Below, piece after piece: positions 1-64,000 of a DNA stretch of 64,000 nt. The notes beneath the pieces were generated by a model. It saw only the letters and a program-made list of their open reading frames with translations. It was not told the origin of the DNA and searched no databases. The position numbers were made by a program, and so were the translations under genes. Source of the DNA: an uncultured Pseudomonadales bacterium (GTDB taxonomy: Bacteria; Patescibacteriota; Microgenomatia; UBA1400; PJMF01); NCBI GenBank assembly GCA_964583795.1, contig CAZOWX010000001.1:30569-94568 (forward strand), given 5' to 3'. Positions within the stretch are counted from its first letter, which is position 1; the number at the start of each line of letters is the position of its first letter.

Positions 1-1
1 C

Positions 2-880
2 AAAACAGCTCACATTGCTATCATTATTCTCCACTACAACGCACCAAAGTTTACGCTCGAGTGTTTACGTTCACTTGAGAATTTGAGTACAAAATATACC
101 CAGTTTAGTGTGATCGTCGTTGATAACTTTTCTCAAGAAATTTTTGCACAACCAAAAACAAGCTATGAACTAAAAGTCCTGCGAACGGATCAGAATCTTG
201 GATTCACTGGCGGAAATAATGTGGGAATTCGATATGCTTTTGAACATCTAAACCCTGATCACATTCTCCTTCTCAATAATGACACTACCGTGTCACCTGA
301 TTTTCTTGACAAGCTGGTTGGGTTTGCACAGACTCATACAAAGGTTGGAGCCATCACTCCAAAAATTTACTTTGAAAAAGGGTGCGAGTTTCACAAATCA
401 CAGTATACACATGATGAACTGGGCAAAGTCATTTGGTTTGCCGGTGGTAGCATTGACTGGCGAAATGTTTACGGCTTTCATCGCGGAGTTGATGAAGTTG
501 ATCGGGGACAATTTGATCTCCCCGTTATAGAGCGCTCGGAAAAGCAGATGCCCTACTATGGCTACCAAACGATGGACTTCGCTTCTGGTTGCTGTGTTTT
601 GATTCCTGCCGCAGTTTTAAAACAAGTTGGTTTGTTCGATGAATCGTATTTTTTATATTGGGAAGATGCTGATTTAAGTATGCGCATTCGCCAAGCTGGT
701 TTTCAGCTGTATTTCTGCCCTCAATCAGTCATTTGGCATAAGAATGCAGGCTCTACTGGTGGATCTGGTTCGAAACTGCAGCAGTATTACCAAAAACGTA
801 ATCGACTGAAGTTTGCACTCAAGTATGCTCCCCTTCGATCAAAACTAGCTGTTCTCAAACAATCCTTGTTAAATAGGTAA
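2..880 (+). CDS. Glycosyltransferase family 2 (5'-partial; the reading frame is open to the window edge)
   Basis: The frame is open from nt 2 (…KTAHIAIIILHYNAPKF…). GT2 hallmarks are VVDNFS, GGNNVGIRYAF, LLLNNDTTV and the C-terminal YWEDADLSMR motif. Confidence 0.8.
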   Translation, partial: KTAHIAIIILHYNAPKFTLECLRSLENLSTKYTQFSVIVVDNFSQEIFAQPKTSYELKVLRTDQNLGFTGGNNVGIRYAFEHLNPDHILLLNNDTTVSPDFLDKLVGFAQTHTKVGAITPKIYFEKGCEFHKSQYTHDELGKVIWFAGGSIDWRNVYGFHRGVDEVDRGQFDLPVIERSEKQMPYYGYQTMDFASGCCVLIPAAVLKQVGLFDESYFLYWEDADLSMRIRQAGFQLYFCPQSVIWHKNAGSTGGSGSKLQQYYQKRNRLKFALKYAPLRSKLAVLKQSLLNR

Positions 881-997
881 CAGAATACCAGATAGTGACT
901 CAAGCACTCAGCAACCAAACGTCACATCAACATTGTTTTGCGTTCCCTCTACATACTGTCACTCCTATGCCATATACTAACGTAAAGTAGTGTTAGA

Positions 998-1834
998 ATG
1001 AAAGATATGGAAAAACTTCCCATCACTGTTGTAGTTCTGACGAAAAATGAAGAACAAATGATAGTGAACTGTATCGAGACAGTACAATGGTGTCAAGAAA
1101 TCGTGGTCATCGATAGTCAATCAACTGACTCAACTGCGGCCCTTGCAAAGAGAGCTGGAGCTATCGTGTACACCACTGATAAAGATTCATTTGCAGAGCG
1201 ACGAAACTATGGCCTTACCAAAGTTCGCACTCCTTGGGTGTTTTATCTTGATGCTGATGAGCGAGTCACTCCAGATCTGATGATGGAAATTAAGTCAGCA
1301 ATACGTGATGGGTCAATCAACGCGTTACGCCTTCATCGACATAATTATCACTATGGGAAAATGATGAACTATGGAGGATGGGAAAAAGATCAGTTAGTCC
1401 GCATTTTTCGCACAGAAGCACTTACTACATGGAGCGGAAAAGTGCACGAGTCCGCCCAATTCTCAGGTCAAGAAAAACTTCTCAAAGCATCACTCGTTCA
1501 TCTCACGCATCGAAATATGGTCGAGGGCTTATACAAAACAATCTCTTGGACACATGATGAGGCACAGCTTTTATTTGAAGCCCATCACCCTCCAGTAACT
1601 CGATTTACTCTGCTTCGAAAAACAATCATGGAGTTTTTACGCCGAGCGTTTTTTTGGCATGGTAAAAAAGATGGCGTAGAAGGATGGATAGAAGCAATGG
1701 TTCAAGCCATGAATAAATTCATCGTGTATGAACAACTTTGGGAGCTACAACAAACCCCATCACTCTACGAAAAATACCAAAAACTAGACGAAGATATAAT
1801 CCGTCAGTGGGAAAACCAAGTCGATCATTCATGA
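998..1834 (+). CDS. Glycosyltransferase family 2
   Basis: N-terminal PITVVVLTKNEE…VVIDSQSTDST…YLDADE is a GT2 Rossmann/DxD arrangement of the LPS-core/WaaE-like type. Confidence 0.75.
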   Translation: MKDMEKLPITVVVLTKNEEQMIVNCIETVQWCQEIVVIDSQSTDSTAALAKRAGAIVYTTDKDSFAERRNYGLTKVRTPWVFYLDADERVTPDLMMEIKSAIRDGSINALRLHRHNYHYGKMMNYGGWEKDQLVRIFRTEALTTWSGKVHESAQFSGQEKLLKASLVHLTHRNMVEGLYKTISWTHDEAQLLFEAHHPPVTRFTLLRKTIMEFLRRAFFWHGKKDGVEGWIEAMVQAMNKFIVYEQLWELQQTPSLYEKYQKLDEDIIRQWENQVDHS

Positions 1835-3894
1835 AAAACAAACGCTTGAATATCTGTATTTACTCTCCATACATGCCCGATCACTTTGGCGGTGGAGAGC
1901 GTTATGTACTGAGTGTCGCTGAGTTTTTGGCAAGAACCCACCACGTAAGTATCGCGCTGTCCACAAACGACTTAACCAAAGAAAAAATTGCCATTATTCG
2001 ACAACGGTATCAAGATTTTTTCCAACTCAACTTGAATCATATTAAATTCATTGCCTCACCGCTTGGTCCAGGTCATTTTGTACAAAAACTACTCTGGACG
2101 AAACAATTTGATGTACTGTATTACTTAACAGATGGCAGTTTATTTTTTTCGCTCGCGAAGCGAAATGTGTTACACATCCAGTTCCCGTTTACTCACCACA
2201 TGAGCGGGTTTCTAAACCGCATAAAGCTGAAAAATTGGAATGTACGCAATACAAACTCACAATTTACAAAAGATGTCATTGAACGCAACTGGAAGACCGC
2301 TATTCAATACGTGCATACTCCATATGTTGATACTCAAATTTTTAGACCAGCACATAAGAAAGAAAAAATTATTCTCAACGTCGGACGATTTTTTAGCCAC
2401 TTACATACTAAGCGGCAAGATATTTTGGTAAAGGCATTTAAAAACTTAACAGAGAAGTATCCTCAACACATGAAAGGGTGGAAGCTGGTACTCATTGGTG
2501 GCGTTGAAGATGAAATTTATGCTAAAAAAATAGCCAATCTAGCAAAAGATTTGCCGATTAAAATCATTCATAATGCTTCTGCTGAAACTCTAAAAAGCTA
2601 CTACTCACTCGCACAAATCTACTGGCATGCTACCGGCTTTGGCGTCGACGAGTTTATTCATCCCATGTTTGTTGAGCACTTTGGCATTTCCACGATCGAA
2701 GCAATGGCGAGTGGAGCTATTCCCATCGTAATAAACAAGGGCGGACAAAAAGAGTTGGTGGAACATGGTGTTAATGGCTTTTTATGGAATGAAATTGAAT
2801 CACTTGAGGAAAGAACCATTGCCTGTATCCGTCAAGAAGTCGATTGCGAAGAGTTACAAGAAAAAGCTCGTAGAAGTGTCCTGCGATACTCTCCATCACA
2901 GTTTTTTTCAACATTAAATGCAATGATTGGCTCAAATCAGCCAATTCCAAGTGACATTTCGGGTGAAGTTTCAGTGATTATTCCCACATTTAATGGTAAA
3001 AAGCTTTTGGAAAAAAATATCTCAAGTATTTTTGAATCAATGCGAACTGGTGACGAACTCGTCATCGTCGATGACGCAAGTAACGATGACACTGTTGACT
3101 GGTTACAATCAGAGTTTTCATTGAGTAAAAATGAAGATCGGGCAGAATTTGACGAGTTTGTTTTTGATGGAACATTTGAGAAAAAAAACAAAAAAATTTT
3201 GATCAAATTAATTCAAAATAAAACGAATCTTCGATTTGCGGCTAGTTGTAACAAAGGCGTTAAACTCAGCACACATGAGCTGGTGTTTGTCGTGAATAAC
3301 GACGTTAAACTGAAATCAAATACGTTAACCACGCTCGTTCCATATTTTTTGAATCACAACGGGCAAGCGCATCAGATATTTGGAATCGGTTGCTTGGAGG
3401 AAGAACGAAAAAAAGGAAAGATAGAGTATTCTGGCAAAAACAGCCTCTGGTTTGAGCGTGGGCTATTTGTTCACTCAAAAGCTTCTGAAATGATTACTGG
3501 AGAGACAGCTTGGGTGAGTGGCGGCAGTGGGTTGTTTAGTAAAGCAAAGTGGCAAGAGCTTCAGGGGTTTGACAGACGTTTTTATCCTGCCTACTGGGAG
3601 GATATTGATCTTTCTGCTCGAGCGAAGGAAAGAGGCTGGCAAGTACTGTTTGATGCTGAGGCTGTAGTCGAACACCATCATGAATCCACAAACCAGACTG
3701 CCTTTGGCCAAGAGAGAATTAACCAGATGTCATTTCAAAATGGAATGTTGTTCATGTGGATACATACAAATTTTGTTCAAAAACTACAATTTTTGGCTTG
3801 GTTGCCATACCACCTCGTTATTACTAATAGGCGCTCTCATGGGGCTTTTTTGCACGGCTTATTAAGGCTTTTATTGAAAAACTCTCAATCATAG
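1831..3894 (+). CDS. Bifunctional glycosyltransferase: N-terminal GT4 (GT-B) domain fused to C-terminal GT2 domain
   Basis: The start was moved to the internal ATG at 1831 (MKNKRLNICIYSPY…), which forms an ATGA overlap with the upstream stop. The N-terminal half has the GT4 EHFGISTIEAMASGAIPIV motif. The C-terminal half has GT2 motifs (VSVIIPTFNG…LVIVDDASNDDT…YWEDIDLSARA). Confidence 0.75.
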   Translation: MKNKRLNICIYSPYMPDHFGGGERYVLSVAEFLARTHHVSIALSTNDLTKEKIAIIRQRYQDFFQLNLNHIKFIASPLGPGHFVQKLLWTKQFDVLYYLTDGSLFFSLAKRNVLHIQFPFTHHMSGFLNRIKLKNWNVRNTNSQFTKDVIERNWKTAIQYVHTPYVDTQIFRPAHKKEKIILNVGRFFSHLHTKRQDILVKAFKNLTEKYPQHMKGWKLVLIGGVEDEIYAKKIANLAKDLPIKIIHNASAETLKSYYSLAQIYWHATGFGVDEFIHPMFVEHFGISTIEAMASGAIPIVINKGGQKELVEHGVNGFLWNEIESLEERTIACIRQEVDCEELQEKARRSVLRYSPSQFFSTLNAMIGSNQPIPSDISGEVSVIIPTFNGKKLLEKNISSIFESMRTGDELVIVDDASNDDTVDWLQSEFSLSKNEDRAEFDEFVFDGTFEKKNKKILIKLIQNKTNLRFAASCNKGVKLSTHELVFVVNNDVKLKSNTLTTLVPYFLNHNGQAHQIFGIGCLEEERKKGKIEYSGKNSLWFERGLFVHSKASEMITGETAWVSGGSGLFSKAKWQELQGFDRRFYPAYWEDIDLSARAKERGWQVLFDAEAVVEHHHESTNQTAFGQERINQMSFQNGMLFMWIHTNFVQKLQFLAWLPYHLVITNRRSHGAFLHGLLRLLLKNSQS

Positions 3895-3935
3895 TACCAG
3901 ATAACACTATAACTTTGGTAAAATAACACTTATCT

Positions 3936-5570
3936 ATGACTCAGCTACTCAAGAGATACTCTTTTGGATTAATGTTTATTGCTATTATCTGTATCGCTAC
4001 TGTGCTTCGCCTCTATAAGCTTGACCAAGTCCCGTCTGGCATGAGCTGGGACGAAGCAGCAATTGGCTACAATGGCTACGCTATCTGGACTGTGCATCGT
4101 GACGAGTGGTTACATTTTATGCCATTTTCGTTTAAATCATTTGGGGATTTCAAGGCTCCGTTTGCTATCTATTTAAACGGAATATTTACAGTACTTTTCG
4201 GACTACAGCTTTGGGTAATACGTCTACCATTCGTAATTGCTGGTGTCGCAAGTATCATCGGAATGGCATGGTTGATTCATCTGTTGTTTCAAGTATTTCC
4301 ATTTCGTCAGGAAAATCAAAAAAACGCTTCTCAACTCACAGTTCTCGGGATTGCTTTCATCATCACGACTTCACCATGGCACATCTTTTTTACTCGGGCA
4401 GGATTTGAATCAGGTATGGCGATGGGCTTTATGATTTGGGGTATGTGTTTCTTTTTGCAAAGTCTCCACACTCAATCAAAACGTTTTTTATTTGTGGGTT
4501 TGAGTGTAATCAGTTTCGTATTGGGCCTGTATACCTATCACAGTGCTAAAATCTTTTTACCAATTTTTTTTGTTGTTCTTTTTGCCTTTTTCTTTCAATC
4601 AATCAAAAAACATTTCGCTGTCTATAGCTTTGGACTCATTTTCGGAATCATATTGCTGACACCACTCGTGTATGACTCGGTGCTTGGTCAGGGTACAGAA
4701 CGGTTTTCTCAAACTTCGTTATTTAGCAATCAAAAGTTGACCTCAACTGAAAAATTGACAACTTTTGTCAGTAACTATGCTCACCAATTTTCACCAGCTT
4801 TTTTGTTTGCTGGAGAAACAACCACACTTCGACATGGAGATGGGCACTGGGGAGTGTTGTTTTTAACCGATGGATTGTTGCTGATAGCGACAACTATCTG
4901 GTTTATTCTCCTTTCTGTATCGAAAAAAGCTGCTCGGTTTTCCTCTCCACTATCCAAAATCTACCTATTGGGAGTTTCATGGTTTTTAATCGGTTTGTTG
5001 CCAGCAGCAATCGGAATGGAAATTCCTCATGCCAACAGAGCATTATTAAGTTACCCAGGTTTTCTGATCATCGAAGCATTGGGAATATTTTTCCTACTGG
5101 AGAAACTTACTGCAAGTAGTAAACCAACAGTAAAACTTGTTGTTCAGGCACTATTAGGAACTGGATTCATGCTTCATGTTTTTTTTGTCGTGTCGTTTAC
5201 TCATGATTACTTTTCCAAATACTCGCTCGACTCAGCTGAGGCTTTTCAGTACGGTTACAAAGAGGTATTTGATTACGTTTTACCTCGCGAATCACAAGTT
5301 GAGAAAGTATTAATCACTTCTAAATATGGCCAACCGTACATTTACACATTGCTGTATCGCCACACCAATGCCATTTTGTATCACGGTGGGGCTCTGAGCA
5401 AATATGAGTACCCCGATACGGTCAATATCGGCGATGTGATTCGTAAAAACGCTATTGTTGTTGCAACCCCTGAAGAACTTGATCCATCTATTGCTGATCA
5501 ACTTATTCTTGCTCCAAGTGGAGAAGTTCGGTTTGTGATTATTAATACGGCAGAGCATCCAAGGCTATGA
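3936..5570 (+). CDS. GT-C membrane glycosyltransferase, PMT_2/ArnT-like (GT39/GT83-type), paralog 1 of the tandem array
   Basis: Polytopic membrane protein. The loop-1 acidic motif WDEAA, FKSFGDFKAPF, RLPFVIAGV and EIPHANRALL are shared with the three downstream paralogs. Confidence 0.75.
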   Translation: MTQLLKRYSFGLMFIAIICIATVLRLYKLDQVPSGMSWDEAAIGYNGYAIWTVHRDEWLHFMPFSFKSFGDFKAPFAIYLNGIFTVLFGLQLWVIRLPFVIAGVASIIGMAWLIHLLFQVFPFRQENQKNASQLTVLGIAFIITTSPWHIFFTRAGFESGMAMGFMIWGMCFFLQSLHTQSKRFLFVGLSVISFVLGLYTYHSAKIFLPIFFVVLFAFFFQSIKKHFAVYSFGLIFGIILLTPLVYDSVLGQGTERFSQTSLFSNQKLTSTEKLTTFVSNYAHQFSPAFLFAGETTTLRHGDGHWGVLFLTDGLLLIATTIWFILLSVSKKAARFSSPLSKIYLLGVSWFLIGLLPAAIGMEIPHANRALLSYPGFLIIEALGIFFLLEKLTASSKPTVKLVVQALLGTGFMLHVFFVVSFTHDYFSKYSLDSAEAFQYGYKEVFDYVLPRESQVEKVLITSKYGQPYIYTLLYRHTNAILYHGGALSKYEYPDTVNIGDVIRKNAIVVATPEELDPSIADQLILAPSGEVRFVIINTAEHPRL

Positions 5571-7255
5571 TATCGAAACTTATGACTCGCCATCACCTCG
5601 TTATTGTTAGTATCTTGTTGATCAGTTTTGCCCTACGGGTCGTCAATCTACAACATCTCCCTCCATCACCATATTGGGAAGAAGTCGCTTTAGGATATGA
5701 CGCGTATAGTATTTTAAAAACTGGAAAAGATCATCATGGTCACCTCTTTCCACTTGTGGCTTTTGAGTCGTTTGGTGACTACAAACCATCAGGATATTTT
5801 TATGCTATTGTGCCCTTTATAGCACTGATTGGTTTGTCGGTATTTGCAGTACGACTCCCATCAACTCTAGCAGGAGTTGCTATTGTCTACTTTAGTGGCG
5901 CGATTGCCAAATTACTGTTTCACTCTGAAATAGCGAAACAAGCGCATTCATGGAAAGCAATTTTACTTTCTCCACAAATACTGACCATGATTGTGACTGC
6001 ATTTTCACCGTGGGCCCTGCAATTTTCTCGGGGAGGGTGGGAAGTTAACTTAGCAACATGTTTTTTGACTATTGGTGTATACAGTGCACTACGAGCAGCG
6101 CAACAACTACAAACCAAAGGGCACTCAACAACTCTGGTGTTTCAATGGTACTTTATTGGCTTTATTTTCTTTATTCTCTCCACGTATACCTATCACTCGA
6201 CTCGGATCATTGCGCCACTCTTGGGGATAGTTACTGCAATCCCACTGCTCAAACAAGCCGCAAAATACAAACTCACCATTGCGGCGCTCCTATTTTTGGG
6301 AATTCTAACAATGCTCCCAATACTGTATCAAATAAAAGATCCAGCGGTCACTCATCGATTACAAGAAACTTCCGCTTTTACTACTCAACAAGAAATTGAT
6401 CAAAGTAATCAACTCATTACCCAATTTGGCTCAACTCGACTGGCAAGAATTGTGTTTCACCGTGACTGGTTTTACCTCAAAACATTTTTATCGAACTACT
6501 TTTCTCACTTTCGTCTCGATTACCTTTTTCTATCTGGAGATAACAATACTCGACATTCAACCCATTTTTTTGGATTATTTTTTCCAACTGACCTGGTTGT
6601 ACTTGCACTTGGAGTTATTGCGATGGTAACGCAATGGAAACACCGTTTTCATTTGTTGTGGATTTGGCTTGGTATCGGGCTCATCCCATCAGCTCTCACC
6701 AAAGATGTGCCACACGCTCTTCGCACCCTGCCAGTGCTGCCGGTATATATGGTAACTCTGGGAATTGGATTTACCTACTTATTTGAACAGCTGGCTAAAC
6801 TTCGTTTCTCAAAACTTCTTTTTGCAGGTATTAGCTTTATCGTTTTGGCTGAAATTATCGTGTATTGGCATTTTCACTTTACAGTATATCCAACCTATTC
6901 TTCCAAAGAATGGCAGTACGGCTATCAACAAATGATTGCGGCCATTAAAAGCAATCAACAAACAAATGAAGCAGTGTTTATTACCACTGAAAAAAAACGG
7001 CCAGCCATGTACTACTGGTTTTTTACTAAAACGGATCCCGTTTTAGTCCAAGCAGAAGAAAATACCGCTCAAAAAGATCAAGGAGAGTTTTTATCATTTC
7101 AAAATATCAAGTTCATTTTTCATTTATCAGGGAGTGAGCAAGGCCTAATTGCCAGCGGACCAGAGCAGCGAAAAAACTTTCCTAACGCTCAAGAGTTAGC
7201 AACCATTACCGATTTACAAGGCCATCCAATTTGGATTGTTTACCGGGCACAATAG
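5567..7255 (+). CDS. GT-C membrane glycosyltransferase, PMT_2/ArnT-like, paralog 2
   Basis: ATGA overlap with paralog 1. Motifs are WEEVALGYDAY, FESFGDYKPSGYFY, RLPSTLAGV and DVPHALRTLPV. Confidence 0.75.
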   Translation: MISKLMTRHHLVIVSILLISFALRVVNLQHLPPSPYWEEVALGYDAYSILKTGKDHHGHLFPLVAFESFGDYKPSGYFYAIVPFIALIGLSVFAVRLPSTLAGVAIVYFSGAIAKLLFHSEIAKQAHSWKAILLSPQILTMIVTAFSPWALQFSRGGWEVNLATCFLTIGVYSALRAAQQLQTKGHSTTLVFQWYFIGFIFFILSTYTYHSTRIIAPLLGIVTAIPLLKQAAKYKLTIAALLFLGILTMLPILYQIKDPAVTHRLQETSAFTTQQEIDQSNQLITQFGSTRLARIVFHRDWFYLKTFLSNYFSHFRLDYLFLSGDNNTRHSTHFFGLFFPTDLVVLALGVIAMVTQWKHRFHLLWIWLGIGLIPSALTKDVPHALRTLPVLPVYMVTLGIGFTYLFEQLAKLRFSKLLFAGISFIVLAEIIVYWHFHFTVYPTYSSKEWQYGYQQMIAAIKSNQQTNEAVFITTEKKRPAMYYWFFTKTDPVLVQAEENTAQKDQGEFLSFQNIKFIFHLSGSEQGLIASGPEQRKNFPNAQELATITDLQGHPIWIVYRAQ

Positions 7256-7267
7256 CAATTACATATC

Positions 7268-8947
7268 ATGTCTCATATTTTTACTCAACATCGATTCACT
7301 CTTTTAGCAGTAGTCATACTCGGATTAAGTTTTGTTTTTCGTTTTTGGCAATTAGGAAATGTGCCAGTTGGTTTGTATTGGGATGAAGTGGCTATGTATG
7401 TTGATGCGAAAACAGTTTCACAATCATTGAAAGATATGCATGGAAATAGCGCTCTACAAGCGATGTTTCCATCATATGGTGATTACAAGTTACCAGTGTA
7501 CATCTGGCTAGCAAGCTTGAGTTTTAAGCTGTTTGGAGCGAGCAACTTTGCGCTGCGATTGCCCAGTGCTATAGCAGGGATACTGCAAGGGTACCTCATC
7601 TTTGTATTGGTTAAAGAACTCTCAAATAAATTCATTTCGAAAGAAAAAAGTCAGTACTTGGGTTTATTGGGTTGGTTTGTTTCAGCAGTTTCACCATGGA
7701 GCGTGTTATTTTCGCGAACTGGATTTGAAGGACACATCGGTCAATTACTCATCTGCGCTTCAGTCTTCAGCTTCGTTTCTTCTAAAAGAAACAGGTTGTG
7801 GCTTATACCAGCTATAGTATTGGGAATCTTGAGCACATACACCTATTATAGTGTCCGGTTCGTTTGGCCCATCGTATTCATAGGGTACTGGTTTTTACTT
7901 CAACCATTTCCCAAAACACTACTGCAATTTGTTAAATCTAGTTTTGTGAGTGTAGCGTTACTTCTTATCTGGGGAATAGGAATCTTACCGCTCTTTTTTT
8001 CTCCTTGGTATCAACCAAGTCAACAATTTCGCCTTAGCACTCCATCGCTGATGGATTTGGGTCCATACAGTATTCGCTCAAACGAGTTTCGCGAAATGAG
8101 TGGCAATGGGCCACTTTCTAGAGTGTTTTATCATCAGCGCGTTTTGCAACTGCGCGATGTGCTCGAGCATTACGCGGATCATTTTGACTTTTCATATCTA
8201 TTTATTTCAGGAGATAAAAATTTACGACATAGTACGGGCTTCGATGGTCTGTTTTTACTCTTTAGCGCACCACTACTCGTAGCTGGAATCTTATATTTGG
8301 TGAAAAACGATGTTCGACTGTTTTTGTTTTTGTTTGGATGGTGGCTGATTGCCTTGTTACCAGCATCTATTCCAATTGAAACGCCTCACGCACTGCGATC
8401 ACTCAACGCCTTAACTCCGATACTTTTGTTAATGAGTTTCGGGGGTATTCCAATTACACAAATTATACAATCAATCCGACCGGCTTCATTTCGTTTTGGG
8501 GCAGTTTTTTTGATTATCCTCATGATAACAGTTCAAGTTACTTGGTTTACGGTTGACTATTTTTTTATTTATCCAGGTAAAAGTGCTCATGACTGGCAGG
8601 AGGGATACCAGACTCTAGCGAAAGTCATAGAAGATAAACATGGTTCATATGACAAAGTTTGGGCAAATCCGTATGATGATCGATTCTTTTTGTGGTATCT
8701 AGCGTACTCCAATATGGACGCGCAGCGGATTCAAAGCATAATGAAAGATACCTTTTTGACAGATCGAATTGACAATATTATTTTTCAAGAGTTTCCCTTT
8801 GATAAATCAAACCCCAGTGTCCGCCCGTTCATGACCATAAAACGCAGTACTGCAGACAACGATGAGAATAATCCATCGACAACGCAGCAAGAGATTTTGG
8901 GGTATGATCACCAACCATTGTTTATCATTCGTTATTATGAACGCTAA
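7268..8947 (+). CDS. GT-C membrane glycosyltransferase, PMT_2/ArnT-like, paralog 3
   Basis: Motifs are WDEVAMYVDAK, FPSYGDYKLPVYIW, RLPSAIAGI and ETPHALRSLNAL. Confidence 0.75.
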   Translation: MSHIFTQHRFTLLAVVILGLSFVFRFWQLGNVPVGLYWDEVAMYVDAKTVSQSLKDMHGNSALQAMFPSYGDYKLPVYIWLASLSFKLFGASNFALRLPSAIAGILQGYLIFVLVKELSNKFISKEKSQYLGLLGWFVSAVSPWSVLFSRTGFEGHIGQLLICASVFSFVSSKRNRLWLIPAIVLGILSTYTYYSVRFVWPIVFIGYWFLLQPFPKTLLQFVKSSFVSVALLLIWGIGILPLFFSPWYQPSQQFRLSTPSLMDLGPYSIRSNEFREMSGNGPLSRVFYHQRVLQLRDVLEHYADHFDFSYLFISGDKNLRHSTGFDGLFLLFSAPLLVAGILYLVKNDVRLFLFLFGWWLIALLPASIPIETPHALRSLNALTPILLLMSFGGIPITQIIQSIRPASFRFGAVFLIILMITVQVTWFTVDYFFIYPGKSAHDWQEGYQTLAKVIEDKHGSYDKVWANPYDDRFFLWYLAYSNMDAQRIQSIMKDTFLTDRIDNIIFQEFPFDKSNPSVRPFMTIKRSTADNDENNPSTTQQEILGYDHQPLFIIRYYER

Positions 8948-10517
8948 AACCTTCATCATTACACTTGTTTCCATTGTCGTTTTCGGATCAATTATTCGAT
9001 TCGTAGCTCTTGATCAATATCCACCTCAGCTTAACCGAGACGAAGCCGCTTTGGCCCTTAATGCCAGACTGATTGCTCAAACTGGTTTTGATGAGTGGCA
9101 TCATCACTTGCCACTGCAATTTCAGTCTTTTGGCGATTACAAGTTACCAGGGTATATCTACTTGTTATCAGGGTTGTTCTTAATTCACACTAGTGATGTT
9201 GTTGTGCGTTTGCCTTCAGCTTTAGCAGGGATGGGAATAGTCATTACTCTGCTATTTTGGGCACAAAATGTACTCAAATTTCCATTGTCGCGTGCATCCA
9301 AAATCGTCTTGCTCCTGAGCATTTCACTCTCTCCTTTTGCTATGTTTTACTCCAGGATGGCCTGGGAAGCAAACCTGTCACTTTTTCTGATGCTCTCTGC
9401 TTTGACACTACTACATTCTCAAAAACCAACACTTCACAAAGATCTTTTGGCTCTGCTGATCTACTTCGCAGCAATTTTGACCTACAACAGTGCATATATC
9501 TTGTTACCGTTCATTGCGTTTTCGGTAGTCTTATCAAGGGGAATCAACAAATACCGATTTTGGCTACTTCCACTCGCTTCATTTTTAGTCATATTTACCA
9601 TAAGCTCACTCATACTAATGTCGAATAACTCCCAAAAATCTGGAATTTTAATTTTTAGTGATGGTGCCATTCTCGATACCTATCCTAAATATCGCCAAAG
9701 TTTTCCTAATGTGTTGCGGCCCGTTGTCGGCAATAAATACGTCTATTTCTCACAGATTGCTGCCACTCACTATCTACAGACATTTTCTCCGTATTTTCTG
9801 ATTACTCATGGTGGACAGCACCCATGGCACTCAATTTTAGGGAAAGGGCACATTTTTTACAGTACATATGTTTTATTTCTTATCGGTGTTATGACTCAGC
9901 TGAGCAAAGCAATTTACTTTTTGAAAATGAGACACAAATGGAAAAAATTAAGTACTCGATCAATTATTCCGTTTTTTTTGCTAATCGTCTCACCATTACC
10001 CTCTATTTTTACCACAGACGCGCCCCATGCCACCCGAAGTTTGTTTACTTTTATCATGATTATTGTGTTTTCTGCTATCGGAGGACAACACCTGCTAAGC
10101 ACAGCAGCAAAACACTCATTCCAGTTGCGAAAAGCAGTCATCACCATTCTCTTGGGCTTGCTCATCTTTGAGGGTGCTAACTATTTAAACAGTTATTTTA
10201 TTGTGTGGCCCCACCAATTCTCTCCAGACTTTCAACTTGGACTCAAACAAAAAATCACAGATGAAGTGCTACAACCAAGAGACGGCAACATTGGCATTTT
10301 GGATACCGGCGAGTATGTATACGCCTCAGTCGCTTGGTATGCAAGGCTGCAACCACAGTTATTTTTCGATACAATAGAACGAAGTGGACCATCAGTAGCC
10401 GGTTTATATACTGTAACTCGAGTGGGGAAATACTACTTTATTCCTGACAAGAACATTGCTGTTCCTTACGGCTCAGAAGTACTCACTCCTACCAAATCTG
10501 GATGGGAATGGCAATAA
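8937..10517 (+). CDS. GT-C membrane glycosyltransferase, PMT_2/ArnT-like, paralog 4
   Basis: The start was moved to the ATG at 8937 (MNAKTFIITLVS…), overlapping the paralog-3 stop by 11 nt. Motifs are NRDEAALALNA, FQSFGDYKLPGYIY, RLPSALAGM and DAPHATRSLF. Confidence 0.7.
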   Translation: MNAKTFIITLVSIVVFGSIIRFVALDQYPPQLNRDEAALALNARLIAQTGFDEWHHHLPLQFQSFGDYKLPGYIYLLSGLFLIHTSDVVVRLPSALAGMGIVITLLFWAQNVLKFPLSRASKIVLLLSISLSPFAMFYSRMAWEANLSLFLMLSALTLLHSQKPTLHKDLLALLIYFAAILTYNSAYILLPFIAFSVVLSRGINKYRFWLLPLASFLVIFTISSLILMSNNSQKSGILIFSDGAILDTYPKYRQSFPNVLRPVVGNKYVYFSQIAATHYLQTFSPYFLITHGGQHPWHSILGKGHIFYSTYVLFLIGVMTQLSKAIYFLKMRHKWKKLSTRSIIPFFLLIVSPLPSIFTTDAPHATRSLFTFIMIIVFSAIGGQHLLSTAAKHSFQLRKAVITILLGLLIFEGANYLNSYFIVWPHQFSPDFQLGLKQKITDEVLQPRDGNIGILDTGEYVYASVAWYARLQPQLFFDTIERSGPSVAGLYTVTRVGKYYFIPDKNIAVPYGSEVLTPTKSGWEWQ

Positions 10518-10521
10518 TTAT

Positions 10522-11313
10522 ATGATCTCAGTTGTACTCGCGACCCACAACGAAGAAAAAAACATACAGCGCTGTTTGGAAGCGGTAAAAAGTTTTGCTG
10601 ACGAAATCATTGTTGTGGATGGTGCGTCAACGGATCAGACAGTTACCATTGCCAAAAGATTTGGGGCTCAAATCACTTCAACTACCAATAAACCCTTATT
10701 TCATATCAATAAACAGATGGCTATGGATATGGCAAAAGGGGAGTTAGTCCTACAACTTGATGCCGATGAAGTCGTTGATAAAGAGTTAGCCAGATGTATT
10801 CAAAAAATTCACACGCAGATAATCAGTGAGAAGCTTTCATCCGCACTTCCGTCGGCCTGGTGGATTCGTCGTAAAAACTGGTTTTTATCACGTTTTTTAA
10901 CAAAAGGTGGACAATATCCTGATCCAGTGATTCGACTCTACCAAAAAGGCAAAGCGCATTTACCGCAAAAAGATGTGCACGAACAAATGCAAGTCGATGG
11001 AGAAGTGGGCTTTGCAAAGGGACATTTACTGCACTATAGTAGTCCAACTTTTAACGTTTATTTGCGCAAATGGAATGACTACGCCACACTAAAGGCCAAA
11101 GAACTACTGGCACAAAAACGCTCAATATCTGCTGGCAACGCGGTTTATTTTTTACTTTTTAAGCCTGTTATAACCTTTCTTTCCATATTCGTTCGTCACA
11201 AAGGATTTGTCGATGGCATACCAGGATTCATTTTTGCGTTGTATAGTGGGTTACTGTTTCCAGTTGCATACTTAAAGTATTGGGAGATGCTACAAAAAAA
11301 GAATCAAACATGA
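10522..11313 (+). CDS. Glycosyltransferase family 2
   Basis: Start taken at the internal ATG 10522 (MISVVLATHNEEKNIQRCLE…IIVVDGASTDQT…LQLDADE). This is the GT2 fold. Confidence 0.75.
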   Translation: MISVVLATHNEEKNIQRCLEAVKSFADEIIVVDGASTDQTVTIAKRFGAQITSTTNKPLFHINKQMAMDMAKGELVLQLDADEVVDKELARCIQKIHTQIISEKLSSALPSAWWIRRKNWFLSRFLTKGGQYPDPVIRLYQKGKAHLPQKDVHEQMQVDGEVGFAKGHLLHYSSPTFNVYLRKWNDYATLKAKELLAQKRSISAGNAVYFLLFKPVITFLSIFVRHKGFVDGIPGFIFALYSGLLFPVAYLKYWEMLQKKNQT

Positions 11314-12395
11314 CCGTCCTACTCAATTCATCACCACTGCATAATGCCAACTCAATACGTGGCGTTGGAGTGTATACCCGTTTTTTGTCGGATGCACTTG
11401 AATCGCTTCAAACTCAACAAGACCAGTTTATTACCGGTGATGATATTGGACTTGATCAGCTCAACGCCATTATGGCAAAAAGAGGAATTGACATCATGCA
11501 TTACCCTTTTTTTGACCTGTTTTTGCACACATTGCCATTACCAATTGAACAAAAAATTCTTGGCAAATCAAAACAAAAAGTAGTTGTTACCATCCACGAC
11601 GTGATTCCACTGCTTTACCCCGATCATTATCCAGTTGGTATAAAGGGTTCATTTCATTTCTTTTTGCAAAAACAAGCATTGAAAAGTGTTGATGCAATTA
11701 TTACCGATTCTCAGACTTCCAAAGCAGATATCGTAAAGCATCTTTCGATGAATGAAGAGAAAGTCACCAGCATTCCTCTGGCAGGAAACCCTCAACTTCA
11801 AAAAAGTGACGCTGCTACAATTGCTAAAGTTCGCTCACACTTTCAATTACCTAAACATTTTGTGCTCTATGTTGGTGATATCAACTATAATAAAAATATT
11901 CCAGCGTTGATTCAGGCAGTACAATCAATCGATCAAAATGTTCATCTGGTGTGTGTGGGTAGGAATTTTTACCCACAACATATTCCTGAATGGCAAGCAA
12001 TAGAAGCAGTGCTTGAACCAGTAAAAGATAGGGTTCATTTTCTAACAAAAATTGCTAAAGATGATACTCAAACATTATCGGCCCTTTATAGTACTTGCGC
12101 GGTATATGTTCAACCGTCGTTATATGAGGGGTTTGGGTTACCCCTTTTAGAAGCAATGCAGTGTGATGCTCTGATTGTTTCCAGTAACACCCCTGCATTG
12201 ACAGAAATTGGAGGAGAAGGAGTACTCTTTGTTAAGCCGTCCACTAGTGAACTTGCTCAAGGAATCAAAAAAACGCTTTCATACACAGAGCAAAAAAAAC
12301 ACCAATTGAAAGCTAAAAACCACGAAACAGTACAACACTTTTCCTGGCACAAAACCGCTCTGCAGACAATCCAAGTGTATAAAAGCGTCCTATGA
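11310..12395 (+). CDS. Glycosyltransferase family 4 (GT-B)
   Basis: ATGA overlap with upstream gene. The C-terminal YVQPSLYEGFGLPLLEAMQCDALIVSSNTPALTEI is the GT4 EX7E-type motif. Confidence 0.8.
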   Translation: MTVLLNSSPLHNANSIRGVGVYTRFLSDALESLQTQQDQFITGDDIGLDQLNAIMAKRGIDIMHYPFFDLFLHTLPLPIEQKILGKSKQKVVVTIHDVIPLLYPDHYPVGIKGSFHFFLQKQALKSVDAIITDSQTSKADIVKHLSMNEEKVTSIPLAGNPQLQKSDAATIAKVRSHFQLPKHFVLYVGDINYNKNIPALIQAVQSIDQNVHLVCVGRNFYPQHIPEWQAIEAVLEPVKDRVHFLTKIAKDDTQTLSALYSTCAVYVQPSLYEGFGLPLLEAMQCDALIVSSNTPALTEIGGEGVLFVKPSTSELAQGIKKTLSYTEQKKHQLKAKNHETVQHFSWHKTALQTIQVYKSVL

Positions 12396-15277
12396 AAAAA
12401 ATAGTGTTACTACTTACTATCGCTGTACTCACGTGGGTCAACTTTCACACCTATCTTGATTCACGCTTCCCTTACACCAATGATGGAGAAAATCATCTCG
12501 CTCGATTTGCCAACTATAGAATTGCTTTGAAGGAAGGGCAAATTCCTCCTCGTTTCGCTCCCAATTTAATTAACCACTATGGCTATCCGGTCTTTAATTT
12601 TAACTATCCACTAGCCAACATTCTCTCGTTACCGCTAAGCGCTGTAAAGCTCAATCCAGAGCTCTCATTTAAGCTTATTGCGGTGAGTGCTTATGTGTTT
12701 GGATTGATAGGGATGATGCTGCTGTTGTCAAAACGCACACAATCAACCAAAGCAATACTACTTGGGTTGGTCGTTTTTGGAACAGCACCCTATTTTGCTA
12801 ATACCATCCTTTTCCGTGGGAGCATAGGTGAGCTGCTCGCTTTGACTATCCTTCCATGGGTACTACTCACAATTCACAAAACGATTGAGAATCATCGGTT
12901 TTCGGTATCGACTGTCATCATCTGGTCAGTTTTTTTGCTGAGTCACAACGTTAGTGTCGTCATTTCTATTCCATTTTTACTTGCATACACATTTTTTATG
13001 ATGTATCAGAGCAAGAAAATAACTACTTTTTTTTCCTTACTAAAAATGAGCGTAGCTTCGATAGGATTAACGTTGTGGTTTTGGCTACCAGCTTTAGCTG
13101 AAGCAGATGAGACCGTCGTGCGATCGGCAGCAATCGCGAATCAATTTTTTCAACACTTCCCAACAACACAGGAGTTATTGTTTGGTCAGTTACGTTTTGG
13201 TTTTTCCGAGATTGGCCCGGTCGATTCACTGGGGATGCAACTAGGAGTCGTTGTAACGGTGAGTATTTTCTTAAGTATGCTCGCAGCGATAAAACTACTG
13301 ATTACTAAACAAAAAATTTCTAAACGGATATTTTTTTTATTCTCAACAGTACTGCTGTTAATCTTTTTACAACTCGATCTCTCATCATTTATTTGGAAAC
13401 TCATTTCTCCGCTTCAGATTATTCAATTCCCGTGGCGACTCGCGCTACTCACGACGCTGGTCACACCACTTTTATTGATTGAAGTGATTCCGTACCTTTC
13501 TCGAAAGCTACTGTATTTGGTCGGCATGTTTGCATTGATGAGTGTATATCTTATTGCGCAACTCACACCAATCGATTACTTTCATAAAGAGCAAATCGAG
13601 TATGATTTATTCTCACAAAGCACTTCGACACAAAATGAGAATCGTACGAAAAATTTTAGTTATATTGAAATTGGTGATTGGAAGCCAACAGCAATAATAG
13701 AAGGGAATGGGAGAAGTGATGTTCGAGTGTGGACTGGATCTCACAGGTTTTATAAGCTTAACTTACAATCAACAAGTCTTATTATCGAGCCAACGATGAA
13801 TTTTTTAGGGTGGGAGACAACGGTCATAGACAAATCAGGCAAAAAAGAATCCATCAGGTACATCGATAATAATCACACTCAGGGCCGAATTGCTTTTGAA
13901 CTACCAAGCGGTGAGTATGAAGTGCGGTCAAGATTTACCCAAAATACTATTGCTCGAAAGATGGGGAACTCACTTTTTGTCGTGACACTTACACTGTTGA
14001 TCGGGTTTTTTATCATCCGAAACAAGGTCTATACAAGAACAATAGCAACATTTCGATCGCTAGCTGATACCCAAAAACTCATCGTGATTGCCACAATCTG
14101 GTGGGTTTTTCTCTTTATTATCGGAGCAGTTGCGCATTTCGCAATCCCCTTCACCAATACATTTTCTACCTATGCTGTACAGGAAGCCTCTCAATTACCG
14201 GACTGGTTTAAACATTGGGGAAACTTTGATGGGGGATCGTATATGATTATTTCTGAAAAAGGCTATCTTGGGATCGGTCTTATTCAGGCGTACTTTCCTG
14301 CCTATCCAATCATACTCAAGATCGTAACCGATAGACTTTCTTTTTTGGTTCCTTTGTTTGAAATTTCAATCCTTGATGTTCGCTTCATTAGCGGGATAGG
14401 CATTAACTTTATACTGACAATACTGCTATTTGTTGTCGCTAACCGATATTTTTCACTCCGATTCTCAATGCGGCAACGAACGAATATATTAATAGGTTTT
14501 CTCCTTTTTCCAACGGCGTTTTTTATTCATGCTCTGTACACGGAAACATTTTTTCTTTTCTTGCTGGTCCTGAGTCTCTATTTTTATCATAAAAAAAAGT
14601 TGAAATTGTTGTCGATAACGCTGATAGGGCTGACTGCTACTCGCATTGTGGGGATTGTTCTGGTCCCAGCACTCGTTCTTGATTTACTTTTTAGCTATAA
14701 GTGGGACTCGAAAAAATCTGTTATTAAACAAGTAGCACTATTCACTCGACAACACTTTCAAACAATTACTGCCATTGTAATTGGTGGGAGCGGCTTAGCA
14801 CTCTACATGTGGTATCTTTGGATGAATTTTCAGGATCCACTGTACTTTTTTCATGTTCAGTCATCATTTGGAGCAGGCAGACAACAATCAATTGTGACAT
14901 TTCCTCAAGTTGTCTGGAGATATATTAAAATTTTGTGGACAGCCCGTCCATTTAACTTGATGTATTTCAATTACCTCCAAGAGTTTCTGTTTACAATGGG
15001 AACACTTTTAATTTTAGTCATTGCCTTCATCAAAAGAAAGCAACTAAACATTTCATTACCTGAACTGTTTTTTAGCATCGGGGCGTTCTTTCTGCCTACG
15101 TTAACTGGAAATTTTTCGAGTATGCCCCGGTATGTACTTGTTTGTTTGCCAATTTTTATTGTCACGAGCCGGTTGTTTGAAAAATCGAAACTCGTGAAAT
15201 ATATTTACGTCACACTAAGCACATGTTTAGCTTGTATGAATATTATTTTGTTTATCCAGGGACACTGGGTCGCCTAA
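12392..15277 (+). CDS. Large (961 aa) polytopic membrane protein built from two GT-C-like halves (PMT/YfhO-like N-terminus, mannosyltransferase-like C-terminus)
   Basis: About 25 predicted hydrophobic segments. The N-terminal loop has DGENH. A central ~150-aa soluble segment sits around 13.6–13.95 kb. The second membrane half carries WGNFDGGSYMII. Family assignment is tentative. Confidence 0.5.
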   Translation: MKKIVLLLTIAVLTWVNFHTYLDSRFPYTNDGENHLARFANYRIALKEGQIPPRFAPNLINHYGYPVFNFNYPLANILSLPLSAVKLNPELSFKLIAVSAYVFGLIGMMLLLSKRTQSTKAILLGLVVFGTAPYFANTILFRGSIGELLALTILPWVLLTIHKTIENHRFSVSTVIIWSVFLLSHNVSVVISIPFLLAYTFFMMYQSKKITTFFSLLKMSVASIGLTLWFWLPALAEADETVVRSAAIANQFFQHFPTTQELLFGQLRFGFSEIGPVDSLGMQLGVVVTVSIFLSMLAAIKLLITKQKISKRIFFLFSTVLLLIFLQLDLSSFIWKLISPLQIIQFPWRLALLTTLVTPLLLIEVIPYLSRKLLYLVGMFALMSVYLIAQLTPIDYFHKEQIEYDLFSQSTSTQNENRTKNFSYIEIGDWKPTAIIEGNGRSDVRVWTGSHRFYKLNLQSTSLIIEPTMNFLGWETTVIDKSGKKESIRYIDNNHTQGRIAFELPSGEYEVRSRFTQNTIARKMGNSLFVVTLTLLIGFFIIRNKVYTRTIATFRSLADTQKLIVIATIWWVFLFIIGAVAHFAIPFTNTFSTYAVQEASQLPDWFKHWGNFDGGSYMIISEKGYLGIGLIQAYFPAYPIILKIVTDRLSFLVPLFEISILDVRFISGIGINFILTILLFVVANRYFSLRFSMRQRTNILIGFLLFPTAFFIHALYTETFFLFLLVLSLYFYHKKKLKLLSITLIGLTATRIVGIVLVPALVLDLLFSYKWDSKKSVIKQVALFTRQHFQTITAIVIGGSGLALYMWYLWMNFQDPLYFFHVQSSFGAGRQQSIVTFPQVVWRYIKILWTARPFNLMYFNYLQEFLFTMGTLLILVIAFIKRKQLNISLPELFFSIGAFFLPTLTGNFSSMPRYVLVCLPIFIVTSRLFEKSKLVKYIYVTLSTCLACMNIILFIQGHWVA

Positions 15278-15318
15278 ATACAAAATTCTTAACAAAAAAT
15301 CGATGATTGAGGAGCACT

Positions 15319-16257
15319 ATGTCACAAAAAATTATTGTTACCGGTGGAAGCGGCTTCTTAGGCACACATCTTTGTCGCTCGTTGCAAAAAGAGGGGTATG
15401 CGGTCCTCAACATTGATTTAAAAGAGAGCAGTGAAGTACAAACCATCATTGCCGATATCAGAGATGAAAAAGCAATGCACGAATACATCAAAGATGCCGC
15501 TGCAGTTTTTCACCTAGCGGCACTAATTGAAGCAGGTGAGTCGGTAAAATTTCCTCAAAAATTTATTGACTATAATGTTTCTGGCACAGTAAGCGTACTT
15601 GAAGCGATGAGAGCAAATAGCATTCCTCTGTTTTTATTTTCCTCAAGTGCTGCTATCTACGGCGAACCTCTGAGAGTTCCAATTGAGGAAGATGACAGAA
15701 CTTTGCCTATTAATCCATACGGAATGACCAAGCTTGCCATGGAAGCTCTAGTATCTTCTTATGTTTCCAGTTTTCAGATGACTGGAGTCGCTTTGCGGTA
15801 TTTTAATTTGTATGGACCAGAAGAACATCATCAGCCAGAATCTCATGCAATTCCGCGGTTTATTCGTCAAATTTATCACGGTGAGGAAGTAACAATCTGG
15901 GGAAGTGGGGAGTATCAAAGAGACTTTATTCATATTTCAGATGTTGTCAGTGCCCATACATTGGCACTACGCTACGCCTTAGAGCACCCAAAACAGTACC
16001 ACTACTACAATATATCAACAGAGATTCCGAAAAGCGTCATTGACGTCATTCACATGGTCGAAAAAGCAATGGGGAAGACAGCCAATATCACTCATTATCC
16101 TGATCGACCCGGCGATCCACTGATCCTGGTGGCTAAAAGTCAAAAAGCCAGGAATGATCTTAACTGGGTACCGCAGATGAAAATTGAAGATGGAATTGCC
16201 CAAACTGTTGAGTACTTTGTCAATCTCTGGAAAAATCAACCACCTAAAGATTTTTAA
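15319..16257 (+). CDS. NAD-dependent nucleotide-sugar epimerase/dehydratase (UDP-glucose 4-epimerase-like)
   Basis: A GGAG RBS sits 5 nt upstream of ATG 15319. The Rossmann motif is KIIVTGGSGFLGTHL. The SDR-extended layout matches the GalE family. Confidence 0.75.
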   Translation: MSQKIIVTGGSGFLGTHLCRSLQKEGYAVLNIDLKESSEVQTIIADIRDEKAMHEYIKDAAAVFHLAALIEAGESVKFPQKFIDYNVSGTVSVLEAMRANSIPLFLFSSSAAIYGEPLRVPIEEDDRTLPINPYGMTKLAMEALVSSYVSSFQMTGVALRYFNLYGPEEHHQPESHAIPRFIRQIYHGEEVTIWGSGEYQRDFIHISDVVSAHTLALRYALEHPKQYHYYNISTEIPKSVIDVIHMVEKAMGKTANITHYPDRPGDPLILVAKSQKARNDLNWVPQMKIEDGIAQTVEYFVNLWKNQPPKDF

Positions 16258-17788
16258 GTATTCCGGATAGATTTTTCAGTCGCTCCAGTAAAATCACCGG
16301 AGAGTTCATCAGCAGGTCTGTTAGTGTCCAGTTTTTCATTACCACTAACCACCAATTTTTGGCATCAAGGAAATATTTATACACACCCCAGTTTTTCGAA
16401 CTTGAGTGTTTTGCATGAATCACTCGAGAAGAGCTCGACACAACATTATGGTATCCAGCTCTTCTCAAACGAAGACTCAAATCAATATCTTCAAGGTATG
16501 ATCCAAACTTCTCATCAAATAACCCCACCTTTTCTAAAGCGTCAGCATTGTAGAGCACACAGGCTGCATTGGTCGCGGGAACCACTGTTGTTTTGTTTTT
16601 GGGTATTGTAGTGATTGGAACTGCTTTTCCCTTTTTAACTACTTCAACTCCTGCCGATTCAAGTTGTTCGTTTAAATCATAAATAAGTGGATTCAAGGAA
16701 CCAATTTGTTTCGTCATTGATTTAAGTAACTCTTCAATACTTCGCTCATTGCCTATCACATCATCATTTATTGTTCCCACATACTCAGTCGTAGCCACCC
16801 GAAATCCAATATTGACCGTCGCTGCAAATCCACGATTGTTATCAATAGGAATAAATCGAACATCTGGATATAAAGCCCGCATTCGCCAGATTTGTTTCCA
16901 GTTTAGGGCTGAAGTAACGATAATTAGCTGCGTTTGTCTTAAAAATGTATAATTCGCATGTAAAAAGTCAGTCAACAAAGCAGCTTTTATATTGGGAACA
17001 ACGAAGCTAGCTCCTTGATGAAGAATCGGATATCCATGCCTATCGGAGAATCGACGAACAACACTTTGTCTCAATATGAGTTGTTGCCAAGCAGAAAAAT
17101 ACTTGCGAGAAAATATATCCAGTGATTGAAAAAACAACTCCCGCTGAAGATATGGTTTCAATCGACTAATACTACCTGCCCCTTTATGCTCAACACTCAA
17201 TGGCGCAAATCCTGTCCTGTATCCAGAAGCTACTAATCGCATCGTTAAGTCACTATCTTCAAACCATAAAAAAAACCGCTCATCCCATCCACCAATTTTC
17301 TCTAAAGCTGATCGTCGAACTAAAACGCAACCACCTACGAGCGTTTTTTGCTTCAACTGTTGATGCTTTACTACATGAAGAGGAGTAAACTCAGAAAGTA
17401 AGGCTTCAAAAGTTGGTAGCGGTTTTTGATACCGCTCATCTGTAAATGTTGGCGAAACAGCATCAAGTTGGTTTTTTTCAGCATAGTGAAATAATTCTTC
17501 TATCTCAGATCCACTAATAAAAACGTCAGGGTTTAAAAACAGCACCCATCTGCCGCTAGTGGCCACTATGCCTTGATTAGCTGCATGTGCAAAGCCTTCA
17601 TTCCATCGATTTTGCAGCCACTGCACTTTTGGGAACCGCTTTTTCAACTCACTCATATTGCTCAATGAACTGTTGTCAACAACAGTAATCTCGTAAGAAT
17701 CAATGCCTGGATACAATCGAGATAAACTCTTTTTCAAATCATCCGGAGAGTGATAATGAATGATAACAATCGAAATGTTTGCTTTCAT
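16244..17788 (-). CDS. Tandem two-domain glycosyltransferase family 2 (rhamnosyltransferase-like)
   Basis: Two successive GT2 modules are present. The first is ISIVIIHYHSPDD…VVDNSS…LFLNPDV…WFEDSDLTMR. The second is QLIIVTSALN…IPIDNNRGFAA…INDDV…YLEDIDLSLR. Confidence 0.75.
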   Translation of the reverse strand: MKANISIVIIHYHSPDDLKKSLSRLYPGIDSYEITVVDNSSLSNMSELKKRFPKVQWLQNRWNEGFAHAANQGIVATSGRWVLFLNPDVFISGSEIEELFHYAEKNQLDAVSPTFTDERYQKPLPTFEALLSEFTPLHVVKHQQLKQKTLVGGCVLVRRSALEKIGGWDERFFLWFEDSDLTMRLVASGYRTGFAPLSVEHKGAGSISRLKPYLQRELFFQSLDIFSRKYFSAWQQLILRQSVVRRFSDRHGYPILHQGASFVVPNIKAALLTDFLHANYTFLRQTQLIIVTSALNWKQIWRMRALYPDVRFIPIDNNRGFAATVNIGFRVATTEYVGTINDDVIGNERSIEELLKSMTKQIGSLNPLIYDLNEQLESAGVEVVKKGKAVPITTIPKNKTTVVPATNAACVLYNADALEKVGLFDEKFGSYLEDIDLSLRLRRAGYHNVVSSSSRVIHAKHSSSKNWGVYKYFLDAKNWWLVVMKNWTLTDLLMNSPVILLERLKNLSGILKNL

Positions 17789-18975
17789 GTTTGTCTCAGT
17801 TTAAGATGCACAAAGTATAGATTGATGAGTAATCCGGTGCACTCAGTTCCCAACATTACCCAAGCCGCCCCGATACCACCAGCTATCGGAACTATAAGCA
17901 CATTTAATCCTAAATTTACTACTGTATTTGCTATTCCCCAAGGCAAAAACTGTTTTATTAGTCTAGAACTTTGCACAATCGTACTCAATGGAGAGTTTAC
18001 AAATAGCACTATAGTTACGAGTGAAAATACCTTGACAATCTCTTGAGAAGAAGCGTAGGCATCACCAAGCAATCCTTTGGTTAACAATGCGCTAAGTACC
18101 CAAAGCACACCTGCAGTCACTACACCGGTTATCCCCATAAGAAGCGTTAACATACCAATTTGCCGGCGCGTCATACTCCCTGATTGAGCAGATAAATGAA
18201 ACAAGTTTTGTCCAATAGTATTGGGAAGTAAGCTCACAGCATCAAGATAACGGTAAGCAGCAGAGTACAATCCCAATGCACTATGACCCAACTTTGATTC
18301 CAATATCATCGCATCACCTCTACTATACACTGCCGATGTTACGATCAACGAAGCATACGCACTTGATTCACTCAAAACTTTTTGAAGTTCATGAAATGAA
18401 CATCGGCGTAATGTGTAATACTGGGATGGTATATACCAAAAAAGAGTAAACAATGAGCTAAGTAAGAAACTGGCGTATATTTGAAACAAAGTCAGACTGT
18501 GCGCAAAAAAAAGTAGAAGTAGAAACGGAGCAAAATATTTTGATAATTGTTTTAGCGCAATGTAAATGGGTTGCTTGTGCACTAAGTAATAGGCATCAAC
18601 AATACTAGTCAAAGCTTCTGGAATCAGTAACAATAAACCAATAGTCAATTCAAGAAACGAAAAAACCCGAAACATACTGACGTACACAGCAAAAATAACC
18701 ATCGCCACTAGCAAAGTGACCAAGCGAGCTTGAGCACTCTTGCAAATAAGCTCTTGTTCTTTGTCTTTCGACCAATGCACTTGAAACCATTGAATGAGTC
18801 CCCAATCAAAGATGAGGGTGAGCAGTGAGATAACAATCATAAAATAGGAAAACTTACCAAAAATTTCAGGTTCAAGAACGCGTGCAAAAAAAATAAACAA
18901 AGCAGTTGAAAATAACTTCACAAGTAGTAAACCAGAAAAGTGGGCCCCTGAGCGAACAAGCAGTTTTCGTACCAT
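17785..18975 (-). CDS. Wzx-like polysaccharide/oligosaccharide flippase (MOP superfamily)
   Basis: About 12 TM segments. The N-terminus (LLVKLFSTALFIFFARVLEPEIFGKFSY) is typical of polysaccharide biosynthesis protein/Wzx. Confidence 0.65.
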   Translation of the reverse strand: MVRKLLVRSGAHFSGLLLVKLFSTALFIFFARVLEPEIFGKFSYFMIVISLLTLIFDWGLIQWFQVHWSKDKEQELICKSAQARLVTLLVAMVIFAVYVSMFRVFSFLELTIGLLLLIPEALTSIVDAYYLVHKQPIYIALKQLSKYFAPFLLLLFFAHSLTLFQIYASFLLSSLFTLFWYIPSQYYTLRRCSFHELQKVLSESSAYASLIVTSAVYSRGDAMILESKLGHSALGLYSAAYRYLDAVSLLPNTIGQNLFHLSAQSGSMTRRQIGMLTLLMGITGVVTAGVLWVLSALLTKGLLGDAYASSQEIVKVFSLVTIVLFVNSPLSTIVQSSRLIKQFLPWGIANTVVNLGLNVLIVPIAGGIGAAWVMLGTECTGLLINLYFVHLKLRQT

Positions 18976-19052
18976 ACAAATACGCTTAACAAGCGTCTCA
19001 AAACAGATGAGTACTGTAAGTATAGCAGCTTGGAAAAGAGTTAGGGAAATAG

Positions 19053-20597
19053 CTATTCAAATCCCCAGCTGTAAAGTGTCCCGGGCCAGATTGAGTAGGG
19101 ATTATCATCAAGAGGATAATGGTCAAGGTGTATTTCTTTGCGTAAATATTGTTGAGCAAACTCTACGACGTCTGCGGGTAACGAGCTGTCATCAATCCAA
19201 ACAAAACCGTGTTGATACTGATTCATCACTTTTTGAAAATCATCAAGTGACCCTACAAATCGAATCGCTGGGCTTGAAAAATTAGGAAGTACTTTTTCAC
19301 TATTGAGCAAAGAGACTGCAGTTGTTTTTGCCAAACCATTTACCGTCCCTTGCTCATTTTCCCAATGAAAATAAAACATGTTTGGATTTTCATATCCCAA
19401 GTACCATCTGGCTCGATCTGGCCAGGTATCTACAATTGCGACTGGCTGCGAACTGCTCATAACTTTTTGTTTTATGATTGAGTACACCAGATCATAATCA
19501 AGCAAAGCAATTTCCCGCATATCGTGATTCACAGAATAGTACGCTTTGGGTTTGATAACAAAAGTATCACCATTAGCAATAATAAATAGCGCGAGTAACA
19601 AAACAAACCCTGTTGCCTTTTTAGCCGCAATGCTGTGACTTACTGTTGCGAGCGCGAAACTTGCCAATATCAATATGAGTGGGTAGATCGGTAAAATGTA
19701 CCGAGAAACGTATGGACCAAACACAAAACTGACGAATACTAAGAAAAGTCCTGCTGGAACAACTAGTAAAAATGTACCTTTTTTGTAATGAAAAAAGTTC
19801 ATCAAGACACCGAGTCCCGCCAAAAAGCTCATCAAAGTATGTTCTCGCCATAAAAAGCTGTGATAGTACCACAAATTATTTGGGTGATTTCTCAAAGCAA
19901 CTAACAAATTTGCGATAACTGTCCCACCACTACCATTAAACAGCATTAAACCACCGAATATTCCCAAAACAGCAGCCCCATAGTGCCAATATCTTCGAAA
20001 AGTATTTAAAGAAAATAAATGCCAATGAAAACCTAAATAAACGGCATGGAATATCATTCCGATCACAACAATCCAAAAGGTTGTATGGGTTACAATCCCA
20101 AGAATAATCAATGCTGTCAAATACAATAATTTTTTAACTTCAAAATGTTTCACTAAACGGTGATATGTCCACAAGCTCAGCAATATAAGTAACTGAAGCA
20201 GCATGTAACTTCTCGCTTGTCTGGACCAGGCGATTTGAAAATAGGAAAAGGTCGCGAAAAGGCTTGCAGCAAGAGCAGTTTCACGATCATATAATGATCG
20301 GGCTAACAAAAAAACTGCAACAGGGATAGCAGATCCAATCAATACTGAAGGTAAACGTGCCGCTCGTTCTGTTTGACCAAAAAGTTGAAAAAATAATGAT
20401 ACAAGCGCGTGTTGTGTCACATTGTGATGTTCAAATAACTCATCGTGTTGGGTAAACACAGACAAGCCAAATCGCTGGAATAATAACGCATTACGTGCTG
20501 TCGAAAATTCGTCAACCCAAAATGGAGTTTGCAGATTTGGAAGACGATAGAGCAGAGCAATCGCGAAAATCGCAATGAATAAGATTTTTTTAATCAT
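19053..20597 (-). CDS. GT-C membrane glycosyltransferase, PMT_2/ArnT-like
   Basis: Polytopic. The loop-1 motif is WVDEFSTARNAL, followed by RLPSVLIGSAIPVAVF, as in the plus-strand paralogs. Confidence 0.7.
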   Translation of the reverse strand: MIKKILFIAIFAIALLYRLPNLQTPFWVDEFSTARNALLFQRFGLSVFTQHDELFEHHNVTQHALVSLFFQLFGQTERAARLPSVLIGSAIPVAVFLLARSLYDRETALAASLFATFSYFQIAWSRQARSYMLLQLLILLSLWTYHRLVKHFEVKKLLYLTALIILGIVTHTTFWIVVIGMIFHAVYLGFHWHLFSLNTFRRYWHYGAAVLGIFGGLMLFNGSGGTVIANLLVALRNHPNNLWYYHSFLWREHTLMSFLAGLGVLMNFFHYKKGTFLLVVPAGLFLVFVSFVFGPYVSRYILPIYPLILILASFALATVSHSIAAKKATGFVLLLALFIIANGDTFVIKPKAYYSVNHDMREIALLDYDLVYSIIKQKVMSSSQPVAIVDTWPDRARWYLGYENPNMFYFHWENEQGTVNGLAKTTAVSLLNSEKVLPNFSSPAIRFVGSLDDFQKVMNQYQHGFVWIDDSSLPADVVEFAQQYLRKEIHLDHYPLDDNPYSIWPGTLYSWGFE

Positions 20598-21880
20598 GTG
20601 ACAGACCTCTTTGAAATAATAAATCTTCGTATGACTTCGCCCACGTACACCAAGGCAAGCAACGAGTTGACAACAATGTTTATGACTAAAACATCACGAA
20701 GTGAGTGATGAACAGCAAAAATGGTAATGACCTGAACAATGACAGCGAGAATACCCAAAATAGCAAATCGGCTTTTTTGTGCCACAAAGTATTGAGAGTA
20801 CAGATACATCAGCGAGTACATCGTCCCAAATAAGGCTGCTAACCAAACCAAATCTTGCACTTGTAAAAAACGTGACTTTGCAAATACCACTTGAATGACA
20901 AAGCTAGGAAACAATGAATAAAAAAACGTCATACCAAAACCAACAACGATAATCCCAACGGTCAGTAACAACAATATTGGTAAGGATTGGTGCTTGGTAT
21001 CACTCCCTGTAAAAAAAGTATAACCAACCGTTGATAAGGGAGAAACAGCAAAAAAAATAATCTTTCCTAGCAGTGATAATGATGCATACAACCCTACCAA
21101 ATCTCCGTCAAAAAATTTCTTGACCAAAATCACATCAACATTTGAGAGTCCCACTATGCCTAAGGTCGTAAAAAGCGGAATTAAAATTGATTTTCGCCGT
21201 AAGTACTTTCTTAATTGAGCAAATTGGAGATTTTTTACTTGGTATGATGTTTTCTTCCGAATCATTTTTCTACCAATAAAATAGCTCAACACATAACTGA
21301 GAATAAACCCAACAAATAACCAGAACAGCTCAGGACGAATGACAACGACCAACACAAACAACGCCAACTTAATAAATGCACTCACAATTGAAAATATTCC
21401 GACTGACCAAAAAGTCTTGTATGACTGCAACACTGAAGAATAAAAGCTGGTGAATATTCCGATAATTGAGCTGGCAATCACAAATGCCACCGCCATAATA
21501 CTCATATTCCCTTTGAAGTACATTAACACAGCGACAACTGAAACTAACAATAGTAATGCCGGTGCAAACGTCCATAACTCTGTTTCAAGCCAGCGCTCAA
21601 TTGACAAAGCGATGCTTGGTCTTCTCTCAGATGACTCTCTGCCAATACGCGCAACGACAATCAAACCAAATGCAGTCAGAGGAACACTGAAAAAAATCAG
21701 ATATGATAACGCGGTAGTGTACTCACCATACTCTGTTAATGTCAGGTAGCGAGCAACAAGCAAGTTATCCACATACGCAATCACACTGACTAACAAATTC
21801 GCTGCTGTAAAGATAAAACTTGAACGCAAAAATGAATTATTCAACAAGCGTTTCATCATAGCAAAGTAGTCCAAAGGCAA
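20594..21880 (-). CDS. Wzx-like flippase / polysaccharide biosynthesis membrane protein
   Basis: About 12 TM segments. LLVARYLTLTEYGEYTTALSYL is typical of the MOP flippase N-terminus. It has a 4-nt overlap with the downstream GT-C gene. Confidence 0.6.
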   Translation of the reverse strand: MPLDYFAMMKRLLNNSFLRSSFIFTAANLLVSVIAYVDNLLVARYLTLTEYGEYTTALSYLIFFSVPLTAFGLIVVARIGRESSERRPSIALSIERWLETELWTFAPALLLLVSVVAVLMYFKGNMSIMAVAFVIASSIIGIFTSFYSSVLQSYKTFWSVGIFSIVSAFIKLALFVLVVVIRPELFWLFVGFILSYVLSYFIGRKMIRKKTSYQVKNLQFAQLRKYLRRKSILIPLFTTLGIVGLSNVDVILVKKFFDGDLVGLYASLSLLGKIIFFAVSPLSTVGYTFFTGSDTKHQSLPILLLLTVGIIVVGFGMTFFYSLFPSFVIQVVFAKSRFLQVQDLVWLAALFGTMYSLMYLYSQYFVAQKSRFAILGILAVIVQVITIFAVHHSLRDVLVINIVVNSLLALVYVGEVIRRFIISKRSVT

Positions 21881-21883
21881 CGA

Positions 21884-23470
21884 TCAAGCCGCCGAGGCTG
21901 GTTTTACTTGTTTCGGGGAAAAGTCTTTGAGGTGACCTAAGAAACGCCACCCAGCCATAGCCAAAAACTTCACATCATCAAACGATCGGATGCTAGTAAT
22001 TTTTCTGAGCATAAACCGTGGTGTTAAAAATGACGAGTATAGTTTTTGGGTAAGCCGTAAGACGTCTTCTTGCGTCAGTGACGTTTTCATCACCGGCTTT
22101 CGCATGTCATAGTCCTCATAATCCTCACTCAATAACCACCCGTTCTCTTTGCATTCCTTCCAAAGTGGGGTACCTGGATAAGGGATAGTGATAGTCGCTT
22201 GAAGTGTATCAACATAGCCTTCGTCAAAGCACTCTTTAGCGAGATTAATCGTTCGCTCTGCGTCCTCATATGTTTCCCAGGGATATCCCAGCATTATCGT
22301 TAAATGCGGCTCTAATCCAGCTTTCTTGGCCATTTTCACACCTTCTTTAATTTTGGGAACTTGCATACCTTTCTCGAGCCGATCGAGCGTTTTTTGATTA
22401 CCTGACTCCATGCCATAGAGAATGAATCGAAAATTCGCTTTTCCCATTAGGTCATAATCATCTTGCTTTATGGCATTAAGCCGCATATTACAGCCATAGA
22501 TCACTTTTTTGTTGTATCCCGAGTCAATCATCATCTGGCAAAAATCACGAAGCGGCTTGCCAATCATGAATGTACCCGCATCATCAAAAATTTCTTTGAC
22601 GTGATAGTTATCAACTAAGTGCTTGACTTCAGCGAATAGTCGCTCAGGACTAAATCGACGATAACTCCCCAAGGGGTTGATTGTATGATCCCAAACACAA
22701 AAGGTACAACGATTCCACCAACAATCGCGCCCACTGTACATGTAGGTACCAGGATAATACTTATAATTTCCGTTGTAGTACGCGTAGTTTTCCCAATGTG
22801 TCAGGTCGCGATCGACGAATGGTAAATCATTCAAGTTGTGCTTTAAACTTGCAGGACCAGAGTTGTAATATATTTTGCCATTTACCCCTTTAACCTTATG
22901 AAATTTCTTACATGAAATGGACTTATCTGACGAACGCCACCACACTCCCGTTTCAAGCTCTGTTCCCTTGCTCAAGTGGTCAAGTAAGTTCACAATCACA
23001 AAATCATAATCACCACCGGTAATCAAGTAATCTACACTGCAATTGTCCATCGTCTCCTGAGGCATGAAGGTCACGTGATCACCAACTAAGACTACTTTAA
23101 GTTTTGGCATCGCTTTTTTTATTTTGTCGACAACTTTCCAATGTTTTTTAATCACTGGTGATTTTGACTCAATCATCAGTACATCTGGATTGAATTCCTT
23201 AAGTTCTGTGAGCCATTGATCATACGTTTGCTCAGCAGCAATACCGTCCATCCACTTAGTTTCATAACCATGCTCTTGTGCATTCGACGCTGCATACGCT
23301 GGAACCATCGGGTAAATATAGGTCTTTGCGTTAAAATACTGAAATTGTCGGTTTTGAGAAAGAAGCGGAACCCCTTTACTTGACGGAATTGGAGGATAAC
23401 CAAAAACAAACTTCAACTTTTTTATTGATTTTTGTTTCATCACTTTTTTTGTGGTTTTTTTCGCTGGCAT
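21884..23470 (-). CDS. Cobalamin(B12)-binding-domain radical SAM protein (class B rSAM, probable methyltransferase)
   Basis: The N-terminal Rossmann-like B12-type domain is KVVLVGDHVTF…ITGGDYDF. The radical SAM cysteine cluster is RDCWWNRCTFC. The class-B motif GMESGNQKTLDRLEKG is present. Confidence 0.65.
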   Translation of the reverse strand: MPAKKTTKKVMKQKSIKKLKFVFGYPPIPSSKGVPLLSQNRQFQYFNAKTYIYPMVPAYAASNAQEHGYETKWMDGIAAEQTYDQWLTELKEFNPDVLMIESKSPVIKKHWKVVDKIKKAMPKLKVVLVGDHVTFMPQETMDNCSVDYLITGGDYDFVIVNLLDHLSKGTELETGVWWRSSDKSISCKKFHKVKGVNGKIYYNSGPASLKHNLNDLPFVDRDLTHWENYAYYNGNYKYYPGTYMYSGRDCWWNRCTFCVWDHTINPLGSYRRFSPERLFAEVKHLVDNYHVKEIFDDAGTFMIGKPLRDFCQMMIDSGYNKKVIYGCNMRLNAIKQDDYDLMGKANFRFILYGMESGNQKTLDRLEKGMQVPKIKEGVKMAKKAGLEPHLTIMLGYPWETYEDAERTINLAKECFDEGYVDTLQATITIPYPGTPLWKECKENGWLLSEDYEDYDMRKPVMKTSLTQEDVLRLTQKLYSSFLTPRFMLRKITSIRSFDDVKFLAMAGWRFLGHLKDFSPKQVKPASAA

Positions 23471-23478
23471 ATGAGTCC

Positions 23479-24456
23479 TTATTGAGCTAAATGATTAGTA
23501 AACAAATACCCTTGAACAAATCGTAATCCGTACCAAAGATGTGTTACAAAAACCGATGCGATCGAAATAATCGCTTGTAATAAACTCTTCGATGATAAGC
23601 CAATCCATACTGCATTCGCAAGTAGGGCTATAGCATAGAACAACAATGGAAGTACTATCAACAAGCTCAACGACGGAAATAGCGCTAGAGAAGTAAGCAG
23701 TGTGGCGACATTCAACACCATCAATGTTGGTAGAAAATAAATAAGCTTTGCTGATGTTTTTGGTAAGACTCTCGCAAAAAACCCTCGGTGTATCCCAAAA
23801 TTGCCATTTTGTTTTAGATGTGCTCGCCACAATGGCCTGCGATGATGGTACACAATAGCCTTTGGCTCATACAAAATCTTCTTTCCCCTATGAATCAAAT
23901 CTAAACACAGTTTAGTATCTTCTCCTGGATAGTAATGCGAGTCGAAACCGCCAATGGCACTAAATTCTGAAGCTCTTACAAGTAGGTTCATGGAGGGATA
24001 ATCCTCTACGTACTGCTGCTTTCCTGGCAGAAATCGATAGGTATATGGTCCAGCACCAATGGGTGAAGCACTAACCCAACCACTAGCTGCTTCAGTCCAA
24101 TCAACTTTAGGGGGAGTAATGCCTGGACCCCCAACTGCTGCAATTTGCATATTGGTAAAGTGTGCTACAGCGCTTGTGAGCCAATCAGAACTTGGGTACG
24201 CATCATCATCGATAAAGGCAAATATCTGGCCGTGCGCATACTTGATAGCCAAATCTCTTTTTTGTGCCGGTCCAATTGGCCCTGTTTGAATATATTGAAC
24301 CCGATTCATTTTGGGCATACCGTTTTTTTGGTCGCAAAAAACAAACACTTCAGTTGTTGGATAGGTCAATTTTCCTATTTGCGAAAGGCACTCTTTGAGA
24401 TAGGAATTAACTGATCGCACTGGAATGATGATAGAAACGAGAGGTGTCTGGTGCAT
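23479..24456 (-). CDS. Glycosyltransferase family 2 with C-terminal membrane anchor
   Basis: Motifs are VSIIIPVRSVNSYLKECL…AFIDDDAYP…GEDTKL. Two C-terminal hydrophobic helices follow. Confidence 0.75.
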   Translation of the reverse strand: MHQTPLVSIIIPVRSVNSYLKECLSQIGKLTYPTTEVFVFCDQKNGMPKMNRVQYIQTGPIGPAQKRDLAIKYAHGQIFAFIDDDAYPSSDWLTSAVAHFTNMQIAAVGGPGITPPKVDWTEAASGWVSASPIGAGPYTYRFLPGKQQYVEDYPSMNLLVRASEFSAIGGFDSHYYPGEDTKLCLDLIHRGKKILYEPKAIVYHHRRPLWRAHLKQNGNFGIHRGFFARVLPKTSAKLIYFLPTLMVLNVATLLTSLALFPSLSLLIVLPLLFYAIALLANAVWIGLSSKSLLQAIISIASVFVTHLWYGLRFVQGYLFTNHLAQ

Positions 24457-24471
24457 AAAAACAGTTCAAAC

Positions 24472-25296
24472 TTAAATCAAGGGAATAATTTTTCTCTTCA
24501 CTTTTTCAGGCGGATGAAACCGGGAGTGCGGTAACTCGTAGTACTTCATTATTTTAAAGCGATAAAAAATCCCTAAAGTGTCGTAAAAAATCTTCCAAAT
24601 ACTTTTCCAGTCTGCAGCAGAACTGATGTTCGAAAAAGTATAATCTAACTTAATAGGAGCTTCGTAAATCCGATGAAATCCCAAAGACTTTGCTACAACC
24701 AACATCTCTAAATCACCAGCAAAACGTTTTTCAACCAAACGAGGCAAGGTTTTTTCCAACACCTTACGTTTAAAAACCTTAATCCCAGCTTGTGTATCTT
24801 TCACTTTGACCCCAAATAGGGTTTTCACAAAGTAGTAATACCCAATACTCAAGATTTTTCGCTGCAATGTATAATTTACCTGAGAAGCAGGGTGACGTTT
24901 TGACCCGACAATGACATCGGCGTTATACCACTTCATGTGTTCTAACAACATGCTAATCCCATCCGCCCCGATTTCCATACCAGAATCTAAAAACATCACG
25001 TGTTCTCCCAAAGCTTGACTCATCCCAAAACGAATGGCATACGATTTCCCTTTATTTTCCGCATACTCATACACACTCGCTTGCGATAATCGCCCATACT
25101 TCCCTCTAATGCTCGCATTACTCAACACACGAAAAGAGTTGTCATACTCTCCATCAACAACCACAATCACCTCATAGGAGTAACGAGTTCTTCCCAAGGT
25201 TTCAACTATTTGCTTCAAATTGTCAACAATAAATTTTTCTTGTTTATAGCAGGGGATAATTAAACTTAAAAATGGGGTTTGCTTCATGCTCAACAA
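24472..25296 (-). CDS. Glycosyltransferase family 2 (polyprenyl-phosphate glycosyltransferase / DPM1-GtrB-like)
   Basis: Motifs are LSLIIPCYKQEKFI…VIVVVDGEYDNS…FLDSGME. The size and layout resemble Dpm1/GtrB-type enzymes that load a lipid carrier. Confidence 0.65.
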   Translation of the reverse strand: MLSMKQTPFLSLIIPCYKQEKFIVDNLKQIVETLGRTRYSYEVIVVVDGEYDNSFRVLSNASIRGKYGRLSQASVYEYAENKGKSYAIRFGMSQALGEHVMFLDSGMEIGADGISMLLEHMKWYNADVIVGSKRHPASQVNYTLQRKILSIGYYYFVKTLFGVKVKDTQAGIKVFKRKVLEKTLPRLVEKRFAGDLEMLVVAKSLGFHRIYEAPIKLDYTFSNISSAADWKSIWKIFYDTLGIFYRFKIMKYYELPHSRFHPPEKVKRKIIPLI

Positions 25297-25306
25297 ATGT
25301 TGGTAA

Positions 25307-25753
25307 TCATTTAATACCAGATAAAATATTTTCTACCCACGCCTCCACCGATTGCATAATCACATCATCTGGAAATCCATCAATTTTTAGTGAGTCTCCC
25401 ACGATTTGTGCTTTTTTTGCAGTCAAGTCGTTATTCATCAATGAAACAACATTACAAAACACAGGATAAAAACTCTCTCCCAATCCATACACAGCACATT
25501 TCACGTTGCTCAGATCAGTTGATGAAGCTTTGAGTTGATCAAAAAAGGCCTGCGAAAAGTCATTGTACTCACCATCCCCCCAAGTTGAGGATCCAATGAA
25601 AACCAGTTCATACTGCGTTAATTGATCTACTTTGAGTTCAGACATATCAACCAAACTAACCTGATGACCTTTTTGTTTCAATAGTTCTTCAATTTTTTGA
25701 GCAACCATCATGGTGTTACCACCAATCGATGCATAGGTAACAAGTGTTTTCAT
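25307..25753 (-). CDS. Flavodoxin (short-chain)
   Basis: MKTLVTYASIGGNTMMVAQ carries the flavodoxin T/SxTGxT phosphate-binding signature. FIGSSTWGDGEY is the FMN-binding loop. Length is 148 aa. Confidence 0.75.
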   Translation of the reverse strand: MKTLVTYASIGGNTMMVAQKIEELLKQKGHQVSLVDMSELKVDQLTQYELVFIGSSTWGDGEYNDFSQAFFDQLKASSTDLSNVKCAVYGLGESFYPVFCNVVSLMNNDLTAKKAQIVGDSLKIDGFPDDVIMQSVEAWVENILSGIK

Positions 25754-25859
25754 ATCAAGCTATAAGTAATTATTAACTCACGTAATCGTACTTTAACTTA
25801 ACAGTATTTTTCTCAGATGAAAAGGTGCTAAATGCACTCAAATCGCTATCACTCGCGAC

Positions 25860-26846
25860 CTATTTTACTATAGCGCGAAAGTACTCTATAGTTTTTCGCA
25901 ATCCTTCTTCAAAATCAACTTTTGGCTCCCATTGCAACAACTCTTTTGCCTGCTGAATAACTGGTTGTCGGCGAGTGGGATCATCCGCTGGAAGAGGCAG
26001 GTACTCGACCTGAAGGGAATGTCCCACAACTCGCTCAAACATCTTTACTGTTTGCATGATAGTAAACTCTCCAGGATTCCCCAAGTTTACCGTTTTCCCA
26101 TTCCCAAGTGGGTGCAGTAGCAACGCTAAGATTCCGGACACTAAATCATCGACATAACAGTACGACCGTGTTTGTGACCCATCACCAAACACTGTTAGGG
26201 GAGTATCATGAAGTAACGATTGAACAAAACTGGGAATAATTCTTCCATCACTCAGGTCCATACGTGGACCATACGTATTAAAAATACGAACAATTCTCAC
26301 GTCTTGCTGAAAATCTCGCTGAAACACCCCGCAAATTGTTTCTCCCATCCGTTTTGCTTCGTCATAACACGAACGCTTCCCATTTGGGTTGACGTTTCCC
26401 CAATATGATTCACTTTGGGGATGAACCTGCGGATCACCATACACTTCAGATGTTGACGCAAATAAAAAGGGAATGCGTTGCTGTTTTGCTTGAATAAATG
26501 AAAGTAACTGGTGTGTCCCCATTGCGTTCACTAAATACGTTTCAACGGGATGCTCTTGATAACGCGGAGGGCTTGCGGGCGAAGCAAAATGCAAAATGTA
26601 ATCGATGTGTTGATCCTTTGGGATGTATTTGTCTGGATAATCCGAGACATCAGCTTCAGTGAAGATAAAGTGATCAGCAAAACTGCGCGTTAAAATGTCT
26701 ATATTCTGTCGTTGACCGGTAATAAAATTATCAGCACCAACAACTTTCCCTCCTTCTTGCATAACCGCTTCAGCTAAATGAGACCCAACAAATCCAGCAA
26801 CTCCAGTTATTAAAACAGTTTTGTTGTTAAAACGTGAAGAACTCAT
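25860..26846 (-). CDS. UDP-glucuronate decarboxylase / UDP-xylose synthase-like SDR (dTDP-glucose 4,6-dehydratase family)
   Basis: KTVLITGVAGFVGSHLAEAVMQEGGKVVGADNFITGQRQN closely follows the UXS N-terminus. The catalytic Y in YDEAKRMGE is present. Confidence 0.75.
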   Translation of the reverse strand: MSSSRFNNKTVLITGVAGFVGSHLAEAVMQEGGKVVGADNFITGQRQNIDILTRSFADHFIFTEADVSDYPDKYIPKDQHIDYILHFASPASPPRYQEHPVETYLVNAMGTHQLLSFIQAKQQRIPFLFASTSEVYGDPQVHPQSESYWGNVNPNGKRSCYDEAKRMGETICGVFQRDFQQDVRIVRIFNTYGPRMDLSDGRIIPSFVQSLLHDTPLTVFGDGSQTRSYCYVDDLVSGILALLLHPLGNGKTVNLGNPGEFTIMQTVKMFERVVGHSLQVEYLPLPADDPTRRQPVIQQAKELLQWEPKVDFEEGLRKTIEYFRAIVK

Positions 26847-26858
26847 TGATTGATTGTA

Positions 26859-27704
26859 TCATTGTGTCGGTTGAGTCGCCACCAAAGTTTGTGGCTTTGG
26901 CTTTAACAACGTTTTCCTATTTCGATACGTGTTGAACAAAAGATTCAAAAACAATAAAGGCATTAAATAGGGCTCTGTGAGGTGTAACCGCATAGCAAGT
27001 GGCACGAGAATTCCCAAAAAAGCTCCATAGACTATTTGTTCTTTTTGATTGACGGGTGAGGTCTTTGGTTCAACAACCATTACCAGTACAAAAAAGAGTA
27101 AGGTTCCCTCGAGTAGGATAAATGCAGGAGAACGATGAACTAATAGTACGTGGGAAAGTATAAATAATAGTAAGAATGTTCCAACAATAAACAACTTCCG
27201 ATATTTCCAAGCGACATAGAGTCCCACTGGAACAGTTAAAAACACGACAATACTCATTCCGCCACGTATAATCGGTATCCTTGGAGTGAAGCTTGCTCCC
27301 CACCAGACAGGTGAGAAATGAATCAAACTCACAATTGTTGCAGCAAGCGCTGCTGGATTAAAAATCGGGCCACTCGGTAAGCGAGCTACACGTTGCAAAA
27401 GTTCCACCAACACTCCAACACAAAAGTAAAAGTACCAAGGATAGTCAATGTAAAATAATAATGAAAGAATAAGGCAGGTAATCAACCGGTGTTCAAAACG
27501 GGTTTCTCTGGTGAATTTTCTCCATAACAACACACGATAGACAAAAAAAGCACCCAAACATATGCTCAGAAAATTTCTCACAACACTCAAAGCGTCGAAC
27601 AGAGAACTGGATGCAACGCTGAGTGTTGCCATCACAAACACAATTGTGAGATAGTAGAGTAATGTGCGTATAGGCAGGATGCGAATGGACATGGTATTAT
27701 TCAA
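26859..27704 (-). CDS. Polytopic membrane protein, function unknown (first gene of the long minus-strand glycan operon)
   Basis: About 8 hydrophobic segments. No motif recognised. Confidence 0.4.
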   Translation of the reverse strand: MNNTMSIRILPIRTLLYYLTIVFVMATLSVASSSLFDALSVVRNFLSICLGAFFVYRVLLWRKFTRETRFEHRLITCLILSLLFYIDYPWYFYFCVGVLVELLQRVARLPSGPIFNPAALAATIVSLIHFSPVWWGASFTPRIPIIRGGMSIVVFLTVPVGLYVAWKYRKLFIVGTFLLLFILSHVLLVHRSPAFILLEGTLLFFVLVMVVEPKTSPVNQKEQIVYGAFLGILVPLAMRLHLTEPYLMPLLFLNLLFNTYRNRKTLLKPKPQTLVATQPTQ

Positions 27705-27718
27705 ACTTGTCTATTTAA

Positions 27719-27753
27719 TTTGCATATTACAAATATACTAACATAATTTGGAG
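27719..27753 (+). promoter_or_regulatory. Sigma70-like promoter plus RBS for the FMN-binding lipoprotein gene (TTTGCA -35 / CATAAT -10 / GGAG)
   Basis: TTTGCA 27719–24, a ~17-nt spacer and CATAAT 27742–47. GGAG 27750–53 sits 5 nt before ATG 27759. The region is divergent from the minus-strand operon start. Confidence 0.45.
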
Positions 27754-27758
27754 ACAAT

Positions 27759-28205
27759 ATGCCCAAATCAACAGCTCTATTACTGAGCACAACAATTATG
27801 GCTAGTGTACTGTTAGCCGCATGTACACCCTCATCACCAGCAAGTGAAACTTCGCAGACTCAACCATCTGAACCAACTACCGCCCCTACAACTGAGAATA
27901 CCGGTGAGATGACGAAAGGCAAGCAAGTTTCAGTTGATGCTCCTTATGAGTCTCCTGCTGGCGAAGAAAGCATCGGAATTACACTGAGCGTTGACGAAAA
28001 TGGGGTGATAACGGATGCAAAGGCCGAAGTAAAAGCTACTGAAGAAAAATCAATTGTTCGTCAACAGGCATTTGCTGATGGGCTTCCAACAGCAGTAAAG
28101 GGCAAAAAATTATCTGAATTGACTAAAATTGACAAAGTGGGGGGATCTTCACTAACCACACAAGCATTCAATGAAGCACTTGTGAAATTAAAGGCTCAAT
28201 TATAA
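27759..28205 (+). CDS. Lipoprotein with C-terminal FMN-binding (FMN_bind/NqrC-RnfG-like) domain, predicted extracytoplasmic
   Basis: The signal peptide ends with the lipobox LLAAC. The C-terminal IDKVGGSSLTTQAFNEAL resembles the flavinylation motif D-x-x-SGAT-[TS] of ApbE substrates. Confidence 0.5.
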   Translation: MPKSTALLLSTTIMASVLLAACTPSSPASETSQTQPSEPTTAPTTENTGEMTKGKQVSVDAPYESPAGEESIGITLSVDENGVITDAKAEVKATEEKSIVRQQAFADGLPTAVKGKKLSELTKIDKVGGSSLTTQAFNEALVKLKAQL

Positions 28206-28229
28206 TTGAGTCTGATTAAAAAAGTTTCA

Positions 28230-28263
28230 ATACCTGCTTCGGCTCGAAGCAGGTATTGTTTTT
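28230..28263 (+). terminator. Rho-independent terminator (12-bp perfect stem ATACCTGCTTCG/CGAAGCAGGTAT, loop GCT, then TGTTTTT)
   Basis: Read directly from the sequence, 25 nt after the lipoprotein stop. Confidence 0.7.
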
Positions 28264-28280
28264 ACAATCAAATAAATTCT

Positions 28281-29147
28281 ATGTTTGATTACACATTTGA
28301 ATCCATGGGAACTCATTGGAGTCTCTCAATTGACCACCAACACGTAACTTCAAGCGTGATTGAGGACATTAAAACCCAAACAAAGCAATTCGAACAACGG
28401 TTTTCTCGTTTCATCAAAAGCAGTGAATCTAATCAATTTCGCAAAAGTAAAGCTGGTGACTATCTAATTTCTACCGAATTTGCCGGACTGCTCAATGCGG
28501 GACAGCAATTATTTGAGTTGACTGGCGGAGCGTTCGATATGAGTATCGCCTCTTTCTTTGAACAAATCGGTTACGACGAAAGTTATAGTTTTCGTTCAAC
28601 AAAAAACACTCAGTGGAATGCTCCAAAATGGTCTCTTCATGGCAAACTTCTTTCCATTTCGGGCCCAATCGTATTTGACGTGGGAGGTTTTGGAAAAGGC
28701 TATTGGATTGATCAGATAAGTCAGATTTTACACAAGCACAATTTCCCACACCATCTGGTTGAGGGTGGAGGGGACATGGTTGCTACAGAAAAAAAAGACA
28801 ATTCTGCTTGGAATGTCGCTATTGAGTATCCTGGACAACCTGATCAAGCAATAGGTACAGTAGAGCTGAAAAATCAAGGCCTTGCAGTGTCGGATATTTT
28901 TAAACGAAAGTGGCAAAACTATCATCACTTGATTAACGCGAAATCGCACAAGCCAATTCACCATATTGTTAGTAACGCCGCAATCGCACCAACAGCGTTT
29001 TTAGCAGACCAGATGACCTCAGCACTTAGTTTTGCGCAACCGTCCCAATACCCTTTTATTGCACAGCAGCTTTCTGCTGAGTATTTTGTGATCAAACCCC
29101 AAAATGAACTGTTACAAAGTGCCAAATGGCCAGGAATATTTTTTTAA
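28281..29147 (+). CDS. apbE: FAD:protein FMN transferase, ApbE family
   Basis: The N-terminal FESMGTHWSLSI matches the ApbE (F/L)xxMGT start. Length is about 290 aa. The start was placed after the terminator hairpin, and no signal peptide is apparent. Confidence 0.65.
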   Translation: MFDYTFESMGTHWSLSIDHQHVTSSVIEDIKTQTKQFEQRFSRFIKSSESNQFRKSKAGDYLISTEFAGLLNAGQQLFELTGGAFDMSIASFFEQIGYDESYSFRSTKNTQWNAPKWSLHGKLLSISGPIVFDVGGFGKGYWIDQISQILHKHNFPHHLVEGGGDMVATEKKDNSAWNVAIEYPGQPDQAIGTVELKNQGLAVSDIFKRKWQNYHHLINAKSHKPIHHIVSNAAIAPTAFLADQMTSALSFAQPSQYPFIAQQLSAEYFVIKPQNELLQSAKWPGIFF

Positions 29148-29240
29148 GAGAACTTTGTGGTCTGTTTTAGACCTCAGCGGTATAACACTGTGTGACCACC
29201 AAAAAGTTATCATAAACGACTTTACGCCTGACCAAAAAAA

Positions 29241-29714
29241 TCAAGAAATCTGTTCGATTACAAACTGCTGCTGACCGTTGGGGGTGTTGACACTAATCGT
29301 GTCTCCCACCGATTTTCCAATGAGCGCTTTGCCAATCGGACTCTGATCAGACAGTTTGTGCGCAGCGGGATCTGACTCATATTTACTGACTAACAAAAAC
29401 GTCATCGATTTTTTCTCATTCTTTAGTGTCACAGTGTTACCAATGTGAATGACGGAACTGGATATGTTCTCACTCAAAACGTCTGCATGCTCAAGAAGGT
29501 ACTGTAACTCCCTAAGTCTTCTGCGACAAACAGACAGTTCTATCTTACCGTACTTATATGCACCATTCTCCGACAAGTCACCTTGCGCTTTTGCAATACT
29601 CACCCGTTCAACCAACGCTTGTTCTTCCAAGAGCAGATGCTCGTACTCAGCTTGCATTTTTTCAAATGCAGCTTTAGTAAAAGGAATTCTTTGGATTGAT
29701 GAATGCAATGACAT
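29241..29714 (-). CDS. greA: Transcription elongation factor GreA
   Basis: 157 aa from MSLHSSIQRIPFTKAAFEKMQAEYEHL…GDLSENGAYKYGK…SPIGKALIGKSVGD. The layout is colinear with E. coli GreA. A TATAAT lies 10 nt upstream of this ATG on the minus strand. Confidence 0.85.
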   Translation of the reverse strand: MSLHSSIQRIPFTKAAFEKMQAEYEHLLLEEQALVERVSIAKAQGDLSENGAYKYGKIELSVCRRRLRELQYLLEHADVLSENISSSVIHIGNTVTLKNEKKSMTFLLVSKYESDPAAHKLSDQSPIGKALIGKSVGDTISVNTPNGQQQFVIEQIS

Positions 29715-29950
29715 ACCTGGATTATACAGTACACATACTTTACCGCTCGCAGCACCTTCACAAAGCGAGAAAAACATCGCTCATGCAAAGGTCTGTTGAG
29801 TGCAAAATAAAAGGACAAAAAATCCTGCAATGAACCACCAAGCGAATCTCATGATATAGTATTATATCATAACACAGTGTTTATAGTGTATTGCAGGTTT
29901 CTCTCTCTGAGACCCTTTTTTTAGTAATCTTTCTGTATACTATTAGATGT

Positions 29951-31474
29951 ATGGGTAATCCCAAAATAAAGCCACAATCACTCGAGAAAATAAACTTCTT
30001 ACTTGGACTTGTTATTGTGCTACTGATTGCAATAGGTGTCAGAATCCCTCAACTCAACAGCTCTTTTTGGCTGGACGAAGCTGCTCAAGCCCTCGAGAGT
30101 ATTCGTCCGTTTTCTCAGCAACTTTTGATCGACCATGATTTCCAACCCCCACTGATGCATATTTTGGTTCATCTCTTTACATTAGCCAACAGCTCTGAGT
30201 GGTGGTTACGTCTGGTATCACTCATCAGTGGATTGGGAACAATTATTGCCACTTTTGCGCTTACAAAGCGTATTGCTAACACAAAAGTCGCGGTACTCAC
30301 CACATTATTTCTGACAATCAACTCGTTTCATGTTTTTTACTCACAGGAATTACGCCCCTACGCATTGACTGGGTTATTTGTCGCAACTGGTTGGTATTTG
30401 GTTGTCAGGATCGCAGAGTATCAAACTTTTCATCCCAAATTACTAATTTTGCTGGTTCTCAATAGCATAGCCGGTATGTATAGCACCTACTTATTTCCTT
30501 TTGCATTCCTAGGACAGTTGCTTTTTCTGATGTCACGACGCAATACCAAAGCTATTGCTCAAGCCTTGATCTCTGGACTGGTAACCACTCTAGCGTTTTT
30601 ACCCTGGATTCCTTTTTTATTCGGACAAATGAAAGTCGGCAGAGCACTACAACAAAGTACTCCTGCATGGCAGGCTGCAGTAGGGACACCCCAGCTCAAA
30701 GCACTGCAACTGGTTGTGGGAAAGTTTGTTTTTGGAGTCATTGACTTAGAAGTCGATGTTCTTTTCGTCTTTACCACCCTGATCATCTTGGGCTTAACTG
30801 CATTTCTACTTCATCAGCTTCACCGAAAAATTGGTATTACCACTCAGCTGATCATCGGCGGGTGGTTCGTACTTCCAATATTTATCATTTGGATATTTTC
30901 CTTTTTCCTACCCATAATTCAACCGAAACGAGTACTGTTTGCACTGCCTGCTTTTGAACTCATTTTCGCTTTAGTAATTGTGTATGGTTGGCAATGGAAA
31001 AAAACAAAAATTGCCGCAATGGTATTACTCATTTTGTTGACAGCCTCGCATCTTTTTGGTACTTTTGCGTACTATTTCAATCCCAAATATCAACGGGAAG
31101 ACTGGAAGAGCATTATTACTCAGATTGATACCAATTTTTCTGCGAGCAATACTATCGTGGTTTTTCGATTTGATCACCCCTTTTCACCATGGGATTGGTA
31201 TCACCATCAATCATTTTCGAGTGTCGCGACAGGAACAGCCACAAAAACAAGTGTCGAGCAAGTGCCTGATTCAATTTCAGCGGTACTCGATTATCAGAAC
31301 GTGATTGTGTTTGACTACCTCGCAGATCTTACCGACCCAAATCACACTGTCGAACAGTATTTAACCCAGTATAATTTTCAAGCAGGACAACTTTTTGTTG
31401 ATCCCAATATTGGTTTTGTTCGAGTTTACTCGAAAGGTGGCAGCTTTGCTCTCAACACTAAACGTCACTATTGA
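29951..31474 (+). CDS. GT-C membrane glycosyltransferase, PMT_2/ArnT-like
   Basis: The loop-1 motif is WLDEAAQALESI. The protein is polytopic. A TTG at 29891 is an alternative upstream start. Confidence 0.65.
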   Translation: MGNPKIKPQSLEKINFLLGLVIVLLIAIGVRIPQLNSSFWLDEAAQALESIRPFSQQLLIDHDFQPPLMHILVHLFTLANSSEWWLRLVSLISGLGTIIATFALTKRIANTKVAVLTTLFLTINSFHVFYSQELRPYALTGLFVATGWYLVVRIAEYQTFHPKLLILLVLNSIAGMYSTYLFPFAFLGQLLFLMSRRNTKAIAQALISGLVTTLAFLPWIPFLFGQMKVGRALQQSTPAWQAAVGTPQLKALQLVVGKFVFGVIDLEVDVLFVFTTLIILGLTAFLLHQLHRKIGITTQLIIGGWFVLPIFIIWIFSFFLPIIQPKRVLFALPAFELIFALVIVYGWQWKKTKIAAMVLLILLTASHLFGTFAYYFNPKYQREDWKSIITQIDTNFSASNTIVVFRFDHPFSPWDWYHHQSFSSVATGTATKTSVEQVPDSISAVLDYQNVIVFDYLADLTDPNHTVEQYLTQYNFQAGQLFVDPNIGFVRVYSKGGSFALNTKRHY

Positions 31475-32570
31475 TATTTCTCCAATCGTGTATCGACGAG
31501 GAGTATCGCTCTACACCACAAATCTTATTGAAGCACTGCTGAGACAGGATTCTGTGAACGTCTCTGTTTTTGGCAGCTCATTGCGACAAACACCACTGTT
31601 ACAAAAATTTGTTCGAGAACATTCAAAATTAAAGCGCTCAAAACTGCTGCCATTCCCTCCGAGCATTTGGCCGCATCTTTGGTATACCCTGCACTGGCCT
31701 CAGATTGAACTAATGACAACAAAGACTGATGTGTTTCACGCTTGGGAAGAGCTTATTCCGCCAACTCAAAAAACTCCAGTGGTCGCTACCATTCATGATT
31801 TAGCTATTTTAAAATTTCCAGAAACCGCACATCCCAGTACTCTGGCTAAACATACAGCAGCATGGGATCAGTTGAAAAAAACCGACTCACACGTGATTGC
31901 GGTCAGTCAGGCGACCAAAAAAGACGTCATTGAACTGCTACATTTTAAACCGGAAAAAGTGCATTTGGTTTATGAGGCTTTACCACAAGAACATCAACAA
32001 GAAGTGAGTTCAACTGATCAACAAAAAATTTTACAAAACCATGGCCTTCCATCGAGCTATATTTTGTTTGTCGGAGCACTCGAACCACGAAAGAATATTT
32101 CTAACCTCATCAAAGCTTGGCAGCCACTCCAAAATGATGTTGGACTCGTGATTGCCGGCGCACAACAATGGGGAGTTGAGCTCGATCAATCAGTCAAAAA
32201 CTTATTCTTTTTAGGCAGAGTTGGCAATAAAACATTGACGACTCTTTTCCAACATGCAAGTGTGTTTGCCTACCCTTCGCTCTACGAAGGATTTGGTCTT
32301 CCCATTCTTGAAGCTTTTTCGTATGGCGTTGCAGTTCTAACCTCAAACAATAGCGCCATGTCCGAAATAAGTGGCAACGCTGCCGTTTTGATTGATCCTA
32401 GAGAAGTTGACAGTATTCATCACGGATTAGTCCGTTTACTCAACGAAAATAGTGCCCAGCGCGAGTATCGACGTAAAGCCATGAAACTACAATTGCAGTT
32501 ATTCAATTGGGATACTACAGCACAAAAAACAGTAAAAGTTTATCAAAAGGCCGTCATTGATCGTACATAA
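31446..32570 (+). CDS. Glycosyltransferase family 4
   Basis: YPSLYEGFGLPILEAFSYGVAVLTSNNSAMSEI is the GT4 motif. The start was inferred as TTG 31446 with an AAGGTGG RBS 5 nt upstream; it overlaps the upstream GT-C gene end. Confidence 0.7.
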   Translation: MLSTLNVTIDISPIVYRRGVSLYTTNLIEALLRQDSVNVSVFGSSLRQTPLLQKFVREHSKLKRSKLLPFPPSIWPHLWYTLHWPQIELMTTKTDVFHAWEELIPPTQKTPVVATIHDLAILKFPETAHPSTLAKHTAAWDQLKKTDSHVIAVSQATKKDVIELLHFKPEKVHLVYEALPQEHQQEVSSTDQQKILQNHGLPSSYILFVGALEPRKNISNLIKAWQPLQNDVGLVIAGAQQWGVELDQSVKNLFFLGRVGNKTLTTLFQHASVFAYPSLYEGFGLPILEAFSYGVAVLTSNNSAMSEISGNAAVLIDPREVDSIHHGLVRLLNENSAQREYRRKAMKLQLQLFNWDTTAQKTVKVYQKAVIDRT

Positions 32571-32590
32571 CAACTACCGCAACCTTCAAC

Positions 32591-33841
32591 ATGAGTGAGC
32601 AAACACAATCCGCAACCATACTTCATATCGGAATCGACGCGAACGAGGCGAACATCGACTCTCGAGTGGGTAGTAATGTTTATGCGTTTAAGCTCCTGGA
32701 AGCACTCGAGAAGCTTACTCGCGATGATCATACTGTCCAGTTCACTTTATTTTTAACTGAATCAGCAAAACCTGGAATGCCGCTAGAGCGTCAGGGATGG
32801 AAATACATGTTGGTAACACCAAAGCGTTTTGCGACGCAGTGGGGATTATCACTGGCTTTATTTCGCTTGAGAAAACAAATTCAGCTCTTCTTTAGTCCTG
32901 GACATTACGCCCCTCGCTTGTGCCCAATCCCATATATTAGTAGTGTGATGGACTTGGCGTTTTTATACTTTCCTCAACAATTCAAACAAAGTGACCTTTG
33001 GCAACTTCGTCTTTGGACACAGTACTCAGTGAAAAATGCCAAACGCATCGTAAGCATCAGCGAGTTTACCAAACAGGATGTTTCGAAAAAGTATCGAATC
33101 GCACCTGAAAAAATTTCTGTTCTATACCCCGCAATTAATACTCAACAACCGCGTAGAGAAAATCAAAACTCTCGGCAAATAACGTTTCATAAATATCACA
33201 TCAGCGAACCGTACATTTTATACGTGGGAACAATTCAACCCAGAAAAAATTTGATTCGACTCGTGGAAGCCTTTGAACATCTGAAACTCAAGTACCAAAG
33301 CGAAGTTGCCAAATCACAGCAAAATCAACCTCCCAAATCAAAACGTAATCGAAAACAAAAAATGTCTTCGACAAATCATCCTTATCAAGATTTAAAACTG
33401 GTCATTGCAGGAAAAGAAGGTTGGCTATCCGCTCCCATCATGCAACGAATTAAAAAAAGTGTGTATCACCAAGATATTATCGTTACCGGATATGTCACTG
33501 AAGAAGAAAAAAGCATTCTTTATAACCACGCCAAATGTAGCATCTTAATTGGCTTACACGAAGGATTTGGGATGCCTGCACTGGAGTCACTACAATTTAA
33601 AGTTATTCCTGTCGTTTCAAATACTACCAGTCTACCGGAAGTGGTTGGCGAAGCGGGTATTACAGTGTCACCCTACAACTCAGTGCAAGTTATGAAGGGG
33701 ATTGATAAAGCGCTACACTTAACGTTAAAACAAAGAAAAGAGTTTGAGCAAACAGCATCTCGTCAGTTAGCTCAATTTAGTTGGGACGAAAGCGCCAAAA
33801 AACTTCTTGAATTATTTCAAAACACTCTACAAAAATCATAA
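32591..33841 (+). CDS. Glycosyltransferase family 4
   Basis: LHIGIDANEANIDSRVGSNVY is a GT4 N-terminus. GLHEGFGMPALESLQFKVIPVVSNTTSLPEV is the GT4 motif. A lysine-rich insert is present. Confidence 0.75.
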   Translation: MSEQTQSATILHIGIDANEANIDSRVGSNVYAFKLLEALEKLTRDDHTVQFTLFLTESAKPGMPLERQGWKYMLVTPKRFATQWGLSLALFRLRKQIQLFFSPGHYAPRLCPIPYISSVMDLAFLYFPQQFKQSDLWQLRLWTQYSVKNAKRIVSISEFTKQDVSKKYRIAPEKISVLYPAINTQQPRRENQNSRQITFHKYHISEPYILYVGTIQPRKNLIRLVEAFEHLKLKYQSEVAKSQQNQPPKSKRNRKQKMSSTNHPYQDLKLVIAGKEGWLSAPIMQRIKKSVYHQDIIVTGYVTEEEKSILYNHAKCSILIGLHEGFGMPALESLQFKVIPVVSNTTSLPEVVGEAGITVSPYNSVQVMKGIDKALHLTLKQRKEFEQTASRQLAQFSWDESAKKLLELFQNTLQKS

Positions 33842-33867
33842 CTACGTTCATCGAAGTTGATTCAAGT

Positions 33868-34377
33868 ATGCCAGTTTCCACTCCCACATTTTTAGCGATC
33901 GATCCTGGATACGACCGCTGCGGTTGGGCCGTATTGAATACAAAGAACAAGAGCACCGCTGTCGCTTACGGCTGCATCCAAACTGAGATAAAAACAACGT
34001 TTTTTGAACGAATGAAAAAAATTGAGGTTTTGTTGCAACACATTATTGAGCAGTATCAACCCACAGAACTTGCAATCGAAACTTTATTTTTTGCGAAAAA
34101 TCAAAAAACTGCACTTCGAGTCGCCGAGCTTCGTGGGGCAATTACTTTAGTATGTCTGCAACACGCAATGACTATTTTTGAGTACCGACCAATAGACGTA
34201 AAACTCGGAGCAACGGGAAATGGCCGAGCAGATAAAAAAGCTGTTGAAAAAATGATTCGACTACAACTTCAGATACCTGCCTCAGAAAAGCTGATTGACG
34301 ACACACTCGATGCGCTTGCAGTTGGCGTTACCCATCAAACTTCCAGAAAACTTCACCTGATGAAACACCAAGAGTGA
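33868..34377 (+). CDS. ruvC: Holliday junction resolvase RuvC
   Basis: FLAIDPGYDRCGWAVL, with the catalytic D in the RNase-H-like fold. Length is 169 aa. Confidence 0.9.
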   Translation: MPVSTPTFLAIDPGYDRCGWAVLNTKNKSTAVAYGCIQTEIKTTFFERMKKIEVLLQHIIEQYQPTELAIETLFFAKNQKTALRVAELRGAITLVCLQHAMTIFEYRPIDVKLGATGNGRADKKAVEKMIRLQLQIPASEKLIDDTLDALAVGVTHQTSRKLHLMKHQE

Positions 34378-34443
34378 GTCTTCACGAGCCGACTCAAAAC
34401 CAGTATAGTAAAAGCGAATAAAAAGCGAAAAACAACACGTTCT

Positions 34444-35007
34444 ATGATTGGTCGTTTGACAGGTATACCGCAACTGTATGGCAATGAGTTCATCATTGAT
34501 GTCAACGGAGTAGGGTACAGCGTGTTTGTGGGAACCGCTACATTAGCTCAAGTTATGCATCAGACTCAAGTTCAGTTGTGCATTTATACACACGTCCGAG
34601 AAGATACTATTTCGCTATATGGCTTTTTAAGCCCACAACATAAAACTCTATTCGAACATTTGTTAGCAGTGTCGGGTATAGGACCCAAATCAGCTTTAGC
34701 AATTGCTGATCGGGGAGTAGAGCCAATCACTCAAGCAATTCAACAAGCTGATATCGGTTTTTTCACACAAATTCCTCGAGTTGGCAAAAAACTCGCTCAA
34801 AAAATTATTATTGATTTGCGCTCAAAACTTGGCGCGCTCAAAGAGCTTGATCTCACTGCAGAGTCACAACAATACACCGATGTAGTGACGGCTTTAGAAA
34901 ATCTGGGTTTTGCCAAAAGTGAAATCTATCAAGCAATACAAAGAGTAGACATTGAGCAATTGAGTCTCTCTGATGCAATTAAAGCCACCATGAAACAATT
35001 GTCATGA
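34444..35007 (+). CDS. ruvA: Holliday junction DNA helicase RuvA
   Basis: MIGRLTGIPQ…VNGVGYSVFV…VSGIGPKSALAI carries the helix-hairpin-helix motifs. Confidence 0.9.
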   Translation: MIGRLTGIPQLYGNEFIIDVNGVGYSVFVGTATLAQVMHQTQVQLCIYTHVREDTISLYGFLSPQHKTLFEHLLAVSGIGPKSALAIADRGVEPITQAIQQADIGFFTQIPRVGKKLAQKIIIDLRSKLGALKELDLTAESQQYTDVVTALENLGFAKSEIYQAIQRVDIEQLSLSDAIKATMKQLS

Positions 35008-36008
35008 ATACACCAATACCTACTGTCACTACTGCTGAAGATGAATTGCTTTTTACTTCTCTGCGAGCAAAAGATTGGAGTGAATTTTGGGGACAGGAAA
35101 CAATAAAGCAATCGCTTCAAATTTCCCTTACAGCTGCGAAACAGCGTGAGGAAGTGATGGATCATACACTGTTTTATGGACCCCCAGGCCTTGGGAAAAC
35201 AACACTATCACATCTAATAGCAAAAGAGATGGGAAGCAACATTCGAATTACTTCTGGGACAGCACTCACAAAACCGGGAGATTTAGCTGCGATTTTAACC
35301 AATCTCGAAAAGGGCGATATTCTTTTTATTGACGAAATCCATCGGTTACCAAAAACCGTTGAAGAAACGCTCTACCCAGCAATGGAGGACTTTGCTTTGG
35401 ACATCGTGATTGGGAAAGGCCCTTCTGCTCGAAGCGTTCGACTCGATGTTCCTCAATTCACTTTAGTTGGAGCAACTACACGGTTTGGTGCGCTGGCAGG
35501 TCCATTTCGCGATCGGTTTGGATTGATTCATCGTCTTGAGTACTACAACCCCAAACAGTTGCAAACCATTATCATCAAAGCAGCAACCAAACTCGACGTT
35601 AAGATTGAACCACAAGCTGCTTTGGAAATAGGACAAAGAGCTCGCGGAACCCCTCGTATCGCTTTGAAATTATTGAAACGAGTGCGCGACTACGCACAAA
35701 TTATGGCCGATGGAATCGTCTCGTTTTCGGAGGTAACGAAAGCCCTCGATATGTTTGCGATTGATGCCTATGGACTTGACCATTCGGACAGGCGGTTACT
35801 GCAACAACTCATTGATCATCATGGTGGGGGCCCCGTTGGACTCACTACCATTGCTGCCAGTCTGAGTGAAGACACCATTACGATCGAAGAAGTACTCGAG
35901 CCGTACTTACTACAAATTGGTTTCCTCAAACGCACACCAAGGGGACGTGTAGTAACAGAAAGAGCGTATCTGCACTTGAAAGTAAAATACCCACATGTTG
36001 ATACATAG
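35004..36008 (+). CDS. ruvB: Holliday junction DNA helicase RuvB
   Basis: Walker A is GPPGLGKTTLSHLIA and Walker B is LFIDEIHRL. ATGA overlap with ruvA. Confidence 0.9.
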   Translation: MNTPIPTVTTAEDELLFTSLRAKDWSEFWGQETIKQSLQISLTAAKQREEVMDHTLFYGPPGLGKTTLSHLIAKEMGSNIRITSGTALTKPGDLAAILTNLEKGDILFIDEIHRLPKTVEETLYPAMEDFALDIVIGKGPSARSVRLDVPQFTLVGATTRFGALAGPFRDRFGLIHRLEYYNPKQLQTIIIKAATKLDVKIEPQAALEIGQRARGTPRIALKLLKRVRDYAQIMADGIVSFSEVTKALDMFAIDAYGLDHSDRRLLQQLIDHHGGGPVGLTTIAASLSEDTITIEEVLEPYLLQIGFLKRTPRGRVVTERAYLHLKVKYPHVDT

Positions 36009-36029
36009 TAAATTACGGTAAGTTGTTAT

Positions 36030-36112
36030 GTTGTTGAGTTGTTACGTTGTTACAACACATACAATTGCACAACAACACAACAACCAACTACTCAACAACT
36101 CCCTATAGGACA
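36030..36112. repeat. Imperfect long palindrome built from GTTGTT / AACAAC microsatellite-like units downstream of ruvB
   Basis: gttgttgagttgttacgttgttacaacac…cacaacaacacaacaaccaactactcaacaac. GTTGTTGAGT at ~36036 is the reverse complement of ACTCAACAAC at ~36098. Confidence 0.6.
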
Positions 36113-36172
36113 CCAATGGATCTGCTACTGCATCTGTTTTTTGTGCTAGAATGAACATACGCAACAAAGCCT

Positions 36173-36766
36173 ATGAGTACTCGACCTTTACACCAAAAAA
36201 TCATGACTCGGATTGATGCGATTATTCTCGAGTTTGTAACTGGATTTTTATGGTGGGGGGTTGGGATTGTTCCTCTGCATCATGTCCGGCGATTGTTTTA
36301 CCGATTGTTCGGCATGCGGATTGGTTCTGGATCGAGTATCCACATGATGGCTCGTATCTATGACCCTCGCTATATTCATATTGGTGAAGACACTATCATT
36401 GGAGAAAAAGCCACACTCGATGGGCGAAAGCAGTTACCAAACTCAAAAGGTGGTCTTCGCATCGGTAACCACGTCGATATTGCTTCTGAAGTAATGATCT
36501 GGACCAGTCAACACGATATCTCTTCACCAGACTTTCATCCAGTTGAAGCGAAAGTCGTGATCGAAGATTATGTGTTCATCGGACCTCGCGCTATTATTTT
36601 GCCTGGGGTGACCATAGGTAGAGGTGCAATCATTGCTGCTGGAGCAGTGGTCACTAAAAACGTGCCACCACTAGCTATCATGGGGGGTGTTCCCGCAAAA
36701 GAGATCGGTAAGCGTCCAGTTACAGAACTAAACTATCGCCTTGGTCGATCACGCTGGTTTCAATGA
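36173..36766 (+). CDS. Hexapeptide-repeat (left-handed β-helix) acetyltransferase, sugar O-/N-acetyltransferase-like
   Basis: Repeated [LIV]G-x4 hexapeptides: IGNHVDIASEVMI, IEDYVFIGPRAIILPGVTIGRGAIIAAGAVV. Confidence 0.75.
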   Translation: MSTRPLHQKIMTRIDAIILEFVTGFLWWGVGIVPLHHVRRLFYRLFGMRIGSGSSIHMMARIYDPRYIHIGEDTIIGEKATLDGRKQLPNSKGGLRIGNHVDIASEVMIWTSQHDISSPDFHPVEAKVVIEDYVFIGPRAIILPGVTIGRGAIIAAGAVVTKNVPPLAIMGGVPAKEIGKRPVTELNYRLGRSRWFQ

Positions 36767-37254
36767 AAAAAAAACAAGAAAAATCCTATCGATCAGTACT
36801 GTATTACATAAAAGACTTGCGGTGGCACATATTGTTTTTTTGCAGCGCTTTCATTGGAGTTTTCCCAACTCAGGTACTTATTTTTGTTGGTCTACCGTCT
36901 GTTTTTTTCCTTCTACCAGCATTTCTGTACTTAGTTTTTAACCTGTATAGAGTAACAACTCAACCCAGAAAACGTCATCTGATTATCCTTTTACTTAGTT
37001 TTTTTGTTTTCTATTGCTATTTTCAGTTAACCACAATCTCGGAAATTCAACGAATTTGCACTACTCAAGCAGTTAACTCAATTGATACACCATCTAATTC
37101 ACAACTTAATGAAGTTACAAAAATTCAATATGTTTTGGAATACCGTCAGTGTAAAACTCACTACATGCCGCTCATGAAAAAAGTCTTGATCCATTTTGAG
37201 TACTACTCGATGTGGCAAACACTGATGAGAAAAAACATTACCAGCACTCAATGA
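36763..37254 (+). CDS. Small membrane protein, unknown function
   Basis: ATGA overlap at both ends. It has 3–4 hydrophobic helices and no recognisable motif. Confidence 0.4.
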   Translation: MKKKQEKSYRSVLYYIKDLRWHILFFCSAFIGVFPTQVLIFVGLPSVFFLLPAFLYLVFNLYRVTTQPRKRHLIILLLSFFVFYCYFQLTTISEIQRICTTQAVNSIDTPSNSQLNEVTKIQYVLEYRQCKTHYMPLMKKVLIHFEYYSMWQTLMRKNITSTQ

Positions 37255-38225
37255 ATCAACGTCCACTCCTGTCCACTATCATTGTTTCGTACAACACGGC
37301 TGATTTGACCTGTCATTGTGTTTCTTCTGTTCTCAACGAGTATAAGCACAGCAATATTGATGGAGAAATTATTGTTGTTGATAACCACTCGTCGGATGAC
37401 TCAGTGAAAAAACTGAAACGCTTATTTCATGATCACATTCGACTAGTTGAAAATAAAGAAAATGTCGGTTTTGCAGCCGGCAATAATAAAGGCATTCGAG
37501 CGTCTACAGGCAAATATATATTTCTACTCAATTCTGATACGGTGATTCATCCTGGTGATATTAAACAGCTTCTGAATGTTTTTCAGCATCATCCAGATAA
37601 TGACACAGAGTCGCTGGAACATACACACCTGATTGACAGAGTTGGAATTGTTAGTGGTCGACTTGAAAATATTGATGGGACATTGCAAAAGCAAGGTGGG
37701 TCGCTACCCAATCTTTGGGTCATTTGCTTATGGTGGTTACTCCCACTACCTGCACGTCTCGCCAAATTCCCACCTCAGTGGAGCTTACATATCGAACAAG
37801 ATGATTTTTTTGAGCGTGAACAGTTGATGGGTTGGGTCGGAGGAACGGCAATGTTGCTCCGTCGTGAGATGATCGATGAAATTGGACTGCTCGATGAGGG
37901 TATTTTCATGTATGCTGAAGACATAGAGTACTGCCTCAGAGCTCAAAAACATCACTGGGACACTGTTTACATTCCGAGTACGAATATTACTCATTTTGGC
38001 AGTGCGAGTAGCTCGAGTGAGTCCGCTCGTTTCGGTGAAATTGTTGGACTTTTCTACGTATCGCAAAAACACTTCCCAGCCTGGAAAGCTGGAGCTGTTC
38101 GCAAGATTTTGCGCCTTGGCTGCTTACTTCGGTTGGTATTATTTGGTATAATATTGGGAAATGAAAAAAAGAAAAAAAGCTACCAAAAAGCCTTTATTCA
38201 ACTCTCACCCGCTCGCACGTACTGA
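37251..38225 (+). CDS. Glycosyltransferase family 2
   Basis: LSTIIVSYNTADLT…IIVVDNHSSDDS…FLLNSDTVI…MYAEDIEYCLRA. Start taken at ATG 37251 (ATGA overlap). Confidence 0.8.
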   Translation: MNQRPLLSTIIVSYNTADLTCHCVSSVLNEYKHSNIDGEIIVVDNHSSDDSVKKLKRLFHDHIRLVENKENVGFAAGNNKGIRASTGKYIFLLNSDTVIHPGDIKQLLNVFQHHPDNDTESLEHTHLIDRVGIVSGRLENIDGTLQKQGGSLPNLWVICLWWLLPLPARLAKFPPQWSLHIEQDDFFEREQLMGWVGGTAMLLRREMIDEIGLLDEGIFMYAEDIEYCLRAQKHHWDTVYIPSTNITHFGSASSSSESARFGEIVGLFYVSQKHFPAWKAGAVRKILRLGCLLRLVLFGIILGNEKKKKSYQKAFIQLSPARTY

Positions 38226-39993
38226 ACGTAGCGATGAGAGCTTTAAAACAAAATTAGGTGCTTCCAAATCAGAGCAAAAATCGTTTATTTGGCGTTTTGT
38301 TGAATGGCTCGATGATAACCTACTATTGCTCATCGCTGGTTTCTTGTTTGCCTTTATTCCCCTGTACCCAAAATTACCACTAGCGGATATTATCCCTGGA
38401 TATATCGTTCGCTTACGACTTGAAGATGTTTTTGTGGTGATTGCTGTGATCATTTATGGAATTCAGATAATCCGAAAAAAAGCCCAGTGGAAAACACCAT
38501 TTACCTGGATTATTGTTGGCTACGCAATTACAGGAATACTTTCAACTCTCTCAGCTGTCTTTATTATAAAAACCGTTCCATTTCAACTCTTACACATTGG
38601 GAAAACATTACTTCATTACTTCCGCTACCTCGAATACTTTTCGCTCTTTTTTATCGCCTATAGCGCTGTAACTTCGCGCCGTGATTTGCAAAAAATCTTA
38701 TTCATTTTTACTCTTACCGTTGTTTTAATTACCGCTTATGGGTATGGTCAAAAATATTTTTATTGGCCGCTGTACTCGACGATGAATCGTGAATTTAGCA
38801 AAGGTCAACGTCTATACTTGACTGAACATGCCCGGGTCCAGTCAACTTTTGGGGGACATTACGACCTGGGTGGATATCTCGCGGTAGCGCTGCCAATGTT
38901 ATTGGCTTTATTTTATACTGTGCGCCAGTGGAAATGGAGAGTTCCCACACTACTGAGTTTCATTGCTGGATTGTGGCTTCTCATCATGAGTGCCTCCAGA
39001 GCTTCATTTGCCGGATTTGTTGCTGGATCTGGATTAACTATTCTACTTCTTGGTTTACAAAGACAAAGTTGGAAAAAGAAAATTTGGTGGACCTTTAGCA
39101 GAGGTATTGCCACCATGTTTCTGATCAGTTACATGTTTATCACCTATGGAGACTCAATATATGAGCGCTTCATTCAGGTGCTTCAGCCTTATCCTCAAGT
39201 TATGAGGATCTACGAGGACATTAATGATACTCGACAAAACCTCATTACCTTCAATTTTTCGAACATTGCAAAGCGATTTTGGCCTGCAGACATCAAACCT
39301 CCTAAAGATGGTTATGCTGTTACTGCCGAAGAGCAAGAAAACACTCACGTACTCGTAACTTCTGACGAAGTCCCCACAGCTACTCGGCCAGCAGACGTTT
39401 ACGTTGAAGTCCCTGATATTATCACCGTTTCCACAACTAGTGCAGAAGGTGTCACGTCGACGACAACTTCCACCAAAGAACGGACATACTCCTATAACGC
39501 ACTCAAATACGGACTTTCAATGGCAATTCGACTTGATACTCTCTGGCCTCAAGCAATCAAAGGTTTCCAAAGAAATCCACTCGTTGGTTCTGGATATGCG
39601 ACGCTAACCAAATCGAGCATTGAACAGTTCACTGAAGCAGAAAGCACCGATAACAATTTCTTGCGCACTTTGGGAGAAACGGGACTCCTCGGGTTTATGA
39701 CTTTTTATGGAACAATTGTCATTAGTTTCTTCATAGCCGGGAAAGTCATTCTCACATCAGATTCATTATTTAACAAAGGTGTTGCTGTTGGTCTGATTTC
39801 GGCTGGTGTAGCACTACTCATCAACGCCGTATACATCGATGTCTACGCTTCCTCCAAAGTAGCATTTTCTTACTGGGCACTCACTGGTTTTGTCTTGGCA
39901 TACTTCATCAAAGAACTGAAAGTTAACCCCATGAGGCCTCAGATACCTGATCGCAATGTGAAAGAGGCCGTGTTACCAAAGTCGAACCAATAA
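38161..39993 (+). CDS. O-antigen ligase/polymerase-like (Wzy_C domain) membrane protein with a C-terminal extension
   Basis: It is polytopic. LIMSASRASFAGFVAGSGL matches the Wzy_C (WaaL/Wzy) SRxxxxxxxxG motif. A Ser/Thr-rich soluble segment lies at 39.3–39.5 kb. The start is uncertain because of a 65-nt overlap with the upstream GT2. Confidence 0.55.
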   Translation: MKKRKKATKKPLFNSHPLARTERSDESFKTKLGASKSEQKSFIWRFVEWLDDNLLLLIAGFLFAFIPLYPKLPLADIIPGYIVRLRLEDVFVVIAVIIYGIQIIRKKAQWKTPFTWIIVGYAITGILSTLSAVFIIKTVPFQLLHIGKTLLHYFRYLEYFSLFFIAYSAVTSRRDLQKILFIFTLTVVLITAYGYGQKYFYWPLYSTMNREFSKGQRLYLTEHARVQSTFGGHYDLGGYLAVALPMLLALFYTVRQWKWRVPTLLSFIAGLWLLIMSASRASFAGFVAGSGLTILLLGLQRQSWKKKIWWTFSRGIATMFLISYMFITYGDSIYERFIQVLQPYPQVMRIYEDINDTRQNLITFNFSNIAKRFWPADIKPPKDGYAVTAEEQENTHVLVTSDEVPTATRPADVYVEVPDIITVSTTSAEGVTSTTTSTKERTYSYNALKYGLSMAIRLDTLWPQAIKGFQRNPLVGSGYATLTKSSIEQFTEAESTDNNFLRTLGETGLLGFMTFYGTIVISFFIAGKVILTSDSLFNKGVAVGLISAGVALLINAVYIDVYASSKVAFSYWALTGFVLAYFIKELKVNPMRPQIPDRNVKEAVLPKSNQ

Positions 39994-41528
39994 TGAAAAG
40001 AATGATCGCTGCCCATTTTTTTTCGTCCAAAAAACTTCTAGTCGTTATTTGGTTTTTAGCAATTGCGCTTCGCATGCAAAATTTTTTGCTCCCGCCAATT
40101 GATGCTCACCCAATGCGCCAAACAGATACCGAAAGTGTGGCGTACTATTTTGCAACAGTTGATTATAGTCCACTTCGTCCACAAGCAAGTCTGATCCGCC
40201 CGCAAACAAATATTCATGGCTATTTTTTTCTTGAATTTCCAGCGTATGAGTACCTCATTGGGACCATGTATTGGATCTTTGGCACATCATATATCGTTGC
40301 TAGATTGATAAACGTACTGCTCTTTTCAGTGAGTTTTGCATTGTTATTCAAAACTATTGAGAAGTTATTCTCAGAAAAACTGGCAATCTGGACAGTGTTG
40401 CTATTTAGCTTCACTCCTTCATCAGTTTTCTTTTGGGGACATGCCATTCATCCTGACATCTTCGCCATTACCACTGTTGTAAGCTCACTGTATGTATTAC
40501 AAAGCAACAAAAGAAATTTATTCACCCTCTCTGTGGCAGGAGTACTTTTTGCACTTTCAGTAGGAACACGCCCATTTATTCTCATGGCGTTACCAAGCCT
40601 GCTAAGCGTCCTCTTCTTTAAAAAAGCGAAGTGGTGGGAGTATCTGGTTTTCAGTGTCCTTTCAGTCAGTATCTACGGGTTTTGGAGCTGGTGGCAACAG
40701 CTTTCCCCTGAGGCAGATGCAGCATGGCAACAATGGACTCTTCAGGGTAGAGAAGCGCTCTTCTCCTTCGCAGGCTGGAAACATCTCATTTGGCGCAATA
40801 CCAGTGGTGAAGTCTTGGGCAGAGTCGCTACAGTGTTGGCAGCAGTGGGCTTGGGAAGTTTACTGATCAAATCACGATCCGTGTTTCAACTGTTCAAGCA
40901 ATTTTCACTCCAAAAAATTATCAAACTTGTAGCAACTGTCGATACGATTTCTGCAGATACACGCTTACTTGTGTTTTGTGTCCTTTGGTTGTTGGCTGTA
41001 CCGATGTATTGGTACATTGCACCAGCCGGAAATGCAGCCCATCAATACTACGCCAATGTATTTCTCTTGCCATTGATGCTCCTCGCAGCACAAGGCTGTT
41101 TCTTTTTGAGCCATCGTAGACACAACGCACCTTGGCACTTTGGGATGAGCTTGGTCTTAGTACTTGCACTTATCTACAACACTGTTCGAACAAGCGCCTA
41201 CTTTTTTCACAATCTTGTTCCAGCACATCATCTTGATATCGCACAGGAGATTGAAATGGTCATTCCAAAAGGCCAAAAAATTGTGTATTTGGCAGTCAAT
41301 AACTCGGTGCCATTCTCGCTGGCACATCGTCAAGGTTGGATGCTTGGAGGCGCACCAACTGACGTTAATAACACTGCAACAGACGTCCTGGCTATGAAAC
41401 AGTATGGGGCGCAATACGCGGTTTTCGCGTTTGACAATAACGATTTTCCAAAAGAAGAACAAAAACTTTTGGAGCAGCAATCGGAAGTCATTTATCGATC
41501 GAAGGTTCTCACTGTGTTTAAACTCTAA
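39993..41528 (+). CDS. GT-C membrane glycosyltransferase, ArnT/PMT-like
   Basis: About 11 TM segments. The N-terminal loop has RQTDTESVAYYFA and FLEFPAYEYLIG. Confidence 0.6.
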   Translation: MKRMIAAHFFSSKKLLVVIWFLAIALRMQNFLLPPIDAHPMRQTDTESVAYYFATVDYSPLRPQASLIRPQTNIHGYFFLEFPAYEYLIGTMYWIFGTSYIVARLINVLLFSVSFALLFKTIEKLFSEKLAIWTVLLFSFTPSSVFFWGHAIHPDIFAITTVVSSLYVLQSNKRNLFTLSVAGVLFALSVGTRPFILMALPSLLSVLFFKKAKWWEYLVFSVLSVSIYGFWSWWQQLSPEADAAWQQWTLQGREALFSFAGWKHLIWRNTSGEVLGRVATVLAAVGLGSLLIKSRSVFQLFKQFSLQKIIKLVATVDTISADTRLLVFCVLWLLAVPMYWYIAPAGNAAHQYYANVFLLPLMLLAAQGCFFLSHRRHNAPWHFGMSLVLVLALIYNTVRTSAYFFHNLVPAHHLDIAQEIEMVIPKGQKIVYLAVNNSVPFSLAHRQGWMLGGAPTDVNNTATDVLAMKQYGAQYAVFAFDNNDFPKEEQKLLEQQSEVIYRSKVLTVFKL

Positions 41529-41529
41529 A

Positions 41530-42831
41530 TCACATTTCTGTTTTCATCAAAGCTTCAATTTCTTTCCTTTTTTGCTCAAAACCTTGTCTACCCAACAGTG
41601 CATACATCATTTGTTTGCCTTCTTCTACACCAGGCTGATTAAAAGCGTCCACACCCAACATCTGAGCCAAGTATACAACTGCTAACTCAAATACCATAAA
41701 TAACTCTCCCAATCCAGCGGCATTCAGTTTATCTACTGTGAGCGTTGCTGATGGCCTACCAAGTTTGCGCAAAGCCAGTGCAGTCGCATGTTGCTCAGCG
41801 TTTAAAATTTCATGAAATGAATGTCCTTTGAGATATGCCACAGACTCAAGATCAACCTGATCGAGAGTATAGTCATCCTGTCGTTGTTCTACACGTAAAA
41901 ATAGTAATGAATAAAACAAAGCTCCTTGTGTGTAAAACTGAACTTGTGAATGCTGATCCGCCGGTCCATGGGCTTGAATGGGCAAGATTCCTTTTTGCTC
42001 CTTTCCCAAAGACTCCCCCCAAAGCTGGCGATACCAACGCCCAAACTCATCAAGTGCTACACTGTAGGGCATGATAATACTGACGGCTACATTCTGTTGA
42101 TAGAGAAAAAACTGATCGGTGGCTATTTGCTTTGCAATGTTTGAGTACTGTTTTACAGATTCTTTCGCTCCAGAGACTAACTGATGAATATCTACTCCCA
42201 TACCAACAGCCGGAAATAGTCCAACCGTTGTTAACACTGAAAATCTTCCACCAACATCGTCTGGAATTGGTAGGGTAGTAACACCATGAGTATCCGCTTC
42301 TTCACGTAAGATACCCCTTTTGGCATCGGTAATGAATACAAAGTGATCTGCCCAATCGTCAGTTTGTTGCTTCATCACTGCCTTAAAAAAAACATACTGA
42401 GAGATTGTTTCGATCGTCTCACCAGATTTCGAAATAATACAAAAGATTGTTTCTTCCAAATCGATCTGTTTGAGTAATCGAGTTATGGCTGTTGGGTCAG
42501 TAGAGTCACCATGAAACAAAACATCCATCGCCACTTGATCTTGTTCAAGTGCTTGTTGAATGGCTCTCGCTCCCAAATCAGAGCCGCCAATACCGACAAC
42601 GACTAACGTTTTTGCATATCGAATTCCTTGAAAGGTTTTCTCAATCGTTTTGAGCAACTGTGAATCTGACAAAATATTGATAAAACCATATTTTTTTTGA
42701 GCAAGCTGCTCATCTACTGCAACAATCGCCTGATTGACTTGATTTTGAAACTTTTTGACTGTTTCAGAACGAATCCCGTGTTCTACGGCATTTGATTGAT
42801 AGAGAAAAGTGGAACTGTATTGTAAACTCAT
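41530..42831 (-). CDS. pgi: Glucose-6-phosphate isomerase
   Basis: 433 aa. The SIS-domain signature is TLVVVGIGGSDLGARA. Overall bacterial PGI layout. Confidence 0.8.
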   Translation of the reverse strand: MSLQYSSTFLYQSNAVEHGIRSETVKKFQNQVNQAIVAVDEQLAQKKYGFINILSDSQLLKTIEKTFQGIRYAKTLVVVGIGGSDLGARAIQQALEQDQVAMDVLFHGDSTDPTAITRLLKQIDLEETIFCIISKSGETIETISQYVFFKAVMKQQTDDWADHFVFITDAKRGILREEADTHGVTTLPIPDDVGGRFSVLTTVGLFPAVGMGVDIHQLVSGAKESVKQYSNIAKQIATDQFFLYQQNVAVSIIMPYSVALDEFGRWYRQLWGESLGKEQKGILPIQAHGPADQHSQVQFYTQGALFYSLLFLRVEQRQDDYTLDQVDLESVAYLKGHSFHEILNAEQHATALALRKLGRPSATLTVDKLNAAGLGELFMVFELAVVYLAQMLGVDAFNQPGVEEGKQMMYALLGRQGFEQKRKEIEALMKTEM

Positions 42832-42897
42832 TCACCGATGATGCCACACAAGCTCTGTAAAGACAAGTCACATGAGAAGCCAATTCAGCAGTCGAAG

Positions 42898-43830
42898 CTA
42901 ATCCATCGCCTGGAGTGCCAACTGTAGCGCTCCATAAACTGGAGGATTTTGAGGAATAACAAAACGCACTTTTGGATAGTTTGCTTGCACTCGCAGCTCC
43001 AATTGGGAATGAATAAATGGATCGGTGGCAATACCTCCAACTAAAACAACATCGGTTGTGATATTAGTAAGATCGAGTCGTCTCAGAACCGTCAGCACCA
43101 TTTCCATCAAATCCTCAATTGCTGCTCGAATAATCTCGTTTGCTGTCGCGTCATGTTCGTCCTTGGCTTCAAAACAAATGTGTGCCAACTCACCAATTTT
43201 AGTTTTGTTCAATATTGGGTGATACACTTTATTTTTTAGCTGTTCAATTGAGCTAATCTCAAAATGAGCACATACTAATTTCTCAATAACTGATTTTTTT
43301 GAACGCCCGTCGTAACTTTTGACGGCTGCCCGTAAAACCTGTTGACCAATGTCAAAACCACTGCCTTGGTCGGAGAGCAAGTAATCCATGCCTCCTGCTT
43401 TCACCCTCAAACCAGATTCATTTTGACCAAAACAATTCGAACCAGTTCCAGAGATGAGACAGATCGCATTTTTTGCCTGTGTACCACTTGCGAGGGCGAT
43501 AATCGTGTCATTGACTAGCTCAAAGTGAGTAACACCATACAACTGCTTCAACTCGCTAGAGAATAGTTCTATTGCTAGCTGTAGCTCTTCTTTGGTATCA
43601 ACACCGGCCAAGCCAATGACAACATTGGAAAATGTTAAAATATTCAAACCCTCTGACGCCTGCTTCACCGCATCAAGAAAATGTTCGGTGGCATGTTTTT
43701 GTGAGGTAGCAGCTAAACTCATTGGTCCAGTTGTAGCTTTGCCTACAACTTTTCCACTTTGATCAGCTACCCAGGCAGTTGTCTTTGTTCCACCTCCATC
43801 AACAGCCAGAATGAAATGTTGTTTAGTCAT
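42898..43830 (-). CDS. BadF/BadG/BcrA/BcrD-type ATPase; N-acetylglucosamine-kinase-like sugar kinase
   Basis: FILAVDGGGTKTTAWV is the signature N-terminus of the BadF-type/GlcNAc kinase family. Confidence 0.7.
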   Translation of the reverse strand: MTKQHFILAVDGGGTKTTAWVADQSGKVVGKATTGPMSLAATSQKHATEHFLDAVKQASEGLNILTFSNVVIGLAGVDTKEELQLAIELFSSELKQLYGVTHFELVNDTIIALASGTQAKNAICLISGTGSNCFGQNESGLRVKAGGMDYLLSDQGSGFDIGQQVLRAAVKSYDGRSKKSVIEKLVCAHFEISSIEQLKNKVYHPILNKTKIGELAHICFEAKDEHDATANEIIRAAIEDLMEMVLTVLRRLDLTNITTDVVLVGGIATDPFIHSQLELRVQANYPKVRFVIPQNPPVYGALQLALQAMD

Positions 43831-44158
43831 GATGCAAAGTATACAACTCCCTGCTTAGAAAAAAAGATAAAACTGTGCGAATCACCACGATCAGCGCTAA
43901 ACGAATCAATTCATCAATTGTTGGTTTCAGAATGGTGCTCATCGCATCAGCGACAATAAAAAACTCAAGACTAAAAACAATCTTCTGAGCAAAAGCTAGT
44001 CTTGCCTTTTCTATCTTTTTCATCATGTTCGTATCCACCTTCCATGGTTGATACGAGAAATAATAATAGGCGGCAGAAACACCACCAACTAAAAGAGCTA
44101 AGTAACCAAGTAAGTCAAAAAATATTTGTGACGCATCAACGAAAAGTGTCATTGTCAT
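43823..44158 (-). CDS. Small membrane protein, unknown
   Basis: 111 aa with two hydrophobic helices. It overlaps the upstream gene by 8 nt. Confidence 0.35.
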   Translation of the reverse strand: MTMTLFVDASQIFFDLLGYLALLVGGVSAAYYYFSYQPWKVDTNMMKKIEKARLAFAQKIVFSLEFFIVADAMSTILKPTIDELIRLALIVVIRTVLSFFLSRELYTLHHD

Positions 44159-44248
44159 ATTGATTTCTCTCTAGAGCTAATCGATTTCACCAATTGTCTT
44201 TTTTTGAACAGCAGGTCATTGCTGTATAAGTACTCAACGCTCTTTTGT

Positions 44249-46246
44249 TTAGTACTCAGTTGGTTGTTCGTGTAGCAAACCAATCTCTTTAAGTTTGGCA
44301 ACATACATCAAAACTGTTTCGACGAATACACTGTGACTCCAAACCAACGGCGTTGCGGAAAGCGAAGCTCCAGTTAAAGGGTGAATTTGCTCAGCCAGCA
44401 CACCGGAAGAGAACTGATATTTTTCTACCCAGTCAAATATGGATCGCACATACTCGATATCTCGGTCACTCAAAACAGGTCGGTGCAAAATACGCTGCGC
44501 TTCCCACATAGTAATAATGAACCAAGAGTTTGAAAACTGGGTTGACTTGAAGTAGTTATCATGTTCATACCGAATATACCCTCCCAACTCACTTGGGTTC
44601 TTCAAACGTTTTTGCACTGCAGCCTCAGTCGATAAAAATAACGGATCATCGTGCTTCAACATCTCAAAGTACCACAGCCCAAACAGCGAGCTCGCATCCA
44701 CTACCTCAAAACGATCAACTTGACCATCTTGAACATAGGCGTAACGAATAAACGAGTTCAGATCAGGACTATACAGATGTTCTATAGCAGCGCGCTTAAT
44801 CTTTGCTGCAGCATCACGATACAACCTCAGATGATTACGCTTTCCCAACAACTGCGCAAAGTTCGCAGCTGCCATCAGGCCACCATATACGCATGCACAA
44901 GTATAAGTCGATACACCAATCTTTTCTTCCCACAAATCATATGAATGTAACGGAAGTCCCAATTTTTCATCACGAAAACTTACCAGGAAATTCGCAATTT
45001 TTTCAGTGAGTGGTTTAAACAACATCTCAATGAACTCGATATCCTTAGTCAGTTCATAGTGCTTCCACAACGCAAAGATAACCGCGGCACTTTCGTCTTC
45101 CTGAATGGGAAGCTGCAAGATTTTATTTTTTAACCAATCATTTTGAGCAATACTAGAGTGCCAAGTTGAACCCAAACTTTCATCCGGGCGAAATCGGTGA
45201 TGTAAGTAGCCGTCTTCATGAAGCACATTTTTACAAAATAAGAAAAATGGCTTGGTAACCTCTGTGTACCCTGCTTTGTCCAGTGTCATCGTAATAAATG
45301 CCGCGTCACGTGGCCAAACATACGAGTAATCATCTTTGCCATACTCAATCATGTTTGAATCTGCAGAAGCAATAATGCCTCCTCGATTATCCACATGTGA
45401 ACGCAACACAAATAAAGAAGTGTCAAACAAACGCTTCTTACTATCAGAAAGAATCCCTTTCGGCAGTGGTCGCTTATTTAACCAAGCGTTCCAGTACAAC
45501 TGGGTTGAATGCAACATACCATCCGGGGTCTTTTTCAAGACCAGTGAGTTTAGGGCATACGCATCATTTAAGCTCTTTCCTGCACAAATCCAGTAGTAAA
45601 TTGTCGTTTTTTGATCATTTTCGCAACTGGTACAAAACCGAATGACGCTATCAACCGATCCATGTTCTACCGCATTTTTACTCAGCATTCCATCTTCCGC
45701 ATCCCTGTATGAACCTTCTTTCCCTTCAAACTGAAATGAACCAACTGTGTATTGATCAATGGCGTTTCCAGACTCAGTCACCCCGTTGATGATAAATACG
45801 CGACGCCCTTTGTAGTGAACGATGGCATTATGTGTCGGATCATAAAATCCAGTGTTACGTTTGTTTCCTTCATCGATAATAAACTCTTGGCCAAAAAATA
45901 TTTTGATATCCAGTTGTTTTTTTGTGTGATTGTAGATATCGACTCTGCGCAAAAAAATATTTGCTTCGTTATATACTAAGTCATCAGTAACAATACTCAC
46001 TTGTAATTTCTCATTGCGAGCAATCATTTGGCTCACCATGGATTCTTTTTTATACCCTATCTTAATCTTCCAAGACGGATCATGAAGCCAAGAAAAAACA
46101 CCATCGACCATCACACCGATCCGATGTTTGTAGCCCGCTACATGATTCGCTAATCCCACATAGGGATAATAAAGATCGCGAACATATCCGGTTTCATCCA
46201 GACAAACCATCATATTCCCGTTGGATAAAACTGTCGCTCTGGCCAT
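44249..46246 (-). CDS. Glycoside hydrolase family 15-like (glucoamylase / glucodextranase / trehalase-type) enzyme
   Basis: 665 aa. The N-terminal β-sandwich-like region (VLSNGNMMVCLDETGYVRDLYYPYVG) is followed by an (α/α)6-type region, as in bacterial/archaeal GH15 enzymes. Assigned by recollection. Confidence 0.55.
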   Translation of the reverse strand: MARATVLSNGNMMVCLDETGYVRDLYYPYVGLANHVAGYKHRIGVMVDGVFSWLHDPSWKIKIGYKKESMVSQMIARNEKLQVSIVTDDLVYNEANIFLRRVDIYNHTKKQLDIKIFFGQEFIIDEGNKRNTGFYDPTHNAIVHYKGRRVFIINGVTESGNAIDQYTVGSFQFEGKEGSYRDAEDGMLSKNAVEHGSVDSVIRFCTSCENDQKTTIYYWICAGKSLNDAYALNSLVLKKTPDGMLHSTQLYWNAWLNKRPLPKGILSDSKKRLFDTSLFVLRSHVDNRGGIIASADSNMIEYGKDDYSYVWPRDAAFITMTLDKAGYTEVTKPFFLFCKNVLHEDGYLHHRFRPDESLGSTWHSSIAQNDWLKNKILQLPIQEDESAAVIFALWKHYELTKDIEFIEMLFKPLTEKIANFLVSFRDEKLGLPLHSYDLWEEKIGVSTYTCACVYGGLMAAANFAQLLGKRNHLRLYRDAAAKIKRAAIEHLYSPDLNSFIRYAYVQDGQVDRFEVVDASSLFGLWYFEMLKHDDPLFLSTEAAVQKRLKNPSELGGYIRYEHDNYFKSTQFSNSWFIITMWEAQRILHRPVLSDRDIEYVRSIFDWVEKYQFSSGVLAEQIHPLTGASLSATPLVWSHSVFVETVLMYVAKLKEIGLLHEQPTEY

Positions 46247-46252
46247 AGATCG

Positions 46253-47539
46253 TTATCCTTTCAGTGCAAAAGTTGTGTTTGCACTACTCATTGTAGCTGA
46301 AGAACGTGCAATTCGCCTATGCTGAAGTGTATTTTTTGTACCCTTCTGATGTTCAGTCAAGCGAGAGTGAATGTCTGCTAAAACGGTCGTATAGCGAACA
46401 TACGCATCCATCGGATTTTGATAGGGACTAAAATAGGCATGAACATCTCCATCAGCTGACCATTTAATACACATATAATAAAAATGATCACTCGTTTGCA
46501 ATTTTCTCCAATCCTCAATCAGCCGCACATCATTGGTTTCCTTGACTTGTTCTTCAAGTTCGTAAATTAAGCGCAGTGTGTCGTACTGCAAATCATTGTC
46601 TCTCCATGCGGACAGATCACGATCAATATCTGCCCAAGAAATGGGTTCTGGTACCTTGTAAAAGGGCAATTGTTGTACGTGCACAGAACGCATTGCTTGT
46701 GAGGGGGTCACAAAACGATTCCAAGAGTACTGCTGCAATTTTTCAACAACGTATTCAAAAAAAGAAAAAATACCGGTATCGCTCCATTGATGCTCGCCGA
46801 ACGTTTCAAAATCCATAAACAGGTTGATAAACTCGTTTTCTTGGTACTGATTAAGCCAGTGAACATAGGTGTCAGCGTTCAGCGGGTAGCGTTCCCAATT
46901 ACGATCTGAAAATCGAAAAGCAATATCATCTGATAATTGCGCATGCTTGAGCATCAGTGGAATTCTATGCTTGGTATAACTGGAAAATAATTGAGTTCTG
47001 GTCTGTCCATCCAAATACCGATCCACTGCTTCGGTCAGCATTCCTTGAAATCCTAACTCTGCAACATAGGAACCAATTAAGTCAGAATAAATAAGCTCTG
47101 TATTGCGAAAGGTTGTGGGAACAATAGAGAATACCTCTCGCATCTTTTGAGTGTGTGTTGCAACTTGATCGAAAAATTCGTGTTTTGAGTATAAAGAAGA
47201 AAGTGAGTGGTAATAGGTTTCAGCAAGTACTTCTACTTGGCCAGTAGCCACAAGTTGTTGCAAAAGCGTAACTAACTTGGGAGCAAACTGTTCTGCTTGT
47301 TCCAAAAAGATTCCCGAACATGAAAGCGACCAAACAAACTGCGGAAATCGTTTGGTTAAGTGTTGCAATACTCTGAGCATTGGAAAATATGACTTTTCAG
47401 CAACTTTGAGAAAAACCTGGCGATTTTGGTCATCAGCATCTTTTCCGAAATACTCATGGTTTCGACCAATATCAAACACAGTGTACTCGTTAAGCCGAAA
47501 TGGTTGATGCAGTTCAAAATAAAAAGCGACTTTTGGCAT
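46253..47539 (-). CDS. Glycoside hydrolase family 57 (α-amylase / 4-α-glucanotransferase / branching-enzyme-like)
   Basis: The N-terminal FYFELHQPFRL is the GH57 HQP motif. Size is 428 aa. Confidence 0.65.
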   Translation of the reverse strand: MPKVAFYFELHQPFRLNEYTVFDIGRNHEYFGKDADDQNRQVFLKVAEKSYFPMLRVLQHLTKRFPQFVWSLSCSGIFLEQAEQFAPKLVTLLQQLVATGQVEVLAETYYHSLSSLYSKHEFFDQVATHTQKMREVFSIVPTTFRNTELIYSDLIGSYVAELGFQGMLTEAVDRYLDGQTRTQLFSSYTKHRIPLMLKHAQLSDDIAFRFSDRNWERYPLNADTYVHWLNQYQENEFINLFMDFETFGEHQWSDTGIFSFFEYVVEKLQQYSWNRFVTPSQAMRSVHVQQLPFYKVPEPISWADIDRDLSAWRDNDLQYDTLRLIYELEEQVKETNDVRLIEDWRKLQTSDHFYYMCIKWSADGDVHAYFSPYQNPMDAYVRYTTVLADIHSRLTEHQKGTKNTLQHRRIARSSATMSSANTTFALKG

Positions 47540-47646
47540 ACTCGACTTTCAGTTCGCAAGTACAACTTGCGCTCTCGATTTGAATGTCTCTACTTACTCA
47601 CAGTGAAAATTTCAATACTCGCGTACGCAACTGTTCAAAAAAGGCT

Positions 47647-48903
47647 TTAAAAATTTCGATGGCTCTGCAATATTCGTTGGTACACCTGTTTCACTTTTTC
47701 TGCGGACTGTTTCCAGGTAATTTGACCCAAGCTTTGTAACTGTTGATCCACAATGCGTTCATAGTAGTTCGGGTCTTGAAGCAGTTTTTCAATATATTGT
47801 GTCATCAAATCAGTATCCCAAAAATCAGCAACAATTGCACCAGGGAGGACTTCCCGTACACCAGAGCTTTTCGAGATGATCACAGGAGTTTCGCGTTGCA
47901 CTGCCTCGAGAGCGACTAGACCAAATGGTTCTGACACTGATGGCATCACAAAAATATCAGCACGATCAAGCAAAAAATCTTTTTGTTGGTCACGCAAAAA
48001 GCCGGCAAAGATAACTGACGAGGATAAATGTTGTTTGGCATTTTCCAGCAAAAGCATGCTGTACTGATCACCATGCCCAGCAACGACAAAGAGAGCATTG
48101 GGTATTCTAGCGAGCACTTTTTTTGCTAGTTCGAGAAAATACTGCGCTCCCTTTTGCATTGTCAGGCGCCCCATAAACACGATGATCGGTCTACCTTGAG
48201 CAAACTGTACGGTTTGAATCTTAGGGGCTGCATCGATTCCATTGTGAACCACGTCAATTTTATCGGGATCAACGTCGTAGCGATCAACCAAGACTTGTTT
48301 AGTAAACTCACTTACCGCTATTACTCGATCAGCGTCTTGTAATCCTTCGTACTCAACATGTGCGATAAATGGATTTCCATTACCAGACGGCACACGATCA
48401 AACTCTGTCGAATGCACATGAGCGACAAAAGGTAGATTTAATTGCTTTTTTAGATGCTTGGCGGCTGGATACGTCATCCAGTCGTGAGCATGAATAATGT
48501 CGGTCTGAACGTGATTTGATTGTACGGCACTTAAAATTGCATGAGCATACTCATTGACTCGATACTCAAGTTCTGAAAAACTGAGCATCTTCACATTTTT
48601 GGGATCAAAATCAATGTCACTTGCTCGACTCTCATTTCTTGTCTGGTAGGCAGAAAATGGTGGTTTTGAATGGTCAATTGCGTATGTCTGAATTTTACTA
48701 ACACAAGAAATCACATGCATGTGATTAATGTCAGAGGGAAATCGATAGGGTAGTGTAAAGTAAATCTCGGTACCGTCTTTTGAAAGAGCTTGTGTCAAGC
48801 CTTCACACGCCACACCCAACCCACCACTATTGTGCGGTGGATATTCCCATCCAAGCATAAGCACCTGATCATTCACCATATCAATACCAATAGATACATT
48901 CAC
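47647..48903 (-). CDS. Glycogen/α-glucan synthase-like GT-B glycosyltransferase (GT4/GT5)
   Basis: LMLGWEYPPHNSGGLGVACEGLTQAL is a GlgA-type nucleotide-sugar binding N-terminus. The C-terminal motif is FVMPSVSEPFGLVALEA. Confidence 0.6.
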   Translation of the reverse strand: MNVSIGIDMVNDQVLMLGWEYPPHNSGGLGVACEGLTQALSKDGTEIYFTLPYRFPSDINHMHVISCVSKIQTYAIDHSKPPFSAYQTRNESRASDIDFDPKNVKMLSFSELEYRVNEYAHAILSAVQSNHVQTDIIHAHDWMTYPAAKHLKKQLNLPFVAHVHSTEFDRVPSGNGNPFIAHVEYEGLQDADRVIAVSEFTKQVLVDRYDVDPDKIDVVHNGIDAAPKIQTVQFAQGRPIIVFMGRLTMQKGAQYFLELAKKVLARIPNALFVVAGHGDQYSMLLLENAKQHLSSSVIFAGFLRDQQKDFLLDRADIFVMPSVSEPFGLVALEAVQRETPVIISKSSGVREVLPGAIVADFWDTDLMTQYIEKLLQDPNYYERIVDQQLQSLGQITWKQSAEKVKQVYQRILQSHRNF

Positions 48904-49047
48904 AGCGACAAAACTATCTGCCGTTATTTAGTATAAACTCGATTTTCAATCTACTACAATAGGAAGAACCGGATTTGTCTTTGATGAAATGAGTTTTCTA
49001 CAATAGAATGAAGGTATTATTTTTATCACAGCTTTCTTGACAGAGGT

Positions 49048-49470
49048 ATGAAAAAATTTTTTAGAAAAATTTCCACCCATACTTCATTACTTGTCGGAGG
49101 CCCATATTCGTTTAGTTTAGCAGTACTCATTATTGTTGTCTGGTGGTTCACTGGACCCGTCTTTGATTTTTCAGATACTTGGCAACTAATGATTAATACT
49201 GGCACTACAATTGTCACCTTTCTGATGGTGTTTTTAATCCAAAATACACAAAATCGCGATACCAAAGCCATTCAAATTAAGCTCGATGAGTTACTCAGAG
49301 CAGTAAAAGGAGCCAGAAACACATTGGTCGATATTGAAGATGTCGATGACGCTCAACTTGATGAATTGCAGATGGAATTTAAAGCTCTGAGAGAACATTA
49401 TGAGCTGCGTTTGAAAAAAATAGAAGAGATGAGACTGGCTCAAAATTTGAAGAAGCATAATATTGGGTAA
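49048..49470 (+). CDS. Small membrane protein resembling the low-affinity iron permease (Fet4-like, PF04120) family
   Basis: Two TM helices plus a coiled C-terminus. FLMVFLIQNTQNRDTKAIQIKLDELLRA matches the family as recollected. Confidence 0.45.
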   Translation: MKKFFRKISTHTSLLVGGPYSFSLAVLIIVVWWFTGPVFDFSDTWQLMINTGTTIVTFLMVFLIQNTQNRDTKAIQIKLDELLRAVKGARNTLVDIEDVDDAQLDELQMEFKALREHYELRLKKIEEMRLAQNLKKHNIG

Positions 49471-49549
49471 TTTTTGTGTTCATTTATTTTTCGAAGAACT
49501 TGATACAATAGAGCCTTTAAATCAAGTTAACTTGATCAGAGCCACAACT

Positions 49550-50767
49550 ATGAAAATTTTAATGCTTACTCCGTATCTGCCATATCCTTTGCTTTCTGGA
49601 GGACAAATCAGAACATACAACTTGCTCAAAAAGCTTGCTCTTCAGCATCAAGTAACGCTGTTCGCACTGATTAAGGAAGAAAGTGAACGGCAATTTATAC
49701 CTGAACTGGAAAAGTACTGCCAAAAAGTACGTGTATTCAAGCGTTCCAACAAACCATTTACTCTTCGAAACATCTTCAAAACCGGCTTTTCTCCCTACCC
49801 ATTTTTAGTTATTCGAAACTTAACTGATGAAACCAAGCAAGCGGTAGTACAAGAGCTAAAAGAAGAAACGTATGACCTCATTCATGCTGAAACGTTTTAC
49901 ATGATGCCCAATATCCCACGTACTCAGATTCCGATTTTATTAGTCGAACAGACAATCGAGTATCTTGGATACGAAAGCTTTGCCGGCACAACGCGATTTT
50001 TCTTTCTTCGACCACTCTTAAAAATTGACATTGCTAAAATCAGGCGATGGGAAGAGCACTATTGGCATAGCTGTACCAAGTTAATAACGATGAGTGATGA
50101 AGACCGGGAGTTTATTAATCAAACTTTACATGATCCAAACAAGATTGAAGTCGTTTCAAATGGAGTTGATACTCAGTGGTTTGCTCAAAAGAAAAAAAAG
50201 TTGCCGAAAGATCCAACAATTTTATCTGTAGGCACCTTTAACTGGCTACCCAATGTCGAAGCAGTCAAGTTTTTAGTCAATAATATTTGGCCAATCGTCA
50301 AAACCGCTTTACCTTCAGCGAAGTTATGGATCGTAGGCAACGCACCAACACGAGAAGTGTTCGCCTTTCAACAAAAAGATTCTTCCATTACAGTCACCGG
50401 AGGCATTCCTGATATCCGCGACGCGTTTTCAGGTGCGCATGTTTTACTTGCACCGGTGTTTAGCGGAAAGGGGACACGGTACAAAATTCTTGAGGCAATG
50501 GCTTCGCGCACACCGATCGTGGCAACACCAACGGCAGTTGAAGGACTCAGAGTAGAAAACGGAAAACACGTCTTAGTTGGTAAAAATGCAAAGGAGCTGG
50601 CAAGCTTAACATTGCGATTACTCAGTGACGAGAAGCTCCAACAAACGTTGGCTTCAAATGGGAAACAGTTTGTCGACCAAAATTTTGATTGGCTACAAAT
50701 TTCCCAAAAGCTCGATAAAATTTACCGGGCATTAGGAAAAGAGGTCCATGAGAAAACGACACGTTGA
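49550..50767 (+). CDS. Glycosyltransferase family 4
   Basis: Start at ATG 49550 (MKILMLTPYLPYPLLSGGQIRTYNLL). GKGTRYKILEAMASRTPIVATPTAVEGL is the GT4 motif. Confidence 0.8.
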   Translation: MKILMLTPYLPYPLLSGGQIRTYNLLKKLALQHQVTLFALIKEESERQFIPELEKYCQKVRVFKRSNKPFTLRNIFKTGFSPYPFLVIRNLTDETKQAVVQELKEETYDLIHAETFYMMPNIPRTQIPILLVEQTIEYLGYESFAGTTRFFFLRPLLKIDIAKIRRWEEHYWHSCTKLITMSDEDREFINQTLHDPNKIEVVSNGVDTQWFAQKKKKLPKDPTILSVGTFNWLPNVEAVKFLVNNIWPIVKTALPSAKLWIVGNAPTREVFAFQQKDSSITVTGGIPDIRDAFSGAHVLLAPVFSGKGTRYKILEAMASRTPIVATPTAVEGLRVENGKHVLVGKNAKELASLTLRLLSDEKLQQTLASNGKQFVDQNFDWLQISQKLDKIYRALGKEVHEKTTR

Positions 50768-51680
50768 TCTATCAATCATTATTCTCAACTACAACACAGC
50801 CAGCTGGCTCGAGAATGCACTACGTTCTATAAAACGCTATCCACTTACTCGTCACTCTTTTGAGGTAATCGTGGTTGACAATCATAGCTCAGACCACTCT
50901 GTAGCCATGGTTCAGGCAACATTCCCTTCAGTAACACTGATTGAAGCACCAGAAAATGGTGGCTTTGCCAGGGGTAATAACATTGGAATAAAGGTAGCCA
51001 ATGGGAAGTACATCATGTTGCTTAACTCCGATGCTGAGTTTAACTCAGACACAAATCTCGATGCGTGTCTTGAGTATTTTGAACAACATGAACAGGTCGG
51101 GGTCATGACTCCACAAATAGTTTTGGCTGATGGAGGAGTTGACCTTGCTTGCCATCGTGGGGAACCAACTCCTTGGGCGGCAATTACATACTTTTTGGGC
51201 TTTGAGAAAAGGTTCCCTGAATCTCGATTGTTTGGGCAATATCATCAGACATGGAAAGATTTCAAGGTGTTACATACGATTGATGCTTGCAGTGGAGCAG
51301 CAATGCTTGTTCGAGCTCAAGCATTACAAAAAGTAGGGGACTTAGATGAACAATTTTTTATGTATGCGGAAGACCTGGATTGGTGTCGACGTTTTCGAGA
51401 ACACAAGTACCAAATTATTTATTTTCCACAATCTCGAGTTGTTCACCATAAATATAAATCCGGTTTAGCAAAACGAAAAGACATACTTGAACCTAACAAT
51501 TTTTTACAGATACCTGGTTTTTCTCACAAAAAAGATCTCGCTTCAAGTACTCGCCATCATTTTTTTCAGACAATGAAACAGTACTATAGTAAGCATTACC
51601 AAAAAAGTTCACCAATTCAAACACTCATTATTCATCGAATTATTGACCTGCTACACTGGTGGAAACAAACGAGAAGTTAA
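50748..51680 (+). CDS. Glycosyltransferase family 2 (rhamnosyltransferase-like)
   Basis: LSIIILNYNTASWL…VIVVDNHSSDHS…LLNSDAEF…MYAEDLDWCRR. Confidence 0.8.
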   Translation: MRKRHVDLSIIILNYNTASWLENALRSIKRYPLTRHSFEVIVVDNHSSDHSVAMVQATFPSVTLIEAPENGGFARGNNIGIKVANGKYIMLLNSDAEFNSDTNLDACLEYFEQHEQVGVMTPQIVLADGGVDLACHRGEPTPWAAITYFLGFEKRFPESRLFGQYHQTWKDFKVLHTIDACSGAAMLVRAQALQKVGDLDEQFFMYAEDLDWCRRFREHKYQIIYFPQSRVVHHKYKSGLAKRKDILEPNNFLQIPGFSHKKDLASSTRHHFFQTMKQYYSKHYQKSSPIQTLIIHRIIDLLHWWKQTRS

Positions 51681-51801
51681 ATTAGTATATTCCTCACTTT
51701 CAGCTGCTATTTGCGTTTCTCCATAAGTTCGGCTAAGATACCCACAGTATTTATTTGACTTGTCGTGCAAAAGACATCGTACAAAAAAATGAAAGGCAGC
51801 T

Positions 51802-52248
51802 ATGGCACATGTTCATTATTTAAAGTTCAAGATTAATCAACTCTTGCAAGAAAAAATGATTCTCATCTTGGAAACTATTGCAATTTTCATTCTCGCTTTA
51901 TTTGTGTCGATCTTTTTACCACAACTTTTATTCCAATTTCTTTACTCAAAACAACAACTCACTGCTGAGCCAGCTTTGCTTCAGTATATTCCTGTCATTA
52001 GTTTTTCAGTAGCAATTCTTTACTTCCTTTATGCAACAATTAGTGTTGTCCTGAAGAAATTAAAAGTCGTTCAACTACAAAAAGAACTCACAATGCTTAT
52101 TTCTGACGGGGCTGTGGACTGCATGTGCGAACACAATGATGAAGATTTAGACTCAAATGATGAAATAGTCAAACCAGTTATGAGTAAGAGTAGTACTGCT
52201 TCAAAGAAAAAGGCGGTTGTTAAAAAGAAAACTGGTAAGAAAGCATAA
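51802..52248 (+). CDS. Hypothetical membrane protein with a lysine-rich C-terminal tail
   Basis: Two or three TM helices. The C-terminal SKSSTASKKKAVVKKKTGKKA is K-rich. A GAAAGG RBS is present. Confidence 0.4.
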   Translation: MAHVHYLKFKINQLLQEKMILILETIAIFILALFVSIFLPQLLFQFLYSKQQLTAEPALLQYIPVISFSVAILYFLYATISVVLKKLKVVQLQKELTMLISDGAVDCMCEHNDEDLDSNDEIVKPVMSKSSTASKKKAVVKKKTGKKA

Positions 52249-52269
52249 AAATTGTCTCAATGTCATTTC

Positions 52270-52297
52270 AACGCCCCGCTAAGCCGGGGCGTTTTTT
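52270..52297 (+). terminator. Rho-independent terminator (AACGCCCCG / CGGGGCGTT stem, loop CTAAGC, T6)
   Basis: A GC-rich 9-bp stem followed by a T-run. It lies between the hypothetical gene and the next GT4. Confidence 0.75.
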
Positions 52298-52311
52298 GTT
52301 ATACTACTTTC

Positions 52312-53460
52312 ATGAACTCTTTACTTCTCCCTACCATTGGCATTGATTGTCGGCTACTAGGCCCTACCCACGCAGGAATCGGTCGATACATCGAAAATTT
52401 ACTACTTCAAATTCCAAGTCTCCCAACTCACCACAACTTTCGCTGGACATTTATTTTTCATGATCAGTCGCAGTATGACGCTTTTCTTGGCATCACTGAT
52501 CAATCAGCATTTTTTGCATCATCTCGGATACTGTTCGCCCCGGTTCGCCACTACACACTCAATGAACAGATTACAATGTTGTCTCTACTCAAAAAAGAAA
52601 AACTTGATCTACTGCATGTCCCTCATTTTAATGTGCCGATTTTGTATCAAGGCAAGTTAGTCGTCACCATCCATGATTTACTTTGGCATGAATACCGAGG
52701 CACCCGTGTTACGACGCTCCCTGCATGGAAATACTGGATTAAGCACCTTCTCTACAAAGCAACAGTTGCGCAAGCAGTCTCTAAAGCATCTTCGATACTC
52801 GTACCAGCGTGTACAACAAAAGAAACGATATGTCGCTACTTTCCGAAACAAAAAAATAAAATTGTTGTCACCAAGGAAGGTATTTCAGCACTTTTCCTTC
52901 AACCATCTTTCCAGACAGCACACCGAAAAAAAAGGCTGGTCTATGTCGGTTCACTGTATCCACACAAAAATCTAAAAGTAATACTGCAAGCCTTAACATC
53001 GCTTCCTGAGTTTTCTTTAGTCATTGTGGGTGCCCGAAATGTTTTTCAGGAACGTTTGAAAAAGCAAGTCACAAAACTTGGGATAGAGCAACAAGTCCAG
53101 TTTCATGGGTATCTCTCTGACCTCGATTTGGTCAAGCTTTTTTCTGAAAGTTTTGCTTTGGTTCAGCCTTCACTCTTTGAGGGGTTTGGTCTCACAGGTG
53201 TTGAAGCCATGGCTTCTGGACTGCCAGTGATTGCATCTGATATTCCCATCTTTAAGGAAATTTATGGGAATCGTGCAACCTTCTTTGACCCCCATTCATT
53301 CTCGACGTTTGTGAAAGCCGTACGGCATGTACAATCAAACCCTTTCACTCGTGAACAACTGATGAGTATTGCTCAAACGGTCAAAGCGGAATTTTCTTGG
53401 CACCAGATGGCACAAAAGACCATTGAAACCTACCAACTTGCATTATCAAACACCCAATGA
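52312..53460 (+). CDS. Glycosyltransferase family 4
   Basis: The start was placed at ATG 52312, downstream of the terminator (MNSLLLPTIGIDCRLLGPTHAGIGRY). VQPSLFEGFGLTGVEAMASGLPVIASDIPIFKEI is the GT4 motif. Confidence 0.8.
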   Translation: MNSLLLPTIGIDCRLLGPTHAGIGRYIENLLLQIPSLPTHHNFRWTFIFHDQSQYDAFLGITDQSAFFASSRILFAPVRHYTLNEQITMLSLLKKEKLDLLHVPHFNVPILYQGKLVVTIHDLLWHEYRGTRVTTLPAWKYWIKHLLYKATVAQAVSKASSILVPACTTKETICRYFPKQKNKIVVTKEGISALFLQPSFQTAHRKKRLVYVGSLYPHKNLKVILQALTSLPEFSLVIVGARNVFQERLKKQVTKLGIEQQVQFHGYLSDLDLVKLFSESFALVQPSLFEGFGLTGVEAMASGLPVIASDIPIFKEIYGNRATFFDPHSFSTFVKAVRHVQSNPFTREQLMSIAQTVKAEFSWHQMAQKTIETYQLALSNTQ

Positions 53461-54095
53461 AGCACCTTTTCATTTTTGTTTTTTGTTTTCTTTTTTTGAT
53501 TTGGTTATCTTTCACAAATACGTTGCTCATCTCTCATCGTTGGGTGTTTTCACTCGCATACCCGACATTGATGTATCCAGAAAAAATCTCGTTTGAGCAA
53601 TCACAGAAAGCATCAAATATCGTTCGTCTTGTGCATTCTGCTGAACAATTTTCGTATCTGTCAGTAGAGGAAAATCGGCACATGAATGACGTCCAACTTT
53701 TATTTCAAACGACATCGCATCTTTGGGTACTTATTTTAGTTGGTCTACTATGCTTTTATTTTTTGCTTACACATTTTTTCGTTAACGTATCCAGTCAAAT
53801 GATACTAAAGTTACTGATGAACACAACCGTGCTCTTCATTGGATTTATAGGAGTATCAACACTTTTTTTTTGGAATTCTTCATTCATTCTCTTTCACCGG
53901 CTGTTGTTTGATCCAGGCACTTGGAGCTTCCCAACAGATTCAACCTTGATTCAGCTGTTCCCCGAAACTTTTTGGCAACACATGTTTACTGTATTGCTGA
54001 TAATGCCAGTAATTGAAGTCTTGACTCTCAAGCAATGTGCAAAGTATCTGCGACGTACCCACAACTTCAGCAGCAATGGTACAATACCACAGTGA
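53457..54095 (+). CDS. Integral membrane protein, unknown function
   Basis: ATGA overlap with upstream GT4. Four or five TM helices. Contains a T9 homopolymer. Confidence 0.4.
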   Translation: MKHLFIFVFCFLFLIWLSFTNTLLISHRWVFSLAYPTLMYPEKISFEQSQKASNIVRLVHSAEQFSYLSVEENRHMNDVQLLFQTTSHLWVLILVGLLCFYFLLTHFFVNVSSQMILKLLMNTTVLFIGFIGVSTLFFWNSSFILFHRLLFDPGTWSFPTDSTLIQLFPETFWQHMFTVLLIMPVIEVLTLKQCAKYLRRTHNFSSNGTIPQ

Positions 54096-55258
54096 AACCC
54101 AACTTATTTCCTACAAAAATCGCACTGGTTTATGACTGGGTCAACACACCATACGGCGGAGCAGAACGAGTCCTCGTCGCTCTTCATAAAATATTTCCCC
54201 AGGCTCCACTGTACACAGCTGTGTATGATCCGAAGGTTGCAACTTGGGCAAAAGATTTTACGATTAAAACATCTTTTCTACAAAACATTTTGTTTTCCCA
54301 ACAACGCCACCGAGAATTACTACCACTGCTGCCACTTGCTTTTGAATCACTTGATTTAACTGCATTTGACTTGGTGATAAGTATCACCAGTGCTCAAGCC
54401 AAAGCTATAAAAGTTCATCCTAATGCTTTACATATCTGCTATCTGTTGACTCCTACGCGATACCTGTGGAGTCACACACACAAGTACCAACAAGGAAGAT
54501 TACAACCAATTAAAGCATTGATCTTTTCATGGTTACGGCAATGGGATTATCAAGTCGCACAAAAACCACAAGTTATCATTCCTATTTCACAGTTGGTAAA
54601 ACAGCGCACCCAAAAGTATTACAGAAGGTCGACACATCCAGTTATTTACCCACCATTTCAGTTTAACTACCAGACGAAAATTCTCCAAACCGTCGACAGA
54701 AAAGCGGAATATTATCTCGTTGTTTCACGACTTGTTCCATATAAAAAAGTTGATTTATGTATTCGTACTTGTGTGAACTTAGGAAAAAACTTGATTATTG
54801 TTGGTGATGGTCCTGAGAGTAAAAAAATTCAGTCGCTGATTCAAAAGCTCGACCCACAGCAAAAACTTATTACTTGGTATTCGCAGCTAACCGACACTGA
54901 ACTTCAACATGTATATGCTGCTGCAAAAGCCCTTTTACTTCCAGCAGAAGAGGATTTTGGAATTACAGCACTCGAGGCTCAAGCCTTCGGCAAACCCGTG
55001 ATTGTTTACCAGCATAGTGGCGCAGCTGAGGTAGTAAAAAATGGAATTGCTGGGATTCACTTTTCCGACCAAACTCTCGAGTCACTCTCGGGAGCAATTC
55101 TTGAATCACAGCAGCATCATTTTGATTCTGCTGTTATAAAATCGCACGCTCTTTTGTATAATGAGCGAACATTCATGAGCCAGTTTGAAACAGCGGTTCG
55201 TGCCGCGTGGGAAAAACACCAGATTGATATACAGAAAGGACCTCATGTCAAATGTTGA
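54092..55258 (+). CDS. Glycosyltransferase family 4
   Basis: KIALVYDWVNTPYGGAERV is a GT4 N-terminus. The C-terminal motif is LLPAEEDFGITALEAQAFGKPVIVYQHSGAAEV. The start is either GTG 54092 (GTGA overlap) or the upstream ATG 54035. Confidence 0.7.
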   Translation: MKPNLFPTKIALVYDWVNTPYGGAERVLVALHKIFPQAPLYTAVYDPKVATWAKDFTIKTSFLQNILFSQQRHRELLPLLPLAFESLDLTAFDLVISITSAQAKAIKVHPNALHICYLLTPTRYLWSHTHKYQQGRLQPIKALIFSWLRQWDYQVAQKPQVIIPISQLVKQRTQKYYRRSTHPVIYPPFQFNYQTKILQTVDRKAEYYLVVSRLVPYKKVDLCIRTCVNLGKNLIIVGDGPESKKIQSLIQKLDPQQKLITWYSQLTDTELQHVYAAAKALLLPAEEDFGITALEAQAFGKPVIVYQHSGAAEVVKNGIAGIHFSDQTLESLSGAILESQQHHFDSAVIKSHALLYNERTFMSQFETAVRAAWEKHQIDIQKGPHVKC

Positions 55259-56354
55259 ACACACTTTTGCACTCATCTTAGCCGGTGGCGGGGGAACACG
55301 GCTTTGGCCAAAATCACGAAAAAAAACCCCGAAGCAGTTTTTGAAACTTAACGGTGAGACTACTATGTTGCAAGTCACAGCGAGTCGTTTCGCAAAACTT
55401 GTTCCTTGGGAAAAAATTATTGTCGTGACAACAAAAGCATATGTTCAAGACGTTCTAGAGCAACTTCCAGAGATTCCCCCACAAAATATTCTCGCTGAGC
55501 CAGAGAAAAAAGATACTGCACTGGCAATGCTTACAGGTGCACTGTTTGCGAAAGCACAAGATGAAGAAGCAGTCGTGGTAAATGACGCGGCTGATCATGT
55601 TGTTGAAAATGAGCAGGAATTTCTTCGATTGATGAGAGCCGCAATCACTGTGGCAAAAGAAAAGAAATACTTGGTTTCTGTCGGAATTACTCCGACTCAC
55701 CCTTCCAGCGCATTTGGTTACATTAAAGTGGGAGAAGAAATAAAAAAAGTAGACTCCAATGTTCCAGTGTTTGCAGTAGACAGTTTTACTGAAAAACCCA
55801 ACATCGCGACCGCACGTGCATTTATTTCTACGGGGAAGTATTTTTGGAACGCCAATAACTATGTTTGGGCTGCATCAACTCTTCAAGAAGCTTTTAAAAA
55901 ACATGCCCCAGAAACATATCAAGCAACTAAACAACTTGAGAATCTCACCGCACAACAATTTTCAAAGCAGCTTAATTTAATTTATCAGAACGCTCCAAGT
56001 ATCTCGATTGATTATGCAATCTCGGAGAAAGTTGACAACTTAGTGTTAATCCCTGGTGATTTTGGTTGGGATGATATCGGTGAATGGAAAGTAGTGTACG
56101 ATCTTGGAAAAAAAGATTTGGCCGGAAATGTTATTATCGAAAATGGTGGTCAAAAACATATTAAAACTTTATCAATTGAATCCCAAAATAATTTGATCCA
56201 TGTTGATGATCGATTGGTCGCTTTAATCGGTATAAACGATATGATAGTAGTTGATACTCCGGAAATTTTGATGATCGCTCCAAAATCGAAAAGTCAGGAC
56301 GTCAAAAAAATAGTTGAGCGACTCAAAGAAGAAAAACTAGAGGAATACCTCTAA
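55245..56354 (+). CDS. manC: Mannose-1-phosphate guanylyltransferase (GDP-mannose pyrophosphorylase), no PMI domain
   Basis: FALILAGGGGTRLWPKSRKKTPKQFL is the NTP-transferase signature of ManC/GMPP. Length is 370 aa. Confidence 0.8.
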   Translation: MSNVEHTFALILAGGGGTRLWPKSRKKTPKQFLKLNGETTMLQVTASRFAKLVPWEKIIVVTTKAYVQDVLEQLPEIPPQNILAEPEKKDTALAMLTGALFAKAQDEEAVVVNDAADHVVENEQEFLRLMRAAITVAKEKKYLVSVGITPTHPSSAFGYIKVGEEIKKVDSNVPVFAVDSFTEKPNIATARAFISTGKYFWNANNYVWAASTLQEAFKKHAPETYQATKQLENLTAQQFSKQLNLIYQNAPSISIDYAISEKVDNLVLIPGDFGWDDIGEWKVVYDLGKKDLAGNVIIENGGQKHIKTLSIESQNNLIHVDDRLVALIGINDMIVVDTPEILMIAPKSKSQDVKKIVERLKEEKLEEYL

Positions 56355-56424
56355 CGCCATAGCCAACAAACATGAAGAACATCTTTAAAAAAGTACTTTC
56401 TACTTACTACTAACTACTTGTTCT

Positions 56425-57048
56425 ATGGGTTACGAAACTCAAAAACGGATACTCGATATTATCATTGCGTCATTGTTGTTCGTCATATTCTTTCCAGTTT
56501 GGCTCATCGTTCCCGTTCTCATCTGGTTTGATTCCGGTTTTCCAATTTTCTTTGTCCATAATCGTGTTGGGAAACATGGTGAGATGTTTAACTTGCTCAA
56601 GTTTCGTTCGATGATCAAAGATGCCGACGAATATCTTCACAGTGGGAAAGATCAAAAATTGTTGAACGAATTTAAAAACGGTGATTGGAAGCTTAAAAAT
56701 GATCCTCGTATTACAAAATTAGGCAAAGTGCTTCGTTCGCTGACCATCGATGAATTTCCTCAGTTGCTCAACGTACTCAAAGGAGAAATGAGTATGGTTG
56801 GTCCTCGTGCGTATGTCCAAAAGGAGCTTCTGGAACAAACCCGAAAGTATCCTGAGACTAAAGCACTTGTGAAAAAAATTCTCTCAGTCAAACCCGGCAT
56901 TACTGGACCTTGGCAAACTAGTGGCAGAAATGAAGTGCCCTTTAGTGTCAGAGCCAAAATGGATGCCCAGTATGCTCAACAAAAAAGTGTGTTGAACGAT
57001 TTACAAATTCTACTCAGGACACCCAAAGCAATGTTGTCAAAATGGTAG
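56425..57048 (+). CDS. Polyprenyl-phosphate sugar phosphotransferase (bacterial sugar transferase, WbaP/WcaJ C-terminal-domain type; initiating enzyme)
   Basis: RILDIIIASLLFVIFFPVWLIVPVLIWF…KFRSM…DEFPQLLNVLKGEMSMVGPR is the Bac_transf signature. Confidence 0.85.
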   Translation: MGYETQKRILDIIIASLLFVIFFPVWLIVPVLIWFDSGFPIFFVHNRVGKHGEMFNLLKFRSMIKDADEYLHSGKDQKLLNEFKNGDWKLKNDPRITKLGKVLRSLTIDEFPQLLNVLKGEMSMVGPRAYVQKELLEQTRKYPETKALVKKILSVKPGITGPWQTSGRNEVPFSVRAKMDAQYAQQKSVLNDLQILLRTPKAMLSKW

Positions 57049-57173
57049 CGTAAACTTGACAGCAATGGAGTATCTTTGAGATAGTGGTATCTTGCAATAT
57101 TTAGTAGTCTTGTAGAAAAAGAACCCAATATAAATTCCGCTACAGTCCTGGTTATAAAATATCTTTGACATTT

Positions 57174-59216
57174 ATGGTAGAAGACACAATTATCCTTCCC
57201 AATCAAGAAATCGCACAAACTGATCGCAAGAAGAAAAACCCAATGCATCATCTAAGCAAACTGTTTACTCCCAGTAAAAAACATTCCTCAAAAGAGGAAC
57301 TTATTCAACCACAGCTTTCTAAAAAAAAGAAAGGTCTGCGAACGTGGCATAAAGTCGTGGTTGCCATCGTATTGGTACTCGTCCTGGTTGGATCAGCAGT
57401 TGGTGCCGTTGGATACTACACACTTGGCATAGTCAAAAACTTGCAAGCGCAAGCCAATGAACTAAAAGTTGCTATTGGTGGAGTAAAAGATCAACTAAAG
57501 TCACAAAATCTGCCCGGAGCGAAGGCTGCTTTTAGCGATGTCCAGACAAAGCTTGATCGAATGAAAGTTGAGTATCAGCGCCTGTCATTTCTCTCGTCAC
57601 TTCCCATCGCTAACAATTACTATCAAGATGGCTTGCATGGGTTTAAGGCTGCTGAAGCTGGAGTCAGAGCCGGAGTAAAAACAATTGATGCCATAGTCCC
57701 GTACGCTGATGTATTGGGATTTGCTGGTGAAGGGACCTTCACTGGTGGCAGTGCAGAGAATCGCATTAAACTCTTATTAGATACACTCGGAAAAGTATCT
57801 CCTATTCTTGATGATATTAAAGGAGAACTGACTGCTGCTGAAACCGAGCTTAAAGCAATCAATCCAGATCGTTATCCCGACAAGATTCAAGGCATTGAAG
57901 TTCGTGGCAGCTTAGTTATGGGACAGCAAGTCATTCAAGATGTTGTTGATGGCATTGATGAGTTTCGTCCGGCGATAGAGGTACTACCACAAATTGCCGG
58001 AGCAGACGGAAAACGCAAAAAATACTTAGTAATCTTTCAAAATGACAACGAGTTGCGCCCAACCGGTGGGTTTATGACTGGATATGCTGCACTGTTCGTC
58101 GAGGATGGGAAAGTCACTCCAGAAAAAAGTGACGATATCTATGAGCTGGATAAAAAGTTTAACTCAAAAACTCCGATTCCAGCCATCTTGGGAAGATACC
58201 TAACGACTGAGAAAAAGTTTAATTTACGCGATATGAACATTTCGCCTGACTTTAAACTCTCGATGGACACATTTTACTCAAACTATAAAGAAATTAAAAG
58301 TGAACCGCAAAATATTGATGGAATCATCGCCGTTGATAGTGAGTTTCTATCTTCATTAGTAAAGGTACTTGGACCCATTGATGTTGCTGGATACGGCACA
58401 TTTAGTGCAGAAACTGATAAGCGCTGTGATTGTCCACAGATTATTTACTCACTTTCAGAGATTGTTGATCGGCCAACACCCTATATTCGACAAGACCGAA
58501 AGGGAATCTTAGCACCGATGATGCAGGCCATTTTGCACAAAGCCTACTCCTCTCCTAAAGAGGTTTGGCCCCAACTTTTCACACTCGCAAAGGAAGATAT
58601 TGAGCAAAAACACGTACAAATGTACTTCTTTGATGAAGAGTATCAAAAAGCAGCCGAGGCAGTAAATGTTGCTGGTCGGATGAATCCGGTCAAGGATAGT
58701 CATGATTACATGGCTGTTGTTGACTCAAATTTAGGCGGGGCTAAGTCAAATTTGTTTGTCACCCAAGAAGTAGAAGTGAAAGTTTCACCGGTACAAAACG
58801 GGATGATTACCAAAACAGTGACATTAAAATACAAAAATCCATTTCCTGGATCAAACTGTAACTTGGAAGCCGGACAACTCTGTCTGAATGCCCAGTTGAA
58901 AGATTGGGTGCGATTGTACATGCCACTCGGGTCAAAAATTGTTGAAACCAACGGTTTTGACGATGGGACTCAAAGTGAAGCAGTTGAAGAAGATCTCCCT
59001 GATTATCAGGTTGTTCAAGGCGTTTTTCGTCTCTCGCCACAATCAAACTCTTCTGTTCAAATCACGTACACAGTGCCGTATACAGATGAAAAAGTCTATC
59101 GCGCACAGTTGCGCAAACAAGGTGGGACTGGAAACGTGAAATATCTCTTTGATATCAATGGGAATCAAGAAGAAGTTATTTTAGACAAGGACAAAACAGT
59201 TGAAATTCCATTTTAG
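57174..59216 (+). CDS. Large membrane-anchored, predicted extracytoplasmic protein (DUF4012-like, tentative), unknown function
   Basis: A single N-terminal TM helix (VVVAIVLVLVLVGSAVGAVGYY) is followed by a ~600-aa soluble region containing NDNELRPTGGFMTGYAALF. It sits immediately after the priming transferase. Confidence 0.45.
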   Translation: MVEDTIILPNQEIAQTDRKKKNPMHHLSKLFTPSKKHSSKEELIQPQLSKKKKGLRTWHKVVVAIVLVLVLVGSAVGAVGYYTLGIVKNLQAQANELKVAIGGVKDQLKSQNLPGAKAAFSDVQTKLDRMKVEYQRLSFLSSLPIANNYYQDGLHGFKAAEAGVRAGVKTIDAIVPYADVLGFAGEGTFTGGSAENRIKLLLDTLGKVSPILDDIKGELTAAETELKAINPDRYPDKIQGIEVRGSLVMGQQVIQDVVDGIDEFRPAIEVLPQIAGADGKRKKYLVIFQNDNELRPTGGFMTGYAALFVEDGKVTPEKSDDIYELDKKFNSKTPIPAILGRYLTTEKKFNLRDMNISPDFKLSMDTFYSNYKEIKSEPQNIDGIIAVDSEFLSSLVKVLGPIDVAGYGTFSAETDKRCDCPQIIYSLSEIVDRPTPYIRQDRKGILAPMMQAILHKAYSSPKEVWPQLFTLAKEDIEQKHVQMYFFDEEYQKAAEAVNVAGRMNPVKDSHDYMAVVDSNLGGAKSNLFVTQEVEVKVSPVQNGMITKTVTLKYKNPFPGSNCNLEAGQLCLNAQLKDWVRLYMPLGSKIVETNGFDDGTQSEAVEEDLPDYQVVQGVFRLSPQSNSSVQITYTVPYTDEKVYRAQLRKQGGTGNVKYLFDINGNQEEVILDKDKTVEIPF

Positions 59217-59233
59217 AGACAAAGAGACTGCAC

Positions 59234-59773
59234 ATGAAATCGTATCCTTCAATTCACACACATGCAGTTGTTCTGAAACGGTCAAATGTTGGTGAAACAG
59301 ATCGGGTAATCACCTTATTTACTCAAAAGCACGGCAAGATTGTTTCGATTGCCAAAGGCTGTCGGAACTTACATTCATCTCGGCTCAGCACGCTAGAACC
59401 AGGAAATTTGGTTGATGTGTACTTTCTTCCAACAAAGGGTTTACCCATTCTCACTCAGACACAACTCATTAACGATTTTGTGCAAACGAAAAAGTCACTT
59501 AAAAAAATGAAACAATTGCTACAGGTTCTGGAAATCGTTGATGCACTTTCTGTCGAAGACGAAAATACTCCAGTTTTTGTTCGGCTCACCAAAATTTTAG
59601 AAGCACTCAATTCTTTTCCCATTTTTCGAGCGATTCGATCGGAGCTTTCAGCTCTGATTGAGGAGTTTGGCTTTCAACCCCTTGCTGAGACTCAATACCA
59701 AACCATTAGTGAGTATGTTGCAACACTGAGTGATAAAAACCTCAAAAGTTTTGAGTTTTTGACAATCAAGTAA
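59234..59773 (+). CDS. recO: DNA repair protein RecO (short form, 179 aa)
   Basis: The N-terminal OB-fold region VVLKRSNVGETDRVITLFTQKHGKIVSIAKG matches the RecO N-domain. It is shorter than typical RecO (~240–260 aa). Confidence 0.65.
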   Translation: MKSYPSIHTHAVVLKRSNVGETDRVITLFTQKHGKIVSIAKGCRNLHSSRLSTLEPGNLVDVYFLPTKGLPILTQTQLINDFVQTKKSLKKMKQLLQVLEIVDALSVEDENTPVFVRLTKILEALNSFPIFRAIRSELSALIEEFGFQPLAETQYQTISEYVATLSDKNLKSFEFLTIK

Positions 59774-59788
59774 TAAGTATGATACAAT
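59759..59788 (+). promoter_or_regulatory. Sigma70-type promoter of the glyQS leader: TTGACA -35, 18-nt spacer, extended -10 TGaTACAAT
   Basis: TTGACA 59759–64, TG 59780–81, TACAAT 59783–88. It overlaps the last codons of recO. Confidence 0.6.
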
Positions 59789-59794
59789 TTTTCT

Positions 59795-59958
59795 AGTATT
59801 TACCCTTTGGCAAGGATTTTCACAAATACTGATAACAATAAAGTGGTCAAGTTCACTGGGACATCATGACTTGACAAGTAGGGTGGAACCGCGATTCCGT
59901 TATTTGAGGAACCGTCCCTATGCAGTAGTATCTATACTGTGTAGAGACGGTTTTTTTG
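59795..59958 (+). ncRNA. T-box riboswitch leader (glycine-specific) with antiterminator/terminator
   Basis: The T-box motif AGGGTGGAACCGCG lies at 59880–93. A candidate Stem I with GGC-A lies at 59809–12. The antiterminator is taggg…cccta. A mutually exclusive 17-bp terminator stem (59911–51) is followed by T7. Confidence 0.65.
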
Positions 59959-60132
59959 CGTTTTCAACTAAAATACAGTAGCAAACGCAACTCGCCATAG
60001 CTTTACTGTGTCCTCTCGTAGTCCCGCAGTGCGGGACGAAGTGGGAGCGACGGCGGGTAAAGTTTAGGTAAATGCACAAGCCAATTTCTACACGTGCTCG
60101 CTTTTTCAAAAACAGCGAGAGAAAGGGCGTTT

Positions 60133-61527
60133 ATGACAGACACCACTGTCACCCTCGAACAAATTGTTTCTTTGACAAAACGCCGTGGTTTTGTGTTCAG
60201 AACATCAGAAATTTATGGCGGGCTAGCTAACTCTTATGACTATGGTCCTTTGGGAGCACAACTGATGCGCACCATTCGGAATTTATGGTGGCAAGAGCTG
60301 GTTGAGAAACGTGAAGATATGGTCGGCCTTGATTCACAAATTATCCTGCATCCACAAACTTGGGTTGCATCGGGACATGTGAGTTCATTTACTGACCCGC
60401 TGGTAGAAGACAAGGTTACCCACAAACGCTATCGAGCTGATCATTTAATAGAAGCCTGGGTTGAAAACCATCCGGACAGAGTAGAACCAGGTTTTGAAGT
60501 CGTGAATCTCAATCTTGATCAAATGGCTCAGTTCATCAACGATCAATCAATCAAAAGCCCGGATGGTAATGAGATCACTCCACCGCAGACGTTTAACTTA
60601 CTTTTTGAGACCTCAATTGGCTCAGTGAGTGGTGAAAAATCGAAAGTGTACTTACGCGGGGAAACCGCACAAGGAATTTTCTCTAACTTTAAACAAGTGC
60701 TCGATACGACTCGGGTGCAACTTCCGTTTGGGATTGGGCAAATTGGAAAAAGTTTCCGAAATGAAATTACCACAGGGCAATTTATCTTTCGCACGCTTGA
60801 GTTTGAGCAAGCTGAGATCGAGTACTTCTTTGATCCTGATTTGCTTCCTTGGGAACAAGCACTTGATCAATGGAAACAGATCATGTGGCAATTCGTCACT
60901 CAAACTCTCGGTGTGAAACCTGAGCACTTACGGTGGAGACAACATACCGATAAAGAGCGCAGTCACTACAGCAAGGACACGTACGATCTAGAGTACCTGT
61001 TCCCATTTGGGTGGAAAGAACTCTGGGGAGTTGCATATCGTACCAACTATGACTTGATGCAACATATCAAACGTTCAAAAGTTGCTCTTGAGTACACTGA
61101 TCCGTTTACTCAAAAAAAGTTGGTACCACACGTCATTGAACCCGCTTTGGGACTCAACAGGGTCTTTTTAATGGTGTTGTGTGATAGTTATTGGAAAGAT
61201 GAAACAAAAAATCGGACAGTGCTTCGCCTACAACCCAACATTGCTCGATATCAGGCAGCAGTCTTTCCATTGGTACGCAATAAACCAGAACTCGTTGATA
61301 AAGCCAAAACTGTGTATGAACAGTTGAAAAAACAGTTTAGAGTTGCTTGGGATGACCGTGGCAATATTGGAAAGCGCTATTTAAGCCAAGATGAAATAGG
61401 AACACCATGGTGCATCACAGTCGATTACCAAACTCTAACAGACGACACGGTCACTCTGCGCAATCGCGATACAGCGAATCAGCTTCGAGTTGCAGTGATT
61501 GATCTGGAGAAACAGTTGCAGTCATAG
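60133..61527 (+). CDS. glyQS: Glycine--tRNA ligase, homodimeric α2 type
   Basis: FVFRTSEIYGGLANSYDYGPLG carries class II aaRS motifs. Length 464 aa. An AAAGGG RBS sits 5 nt upstream. Confidence 0.9.
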   Translation: MTDTTVTLEQIVSLTKRRGFVFRTSEIYGGLANSYDYGPLGAQLMRTIRNLWWQELVEKREDMVGLDSQIILHPQTWVASGHVSSFTDPLVEDKVTHKRYRADHLIEAWVENHPDRVEPGFEVVNLNLDQMAQFINDQSIKSPDGNEITPPQTFNLLFETSIGSVSGEKSKVYLRGETAQGIFSNFKQVLDTTRVQLPFGIGQIGKSFRNEITTGQFIFRTLEFEQAEIEYFFDPDLLPWEQALDQWKQIMWQFVTQTLGVKPEHLRWRQHTDKERSHYSKDTYDLEYLFPFGWKELWGVAYRTNYDLMQHIKRSKVALEYTDPFTQKKLVPHVIEPALGLNRVFLMVLCDSYWKDETKNRTVLRLQPNIARYQAAVFPLVRNKPELVDKAKTVYEQLKKQFRVAWDDRGNIGKRYLSQDEIGTPWCITVDYQTLTDDTVTLRNRDTANQLRVAVIDLEKQLQS

Positions 61528-61652
61528 ACTATAGAAAAGGGAGTGTTTATTTTCTCCACAACACTCCCTTTTCTTGTTTTTGAGGGAAAAACTCTGATCA
61601 TTGGATGAATCGTTCAATTTCAACCTTGCAACATCATCAACTTCTTTAGATA

Positions 61653-62456
61653 ATGGCACTTATGAAAAAACTCGGACTGCTCCTCATACTGCTGTTGGCT
61701 ATTACTCTTGGTGGATGTAAAAAGAAGACAACAGATGCTGCCCCGACACCAACACCAGCAAAGAAGAAAATCAGTAAACCAGTAAATCAGATTTCGTATG
61801 AAGAGCGTCCATACGTAGTAATGGTGCCCACACTCAATCGAGAAGTCGATGTCATTATTAAAACACTTCCAAAAGCTGCTGACGGAGTCGATTATTTGTC
61901 AGAGTACCAACATGAAACATCTTTGGGAGGCAACGAGCAGTTCATCGATCTGAAAAAAGGCCTACCTGCGACAAAGCAGTTCTCGTTGTATTCCAGAAGT
62001 GCTGGTGGAAAAACTAGCTACGAGGAAGATGTGAGAGGAGGCACTCTTACTCTGAATTTTACTGGACAAAATGAGTACACCCTCAAACAAGATTGGGCCT
62101 ACTATGATCGAGTAAACGCGAAAAGCTCAACCAAGACGAAGGCTTTACGATCACAAGATGGTCATTTTGAAATCAGTATCGATCCTTCAAATAAAATTAG
62201 TTACGTCATCATTTACAACTCACCCGGGAGCCCAATGCCCATGAATGGTAAACGATTATCAGAAGTGTATACAGTTGCCACCTCCAATGCTGTCACTAAA
62301 AAAGTCGATATCACTATTGAACTACCTGAGCAGGGAACTGGTAAGCTCTATGGTTGGGATGGTAAAGCGTGGACGCAGCTTGAATCTTCTGTCAGTGGCA
62401 ATGCTGTCAAGGGCACACAAGTTCCTTTCCTGGAAGCATATGTTGTAGCTCAGTAA
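61653..62456 (+). CDS. Lipoprotein, unknown function
   Basis: The signal peptide LLLILLLAITLGGC has the lipobox LGGC. A Lys/Pro/Thr-rich linker is followed by a β-rich domain. Confidence 0.5.
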   Translation: MALMKKLGLLLILLLAITLGGCKKKTTDAAPTPTPAKKKISKPVNQISYEERPYVVMVPTLNREVDVIIKTLPKAADGVDYLSEYQHETSLGGNEQFIDLKKGLPATKQFSLYSRSAGGKTSYEEDVRGGTLTLNFTGQNEYTLKQDWAYYDRVNAKSSTKTKALRSQDGHFEISIDPSNKISYVIIYNSPGSPMPMNGKRLSEVYTVATSNAVTKKVDITIELPEQGTGKLYGWDGKAWTQLESSVSGNAVKGTQVPFLEAYVVAQ

Positions 62457-62482
62457 TCAGCTACAGTTCATTTGACACAGTA

Positions 62483-62510
62483 AGAGACCGTAAAACGGTC
62501 TCTTTTTTTT
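62483..62510 (+). terminator. Rho-independent terminator (AGAGACCG/CGGTCTCT stem, loop TAAAA, T8)
   Basis: Read directly, 26 nt after the lipoprotein stop. Confidence 0.8.
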
Positions 62511-62541
62511 ACCTGTTGCATCCTCATAATTACGTTCAAAA

Positions 62542-62566
62542 ACCCGATGTGTTTCGGGTCTTTTTC
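62542..62566 (+). terminator. Second, weaker terminator-like hairpin (ACCCGA/TCGGGT, T5)
   Basis: Tandem to the first. It may act as a back-up terminator. Confidence 0.45.
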
Positions 62567-62633
62567 CTATTCTCAGTCGAGAAAAACATCGTACAATGAT
62601 TAGAGTGGTAAAAAGTGGTAAATAATCTCATAA
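62565..62633 (+). promoter_or_regulatory. mraZ promoter region with two MraZ-box-like direct repeats (AGTGGTAAA ×2, 10-bp period)
   Basis: TTCTCA is followed by a 16-nt spacer and TACAAT (62592–97). The repeats lie at 62604–12 and 62614–22, between the -10 and the mraZ ATG (62635). Confidence 0.55.
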
Positions 62634-62634
62634 T

Positions 62635-63075
62635 ATGTTTATCGGAAAATATTACCATCAACTTGAAGAGAAAGGACGAGTTTCATTACCCAAAAAGTTT
62701 CGAAAGAACGAACAGTTGATCATTACTAGAGGACTTGATGGCGGTTTGTTTTTATATCCTCAGAATGAGTGGATAAAAACAGTAGAACTATTATCCAAAC
62801 AACCGGATACCAAGCAAAAAAACCGTGACTATCTTCGCTTGATGACCAATGATGCTCAAGAAGTAGAAACAGATACTCTCGGAAGAATCACTATTCCAGA
62901 GTATTTACGACAATTTGCCAAGCTGACCAAGCAACTGGTGATTATCGGAAGCTACTCAAAAATAGAGATTTGGGACATGAAAACGTATCACGACTACCTG
63001 GATCGAATTGAAGGAAAAATGGAAGAAATAGCAGAAAGTTTAGATATAACGCCAGCCCAAGAAAGTCATTTGTGA
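62635..63075 (+). CDS. mraZ: Division/cell-wall cluster transcriptional regulator MraZ
   Basis: Duplicated SpoVT-AbrB/MraZ halves. The N-terminus is MFIGKYYHQLEEKGRVSLPKKFR. GRITIPEYLRQFAKL is the second half. Confidence 0.9.
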   Translation: MFIGKYYHQLEEKGRVSLPKKFRKNEQLIITRGLDGGLFLYPQNEWIKTVELLSKQPDTKQKNRDYLRLMTNDAQEVETDTLGRITIPEYLRQFAKLTKQLVIIGSYSKIEIWDMKTYHDYLDRIEGKMEEIAESLDITPAQESHL

Positions 63076-63968
63076 AACACACAGCACTACACCAACCAGT
63101 CATGGTTGAAGAAGTCATAGAACATTTACAAATTAAAAAAAATCACTGGTACATCGATGCCACATTTGGTAGGGGTGGCCATACAAGAAAAATTTTAGAA
63201 CACGGTGGATGCGTTATCGCGTTTGATCATGATCAAGACGCAACAGAGTTTGCACAGGATGAGTTTCAGGGAGCAATTGACCAAAAGGAACTTATCATTG
63301 TCAATGAAAACTTTAACAAATTAACAAAAAGTATTAGTGAAAGGAAACTTACTCACCCAATTTCAGCCATTCTTTTCGATTTTGGGACATCTGTAGATCA
63401 ACTCAAGGACATCAATCGCGGCTTTTCATTTGAACATGATACGAAGCTGGATATGCGCATGGATAAACGACTTGGAATACAAGCAAAAGATTTACTTGCA
63501 ATACTGAGTGAAAAACAGTTAGAAGATTTGTTTCGCATCGACGGGGGAGAAGAAGAAGCCAGAGCCATAGCAAAGGCAATAGTACGGCAAAGAGAGCACT
63601 CACCGATCGAAACGACAGTACAACTTCGCGAGTTGATTGCAGCGAAAAAAAATCAAAAACGAACACATTTGAACCCAGCCACAAAAGTGTTCCAAGCCTT
63701 GCGAATTGCAGTCAACAGTGAGATGGAAAATATTGCCGAAGTACTACCTCAAGCACTTGATATGCTCGAACCAAATGGCCGGATCATCACCATCAGCTTC
63801 CACGAAGGTGAAGATCGAATCGTAAAAAATCAATTTAAAGAGTGGGAGCACCACAATAAAGGACAGCAGCTCACAAAAAAGCCACTACAACCAACAGAGG
63901 AAGAAATACATAAAAATCCAAGATCTCGAAGTGCAAAACTCAGAGTCTTCATCAAAAGCAACCTATGA
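63072..63968 (+). CDS. rsmH: 16S rRNA (cytosine1402-N4)-methyltransferase RsmH (MraW)
   Basis: HQPVMVEEVIEHL…YIDATFGRGGHTRKILE is the RsmH SAM-binding N-terminus. GTGA start–stop overlap with mraZ. Confidence 0.9.
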   Translation: MKHTALHQPVMVEEVIEHLQIKKNHWYIDATFGRGGHTRKILEHGGCVIAFDHDQDATEFAQDEFQGAIDQKELIIVNENFNKLTKSISERKLTHPISAILFDFGTSVDQLKDINRGFSFEHDTKLDMRMDKRLGIQAKDLLAILSEKQLEDLFRIDGGEEEARAIAKAIVRQREHSPIETTVQLRELIAAKKNQKRTHLNPATKVFQALRIAVNSEMENIAEVLPQALDMLEPNGRIITISFHEGEDRIVKNQFKEWEHHNKGQQLTKKPLQPTEEEIHKNPRSRSAKLRVFIKSNL

Positions 63969-64000
63969 ACATCATCACATGTACCACCATACAAGCAAAA

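Follow-up and report, generated by a model that had tools for sequence, protein, structure and literature searches.

A radical SAM (rSAM) enzyme of 528 aa, encoded at 21884..23470 of the 64,000-nucleotide stretch of DNA analysed here (the window), is a member of the 'CWW-loop' rSAM enzymes, a large and so far uncharacterised family of orthologs. We consider it probable, at roughly 0.55, that it works inside a conserved glycan cassette as a sugar-tailoring enzyme with a cassette-encoded reductant; the estimate is made at the level of the cassette. All features whose coordinates are given below, like the rSAM gene, lie on the minus strand.

The open reading frame was borne out, as was its assignment to the B12-type rSAM enzymes, since both Pfam domains score above their gathering cutoffs. 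A Rossmann-type, B12-binding-like domain occupies residues 50-152 (23015..23323; PF02310, 39.5 bits against a cutoff of 32.1), and the Radical SAM core spans residues 248-411 (22238..22729; PF04055, 64.6 bits against 29.5, profile positions 5 to 166) and includes DDAGT (GGE-type) and GMESGN blocks, also located by alignment with HpnJ and relatives. A class-B architecture, in which a Rossmann-like domain is joined to an rSAM barrel, is thus supported. The stretch GMESGNQKTLDRL begins at residue 353; the G-x-E-S-G block, which the original prediction had read as a class-B motif, is not specific to that class. In an AF2 model (pLDDT 82, pTM 0.82; lowest in the Cys-loop region, residues 234-270, with pLDDT <65), the predicted fold agrees with solved Rossmann-plus-rSAM enzymes, the Foldseek matches being AprD4, MgmA, OxsB (E~5e-15), TsrM, CysS, and TokK.

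The cluster-binding loop (22697..22723), read directly from the translation, is RDCWWNRCTFC, with cysteines at 250, 255, and 258 (C250-WWNR-C255-TF-C258); this is a Cx4Cx2C arrangement, one residue longer than Cx3. It starts the Radical_SAM match at profile position 5 and aligns with the cluster loops of both HpnJ (CRSRCTFC, with a one-residue gap) and OxsB (RGCDYSRCTFC; phmmer E=0.2), which places the cysteines inside the rSAM core rather than outside it. The unusual spacing singled out at the start is real, non-canonical, and conserved: Cx4Cx2C is present in 120/120 of the closest homologs, 115 of which carry an identical CWWNRCTFC, and among 64 orthologs from fetched loci 58 have Cx4 and the remaining 6 Cx7. 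It is not novel, however, as the same spacing occurs in the crystal structure of OxsB (PMC9204698) and in GenD1 (PMC4340712). Homologs number more than 5,360, from several phyla and archaea. The family signature, CW[WY]xxC[TS]FC, is fixed and spread through Patescibacteria, Omnitrophota, Planctomycetes, and others; bacterial members have Cx4Cx2C and the Nitrososphaerota orthologs a Cx7Cx2C loop.

A tightly packed, same-strand string of genes surrounds the rSAM gene, in agreement with its proposed place in a glycan operon. Directly upstream are two family-2 glycosyltransferases, GT2b (23479..24456, 325 aa, Pfam GT2 families) and, before it, GT2a (24472..25296, 274 aa). GT2a resembles polyprenyl-phosphate sugar synthases: its closest solved structures are GtrB sll0501, Pyrococcus DPMS, and ArnC, and there are weak NCBIfam matches to PgfS, ArnC, PpgS, and AglJ. 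The C-terminal ~90 residues of GT2b are strongly hydrophobic, with transmembrane helices read from the sequence without a topology predictor, and its NCBIfam matches (MftF-like, 116 bits, and AglG-like) are both below cutoff; we also considered GT2b as a relative of HpnI and rejected this, as there is no kinship beyond the fold. A Wzx-like polysaccharide flippase (20594..21880, 428 aa, weak Polysacc_synt match) begins 3 bp downstream of the rSAM gene and overlaps by 4 bp a GT-C (PMT_2/ArnT-like) membrane glycosyltransferase (19053..20597; PF13231, 54 bits). Beyond lie a second Wzx-like flippase (17785..18975, 396 aa; PF01943 and PF13440 above cutoff) and a 514-aa glycosyltransferase with two GT2 domains (16244..17788), which ends the co-directional string and has a syntenic counterpart in locus L068. 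Intergenic gaps run from -4 to 15 bp between the flavodoxin gene described below and GT-C, and from -4 to 77 bp along the whole string. At 25860..26846 is a 328-aa SDR that phmmer identifies as a UDP-glucuronate decarboxylase (UDP-xylose synthase, UXS), with E=3e-91 and 309 bits to human UXS1 (2b69) against 136 bits for the next family.

The core order of GT2a, GT2b, then rSAM, with a Wzx-like flippase and UXS as frequent companions, is conserved across loci sampled from Patescibacteria, Omnitrophota, Planctomycetes, Nitrospirae, Actinomycetes, and Nitrososphaerota. GT2b is immediately upstream of the rSAM gene in 49 of 53 loci, GT2a is upstream in 39 of 47, and 27 of 45 have a Wzx-like homolog (22-33% identity) upstream of the cassette. 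UXS turns up again in the cassettes of distant phyla, with orthologs of at least 40% identity inside fetched loci L024, L033, L036, L059, and L063; in L070-L072 its position is taken by a size-matched gene of the epimerase/dehydratase family. UXS is the probable nucleotide-sugar supplier of the cassette. GT-C behaves differently: among 37 long loci it is within 10 kb of the rSAM gene in 9, all of them Microgenomates, a co-occurrence confined to that group. An rSAM/flavodoxin pair in a surface-glycan locus had been called uncommon; with more than 5,300 homologs, the rSAM/GT2 cassette is in fact common. GT2a and GT2b stay adjacent to the rSAM gene in archaea as in the various bacterial phyla, although the rest of the neighbourhood varies, and this speaks against the proposal that the enzyme acts on a peptide, a protein, or a lipid chain in what is just a general envelope locus. 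Such a substrate is hinted at by sub-threshold NCBIfam matches to RiPP rSAM families (ApyD, rSAM_ocin_1) and lipid-modifying families, and by a homolog of 27.5% identity on a Clostridium estertheticum plasmid, which lies within a peptide-maturation cluster; but the cassette has no gene for a precursor peptide, PqqD/RRE, or protease, and we consider a non-sugar substrate highly improbable.

Two GT2 genes upstream of the rSAM gene is a short-chain flavodoxin of 148 aa (25307..25753), placed as originally described and proposed to be the reductant of the rSAM [4Fe-4S] cluster. It matches Flavodoxin_1 (PF00258) with 98.6 bits (cutoff 25) and PDB flavodoxins with a best E of 1e-21, and FMN-type motifs can be read at S9-IGGNT14, T57-W58-GDGE, and G92-ESFY96. 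Relatives carry a small ferredoxin instead, encoded just before the rSAM gene; of the Patescibacteria loci, 22 of 29 have it next to the rSAM gene, as against 0 of 28 from other phyla; no ferredoxin was found in the window. The flavodoxin of the window's clade thus stands in place of the relatives' small ferredoxin, an exchange of the kind known classically under iron limitation (PMC8238504). All five independent contexts of flavodoxin orthologs adjoin GT2-GT2-rSAM, the flavodoxin gene sitting directly upstream of GT2a or of GT2b and rSAM in every context seen. The replacement of ferredoxin within the clade and this invariable adjacency support the description of the flavodoxin as a dedicated, cassette-specific carrier. 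Such a carrier is not obligatory, as in one close relative at 77% identity (L069) no gene for either protein lies within 10 kb; loci of phyla outside the CPR also lack one in the cassette.

The flavodoxin might instead serve general metabolism or the adjacent module of an RnfD-like protein, an FMN-binding lipoprotein, and ApbE, its place in the operon reflecting synteny. The window, L068, L070/L071, and L072 all have this trio immediately upstream of the cassette with the flavodoxin, and the RnfD-like protein of the window is without the NqrF-type NAD-binding domain of CPR NQR/RNF-like clusters and so needs some cytosolic redox partner. The two units are separable, however: three loci that are more distant, L074-L076, have the trio but neither a flavodoxin nor the rSAM cassette, and a short contig (L073) has the flavodoxin cassette with no trio in its 3.6 kb upstream. 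Together with the constant position of the flavodoxin orthologs next to the cassette, and with the cassette ferredoxin of sister lineages, from which an electron carrier in the cassette would be expected on independent grounds, these observations make the alternative distinctly improbable.

We infer the substrate, the order of steps, any use of cobalamin, and the outcome from this arrangement as follows. GT2a (GtrB/ArnC-like) would load a sugar onto polyprenyl phosphate; the frequent presence of UXS among the cassette genes suggests that the sugar may derive from UDP-xylose. Membrane-anchored GT2b would then extend or transfer it, and the rSAM enzyme would tailor a sugar carbon either of the lipid intermediate or of a nucleotide sugar used by GT2b. 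The Wzx-like flippase would export the tailored product and, in the window's lineage, GT-C would put it on a surface acceptor. At the active site, a [4Fe-4S] cluster on C250/C255/C258, presumably reduced by the cassette flavodoxin (in most Patescibacteria by the small ferredoxin), would cleave SAM; the resulting 5'-deoxyadenosyl radical would take a hydrogen from the sugar, and the substrate radical would then be resolved. For this last step, cobalamin-mediated C-methylation is a tentative choice, somewhat short of an even chance; ring contraction of the HpnJ/Cds type is possible if doubtful, and the same can be said of some other outcome.

The closest named relative is HpnJ, a hopanoid-associated enzyme proposed to contract the ring of BHT-glucosamine to a cyclitol ether. 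HpnJ (TIGR03471) is the top NCBIfam match, with 176 bits over residues 49-502, ahead of BchE, also a non-methylase (110 bits), and of every methylase model (at most 72 bits); the two proteins align over almost their entire length with 28% identity. The aminoglycoside/fosfomycin-type methylase kinship once proposed is not supported, and with non-methylases as the nearest named relatives, 'C-methylation or epimerisation' becomes just one among several options. HpnJ and the window's protein share the two-domain architecture, the RCTFC core, a DD..T (GGE-type) block, and similar C-terminal helices, and hpnJ likewise comes after a membrane GT2 gene (hpnI). The protein is nevertheless not HpnJ: it reaches less than one third of the 577.6 bits set as the family cutoff, the spacing in HpnJ is Cx3Cx2C, and hpnI, hpnK, and shc are absent from the window. 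Nor was a cassette-encoded ferredoxin or flavodoxin present at the hpnJ locus examined.

The resemblance raises the question of whether the enzyme, rather than using cobalamin as a methyl donor, contracts the pyranose of a membrane glycoconjugate to a five-membered carbocycle, yielding a cyclitol ether. That OxsB, a structurally proven Cx4Cx2C enzyme, contracts a ring and that Cds is an archaeal precedent for rSAM chemistry on cyclitol head groups are consistent with this. However, an HpnK-type deacetylase and hopanoid genes are lacking, GT2b is no HpnI homolog beyond the fold, and a polyprenyl-phosphate donor whose reducing sugar had been contracted could no longer serve GT-C as a donor. HpnJ also groups with the C-methylases Fom3 and MoeK5 in similarity networks, so the reaction cannot be deduced from resemblance to HpnJ, and we regard ring contraction as unlikely. 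For sugar tailoring within the cassette, the comparison is supportive because the sugar on which HpnJ acts is lipid-anchored and is the product of a membrane GT2 encoded upstream, in the same gene order.

AprD4, a radical SAM 1,2-diol dehydratase, resembles the protein in its sugar substrate, paromamine, and its N-terminal Rossmann-like domain, and differs in belonging to an aminoglycoside pathway and in binding no cobalamin. AprD4 works with a partner reductase, AprD3. Its complex with paromamine (PDB 6FD2) is the best Foldseek match (E=1e-17, target TM 0.70) and outranks the cobalamin enzymes, and phmmer finds it with E=7.5e-7. With no cobalamin uptake genes or riboswitch element found in the window, and with Patescibacteria not known to synthesise cobalamin, the Rossmann domain might hold none and the enzyme might act on a sugar by radical chemistry that needs no cobalamin, for instance by dehydrating a 1,2-diol (deoxygenation) or by epimerising or oxidising the sugar. 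Reviews place AprD4 and ArsL in the B12-rSAM network yet without bound cobalamin. The AprD4 NCBIfam model, whose cutoff is 500, gives just 38 bits, however, the cobalamin-binding MgmA, OxsB, and TsrM score nearly as well as AprD4 by fold, and PF02310 exceeds its gathering score. Moreover, many residues in or just before the stretch 50-152 are invariant across 45 orthologs, and the N-terminal domain, with dozens of invariant positions, ranks with the best-conserved regions of the enzyme; this favours a role in cofactor binding or catalysis. A cobalamin-free enzyme is therefore rather improbable. Since the top structural match has the same domain and no cobalamin, cobalamin use is unproven, and binding by the putative B12 domain cannot be read from sequence. 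The domain has no DxHxxG motif, whose loss had been put forward as a refuting test; that test is invalid, as no such motif is to be expected: in the class-B enzymes with solved structures, cobalamin is bound base-off and no His serves as its ligand (PMC12931638).

OxsB (PDB 5UL2-4), which carries out the cobalamin-dependent ring contraction in oxetanocin formation, shares the Cx4Cx2C loop and the fold; it differs in its 744 aa with extra domains, its nucleotide substrate, its partner OxsA, the lack of a CWW signature, and a marginal match (E=0.2). GenD1, GenK, MoeK5, and Fom3, compared here by description rather than by sequence, are class-B C-methyltransferases whose substrates are sugars or small molecules linked to lipids or nucleotides; as enzymes that tailor sugar carbons they are precedents for C-methylation, although they belong to actinomycete secondary-metabolite clusters and not to envelope-glycan cassettes of CPR, Omnitrophota, and archaea.

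At the level of the pathway, the cassette recalls the three-component Arn, Gtr, and Pgf glycosylation systems, each made up of a polyprenyl-phosphate-sugar synthase, a flippase, and a GT-C: GT2a resembles GtrB/ArnC/PgfS, UXS the decarboxylase step of ArnA, and GT-C the ArnT/PMT enzymes, with a flippase in between. Those systems have neither an rSAM step nor a dedicated ferredoxin or flavodoxin, whereas for the window's cassette a second GT2 (GT2b) is an obligatory member, and its GT-C is not conserved outside Microgenomates. For the carrier, the parallel is E. coli FldA/Fpr, in which a short-chain flavodoxin is the single-electron donor to the SAM-binding [4Fe-4S] clusters of BioB, PflA, and LipA. 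Whereas E. coli encodes its flavodoxin, a housekeeping protein, at another site, the carrier gene in the present case moves together with the rSAM cassette, and the type of carrier changes from one sister lineage to another.

The 528-aa radical SAM protein (rSAM, 21884-23470) is encoded within a run of ten co-directional minus-strand genes reading from 27704 down to 16244. In order, these encode a 281-aa RnfD-like membrane protein (26859-27704), a 328-aa SDR (25860-26846), a flavodoxin (25307-25753), two family-2 glycosyltransferases (GT2a, 24472-25296, and GT2b, 23479-24456), rSAM itself, a Wzx-like flippase (20594-21880), a PMT_2-type GT-C (19053-20597), a second Wzx-like protein (17785-18975), and a double GT2 (16244-17788). 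The intergenic distances from flavodoxin to GT-C are 10, 15, 8, 3, and -4 bp; a promoter and terminator scan of 15800-28300 gave counts not above those of shuffled sequence and is thus uninformative on operon boundaries. To judge from its phmmer match to human UXS1 (309 bits, E = 3e-91, with the next family at 136 bits), this SDR, the neighbor of the flavodoxin, can be identified with confidence as a UDP-xylose synthase (UDP-glucuronate decarboxylase, UXS). The nearest relatives of GT2a are the polyprenyl-phosphate glycosyltransferases GtrB, DPMS, and ArnC, and GT2b has GT-A features of the MftF-, AglG-, and EpsD-like type, with a strongly hydrophobic C-terminal segment that we read as transmembrane helices. 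Homology of GT2b to HpnI was also considered and was rejected on a BLASTP result of E = 0.007 spanning 40 residues.

Both domains expected in rSAM scored over their gathering thresholds: B12-binding (PF02310) across residues 50-152 with 39.5 bits (cutoff 32.1), and Radical_SAM (PF04055) across residues 248-411 with 64.6 bits (cutoff 29.5). In radical SAM enzymes a three-cysteine loop, canonically Cx3Cx2C, ligates the SAM-binding [4Fe-4S] cluster. The sole CxxC-containing cluster of rSAM is C250-WWNR-C255-TF-C258 (Cx4Cx2C), which lies at about position 5 of the Radical_SAM profile, the start of the core, and aligns with the HpnJ and OxsB loops. Paired with a bona fide HpnJ from Mycetohabitans (locus L001), the loop differs by a one-residue gap only (GRDCWWNRCTFC versus GRGCR-SRCTFC), and phmmer pairs it with the OxsB loop RGCDYSRCTFC. 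Further along the chain, GMESGNQKTLDRL starts at residue 353. Pfam scores and direct reading of the motif thus agree with the original prediction in all its factual details, namely the ORFs, the domains, the Cx4Cx2C cluster, and the flavodoxin.

The Cx4 form is present in all of the best 120 of more than 5,360 database homologs, 115 of which have exactly CWWNRCTFC. Among 64 orthologs from the fetched loci, 58 carry CW[WY]xxC[TSKRN]FC and the remaining six, five from Nitrososphaerota and one from Omnitrophota, carry CWWRxGGGCTFC (Cx7Cx2C). This retention in close homologs and orthologs makes the spacing a family signature. The Cx7Cx2C loop, CWWRNGGGCTFC, is three residues longer (L034:10007-11518, L035:10022-11527, L036:10004-11488, L059:10464-11384, L064:10007-11509, and L055:10001-11713). 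Among representatives of 50%-identity clusters, the Cx4 and Cx7 'CWW' forms prevail in the top-scoring matches and Cx3 (CP[FY]xCxFC) prevails from ~40% identity downward; related branches have longer loops (Cx9, Cx10, and Cx17, in proteins P0134, P0152, and P0157), and some are without the cluster cysteines altogether. As these alignments read, length variation is concentrated in the segment between the first two cysteines. The spacing that had been singled out as unusual is therefore real, non-canonical, and family-wide, but it is not novel: the crystal structure of OxsB has a Cx4Cx2C motif (PMC9204698), and the sugar C-methylase GenD1 was reported with one (PMC4340712). Another Cx4Cx2C group, RadicalSAM.org Megacluster-4-11, was considered as the home of the family; it falls within Megacluster 4, not the B12-binding Megacluster-2-1, and is probably not the family of rSAM.

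Two further observations concern the cluster motif. Inteins of ~270-490 residues interrupt rSAM orthologs inside it (L063:7847-10789, L065:7838-10795, and proteins P0122, P0124, P0125, P0126, and P0123). Most of these lie directly before the third cysteine; their junctions (↓) read CTF↓C(L/F/V).. and ..HSYxAN..xN↓C(S/V)W, and that of P0123 precedes the first (..VHN↓CWW). Separately, five full-length relatives at 33-39% identity (P0139, P0146, P0149, P0151, and P0161) have lost all three cluster cysteines and largely lost the ESG block while retaining fold-length alignment; these may be catalytically dead rSAM-derived paralogs.

The best NCBIfam model for rSAM is HpnJ (TIGR03471), which aligns almost end to end with 176 bits (E = 1e-51) against a cutoff of 577.6. 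BchE (TIGR02026) follows with 110 bits against 481, and all other models score at most 82 bits, including the AprD4 diol dehydratase (NF033070; 38 bits against 500), although AprD4 is the best structural match; every model is far under its cutoff. HpnJ identity was rejected on this score and on the lack of hopanoid gene association, as neither hpnI, hpnK, nor shc was found among the scanned window proteins or in related loci. We found no specific family name in any source; some sources label homologs 'anaerobic Mg-protoporphyrin cyclase' (BchE), an over-annotation given the 110 bits against 481. The AlphaFold2 prediction from 45 orthologs (pLDDT 82, pTM 0.82; low confidence at residues 234-270, the cluster loop) has a Rossmann domain, the radical SAM barrel, and C-terminal helices, in that order. 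Searched against the PDB with Foldseek, the predicted model gave 123 matches at E ≤ 1e-3, to radical SAM structures with the partial TIM-barrel fold. AprD4 came first, followed by MgmA, OxsB, TsrM, CysS, and TokK, all Rossmann-plus-rSAM proteins, and the latter five match over the whole chain. Taking profiles and predicted fold together, rSAM is a radical SAM enzyme of class-B architecture and is not HpnJ, BchE, or AprD4. Its connection to the methylases GenK, GenD1, MoeK5, and Fom3 comes through the literature only, via the Cx4Cx2C motif of GenD1 and the co-clustering of HpnJ, MoeK5, and Fom3 in similarity networks (PMC9204698).

Whether this architecture implies cobalamin is a separate matter. 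AprD4 and ArsL have the same kind of N-terminal domain with no cobalamin bound, and class-B enzymes that do bind the cofactor hold it base-off without the DxHxxG histidine (PMC12931638). The lack of a DxHxxG-like region in rSAM, proposed earlier as a sign against the assignment, is consequently uninformative. Cobalamin use is suggested by one feature only, a strongly conserved N-terminal region with dozens of residues invariant across orthologs. An Rfam scan of the whole window returned no matches, and so no cobalamin or SAM riboswitch.

An rSAM/flavodoxin pair within a surface-glycan locus had been called uncommon; the combination of rSAM with GT2 genes is widespread. A word-indexed search (E ≤ 1e-5) returned the more than 5,360 homologs, from multiple bacterial phyla and archaea; identity is 64% or higher throughout the best 120, whose named members belong to Patescibacteria, WWE3, or Roizmanbacteria. 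Scanning a single genome for each GTDB species located 60 loci, in Collier-, Woese-, Roizmanbacteria and other Patescibacteria (62-77% identity), a Desulfofervidaceae MAG (54%), Nitrososphaerota archaea (51-53%), and many Omnitrophota together with Planctomycetes, Nitrospirae, Actinomycetes, Firestonebacteria, and Verrucomicrobiota (43-49%). Overall, family members are 62-86% identical within Patescibacteria and 43-54% identical in archaea and bacteria of other phyla. Orthologs at 63-77% identity, in cassettes typical of Patescibacteria, also occur in GTDB-representative MAGs labelled Pseudomonadales or Gammaproteobacteria (L008-L012, L014, L019, L020, L023, L025, L026, L028, and L030), and L061 is labelled 'Weeksellaceae'; these labels are probably placeholders or wrong. 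Literature searches turned up no paper on the family and nothing specific to the cassette in CPR, Omnitrophota, or Thaumarchaeota.

Neighbors were counted by BLASTP of a panel of window and WWE3 proteins against the ORFs of all fetched loci, using only loci with sufficient upstream sequence. GT2b lies directly upstream of rSAM in 49 of 53 loci (24/26 Patescibacteria-type and 25/27 in other phyla), GT2a lies upstream in 18/23 and 21/24, respectively, and a Wzx-like gene in 17/23 and 10/22. The GT2a-GT2b-rSAM trio is constant whereas all other surrounding genes vary: WWE3 loci have heptose-pathway genes and class-I methyltransferases, Omnitrophota loci have genes of the dTDP-rhamnose pathway and of lipid-A type, and Nitrososphaerota loci have GT4, NTP-transferase, and UXS. 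UXS orthologs (40-49% identity) are found inside loci of MAGs labelled Saccharibacteria, Falkowbacteria, Desulfofervidaceae, and Nitrososphaerota. These counts define GT2a, GT2b, and rSAM, usually with a flippase, as the invariant functional unit, which we call the cassette; the window has both of its hallmarks, CW[WY] following the first cluster cysteine and a GT2b gene as immediate upstream neighbor. GT-C, whose co-occurrence with rSAM the original prediction had proposed to check, was rejected as a family-wide partner, being found within 10 kb (with a home-made HMM) in just 9 of 37 long loci, each from Microgenomates; by this count it is a lineage-specific downstream user.

Several loci hold additional genes near the cassette. 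Extra radical SAM genes, 22-27% identical to the query, lie a few kb away in many loci (L012:19156-20736, L020:19213-20793, L033:10058-11500, L041:15692-17191, L044:14726-16114, L053:18290-20524, L064:14249-15652, and four in L067). WWE3 and some other Patescibacteria encode a protein of ~160-335 aa between ferredoxin and rSAM (L004:8957-9925, L007:3483-4493, and L032:9095-9580) that is absent from the window and has no significant Pfam or NCBIfam match, its only trace being a weak DUF4015 (putative glycosyl hydrolase). A homolog on a Lawsonia intracellularis plasmid (L002:6920-8383; 28% identical, Cx3) is surrounded by GT2s, a SIS protein, a second radical SAM gene, and five class-I methyltransferases.

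Most of the scanned genes elsewhere in the window are glycan genes (1-16257 and 29891-56354), and the window has at least 20 glycosyltransferases (GT2, GT4). There are four PMT_2-type GT-C paralogs (7268-8947, 19053-20597, 29891-31474, and 39993-41528) and a Wzy_C protein (38161-39993), as well as three ORFs of ~550 aa (3936-5570, 5567-7255, and 8862-10517) and one of 961 aa (12392-15277) with no Pfam match. The minus strand also encodes a small block for carbohydrate storage or catabolism (41530-48903): PGI (41530-42831), a BadF/BcrA-type ATPase (42898-43830), a GH15 glucoamylase-like gene (44249-46246), GH57 (46253-47539), and a GT5/GT4 starch-synthase-like gene (47647-48903).

The flavodoxin had been proposed to be dedicated to rSAM, and the comparison of loci favors this idea. 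The protein matches Flavodoxin_1 (PF00258; 98.6 bits, cutoff 25) and solved short-chain flavodoxins in the PDB (E = 1e-21 to 1e-16), its FMN loops can be read as S-x-G-G-N-T (phosphate loop), T-W-G-D-G-E, and G-E-S-F-Y, and it scores 93 on the equivalog TIGR01753, under the cutoff of 123. In 22 of 29 Patescibacteria-type loci, a Fer4_13/15 ferredoxin of 77-90 aa lies between GT2b and rSAM, and in two more it adjoins GT2b with insertions parting it from rSAM; none of 28 loci outside Patescibacteria has a cassette ferredoxin. The window has no ferredoxin in its 64 kb, the gap between GT2b and rSAM is 8 bp, and the flavodoxin is directly upstream of GT2a. The database holds only about ten close homologs of this flavodoxin, and every readable context places it immediately upstream of the cassette with no ferredoxin: the window, L068 (rSAM 86% identical to that of the window), L070/L071, L072 (in the order flavodoxin-GT2b-rSAM), and L073. 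In L069, a relative at 77% identity, neither carrier is encoded within 10 kb. Judged by gene content, flavodoxin has cleanly replaced ferredoxin, a non-orthologous protein, within the same cassette, and this exchange is the strongest available support for a dedicated flavodoxin. Cassette-encoded carriers are confined to reduced-genome Patescibacteria and would fit bacteria that cannot rely on a housekeeping carrier. A low-affinity iron permease is encoded at 49048-49470 (PF04120, 165 bits), possibly relevant to iron economy in a lineage that swapped an Fe-S ferredoxin for flavodoxin.

The flavodoxin might instead serve a divergent trio just upstream (26859-29147), made up of the RnfD-like gene on the minus strand and, on the plus strand, genes for an FMN_bind-like lipoprotein (27759-28205; 19 bits, under cutoff) and ApbE (28206-29147; 139 bits), an arrangement typical of extracytosolic flavinylation systems. 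NQR/RNF-like flavinylation clusters described in CPR have an RnfD-like protein with a fused NqrF NAD-binding domain (PMC8238504); the 281-aa protein of the window lacks it. The trio does accompany the flavodoxin cassette in close relatives of the window; however, three more distant loci (L074-L076) have the trio but neither flavodoxin nor rSAM, and L073 has the flavodoxin cassette without the trio (in 3.6 kb upstream on a short contig). This weakens the alternative, and we therefore treat trio and cassette as separate neighboring modules, which may still be linked in function.

With the flavodoxin assigned to the cassette, a glycan-tailoring radical SAM enzyme of class-B type with its own reductant is a reasonable reading. 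UXS and other nucleotide-sugar enzymes would supply donors, GT2a would make a polyprenyl-phosphate sugar, and GT2b would add or transfer a second residue at the membrane. The [4Fe-4S] cluster bound by C250/C255/C258 would then receive a single electron from reduced flavodoxin, SAM would be cleaved, and the 5'-deoxyadenosyl radical would abstract a sugar hydrogen. After resolution of the substrate radical, Wzx would flip the product and, in the lineage of the window, GT-C would install it on a surface acceptor. The substrate could equally be the nucleotide sugar consumed by GT2b; that of Fom3 is CMP-linked.

Several reactions are candidates, with and without cobalamin. For cobalamin-mediated C-methylation, which with epimerisation was the original prediction, we estimate a probability of roughly 0.4, in view of the majority chemistry of the class, the Cx4 precedent of GenD1, and the clustering of MoeK5 and Fom3 with HpnJ. 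Ring contraction of the HpnJ/Cds type is somewhat unlikely, its rank deriving from HpnJ as best curated match, the same gene order, and the Cx4 precedent of OxsB; we hold other reactions, including cobalamin-free AprD4-like dehydration, to be comparably doubtful. The computed evidence does not discriminate among the three.

What is new here is a sharply defined, abundant, cross-domain, and uncharacterised enzyme family marked by a fixed partnership with two GT2s, a natural exchange of ferredoxin and flavodoxin, and a cluster loop of varying length. Radical SAM enzymes of class B are among the largest pools of unassigned enzyme chemistry, and this family is suited to experiment, being highly conserved, represented by thousands of sequences, and tied to just two glycosyltransferases, with a putative physiological reductant in the same operon in CPR cassettes. 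The carrier exchange and the loop series (Cx3, Cx4, Cx7, up to Cx17) offer material on the tuning of SAM cleavage by electron donor and cluster loop. The predicted target is a cell-envelope glycoconjugate in organisms with scarcely known glycobiology, and the surfaces of CPR bacteria mediate their episymbiotic lifestyle. We regard rSAM as a good target for enzymology, not as a paradigm-breaker. A bolder proposal, which we consider improbable as a whole, is that the product of the cassette is a membrane-lipid or surface-glycan sugar that is either C-branched or ring-contracted to an ether-linked carbocycle. If true, chemistry of the HpnJ and calditol-synthase type would reach beyond hopanoid producers and Sulfolobales, into ultra-small bacteria of the Patescibacteria and Omnitrophota and into soil ammonia-oxidising archaea, and reduced-genome lineages would need a low-potential electron carrier of their own, ferredoxin or flavodoxin, for the step.

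Follow-up and report, generated by a model that had tools for sequence, protein, structure and literature searches.

Gene content of the locus

The window, a 64,000-nucleotide stretch of contig CAZOWX010000001.1, contains three adjacent genes: one on the minus strand for a standalone NqrB/RnfD-like polytopic membrane protein (26859..27704) and, divergent from it on the plus strand, genes for a predicted RnfG/NqrC-type FMN-binding lipoprotein of 148 aa (27759..28205) and an ApbE-family FAD:protein FMN transferase of 288 aa (28281..29147). Their neighbours encode an epimerase, a flavodoxin, glycosyltransferases, GreA and a PMT_2-type transferase. The 54-nt divergent region between the RnfD-like and lipoprotein genes (27705..27758) presumably holds back-to-back promoters; a promoter-like match at 27719-27747 is not above chance level, and a GGAG Shine-Dalgarno sequence lies 6 nt 5' of the lipoprotein ATG. 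An Rfam scan of the window gave no matches.

A terminator scan detected an intrinsic-terminator-like hairpin (28228..28263, plus strand) in the gap that separates the stop codon of the lipoprotein gene from the ApbE ATG, with a perfect 14-bp stem at 28228-28258, a GCT loop and a following TTTTT; it looks bidirectional because of the A-run upstream. The initial annotation had correctly placed a perfect terminator stem between the two genes but counted 12 bp, fewer than are present. Folding of 86 nt around the hairpin gave -24.7 kcal/mol (z = -5.3), and none of 200 shuffled sequences was as stable. The hairpin is 100% identical, bar a 1-nt indel in the A-run, in two sister contigs (L019/L020) whose ApbE is 75% identical, and is missing in L001 and L015-L017, with their intergenic gaps of 7-9 nt, and in more distant loci; judged by this comparison, it is lineage-specific and does not belong to the conserved core of the module. 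A role as partial terminator or as mRNA 3'-end stabiliser is probable, with the effect of setting the ratio of substrate to enzyme; as a leaky terminator, the hairpin would leave the substrate in excess over the enzyme.

The membrane protein

The membrane protein, an ORF of 281 aa from TTG 27704 (277 aa from ATG 27692 in the NCBI call), had been described as divergent, unknown and of 8 TM segments; its position and orientation stand, whereas "unknown" does not. It matches PF03116 with 32.4 bits against a Pfam gathering score of 27.7, and a profile of its family retrieves RnfD and NqrB from the PDB (E = 1.7e-6 to 1.5e-3). With its AlphaFold (AF2) model (pLDDT 94.5), the top 15 Foldseek matches are all RnfD/NqrB (prob 1.0, TM 0.55-0.65), and no other chains reach significance, the next being urea and Rh/Amt-type channels at ranks 16, 18, 19, 25 and 40. 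On profile and model evidence, the protein is thus a member of the NqrB/RnfD family.

The covalent flavin site of the family appears to be missing. The motif D-x-x-x-G-[AS]-[ST] is absent from the protein, and no counterpart of the flavinylated Thr of RsxD/NqrB emerges from either of two loop alignments, which are uncertain at such distance but agree. The Thr within S-Q-A-T of RsxD falls on a position that is hydrophobic but variable, and the HMMER match to NqrB begins at residue 248 of the latter, a start that should lie past its covalent-FMN Thr236. The protein would have lost the covalent-FMN loop and carry a short conserved P-x-W-W-G-x-S-F-x-P-R loop instead. The conserved Ser151 was considered as a cryptic flavinylation site and rejected, its flanks being variable or bulky and its register that of the GE(V/I)S motif of NqrB/RnfD.

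The chain terminates about 20 residues past the last helix with no fused cytosolic redox domain, a standalone form shared by most of the 150 best-scoring of 571 relatives (E <= 1e-10). Other relatives are fused to FAD_binding_6 and NAD_binding_1 domains (P0265, P0314) or to a Rieske domain (P0287), and these FNR-like and Rieske fusions argue for a redox role of the membrane domain.

The lipoprotein and its predicted flavinylation site

The annotated 148-aa lipoprotein was recovered with its lipobox. It begins MPKSTALLLSTTIMASVLLAAC, with the lipobox L-A-A-C ending in Cys22 (codon 27822-27824), from which, together with the Sec-type lipoprotein signal, an exported location is predicted. A disordered Ser/Thr/Pro-rich linker follows Cys22 and leads into a folded domain (residues 55-148, AF2 pLDDT > 90); the protein also contains the internal stretch IDKVGGSSLTTQAF. 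The lipobox pattern recurs in 17 of 42 orthologues; of the other 25, a few are fragments or ORF calls extended too far, and most carry a hydrophobic anchor at the N-terminus that obeys the positive-inside rule.

The suggestion that its C-terminus resembles FMN_bind (PF04205) finds support at the level of the family, although the window protein itself scores 19.3 bits (E = 0.0018), under the gathering score of 22. FMN_bind is the sole recurrent Pfam family among its relatives, matched by 6 of 29 members (E <= 0.01, best E = 4.8e-5), and the orthologue L013 exceeds the gathering score (25.4 bits) and carries the canonical motif DKLSGAS. The window lipoprotein is also homologous to the FMN_bind subunit of L022, a locus of the classical Nqr/Rnf-like type (hhalign prob 98.2%, E = 5e-14). 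Searches of the PDB were less informative: phmmer gave no matches, the family profile retrieved IscU alone, weakly, and Foldseek returned weak matches to IscU chains (E ~0.02), slightly better than those to RnfG chains (prob 0.57-0.72).

The candidate flavinylation motif, D125-K-V-G-G-S-S131 (28131..28151, plus strand), ends in a Ser at the start of the last helix. In the hhalign alignment, IDKVGGSSLTT is paired with FDQFTGATITP of E. coli RsxG. In the published motif D-x-x-[S/T]-G-A-[S/T], the final residue is the FMN acceptor (PMC12052999); this rule and the RsxG register together predict Ser131 (codon 28149-28151), the second Ser of GGSS, as the FMN-phosphoester acceptor, and not the Thr of GSSLTT that had been considered initially. 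Compared with the canonical motif, the window 7-mer has the expected Asp, Gly at -2 and final Ser but departs from it at -3 (Gly, not Ser/Thr) and -1 (Ser, not Ala). A 7-mer ending in S or T is found in 41 of the 42 distinct orthologues, in variants (DKLSGAS, DRIAGAS, DTVGGAS, DKVGKST, DKVGTSS, SRVSGSS) that grade into canonical D-x-x-S-G-A-S, and no other such motif occurs in window ORFs of at least 100 aa. The lipoprotein would thus be an RnfG/NqrC-type FMN domain tethered on the outer face of the cytoplasmic membrane.

An ApbE-family enzyme without an export signal

The third gene (ATG 28281, end 29147; N-terminus MFDYTFESMGTHW) belongs to the ApbE family, as annotated: PF02424 matches with 139.7 bits (gathering 25.6; E = 1.7e-40) over profile positions 1-258 of 266, and ApbE/Ftp structures are matched in the PDB with E down to 1.1e-14. 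In a register taken from the alignment to E. coli Ftp, F44, K139-G140, D144, D165, H216 and D243 are invariant in all 95 full-length orthologues, and T246 is kept in 92 of them. F44 is the equivalent of E. coli Y60, the aromatic residue that stacks on the isoalloxazine ring (PMC4767422), H216 is the catalytic His (role in PMC12052999), and D243 and T246 are the metal-binding Asp and Thr. The catalytic residues thus appear intact, and the protein is a predicted FMN transferase, the family's activity being the Mg2+-dependent transfer of FMN from FAD onto a target Ser/Thr.

The reported lack of a signal peptide was borne out and extends to the whole set of orthologues. The PDB alignments start from the first mature-domain residues, residue 7 aligning with residue 21 of a signal-peptide-less E. 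coli crystal construct, and 8 residues separate the N-terminus from the conserved MGT motif. The window protein has neither lipobox nor signal peptide, and an N-terminal hydrophobic stretch or signal peptide was found in none of 99 orthologues, each covering at least 60% of the query (12-residue Kyte-Doolittle maximum <= 1.91). The 95 full-length sequences span 273-323 aa, and the [ML]-G-[ST] motif, where matched, lies 0-21 residues from the N-terminus, at 8 residues in 65. A hidden upstream signal peptide was considered and rejected: the single in-frame 5' extension, from TTG 28206, reads MSLIKKVSIPASARSRYCFYNQINS, is hydrophilic and overlaps the hairpin, and in L001, L015, L016 and L017 the upstream gene ends 7-9 nt before ApbE, leaving no space for one. 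The window enzyme therefore appears to remain cytoplasmic while its target is exported. A signal peptide or lipobox is typical of ApbE, but cytosolic members exist (PMC12052999) and the feature does not strictly define the family.

The lipoprotein and ApbE ORFs of the window share a frame with one TAA between them. A fusion by stop-codon read-through was nevertheless discarded, as the two genes lie in different frames in L001 and L003, while in L019/L020 the 1-nt indel breaks the shared frame.

Distribution and relation to known systems

The triad of RnfD/NqrB-type membrane protein, flavin-carrier lipoprotein and ApbE is present in at least 12 distinct Patescibacteria genomes, so that the synteny proposed for verification in relatives does recur, and it is kept amid otherwise differing neighbours with ApbE identity down to 37%. 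The RnfD-like gene is also divergent from the lipoprotein-ApbE pair in L001, L003, L009, L011, L012, L013, L015, L016, L017 and L023. The lipoprotein gene adjoins the ApbE gene at all examined loci having both; the pair lacks an adjacent RnfD-like gene in L006 and L024, and the RnfD-like gene occurs by itself in L010 and L014. For the triad, neither a cytosolic electron-input domain nor a conserved partner gene was detected. The flanks of the related loci contain no RnfA/B/C/E or NqrA/D/E/F genes, and the cluster has no linked FAD exporter gene.

The triad corresponds, with reduced domain content, to the NQR/RNF-like clusters described by Méheust et al. (eLife 2021, PMC8238504) and Huang et al. 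(mSystems 2024, PMC11334425), which have been reported mostly from Actinobacteria and the candidate phyla radiation. The initial view of the locus as a reduced extracytoplasmic flavin module for electron transfer holds, but not its corollary that no described system matches, and the gap is bridged by locus L022, which combines the same FMN_bind family and a signal-less ApbE with an RnfD-FNR fusion. Triad and published class both have ApbE and the same two-subunit logic, an NqrB/RnfD-like subunit without flavinylated Thr and a tethered extracytosolic NqrC/RnfG-like FMN_bind subunit; in the published class, AlphaFold-Multimer sets the partner's FMN at the flavin site of the membrane subunit (PMC11334425; PMC8238504). 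The defining trait of the class is a cytosolic NqrF-type NAD-binding domain (PF00175) fused to the membrane subunit, whereas the window protein is standalone at 281 aa; gene order differs too, the membrane gene of the triad being divergent from the other two.

With Rnf (RnfD-RnfG) and Na+-NQR (NqrB-NqrC), the triad would have in common the subunit families and folds, an acceptor in the same register where the last helix begins, and ApbE-dependent maturation. Unlike them, it has no nearby RnfA/B/C/E or NqrA/D/E/F and no covalent-FMN site on the membrane subunit, its predicted acceptor Ser lies in G-G-S-S and not S-G-A-T, and it is presumably a one-way conduit, in contrast to the semicircular ion-pumping path of Rnf/Na+-NQR. 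In Listeria-type flavin EET (Ndh2, EetA/B, PplA, FmnB, ECF flavin export), the ApbE-attached FMN of a surface lipoprotein carries electrons outward in a monoderm envelope, as that of the triad would. In the triad, however, Ndh2, EetA/B and quinone genes are missing and the membrane component is RnfD-like, and Listeria FmnB is itself an exported lipoprotein needing exported flavin, whereas the window ApbE is signal-less. The cytosolic ApbE of Klebsiella pneumoniae (PMC12052999) is also signal-less, yet an active FMN transferase; its substrate, soluble fumarate reductase, is cytosolic, while the sole substrate linked to the triad's ApbE is an exported lipoprotein or membrane-anchored ectodomain.

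A candidate transmembrane flavin conduit

Taken together, these data suggest, with a probability of about 0.6, that the triad comprises a reduced Nqr/Rnf-like transmembrane flavin electron conduit of two subunits and the enzyme dedicated to its maturation. Drawing on FAD, ApbE would place FMN in phosphoester linkage on Ser131, and the RnfD/NqrB-like protein would pair with the lipoprotein and relay electrons through the membrane, linking the external FMN to a separate redox partner in the cytosol. The family memberships, the motif register, the recurring synteny, the intact ApbE active site and its missing signal peptide are observed; the formation of the complex, the direction of flow, the identity of donor and acceptor, the place of flavinylation and the function of the hairpin are what we infer.

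Two readings would leave the lipoprotein outside electron transfer. It might be a non-flavoprotein (IscU/NifU-like or another small alpha/beta protein) beside an ApbE with an unrelated cytosolic substrate, or the genes might be neighbours by coincidence, in keeping with the IscU chains as best Foldseek matches, the NifU-like label that one source gives an orthologue and the sub-threshold FMN_bind score. This is very improbable: the mature lipoprotein domain has no Cys or His and therefore no Fe-S ligands, which eliminates the IscU/NifU-like scaffold, the motif register agrees with RsxG, L013 passes the FMN_bind threshold with its canonical motif, and the adjacency to ApbE holds at every examined locus that contains both genes. 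Patescibacteria are generally auxotrophic, and the cluster could alternatively serve flavin salvage or trafficking, the lipoprotein catching external flavin, the RnfD-like protein acting as a passage and a cytosolic ApbE-type enzyme processing FAD/FMN. Such a role would fit the predicted cytosolic location of ApbE, the lack of a redox input domain, the channels that follow RnfD/NqrB among the fold matches and the ability of ApbE/Ftp homologues to work as FAD pyrophosphatases in flavin trafficking (PMC4767422). It seems quite unlikely in view of the motif of flavinylation type, with its hydroxyl acceptor, that 41 of 42 orthologues conserve, the invariant Y60-equivalent aromatic and transferase catalytic His, the fusion of homologous membrane domains to FNR-like or Rieske redox domains, and the continuity of the family with the published Nqr/Rnf-like system.

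For an electron conduit, the place of flavinylation is a separate matter. As no member of the ApbE clade has an export signal, attachment in the cytoplasm is the simplest arrangement: FMN would be added to the C-terminal motif of the still-unfolded precursor before or during Sec export. To our knowledge, Sec export of a pre-flavinylated protein has no precedent. That the entire clade, at least 99 Patescibacteria sequence clusters and at least one classical Nqr/Rnf-like cluster, works cytoplasmically on a Sec-exported substrate, passing a flavinylated chain through SecYEG to feed a minimal two-protein conduit, is a tentative proposal. A 7-residue motif is sufficient for ApbE, so modification of an unfolded precursor is feasible; in Salmonella, a cytosolic ApbE failed to substitute for the periplasmic one (PMC12052999). 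Ordinary extracytosolic flavinylation, in which ApbE gets outside by a non-classical or partner-assisted route or an unrecognised signal and modifies the exported lipoprotein with exported FAD, would agree with all characterised ApbE/FMN_bind electron-transfer systems (PMC8238504; PMC12052999) and with a substrate clearly exported by lipobox or N-terminal anchor across the 42 orthologues. It is nonetheless unlikely given the lack of a hydrophobic N-terminus in all 99 ApbE orthologues, the 7-9 nt upstream gaps, the hydrophilic in-frame extension in the window and the absence of a linked FAD exporter gene. Cytoplasmic attachment, if true, would give extracytoplasmic flavoproteins a new route of biogenesis in which FAD export is unneeded, and a signal-less ApbE with an exported target makes both the place of flavinylation and the Sec passage of a flavinylated chain testable questions.

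Strikingly few extracytosolic flavinylation systems have been reported from the candidate phyla radiation (PMC8238504), and the triad suggests that this is partly a detection artefact. Published screens would probably have missed it, since its FMN_bind domain is below the Pfam threshold, its ApbE has no signal peptide and its membrane subunit lacks the class-defining NAD-binding fusion; a literature search for ApbE and Patescibacteria found no paper. If the gap is such an artefact, many Patescibacteria would possess a minimal transmembrane redox device. Members of this group have tiny genomes and no respiratory chain and are thought to lack electron-transport chains, which makes such a device relevant to their extracellular redox chemistry or host interaction.

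A neighbouring flavodoxin

A short-chain flavodoxin (25307..25753, minus strand; PF00258, E = 4.8e-28) is encoded two genes downstream of the RnfD-like gene and is a weak candidate for the cytosolic donor of the triad. It adjoins the triad solely in the window and in the close relative L001, and not in L003, L009, L011-L013, L015-L017 or L023; a role as a conserved donor is unsupported by this distribution and by its setting in a glycan operon. More probably, it serves the B12-binding radical SAM enzyme encoded in the same operon (21884-23470).

A locus with an RnfD/NqrB-like protein, an FMN_bind-type lipoprotein and ApbE

The locus consists of a gene for a 281-aa membrane protein (26859-27704, minus strand) and, divergent from it, genes for a 148-aa lipoprotein (27759-28205, plus strand) and a 288-aa ApbE (ATG at 28281, end at 29147, plus strand), with a hairpin between the latter two (28228-28258). 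All four features observed in the initial annotation are present in the flagged interval, and its interpretation of them is partly supported. The G+C content of the window is about 40%, and the closest relatives of its proteins are found in Patescibacteria (candidate phyla radiation) assemblies.

The membrane protein, at first taken for an unknown 8-TM protein, is a homologue of NqrB/RnfD. It matches Pfam PF03116 at 32.4 bits (threshold 27.7), its family profile matches RnfD and NqrB chains in the PDB (E = 1.7e-6 to 1.5e-3), and in Foldseek all 15 leading matches of its AlphaFold model (pLDDT 94.5) are RnfD/NqrB chains (probability 1.0, TM 0.55-0.65), followed by urea and Rh/Amt-type channels with non-significant scores. 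The protein is predicted to lack the covalent-FMN site of RnfD/NqrB: a motif scan found no flavinylation-type motif, two independent alignments gave no acceptor residue matching that site, and a short conserved P-x-W-W-G-x-S-F-x-P-R loop replaces the long periplasmic loop that bears it. An exhaustive profile search for this short RnfD-like family (E <= 1e-10) gathered 571 cluster representatives, with lengths of 250-320 aa in most of the best 150. A few fused relatives carry FAD_binding_6 and NAD_binding_1 (P0265, P0314) or a Rieske domain (P0287), and these FNR-like and Rieske fusions support a redox rather than a transport role for the RnfD-like domain.

The lipoprotein begins with MPKSTALLLSTTIMASVLLAAC, a Sec-type lipoprotein signal with the lipobox L-A-A-C; a linker rich in Ser, Thr and Pro comes next. 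Of the two family assignments made initially, that of ApbE holds in full (PF02424, E = 1.7e-40), while the lipoprotein itself scores slightly under the FMN_bind gathering score of 22 (19.3 bits, E = 0.0018). The assignment is firmer at the level of the family, where FMN_bind is the sole recurrent Pfam family among orthologues (6/29, best E = 4.8e-5), one orthologue (L013) exceeds the gathering score with 25.4 bits, and the family profile matches the FMN_bind subunit of a classical Nqr/Rnf-like locus (L022) with 98.2% probability (E = 5e-14). The AlphaFold model shows a folded domain over residues 55-148 (pLDDT > 90) with three strands and two long helices, and its PDB matches are weak, namely IscU chains (E ~0.02) and RnfG chains (probability 0.57-0.72). 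An IscU-like function was excluded because the mature lipoprotein contains neither Cys nor His.

Profile alignment to E. coli RsxG sets IDKVGGSSLTT over FDQFTGATITP, and the published motif is D-x-x-[S/T]-G-A-[S/T], with the final residue as FMN acceptor (PMC12052999). In register with that acceptor is the second Ser of GGSS, Ser131, where the last helix begins, and this residue replaces the Thr of LTT, proposed initially, as the predicted acceptor. The window motif differs from the published one at -3 and -1, and agrees with it in the Asp, in Gly at -2 and in having a hydroxyl acceptor. The motif could be tabulated in 41 of 42 distinct orthologues, all with a final Ser or Thr; 34 have D-[KR]-[VI]-G-G-S-S, and the remaining variants are DKLSGAS (fully canonical), DRIAGAS, DTVGGAS, DKVGKST, DKVGTSS and SRVSGSS.

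ApbE lacks a recognisable export signal and is probably expressed by read-through

ApbE matches solved ApbE/Ftp structures with E down to 1.1e-14, and the alignment opens at its residue 7 against residue 21 of the E. coli crystal construct, which has no signal peptide, so that the window ApbE begins at the start of the mature domain. The early observation that it has no signal peptide stands: the sole in-frame upstream extension, 25 codons to the lipoprotein stop, is hydrophilic and overlaps the hairpin, and no N-terminal hydrophobic stretch occurs in any orthologue from a database search that returned 99 clusters. The 95 full-length orthologues measure 273-323 aa, the [ML]-G-[ST] motif, where matched, lies 0-21 residues from the N-terminus (8 residues in 65 orthologues), and in several related loci only 7-9 nt separate the upstream gene from the ApbE start. 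Invariant or nearly so among the full-length orthologues are F44 (equivalent of the aromatic E. coli Y60), the GKGY motif, D144, D165, H216 (catalytic His equivalent), and D243 and T246 (metal-binding Asp and Thr), residues whose roles are described elsewhere (PMC4767422, PMC12052999). With these residues conserved, the window ApbE appears to be an active FMN transferase, and it carries no recognisable signal for export.

The hairpin has a perfect 14-bp stem, a GCT loop and a T5 tail; a terminator-like element between the genes is therefore confirmed, its stem being longer than the 12 bp first reported. The surrounding 86-nt stretch folds at -24.7 kcal/mol (z = -5.3), and none of 200 shuffles folds as well. 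The hairpin is identical in the sister-lineage contigs L019 and L020, despite an ApbE identity of only 75%, and is missing from more distant related loci. Since only 22 nt, with no obvious promoter or Shine-Dalgarno sequence, separate it from the ApbE ATG, ApbE is probably expressed by read-through past the hairpin, and the simplest reading would be a leaky terminator that keeps the ratio of substrate to enzyme high. A read-through fusion of lipoprotein and ApbE was rejected: the genes share a frame, with one TAA and 25 sense codons between them, yet this is a coincidence, the frame being broken by a 1-nt indel in the sister contigs and differing in other loci.

The triad is a domain-reduced variant of NQR/RNF-like systems

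The synteny proposed for checking in relatives is borne out, the triad of RnfD-like, lipoprotein and ApbE genes recurring in no fewer than 12 distinct genomes whose flanking genes are otherwise unrelated, with ApbE identity down to 37%. The window shares the divergent orientation of the RnfD-like gene relative to the lipoprotein-ApbE pair with the related loci L001/L007, L003-5/L008, L009, L011, L012, L013, L015, L016, L017 and L023, and this arrangement is partly visible in L019; the pair occurs without an adjoining RnfD-like gene in L006 and L024, and the RnfD-like gene alone in L010 and L014.

Flavinylation clusters termed "NQR/RNF-like" were described in 127 genomes, mainly of Actinobacteria and the candidate phyla radiation, and are defined by the fusion of an NqrB/RnfD membrane domain with an NAD-binding domain of NqrF type, beside FMN_bind and ApbE genes (Méheust et al., PMC8238504). 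Their membrane subunit is without the flavinylated Thr, and in an AlphaFold-Multimer model the FMN of the extracytosolic subunit reaches a non-covalent flavin site of the membrane subunit (Huang et al., PMC11334425). The window triad shares the two subunits and ApbE with these systems but lacks the defining NAD-binding fusion. L022, with an A1-family FMN_bind subunit, a signal-less ApbE and an RnfD-FNR fusion with one in-frame stop, bridges the standalone triad and the classical form. The locus is a Patescibacteria-wide variant, reduced in its domains, of a system already described, and not the undescribed module first suggested. The stop in L022 (6001-7533; ...RGN*RTFTIASSP...) lies just ahead of the FAD-binding motif, and gene callers annotate two proteins there; the gene may be truly split or a pseudogene, or the stop may stem from a sequencing error.

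Published screens relied on Pfam-level detection of FMN_bind and demanded that ApbE or FMN_bind have a signal peptide, and flavinylation was reported as under-represented in the candidate phyla radiation (PMC8238504). Standalone triads were probably missed by such screens and may contribute to that under-representation; our literature search found no paper combining ApbE and Patescibacteria.

A putative transmembrane flavin conduit

The evidence best supports a two-subunit flavin conduit across the membrane, in which the exported lipoprotein would carry FMN on Ser131 and the RnfD-like protein would relay electrons between this FMN and a separate cytosolic partner. Alternatively, the locus may have a flavin-trafficking role; the fusions of RnfD-like relatives to redox domains would fit the conduit.

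As predicted from sequence, the conduit entails a topological oddity, ApbE being cytosolic throughout the clade and its only linked substrate exported. The lipoprotein precursor might be flavinylated while unfolded, before Sec export, which would remove any need for FAD export; we regard this as rather unlikely and are aware of no precedent. Such a route is mechanistically conceivable because a seven-residue motif is enough for ApbE and cytosolic ApbEs exist (PMC12052999). ApbE might instead be exported by an unconventional route, or act on an unrelated substrate. The interest of the locus lies in this signal-less ApbE paradox and in a revised extent of flavin-based extracytosolic electron transfer in the candidate phyla radiation.

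Neighbouring genes

A flavodoxin gene lies two genes from the RnfD-like gene, an adjacency shared only by the window and the closely related L001; in the window it sits inside a long minus-strand glycan-biosynthesis operon with a B12-binding radical SAM enzyme, which may be the more obvious client of the flavodoxin as a possible reductant. The RnfD-like gene heads this co-directional envelope-glycan cluster (21884-27704, minus strand), which also encodes a UDP-sugar epimerase/dehydratase-type enzyme and two GT2 glycosyltransferases, with a PMT_2-type transferase, a polysaccharide flippase and another GT2 further downstream. At 3936-10517 (plus strand), four ORFs of about 550 aa follow one another in tandem (544, 562, 559 and 551 aa), only one with a Pfam match (PMT_2, a GT-C-type membrane glycosyltransferase); in L003, L016 and L017, similar unannotated ORFs of 540 and 551 aa directly precede the RnfD-like gene.

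L006 (1706-5483), which has no RnfD-like gene, encodes a diverged second FMN_bind paralogue (DKVGTSS), ApbE, DsbB directly after it, a YggT-like protein and, after two unknown ORFs, the main FMN_bind orthologue; the presence of DsbB beside ApbE could point to a role of the flavinylated protein in thiol-disulfide chemistry in an organism without quinones. Three genes downstream of ApbE in L003 (8225-8800), L016 (9718-10236) and L017 (9681-10253), an MsrB (SelR) gene encodes a possible client of the conduit outside the cytoplasm. The longest ORF of this gene in L003 has an extra hydrophobic segment at its N-terminus, FGQTVLIFGLLLMFSAGALLLCF, and its product would be membrane-anchored; another gene caller places the start later. 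L015, a 1.4-Mb contig, encodes a membrane-anchored DsbA/thioredoxin-like protein with a CPFC motif (4240-5019) two genes from the RnfD-like gene. Several triad assemblies (L009, L012, L013 and L014) are titled 'uncultured Bdellovibrionales' or 'uncultured Pseudomonadales', and one ApbE orthologue is named Vitreimonas sp.; these labels are probably taxonomic mislabels of metagenome bins.

Follow-up and report, generated by a model that had tools for sequence, protein, structure and literature searches.

The locus analysed here raises the question of what a Wzy_C-family protein does in a Patescibacterium: whether it polymerises a glycan, attaches a finished glycan to a non-protein acceptor or glycosylates surface proteins, and where its translation begins. 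Patescibacteria are monoderm, mostly uncultured and attached to other cells, and their surface chemistry is almost uncharacterised. In the window, the 64,000-nucleotide stretch of DNA that was analysed, the gene lies between a GT2 glycosyltransferase gene and a PMT_2-type GT-C gene (Table 1). The likeliest role of its product is to polymerise a conserved surface sugar chain or to attach it.

A Wzy_C-family protein with a split domain

A first-pass annotation, made from the sequence, had delimited the open reading frame, noted its 65-nt overlap with the GT2 gene and quoted two peptides. All of these were recovered, with SRASFAGFVAG at residues 279–289 (nt 38995–39027) and VTSTTTSTKERTYSYNALKY at residues 431–450 (nt 39451–39510). 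It had also placed the protein in the WaaL/Wzy/PglL superfamily and proposed the Pfam Wzy_C profile (PF04932) as a check. This profile matches the 610-aa protein with an E-value of 1.6e-8 and 34.9 bits, above the gathering cut-off of 31.7, and detects 27/27 family members (best E 5.6e-14); together with the fold match to WaaL described below, it bears the assignment out. Wzy_C was the sole Pfam family reported for the protein and its relatives, with no match to FTSW_RODA_SPOVE. The match falls into two stretches, the best of which places residues 453–515 on profile positions 80–148, so that an insertion divides the Wzy_C domain.

The AlphaFold2 model (pLDDT 82.8, pTM 0.83) contains 12 transmembrane (TM) helices, with both termini cytoplasmic and an outside loop of ~170 aa (residues 330–498) near the C-terminus. 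Its best PDB match in Foldseek is WaaL (7tpg_B; E 6.3e-5, TM-score 0.63 on target), followed by RodA (8tj3_B). Searched against PDB sequences, a profile of the aligned family returned zero matches, so kinship to solved structures is read from fold and motifs only. Judged from the model, the protein has the WaaL/Wzy/SEDS fold and belongs to CAZy clan GT-C1, structural class GT-C_B.

The insertion is 102–122 aa long across 118 relatives. Its residues 401–452 are conserved like the TM core (0.66 vs 0.65), and P381, D402, P405, P410, D412, G430, R441 and S444 are invariant. The model predicts a hairpin here, with strands E419–426 and E432–439 (block-mean pLDDT about 86–89). Ser and Thr occupy 14 of the 25 residues at positions 420–444, a density that 0 of 2000 composition shuffles matched. 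Their fraction at these columns is 0.52 here vs a median of 0.26 in 117 relatives, and by this comparison the excess is true of this species' protein only and is no family trait. The stretch had first been read as a low-complexity, Ser/Thr-rich periplasmic insert. The extracytoplasmic position stands, but the low-complexity reading does not: in the model, the TSTTTST run makes up one of the hairpin strands within a conserved module of fixed length (~110 aa) and is neither a linker nor unstructured.

The family is found in Patescibacteria of the Microgenomates type, with 45–66% identity (about 50%) over 311 species-level genomes. In representatives P0140 and P0174, the Wzy_C module is fused to a PMT_2 GT-C of the kind encoded downstream in the window; when the C-terminal extensions of the ~1000-aa relatives were compared with all window proteins, only these two matched the downstream PMT_2. 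A CPR-enriched Wzy_C family with 12 TM helices, fam00073, has been reported from 1657 CPR and 122 non-CPR genomes, with no function, residues or gene context given (Meheust et al. 2019), and the present protein or its fused relatives may plausibly be among its members. Our literature search on O-antigen ligases or Wzy proteins of Patescibacteria, CPR or Saccharibacteria found nothing specific.

Table 1. Features of the locus, in positions of the window.
Feature	Position	Strand	Description and basis
Upstream cluster part	31395..36766	+	GT4, GT4, ruvC, ruvA, ruvB, hexapeptide (WcaF-like) acetyltransferase; Pfam, NCBIfam
GT2 glycosyltransferase	37251..38225	+	Leloir GT-A type; Pfam; constant upstream partner of Wzy_C
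TGGTATAAT, extended −10 promoter-like element	38144..38152	+	inside GT2 codons F-G-I-I; ends 8 nt before ATG 38161
Wzy_C-family gene	38161..39993	+	ATG start, 610 aa; ORF, Pfam and AlphaFold2 model
65-nt dual-coding overlap	38161..38225	+	GT2 C-terminal tail NEKKKKSYQKAFIQLSPARTY and Wzy_C N-terminus MKKRKKATKKPLFNSHPLARTE in different frames
Lys/Arg/Ser-rich cytoplasmic N-terminal tail	38161..38283	+	residues 1–41; lineage-specific; low pLDDT, low conservation
R280 (AGA), SASR motif	38998..39000	+	aligns with E. coli WaaL R215 (hhalign, family profile)
~110-aa insertion	39181..39516	+	residues 341–452; start of large outside loop; splits Wzy_C domain
Predicted beta-hairpin	39415..39495	+	residues 419–445; carries species-specific TSTTTST run
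R457 (CGA)	39529..39531	+	equivalent of E. coli WaaL R288 and PglL R298 (hhalign)
D497 (GAT) in FTEAESTDNNFLRTLGETGLLG	39649..39651	+	position of WaaL H338, PglL H349 and RodA D262 (hhalign)
PMT_2-type GT-C glycosyltransferase	39993..41528	+	Pfam; start shares one base with Wzy_C stop (TAATG)
Downstream cluster part	49463..59216	+	GT4, GT2, 148-aa membrane ORF, GT4, (Lit), GT4, GDP-mannose pyrophosphorylase, Bac_transf, DUF4012; Pfam

Candidate active-site residues

Three polar positions stand out. At the first, R280, all 118 close relatives carry Arg and 150 distant representatives carry Arg or Lys. R457 is invariant in 118/118 close relatives and 143/143 aligned distant sequences, and D497 is Asp in 118/118 and 140/141, respectively. 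R457, D497 and E506 are invariant in the 118 close relatives and at least 140 distant representatives, fused forms included. The alignments that link these residues to known enzymes are motif-level and statistically weak (hhalign E 0.02–0.06 to WaaL and RodA; about 0.02 for the pairing of the two arginines with WaaL R215/R288), and the equivalence of WaaL R288 with PglL R298 is taken from PMC3643930. D497 aligns with E. coli RodA D262 inside FTEAESTD/FLPERHTD...E.GL.G.

The histidine of O-Lig proteins aligns with the essential Asp of SEDS proteins and with the Asp/Glu of inverting polymerase families (PMC10920833), a His-versus-Asp/Glu rule that is itself a bioinformatic generalisation. By this rule, Asp at the ligase-histidine position within a SEDS-like 'TD' motif is the pattern of a polymerase, not of a ligase or O-oligosaccharyltransferase (O-OTase). 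Because the catalytic His is switched to Asp, the label 'O-antigen ligase family protein' in databases is no guide to function here. The outer face of the protein carries a further histidine that is invariant, H233 of the GGHYD motif, which could fill the role of the ligase histidine.

A conserved glycan cluster

The gene belongs to a cluster with the order GT4-GT4-ruvCAB-acetyltransferase-GT2-Wzy_C-GT-C-GT4-GT2-GT4-GT4, which is conserved in most of 89 loci. GT2 lies directly upstream of Wzy_C in 85/86 loci, and a PMT_2-type GT-C follows directly downstream in at least 45; the downstream neighbour in surveyed loci is either a GT-C or a GT4. By its nearest solved structures, the GT2 resembles soluble GT-A enzymes rather than GtrB or DPMS, and its true start is likely ATG 37251, since the N-termini of homologues begin at that Met. 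In distant relatives, GT4c-GT2b-orf148-GT4d-GT4e comes directly after Wzy_C/GT-C, and in the window this part is displaced by a block at 41530–48903.

The Bac_transf priming transferase (56425–57048) is accompanied in the cluster by five GT4 and two GT2 genes. The window also holds GT-C genes and, in a different cluster, two Wzx-like flippase genes (17785–18975 and 20594–21880). These genes uphold the link to a lipid-linked glycan pathway that the first-pass annotation had drawn. That annotation had further named a polymerase with a dedicated Wzz partner as a finding that would count against its own reading. No Wzz/PCP family matched the window ORFs scanned, and the conserved cluster has neither Wzz/PCP nor Wzx. 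DUF4012, considered as a Wzz-like partner, has a single TM helix and is therefore not a classical PCP. Neither an LCP-family ligase nor LPS genes were seen in the 64-kb window. Across the 89 loci, no gene for an acceptor protein (pilin or similar) adjoins Wzy_C, whose neighbours are GT2, GT-C and GT4.

Polymerase, ligase or protein glycosylation

We consider it about an even call, on sequence patterns and the model, that the protein is the polymerase of a conserved Patescibacterial surface glycan. The analysis shows the family and fold of the protein, its conserved gene order and residues, the case for its start codon and a constraint at the nucleotide level. From these we infer the donor, the acceptor and the role of a polymerase rather than a ligase. 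The donor would be an undecaprenyl-diphosphate (Und-PP)-linked oligosaccharide made by the surrounding cluster, with the Bac_transf priming enzyme, the five GT4, the two GT2, the O-acetyltransferase and the GDP-mannose supply as the putative building set. As WaaL does with its arginines, the protein would bind the diphosphate through R280 and R457, and Asp497 would activate the hydroxyl group of the acceptor; the surface polysaccharide may be decorated by the adjacent GT-C. Polymerisation is favoured because of the acidic residue at the His position, the unusual uniformity of the family and its lock into one cluster, which together suggest one fixed donor and one fixed acceptor; low sequence diversity is described as accompanying fixed donors and acceptors (PMC10920833). 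Against a polymerase, seven glycosyltransferases and a priming enzyme would also fit a single large glycan that is moved en bloc, and the conserved cluster lacks the Wzz/PCP and Wzx partners.

The strongest alternative, which we regard as unlikely, is a terminal ligase, a monoderm counterpart of WaaL. It would hand over the completed Und-PP-linked glycan en bloc, in a single transfer, to a conserved acceptor other than a protein, for instance peptidoglycan, some other polymer of the wall or a glycolipid of the membrane. WaaL is the best fold match, both of its arginines are kept, and a conserved acceptor would account for the low diversity as well. The conserved cluster has neither Wzz nor Wzx, the window shows no LCP-family ligase, and it has been speculated that Gram-positive O-Lig members might attach capsule to peptidoglycan (PMC10920833). 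Against a ligase stand the family-wide replacement of His by Asp, a motif around D497 that is nearer to SEDS polymerases than to WaaL, and the lack of a recognisable acceptor.

Slightly less probable still is a protein O-OTase that takes the cluster glycan off Und-PP and places it on Ser or Thr residues of proteins at the cell surface, for example pilins or S-layer proteins. This is the PglL-like role that the first-pass annotation had suggested, and the evidence makes it less likely. PglL_A (PF15864), the motif that sets PglL apart from WaaL (PMC3643930), gave no match in the protein (E <= 0.01) or in any of 27 family members (E <= 0.1). The equivalent of PglL H349 is Asp497, an acceptor gene is adjacent in 0 of 89 loci, and the sequences of known O-OTases diverge far more than those of this family. 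The absence of PglL motifs is not decisive, because PilO likewise lacks them (PMC3643930). In favour of protein glycosylation, the protein shares the Wzy_C superfamily with PglL, PilO and PglS, and the conserved eight-enzyme glycan pathway resembles a general glycosylation system. Sortase and pilus families are CPR-enriched, and CPR cells bear S-layers and abundant pili.

Start codon and overlap with the GT2 gene

The polymerase candidate begins within the GT2 gene, in the +1 (equivalently −2) frame relative to GT2. Overlaps of 59–65 nt recur in four related species (L001, L002, L003 and L012). The GT2 tail motif FG(T/I)I..(K/R)(K/R)..Y(Q/K)(E/K)A is kept also in relatives that have no overlap, which makes the GT2 frame the older of the two. 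For the identical protein (P0001), the public gene call has 555 aa, beginning at TTG 38326 and leaving no overlap, so the overlap depends on the choice of ATG 38161, the sole in-frame ATG, GTG or TTG before that TTG. Initiation at ATG 38161 is supported as the only start that keeps the conserved, predicted TM1.

The part at stake is largely the basic tail. Residues 1–40 have block-mean pLDDT values of 43–66 (below 50 at residues 8–24 and 26–29), and the mean consensus frequency of the tail is 0.09; basic tails of a similar kind occur in relatives P0003, P0006, P0007, P0009, P0011, P0015 and P0018. If TTG 38326 were the real start, the overlap would be an artefact of ORF calling and residues 1–55 would never be made. 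The public calls (555 aa also for the 95%-identical P0002) and the poorly conserved tail, predicted to be disordered, fit this reading. We nevertheless hold it to be very improbable: it removes W49-L50-D51 (at least 90% conserved), it cuts the first 14 residues, or half, of TM1 (pLDDT about 95), and the ATG with the same upstream 11-mer and spacing recurs in the four other species at 52–66% identity.

Least credible, with a negligible probability, is ribosomal frameshifting on A_AAA_AAG (38165–38171) in the A-rich overlap to give a GT2-Wzy_C fusion protein: the heptamer is in phase in the GT2 frame, the cytoplasmic Wzy_C N-terminus of the model would permit such a fusion topologically, and the gene pair is inseparable across loci, but we rejected it because Wzy_C lies in the +1 and not the −1 frame and the heptamer is unconserved in the four overlap-bearing relatives; no such fusion was seen among homologues, and in L041 and L090 a stop codon separates the two genes.

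A promoter-like element in the GT2 codons

Initiation at ATG 38161 brings into view the element TGGTATAAT, which with N8 and the ATG forms an arrangement that all five species with the overlap share without change, its spacing included. Across the wider family, TTTGGTA(C/T)AAT is retained at synonymous sites (GGT in 26/27, p about 1e-11; ACA in 19/20, p about 1e-10), whereas control motifs and flanking positions are scrambled. From this pattern we infer that TGGTATAAT would act as a promoter inside GT2. No −35 box is conserved, and a sigma-70 consensus scan did not flag the site because that scan demands a −35 box.

There is no Shine-Dalgarno (SD) motif before ATG 38161, and this genome has few SD motifs. 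In two other window genes, 6 nt separate a −10-like hexamer from the ATG. A −10 hexamer about 6–8 nt before the ATG without an SD motif, the arrangement sought for leaderless genes, is thus present, with an 8-nt spacing that is rather long for a transcript that is leaderless in the strict sense. Since TGGTATAAT stands invariantly at exactly 8 nt, we suggest that, in this sub-lineage, Wzy_C is probably translated from a leaderless mRNA. It would begin at or within 2 nt of ATG 38161, from an extended −10 promoter in the last GT2 codons, and the former 5' leader would have turned into the basic cytoplasmic tail. On leaderless mRNAs in Patescibacteria, we found nothing specific in the literature.

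Implications

A single account that joins all of these elements is, taken as a whole, rather doubtful. The protein would be the dedicated polymerase of a lineage-wide, Microgenomates-type 'common antigen' made by a 15-gene cluster around ruvCAB. It would be a hybrid of O-antigen-ligase arginines and the SEDS Asp motif with a unique 110-aa outside module, and its N-terminus would derive from a leader that became coding by leaderless initiation, overprinting the GT2 tail.

A cluster conserved in order and sequence over hundreds of species, with a near-invariant Wzy_C enzyme, is a good candidate for the source of a core envelope polymer. R280, R457 and D497 offer targets for biochemistry, and the cluster glycan is a target for detection or enrichment. 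The promoter-like 11-mer in GT2 and the overlap provide a clean example, open to test, of how overprinting can give rise to an N-terminal extension.

Comparison with known systems

PglL, PglS and PilO share with this protein the Wzy_C superfamily, the Und-PP-glycan donor class and the conserved arginines. This family differs from them in giving no PglL_A match, in carrying Asp in place of His, in having no adjacent acceptor gene and in its much higher conservation. The likeness to WzyE (GT120), the ECA polymerase, is conceptual, as both would be highly conserved 'common antigen' polymerases in conserved clusters. WzyE is a member of the retaining clan GT-C2 with WzzE as its partner, and hhalign aligned it to the family over a 26-residue TM stretch only (E 0.44), with no sequence relationship; E. 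coli WbbH gave no meaningful match to the family.

Like WaaL (GT121; PDB 7TPG), the protein has 12 TM helices with a large outside loop ahead of the last three, carries the Pfam Wzy_C signature and keeps the two aligned arginines. In contrast to WaaL, its family has Asp at the catalytic His (Ec H338, Cm H313), its outside loop is about 100 aa longer, and no LPS pathway was seen in the 64-kb window of its host. SEDS RodA/FtsW proteins (GT119), represented by the second-best fold match, resemble it in F..E..TD..F......E.GL.G around the essential Asp (RodA D262) and in low sequence diversity. They have ten TM helices rather than twelve, the FTSW_RODA_SPOVE family, which is unmatched here, and a context of cell-division or elongation machinery instead of a glycan cluster; the donor of the present protein is presumably not lipid II.

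The inverting Wzy-type polymerases (GT-C1, GT125–GT129) differ in being extremely diverse and serotype-specific, whereas this family is ~50% identical lineage-wide, and in their Wzz partner, which was not found in our scan of the window. They share with it one or two conserved Arg, Asp/Glu at the ligase-His position, and a gene cluster that also encodes several glycosyltransferases and a priming transferase.

Domain composition and architecture of the Wzy_C protein

Our analysis showed that the Wzy_C protein belongs to a Patescibacteria-specific family of the WaaL/Wzy/SEDS clan and that this family carries a conserved additional outside module; the finding holds, and can be stated more narrowly than "an O-antigen ligase-like protein". 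The domain assignment of the first-pass annotation held, with Pfam Wzy_C (PF04932) matching at 34.9 bits against a gathering score of 31.7 (E = 1.6e-8), and the ORF, the peptides SRASFAGFVAG (residues 279–289) and VTSTTTSTKERTYSYNALKY (residues 431–450) and the 65-nt overlap with the upstream glycosyltransferase gene (GT2) are all present as described. No NCBIfam model matched the protein. The Pfam match falls into two stretches, the better of which aligns residues 453–515 with profile positions 80–148, and the domain is therefore interrupted by an insertion.

An AlphaFold2 model built on a 118-sequence alignment (pLDDT 82.8, pTM 0.83) predicts twelve transmembrane (TM) helices, cytoplasmic termini and short, conserved outside loops, together with a 170-residue outside region (330–498) between TM9 and TM10. 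The segments of highest conservation all lie on the outer face. Conservation in the second half of the insert equals that of the membrane core, and invariant Pro, Asp, Gly and Arg residues occur there. Its Ser/Thr stretch, earlier described as low-complexity, forms a predicted beta-hairpin (419–445). The Ser/Thr excess itself is significant in this protein (14 of 25 residues, reached in none of 2000 shuffles), but the fraction in the same columns is 0.52 here versus a family median of 0.26. The insert is thus a conserved structural module, with the TSTTTST run as a species-level peculiarity of one predicted strand.

Features of the window and segments of the 610-residue Wzy_C protein
Feature	Position	Strand	Details
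Tandem paralogues	3936–10517		four, ~550 aa, polytopic, 24–29% mutually identical; one matches PMT_2
961-aa ORF	12392–15277		~17 hydrophobic segments; no Pfam match
Second glycan cluster	16244–27704	-	double GT2, two Wzx-like flippases (one weakly matched), PMT_2, B12-binding radical SAM enzyme, two GT2, flavodoxin, epimerase, RnfD-like protein
ruvC-ruvA-ruvB	33868–36008		
163-aa ORF	36763–37254		three hydrophobic segments
Wzy_C ORF	38161–39993	+	ATG start, 610 aa
Interrupting block	41530–48903	-	PGI, BadF/BcrA-type ATPase, GH15, GH57, GT5-like glycogen synthase gene; carbohydrate storage
Rest of conserved cluster	49463–59216		GDP-mannose pyrophosphorylase, small Bac_transf priming transferase, DUF4012 protein among genes
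Lit-family gene	53457–54095		lipoprotein intramolecular transacylase
DUF4012 protein	57165–59216		683 aa, single N-terminal TM helix, large outside domain; directly after priming transferase
Wzy_C protein, loop	residues 200–236		YSTMNREFSKG.RLYLTEHARVQSTFGGHYD; consensus frequency 0.93
Wzy_C protein, insert splitting Pfam domain	residues 341–452		~110 aa; length nearly fixed, 102–122 aa
Wzy_C protein, segment	residues 453–515		consensus frequency 0.85

Start codon and overlap with GT2

The GT2 ORF ends at 38225 and shares its last 65 nt with the Wzy_C gene in a different frame. ATG 38161 is the only possible start between the upstream in-frame stop and TTG 38326, the start of the public annotation, which yields a 555-aa protein (P0001). 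Initiation at the TTG would cost the protein 14 residues from the beginning of TM1 (pLDDT ~95) as well as W49-L50-D51, conserved to at least 90%; the ATG retains both. The same arrangement, with the ATG 59–65 nt inside GT2 and followed by a Lys/Arg/Ser-rich tail, was found in four other species (52–66% protein identity); other family members have their first ATG no more than a few nt from the GT2 stop. We regard the start at 38161 and the overlap as very probable.

Since the GT2 tail motif FG(T/I)I..KK..YQEA is kept with or without overlap, the GT2 frame is ancestral, and the N-terminal extension of Wzy_C is overprinted on it; its Lys and Arg residues result from the A-rich GT2 codons (GAA AAA AAG AAA AAA). 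The overlap also contains a dnaX-type slippery heptamer (A_AAA_AAG, 38165–38171), in phase in the GT2 frame. Frameshifting from GT2 into Wzy_C at this site was rejected: the shift direction misses the Wzy_C frame, and the heptamer is not conserved in relatives.

A putative promoter within GT2

The stretch of GT2 that encodes F-G-(T/I)-(I/M) reads TTTGGTA(C/T)AAT in 26 species-level loci. GGT was observed in 26 of 27 cases (background frequency 0.34, p about 1e-11), ACA in 19 of 20 (0.26, p about 1e-10) and ATA in 6 of 7 (0.14, p about 4e-5). The flanks of the 11-mer are not conserved, and the control motifs, taken from Wzy_C of these loci and invariant at the amino-acid level, have scrambled codons. 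By sequence, the 11-mer fits an extended -10 promoter (TGnTAnAAT) with no conserved -35. Most loci have the Wzy_C ATG 51–89 nt downstream of the element; in the sub-lineage of the window, the hexamer is a perfect TATAAT, and an invariant ATG follows exactly 8 nt further. A second group of loci contains TGnTATAAT-N10/11-ATG just past the GT2 stop. In the 90 upstream regions searched, TGNTATAAT was seen eleven times, always 8–11 nt from the ATG, with about one occurrence expected by chance on a rough estimate. SD motifs are rare in this genome, with an SD-like motif preceding about 10 of 56 ORFs.

These features suggest that a promoter inside the 3′ end of GT2 drives Wzy_C transcription. In the sub-lineage of the window, an ATG may have arisen at the 5′ end of the transcript, and a leaderless mRNA would now translate the former leader. 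We consider this mechanism a serious possibility, a little below even. Further candidates for leaderless transcripts, each with a -10-like hexamer 6 nt ahead of the ATG, are greA (157-aa GreA; 29714, minus strand), preceded by TGTATAAT-N6-ATG, and a NAD-dependent epimerase gene (ending at 26846, minus strand), preceded by TGATACAAT-N6-ATG.

Genomic context

The Wzy_C family is fixed in a lineage-wide glycan cluster. In 89 loci, drawn from about 80 species, the genes are arranged as GT4-GT4-ruvC-ruvA-ruvB-hexapeptide acetyltransferase-GT2-Wzy_C-(PMT_2 GT-C)-GT4-GT2-(148-aa membrane ORF)-GT4-GT4, and GT2, a Leloir GT-A enzyme and not a polyprenyl-phosphate sugar synthase, lies directly upstream of Wzy_C in 85 of the 86 loci with this flank present. 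In the window, a block of other genes interrupts the cluster after the GT-C gene, as in the closest related loci (L001–L003); more distant loci lack it and have GT4-GT2-GT4-GT4 directly after GT-C. The ORFs scanned in the 64-kb window included no Wzz, LCP or ABC exporter hit. The DUF4012 protein could be the missing partner of the Wzy_C enzyme, in export, chain length or attachment; its family is reported to be strongly CPR-enriched (1300 genomes versus 8) and occurs also in Bifidobacterium EPS clusters.

The recombination genes ruvCAB lie between two GT4 genes and the acetyltransferase, a position kept in about 70 of the 89 loci, and form an odd, very stable association with envelope genes. 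Between the acetyltransferase and GT2, the window contains a 163-aa ORF that matches nothing in Pfam and has no equivalent elsewhere among the loci; two loci (L006 and L007) have an EamA-family transporter in this slot. The likeliest start of GT2 is ATG 37251, where it overlaps the stop of this ORF by 4 nt, and not GTG 37212. The Lit-family gene is flanked by two GT4 genes of the cluster; at this position the other loci showed no counterpart. The second glycan cluster of the window is separate, probably variable, and holds both Wzx-like genes. Four tandem paralogues are followed by a 961-aa ORF, and the window contains at least seven GT-C-like genes, counting those at 19053, 29891 and 39993.

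Distribution and domain fusions of the family

More than 2,100 relatives emerged from a search of 5.8 billion proteins. Two near-identical copies aside, the first 120 share 47–68% identity over about 90% of the length; they carry the database names "hypothetical" or "O-antigen ligase family protein", and those with a named host come from Patescibacteria, Pacebacteria or Doudnabacteria MAGs. The peptides STMNREFS and EA[ED]STDNN, the best conserved of the family, occur in 311 genomes in a scan of one genome per species; the titles of these genomes name Pacebacteria, Microgenomates, Woesebacteria, Doudnabacteria and Patescibacteria. When 1.84 billion 50%-cluster representatives were searched exhaustively, 242 clusters matched at E <= 1e-30 and 775 at E <= 1e-3. 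A CPR-specific Wzy_C family has already been noticed, without analysis: the families in the supplement of Meheust et al (2019) include one with 12 TM helices and a Wzy_C annotation, of unknown function, in 1657 CPR versus 122 non-CPR genomes, along with CPR-enriched PMT_2 and DUF4012 families. Among loci L012–L090, many contigs with the typical Patescibacteria cluster bear the record title "uncultured Pseudomonadales bacterium" and a few are labelled Flavobacteriaceae, Methylococcaceae or Limisphaerales; these MAG labels are probably wrong.

About 40% of the distant representatives (P0128–P0270) are fusions of 1000–1270 aa. In 36 clusters, the Wzy_C module is joined to a 4-TM segment and a C-terminal extension of ~600 aa, which matched Pfam Metallophos in one of four members scanned; one tail shows, by eye, metallophosphoesterase-like motifs. 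In another 24 clusters, the module is fused to an unrelated polytopic domain of unknown family. In two clusters, the partner is a PMT_2 domain with homology (E 2e-15) to the gene that follows Wzy_C in the window, which supports a functional coupling of the Wzy_C enzyme and the neighbouring GT-C.

Role of the enzyme and relation to known systems

In generic terms, the Wzy_C enzyme is very probably an outer-face Und-PP-glycan transferase of the conserved cluster. Searching the whole PDB with a sequence profile gave no hit; by fold, the model comes closest to the O-antigen ligase WaaL (7tpg_B, E 6.3e-5, TM-score 0.63 on target) and next to the SEDS polymerase RodA. In profile alignments, R280 (SASR), R457 (AIRLD) and D497 correspond to E. 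coli WaaL R215, R288 and H338, the functionally important residues, kept in PglL as R224, R298 and H349 (Schulz et al, 2013; PMC3643930). The best local family-profile alignment to E. coli RodA pairs FTEAESTD497NNFLRTLGETGLLG with FLPERHTD262FIFAVLAEELGLVG, D262 being the residue on which the RodA reaction model centres. These alignments are statistically weak (E 0.02–0.06) but agree with one another; D497, R457 and E506 do not vary among 118 close relatives and at least 140 distant representatives. Asp497 would occupy the acceptor-activating position. The arginines are shared with WaaL-type ligases, but this position is His in WaaL, and a terminal ligase to a non-protein acceptor seems unlikely.

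A PglL-like protein O-oligosaccharyltransferase (O-OTase), the role suggested by the first-pass annotation, is left with no positive evidence: the PglL_A model (PF15864), made to tell PglL from WaaL (PMC3643930), matched neither the protein nor any of 26 relatives, D497 stands in place of the PglL histidine, and the neighbouring genes always encode glycosyltransferases, whereas PglL genes often adjoin an acceptor gene (PMC3643930). PilO also lacks PglL motifs (PMC3643930), an Asp could act as base in an O-OTase, and the outer face carries an invariant His233; on balance, we hold this role to be improbable.

We give a polymerase of a conserved surface polysaccharide about an even chance. Current knowledge is not overturned, and the family would be a worthwhile biochemical target. 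No similarity was seen between the family and either the retaining ECA polymerase WzyE or WbbH of E. coli O16. Clan GT-C1 unites SEDS proteins, O-antigen ligases and five inverting Wzy-type polymerase families; when these are aligned, the His of the ligases falls opposite the essential Asp of SEDS proteins and a conserved Asp/Glu of the polymerases (Meitil et al, 2024; PMC10920833). The Wzy_C family shares this acidic residue with inverting polymerases and SEDS proteins. The same authors argue that sequence diversity follows donor and acceptor diversity and is lowest in SEDS and ECA polymerases, which the Wzy_C family resembles in its very low diversity.
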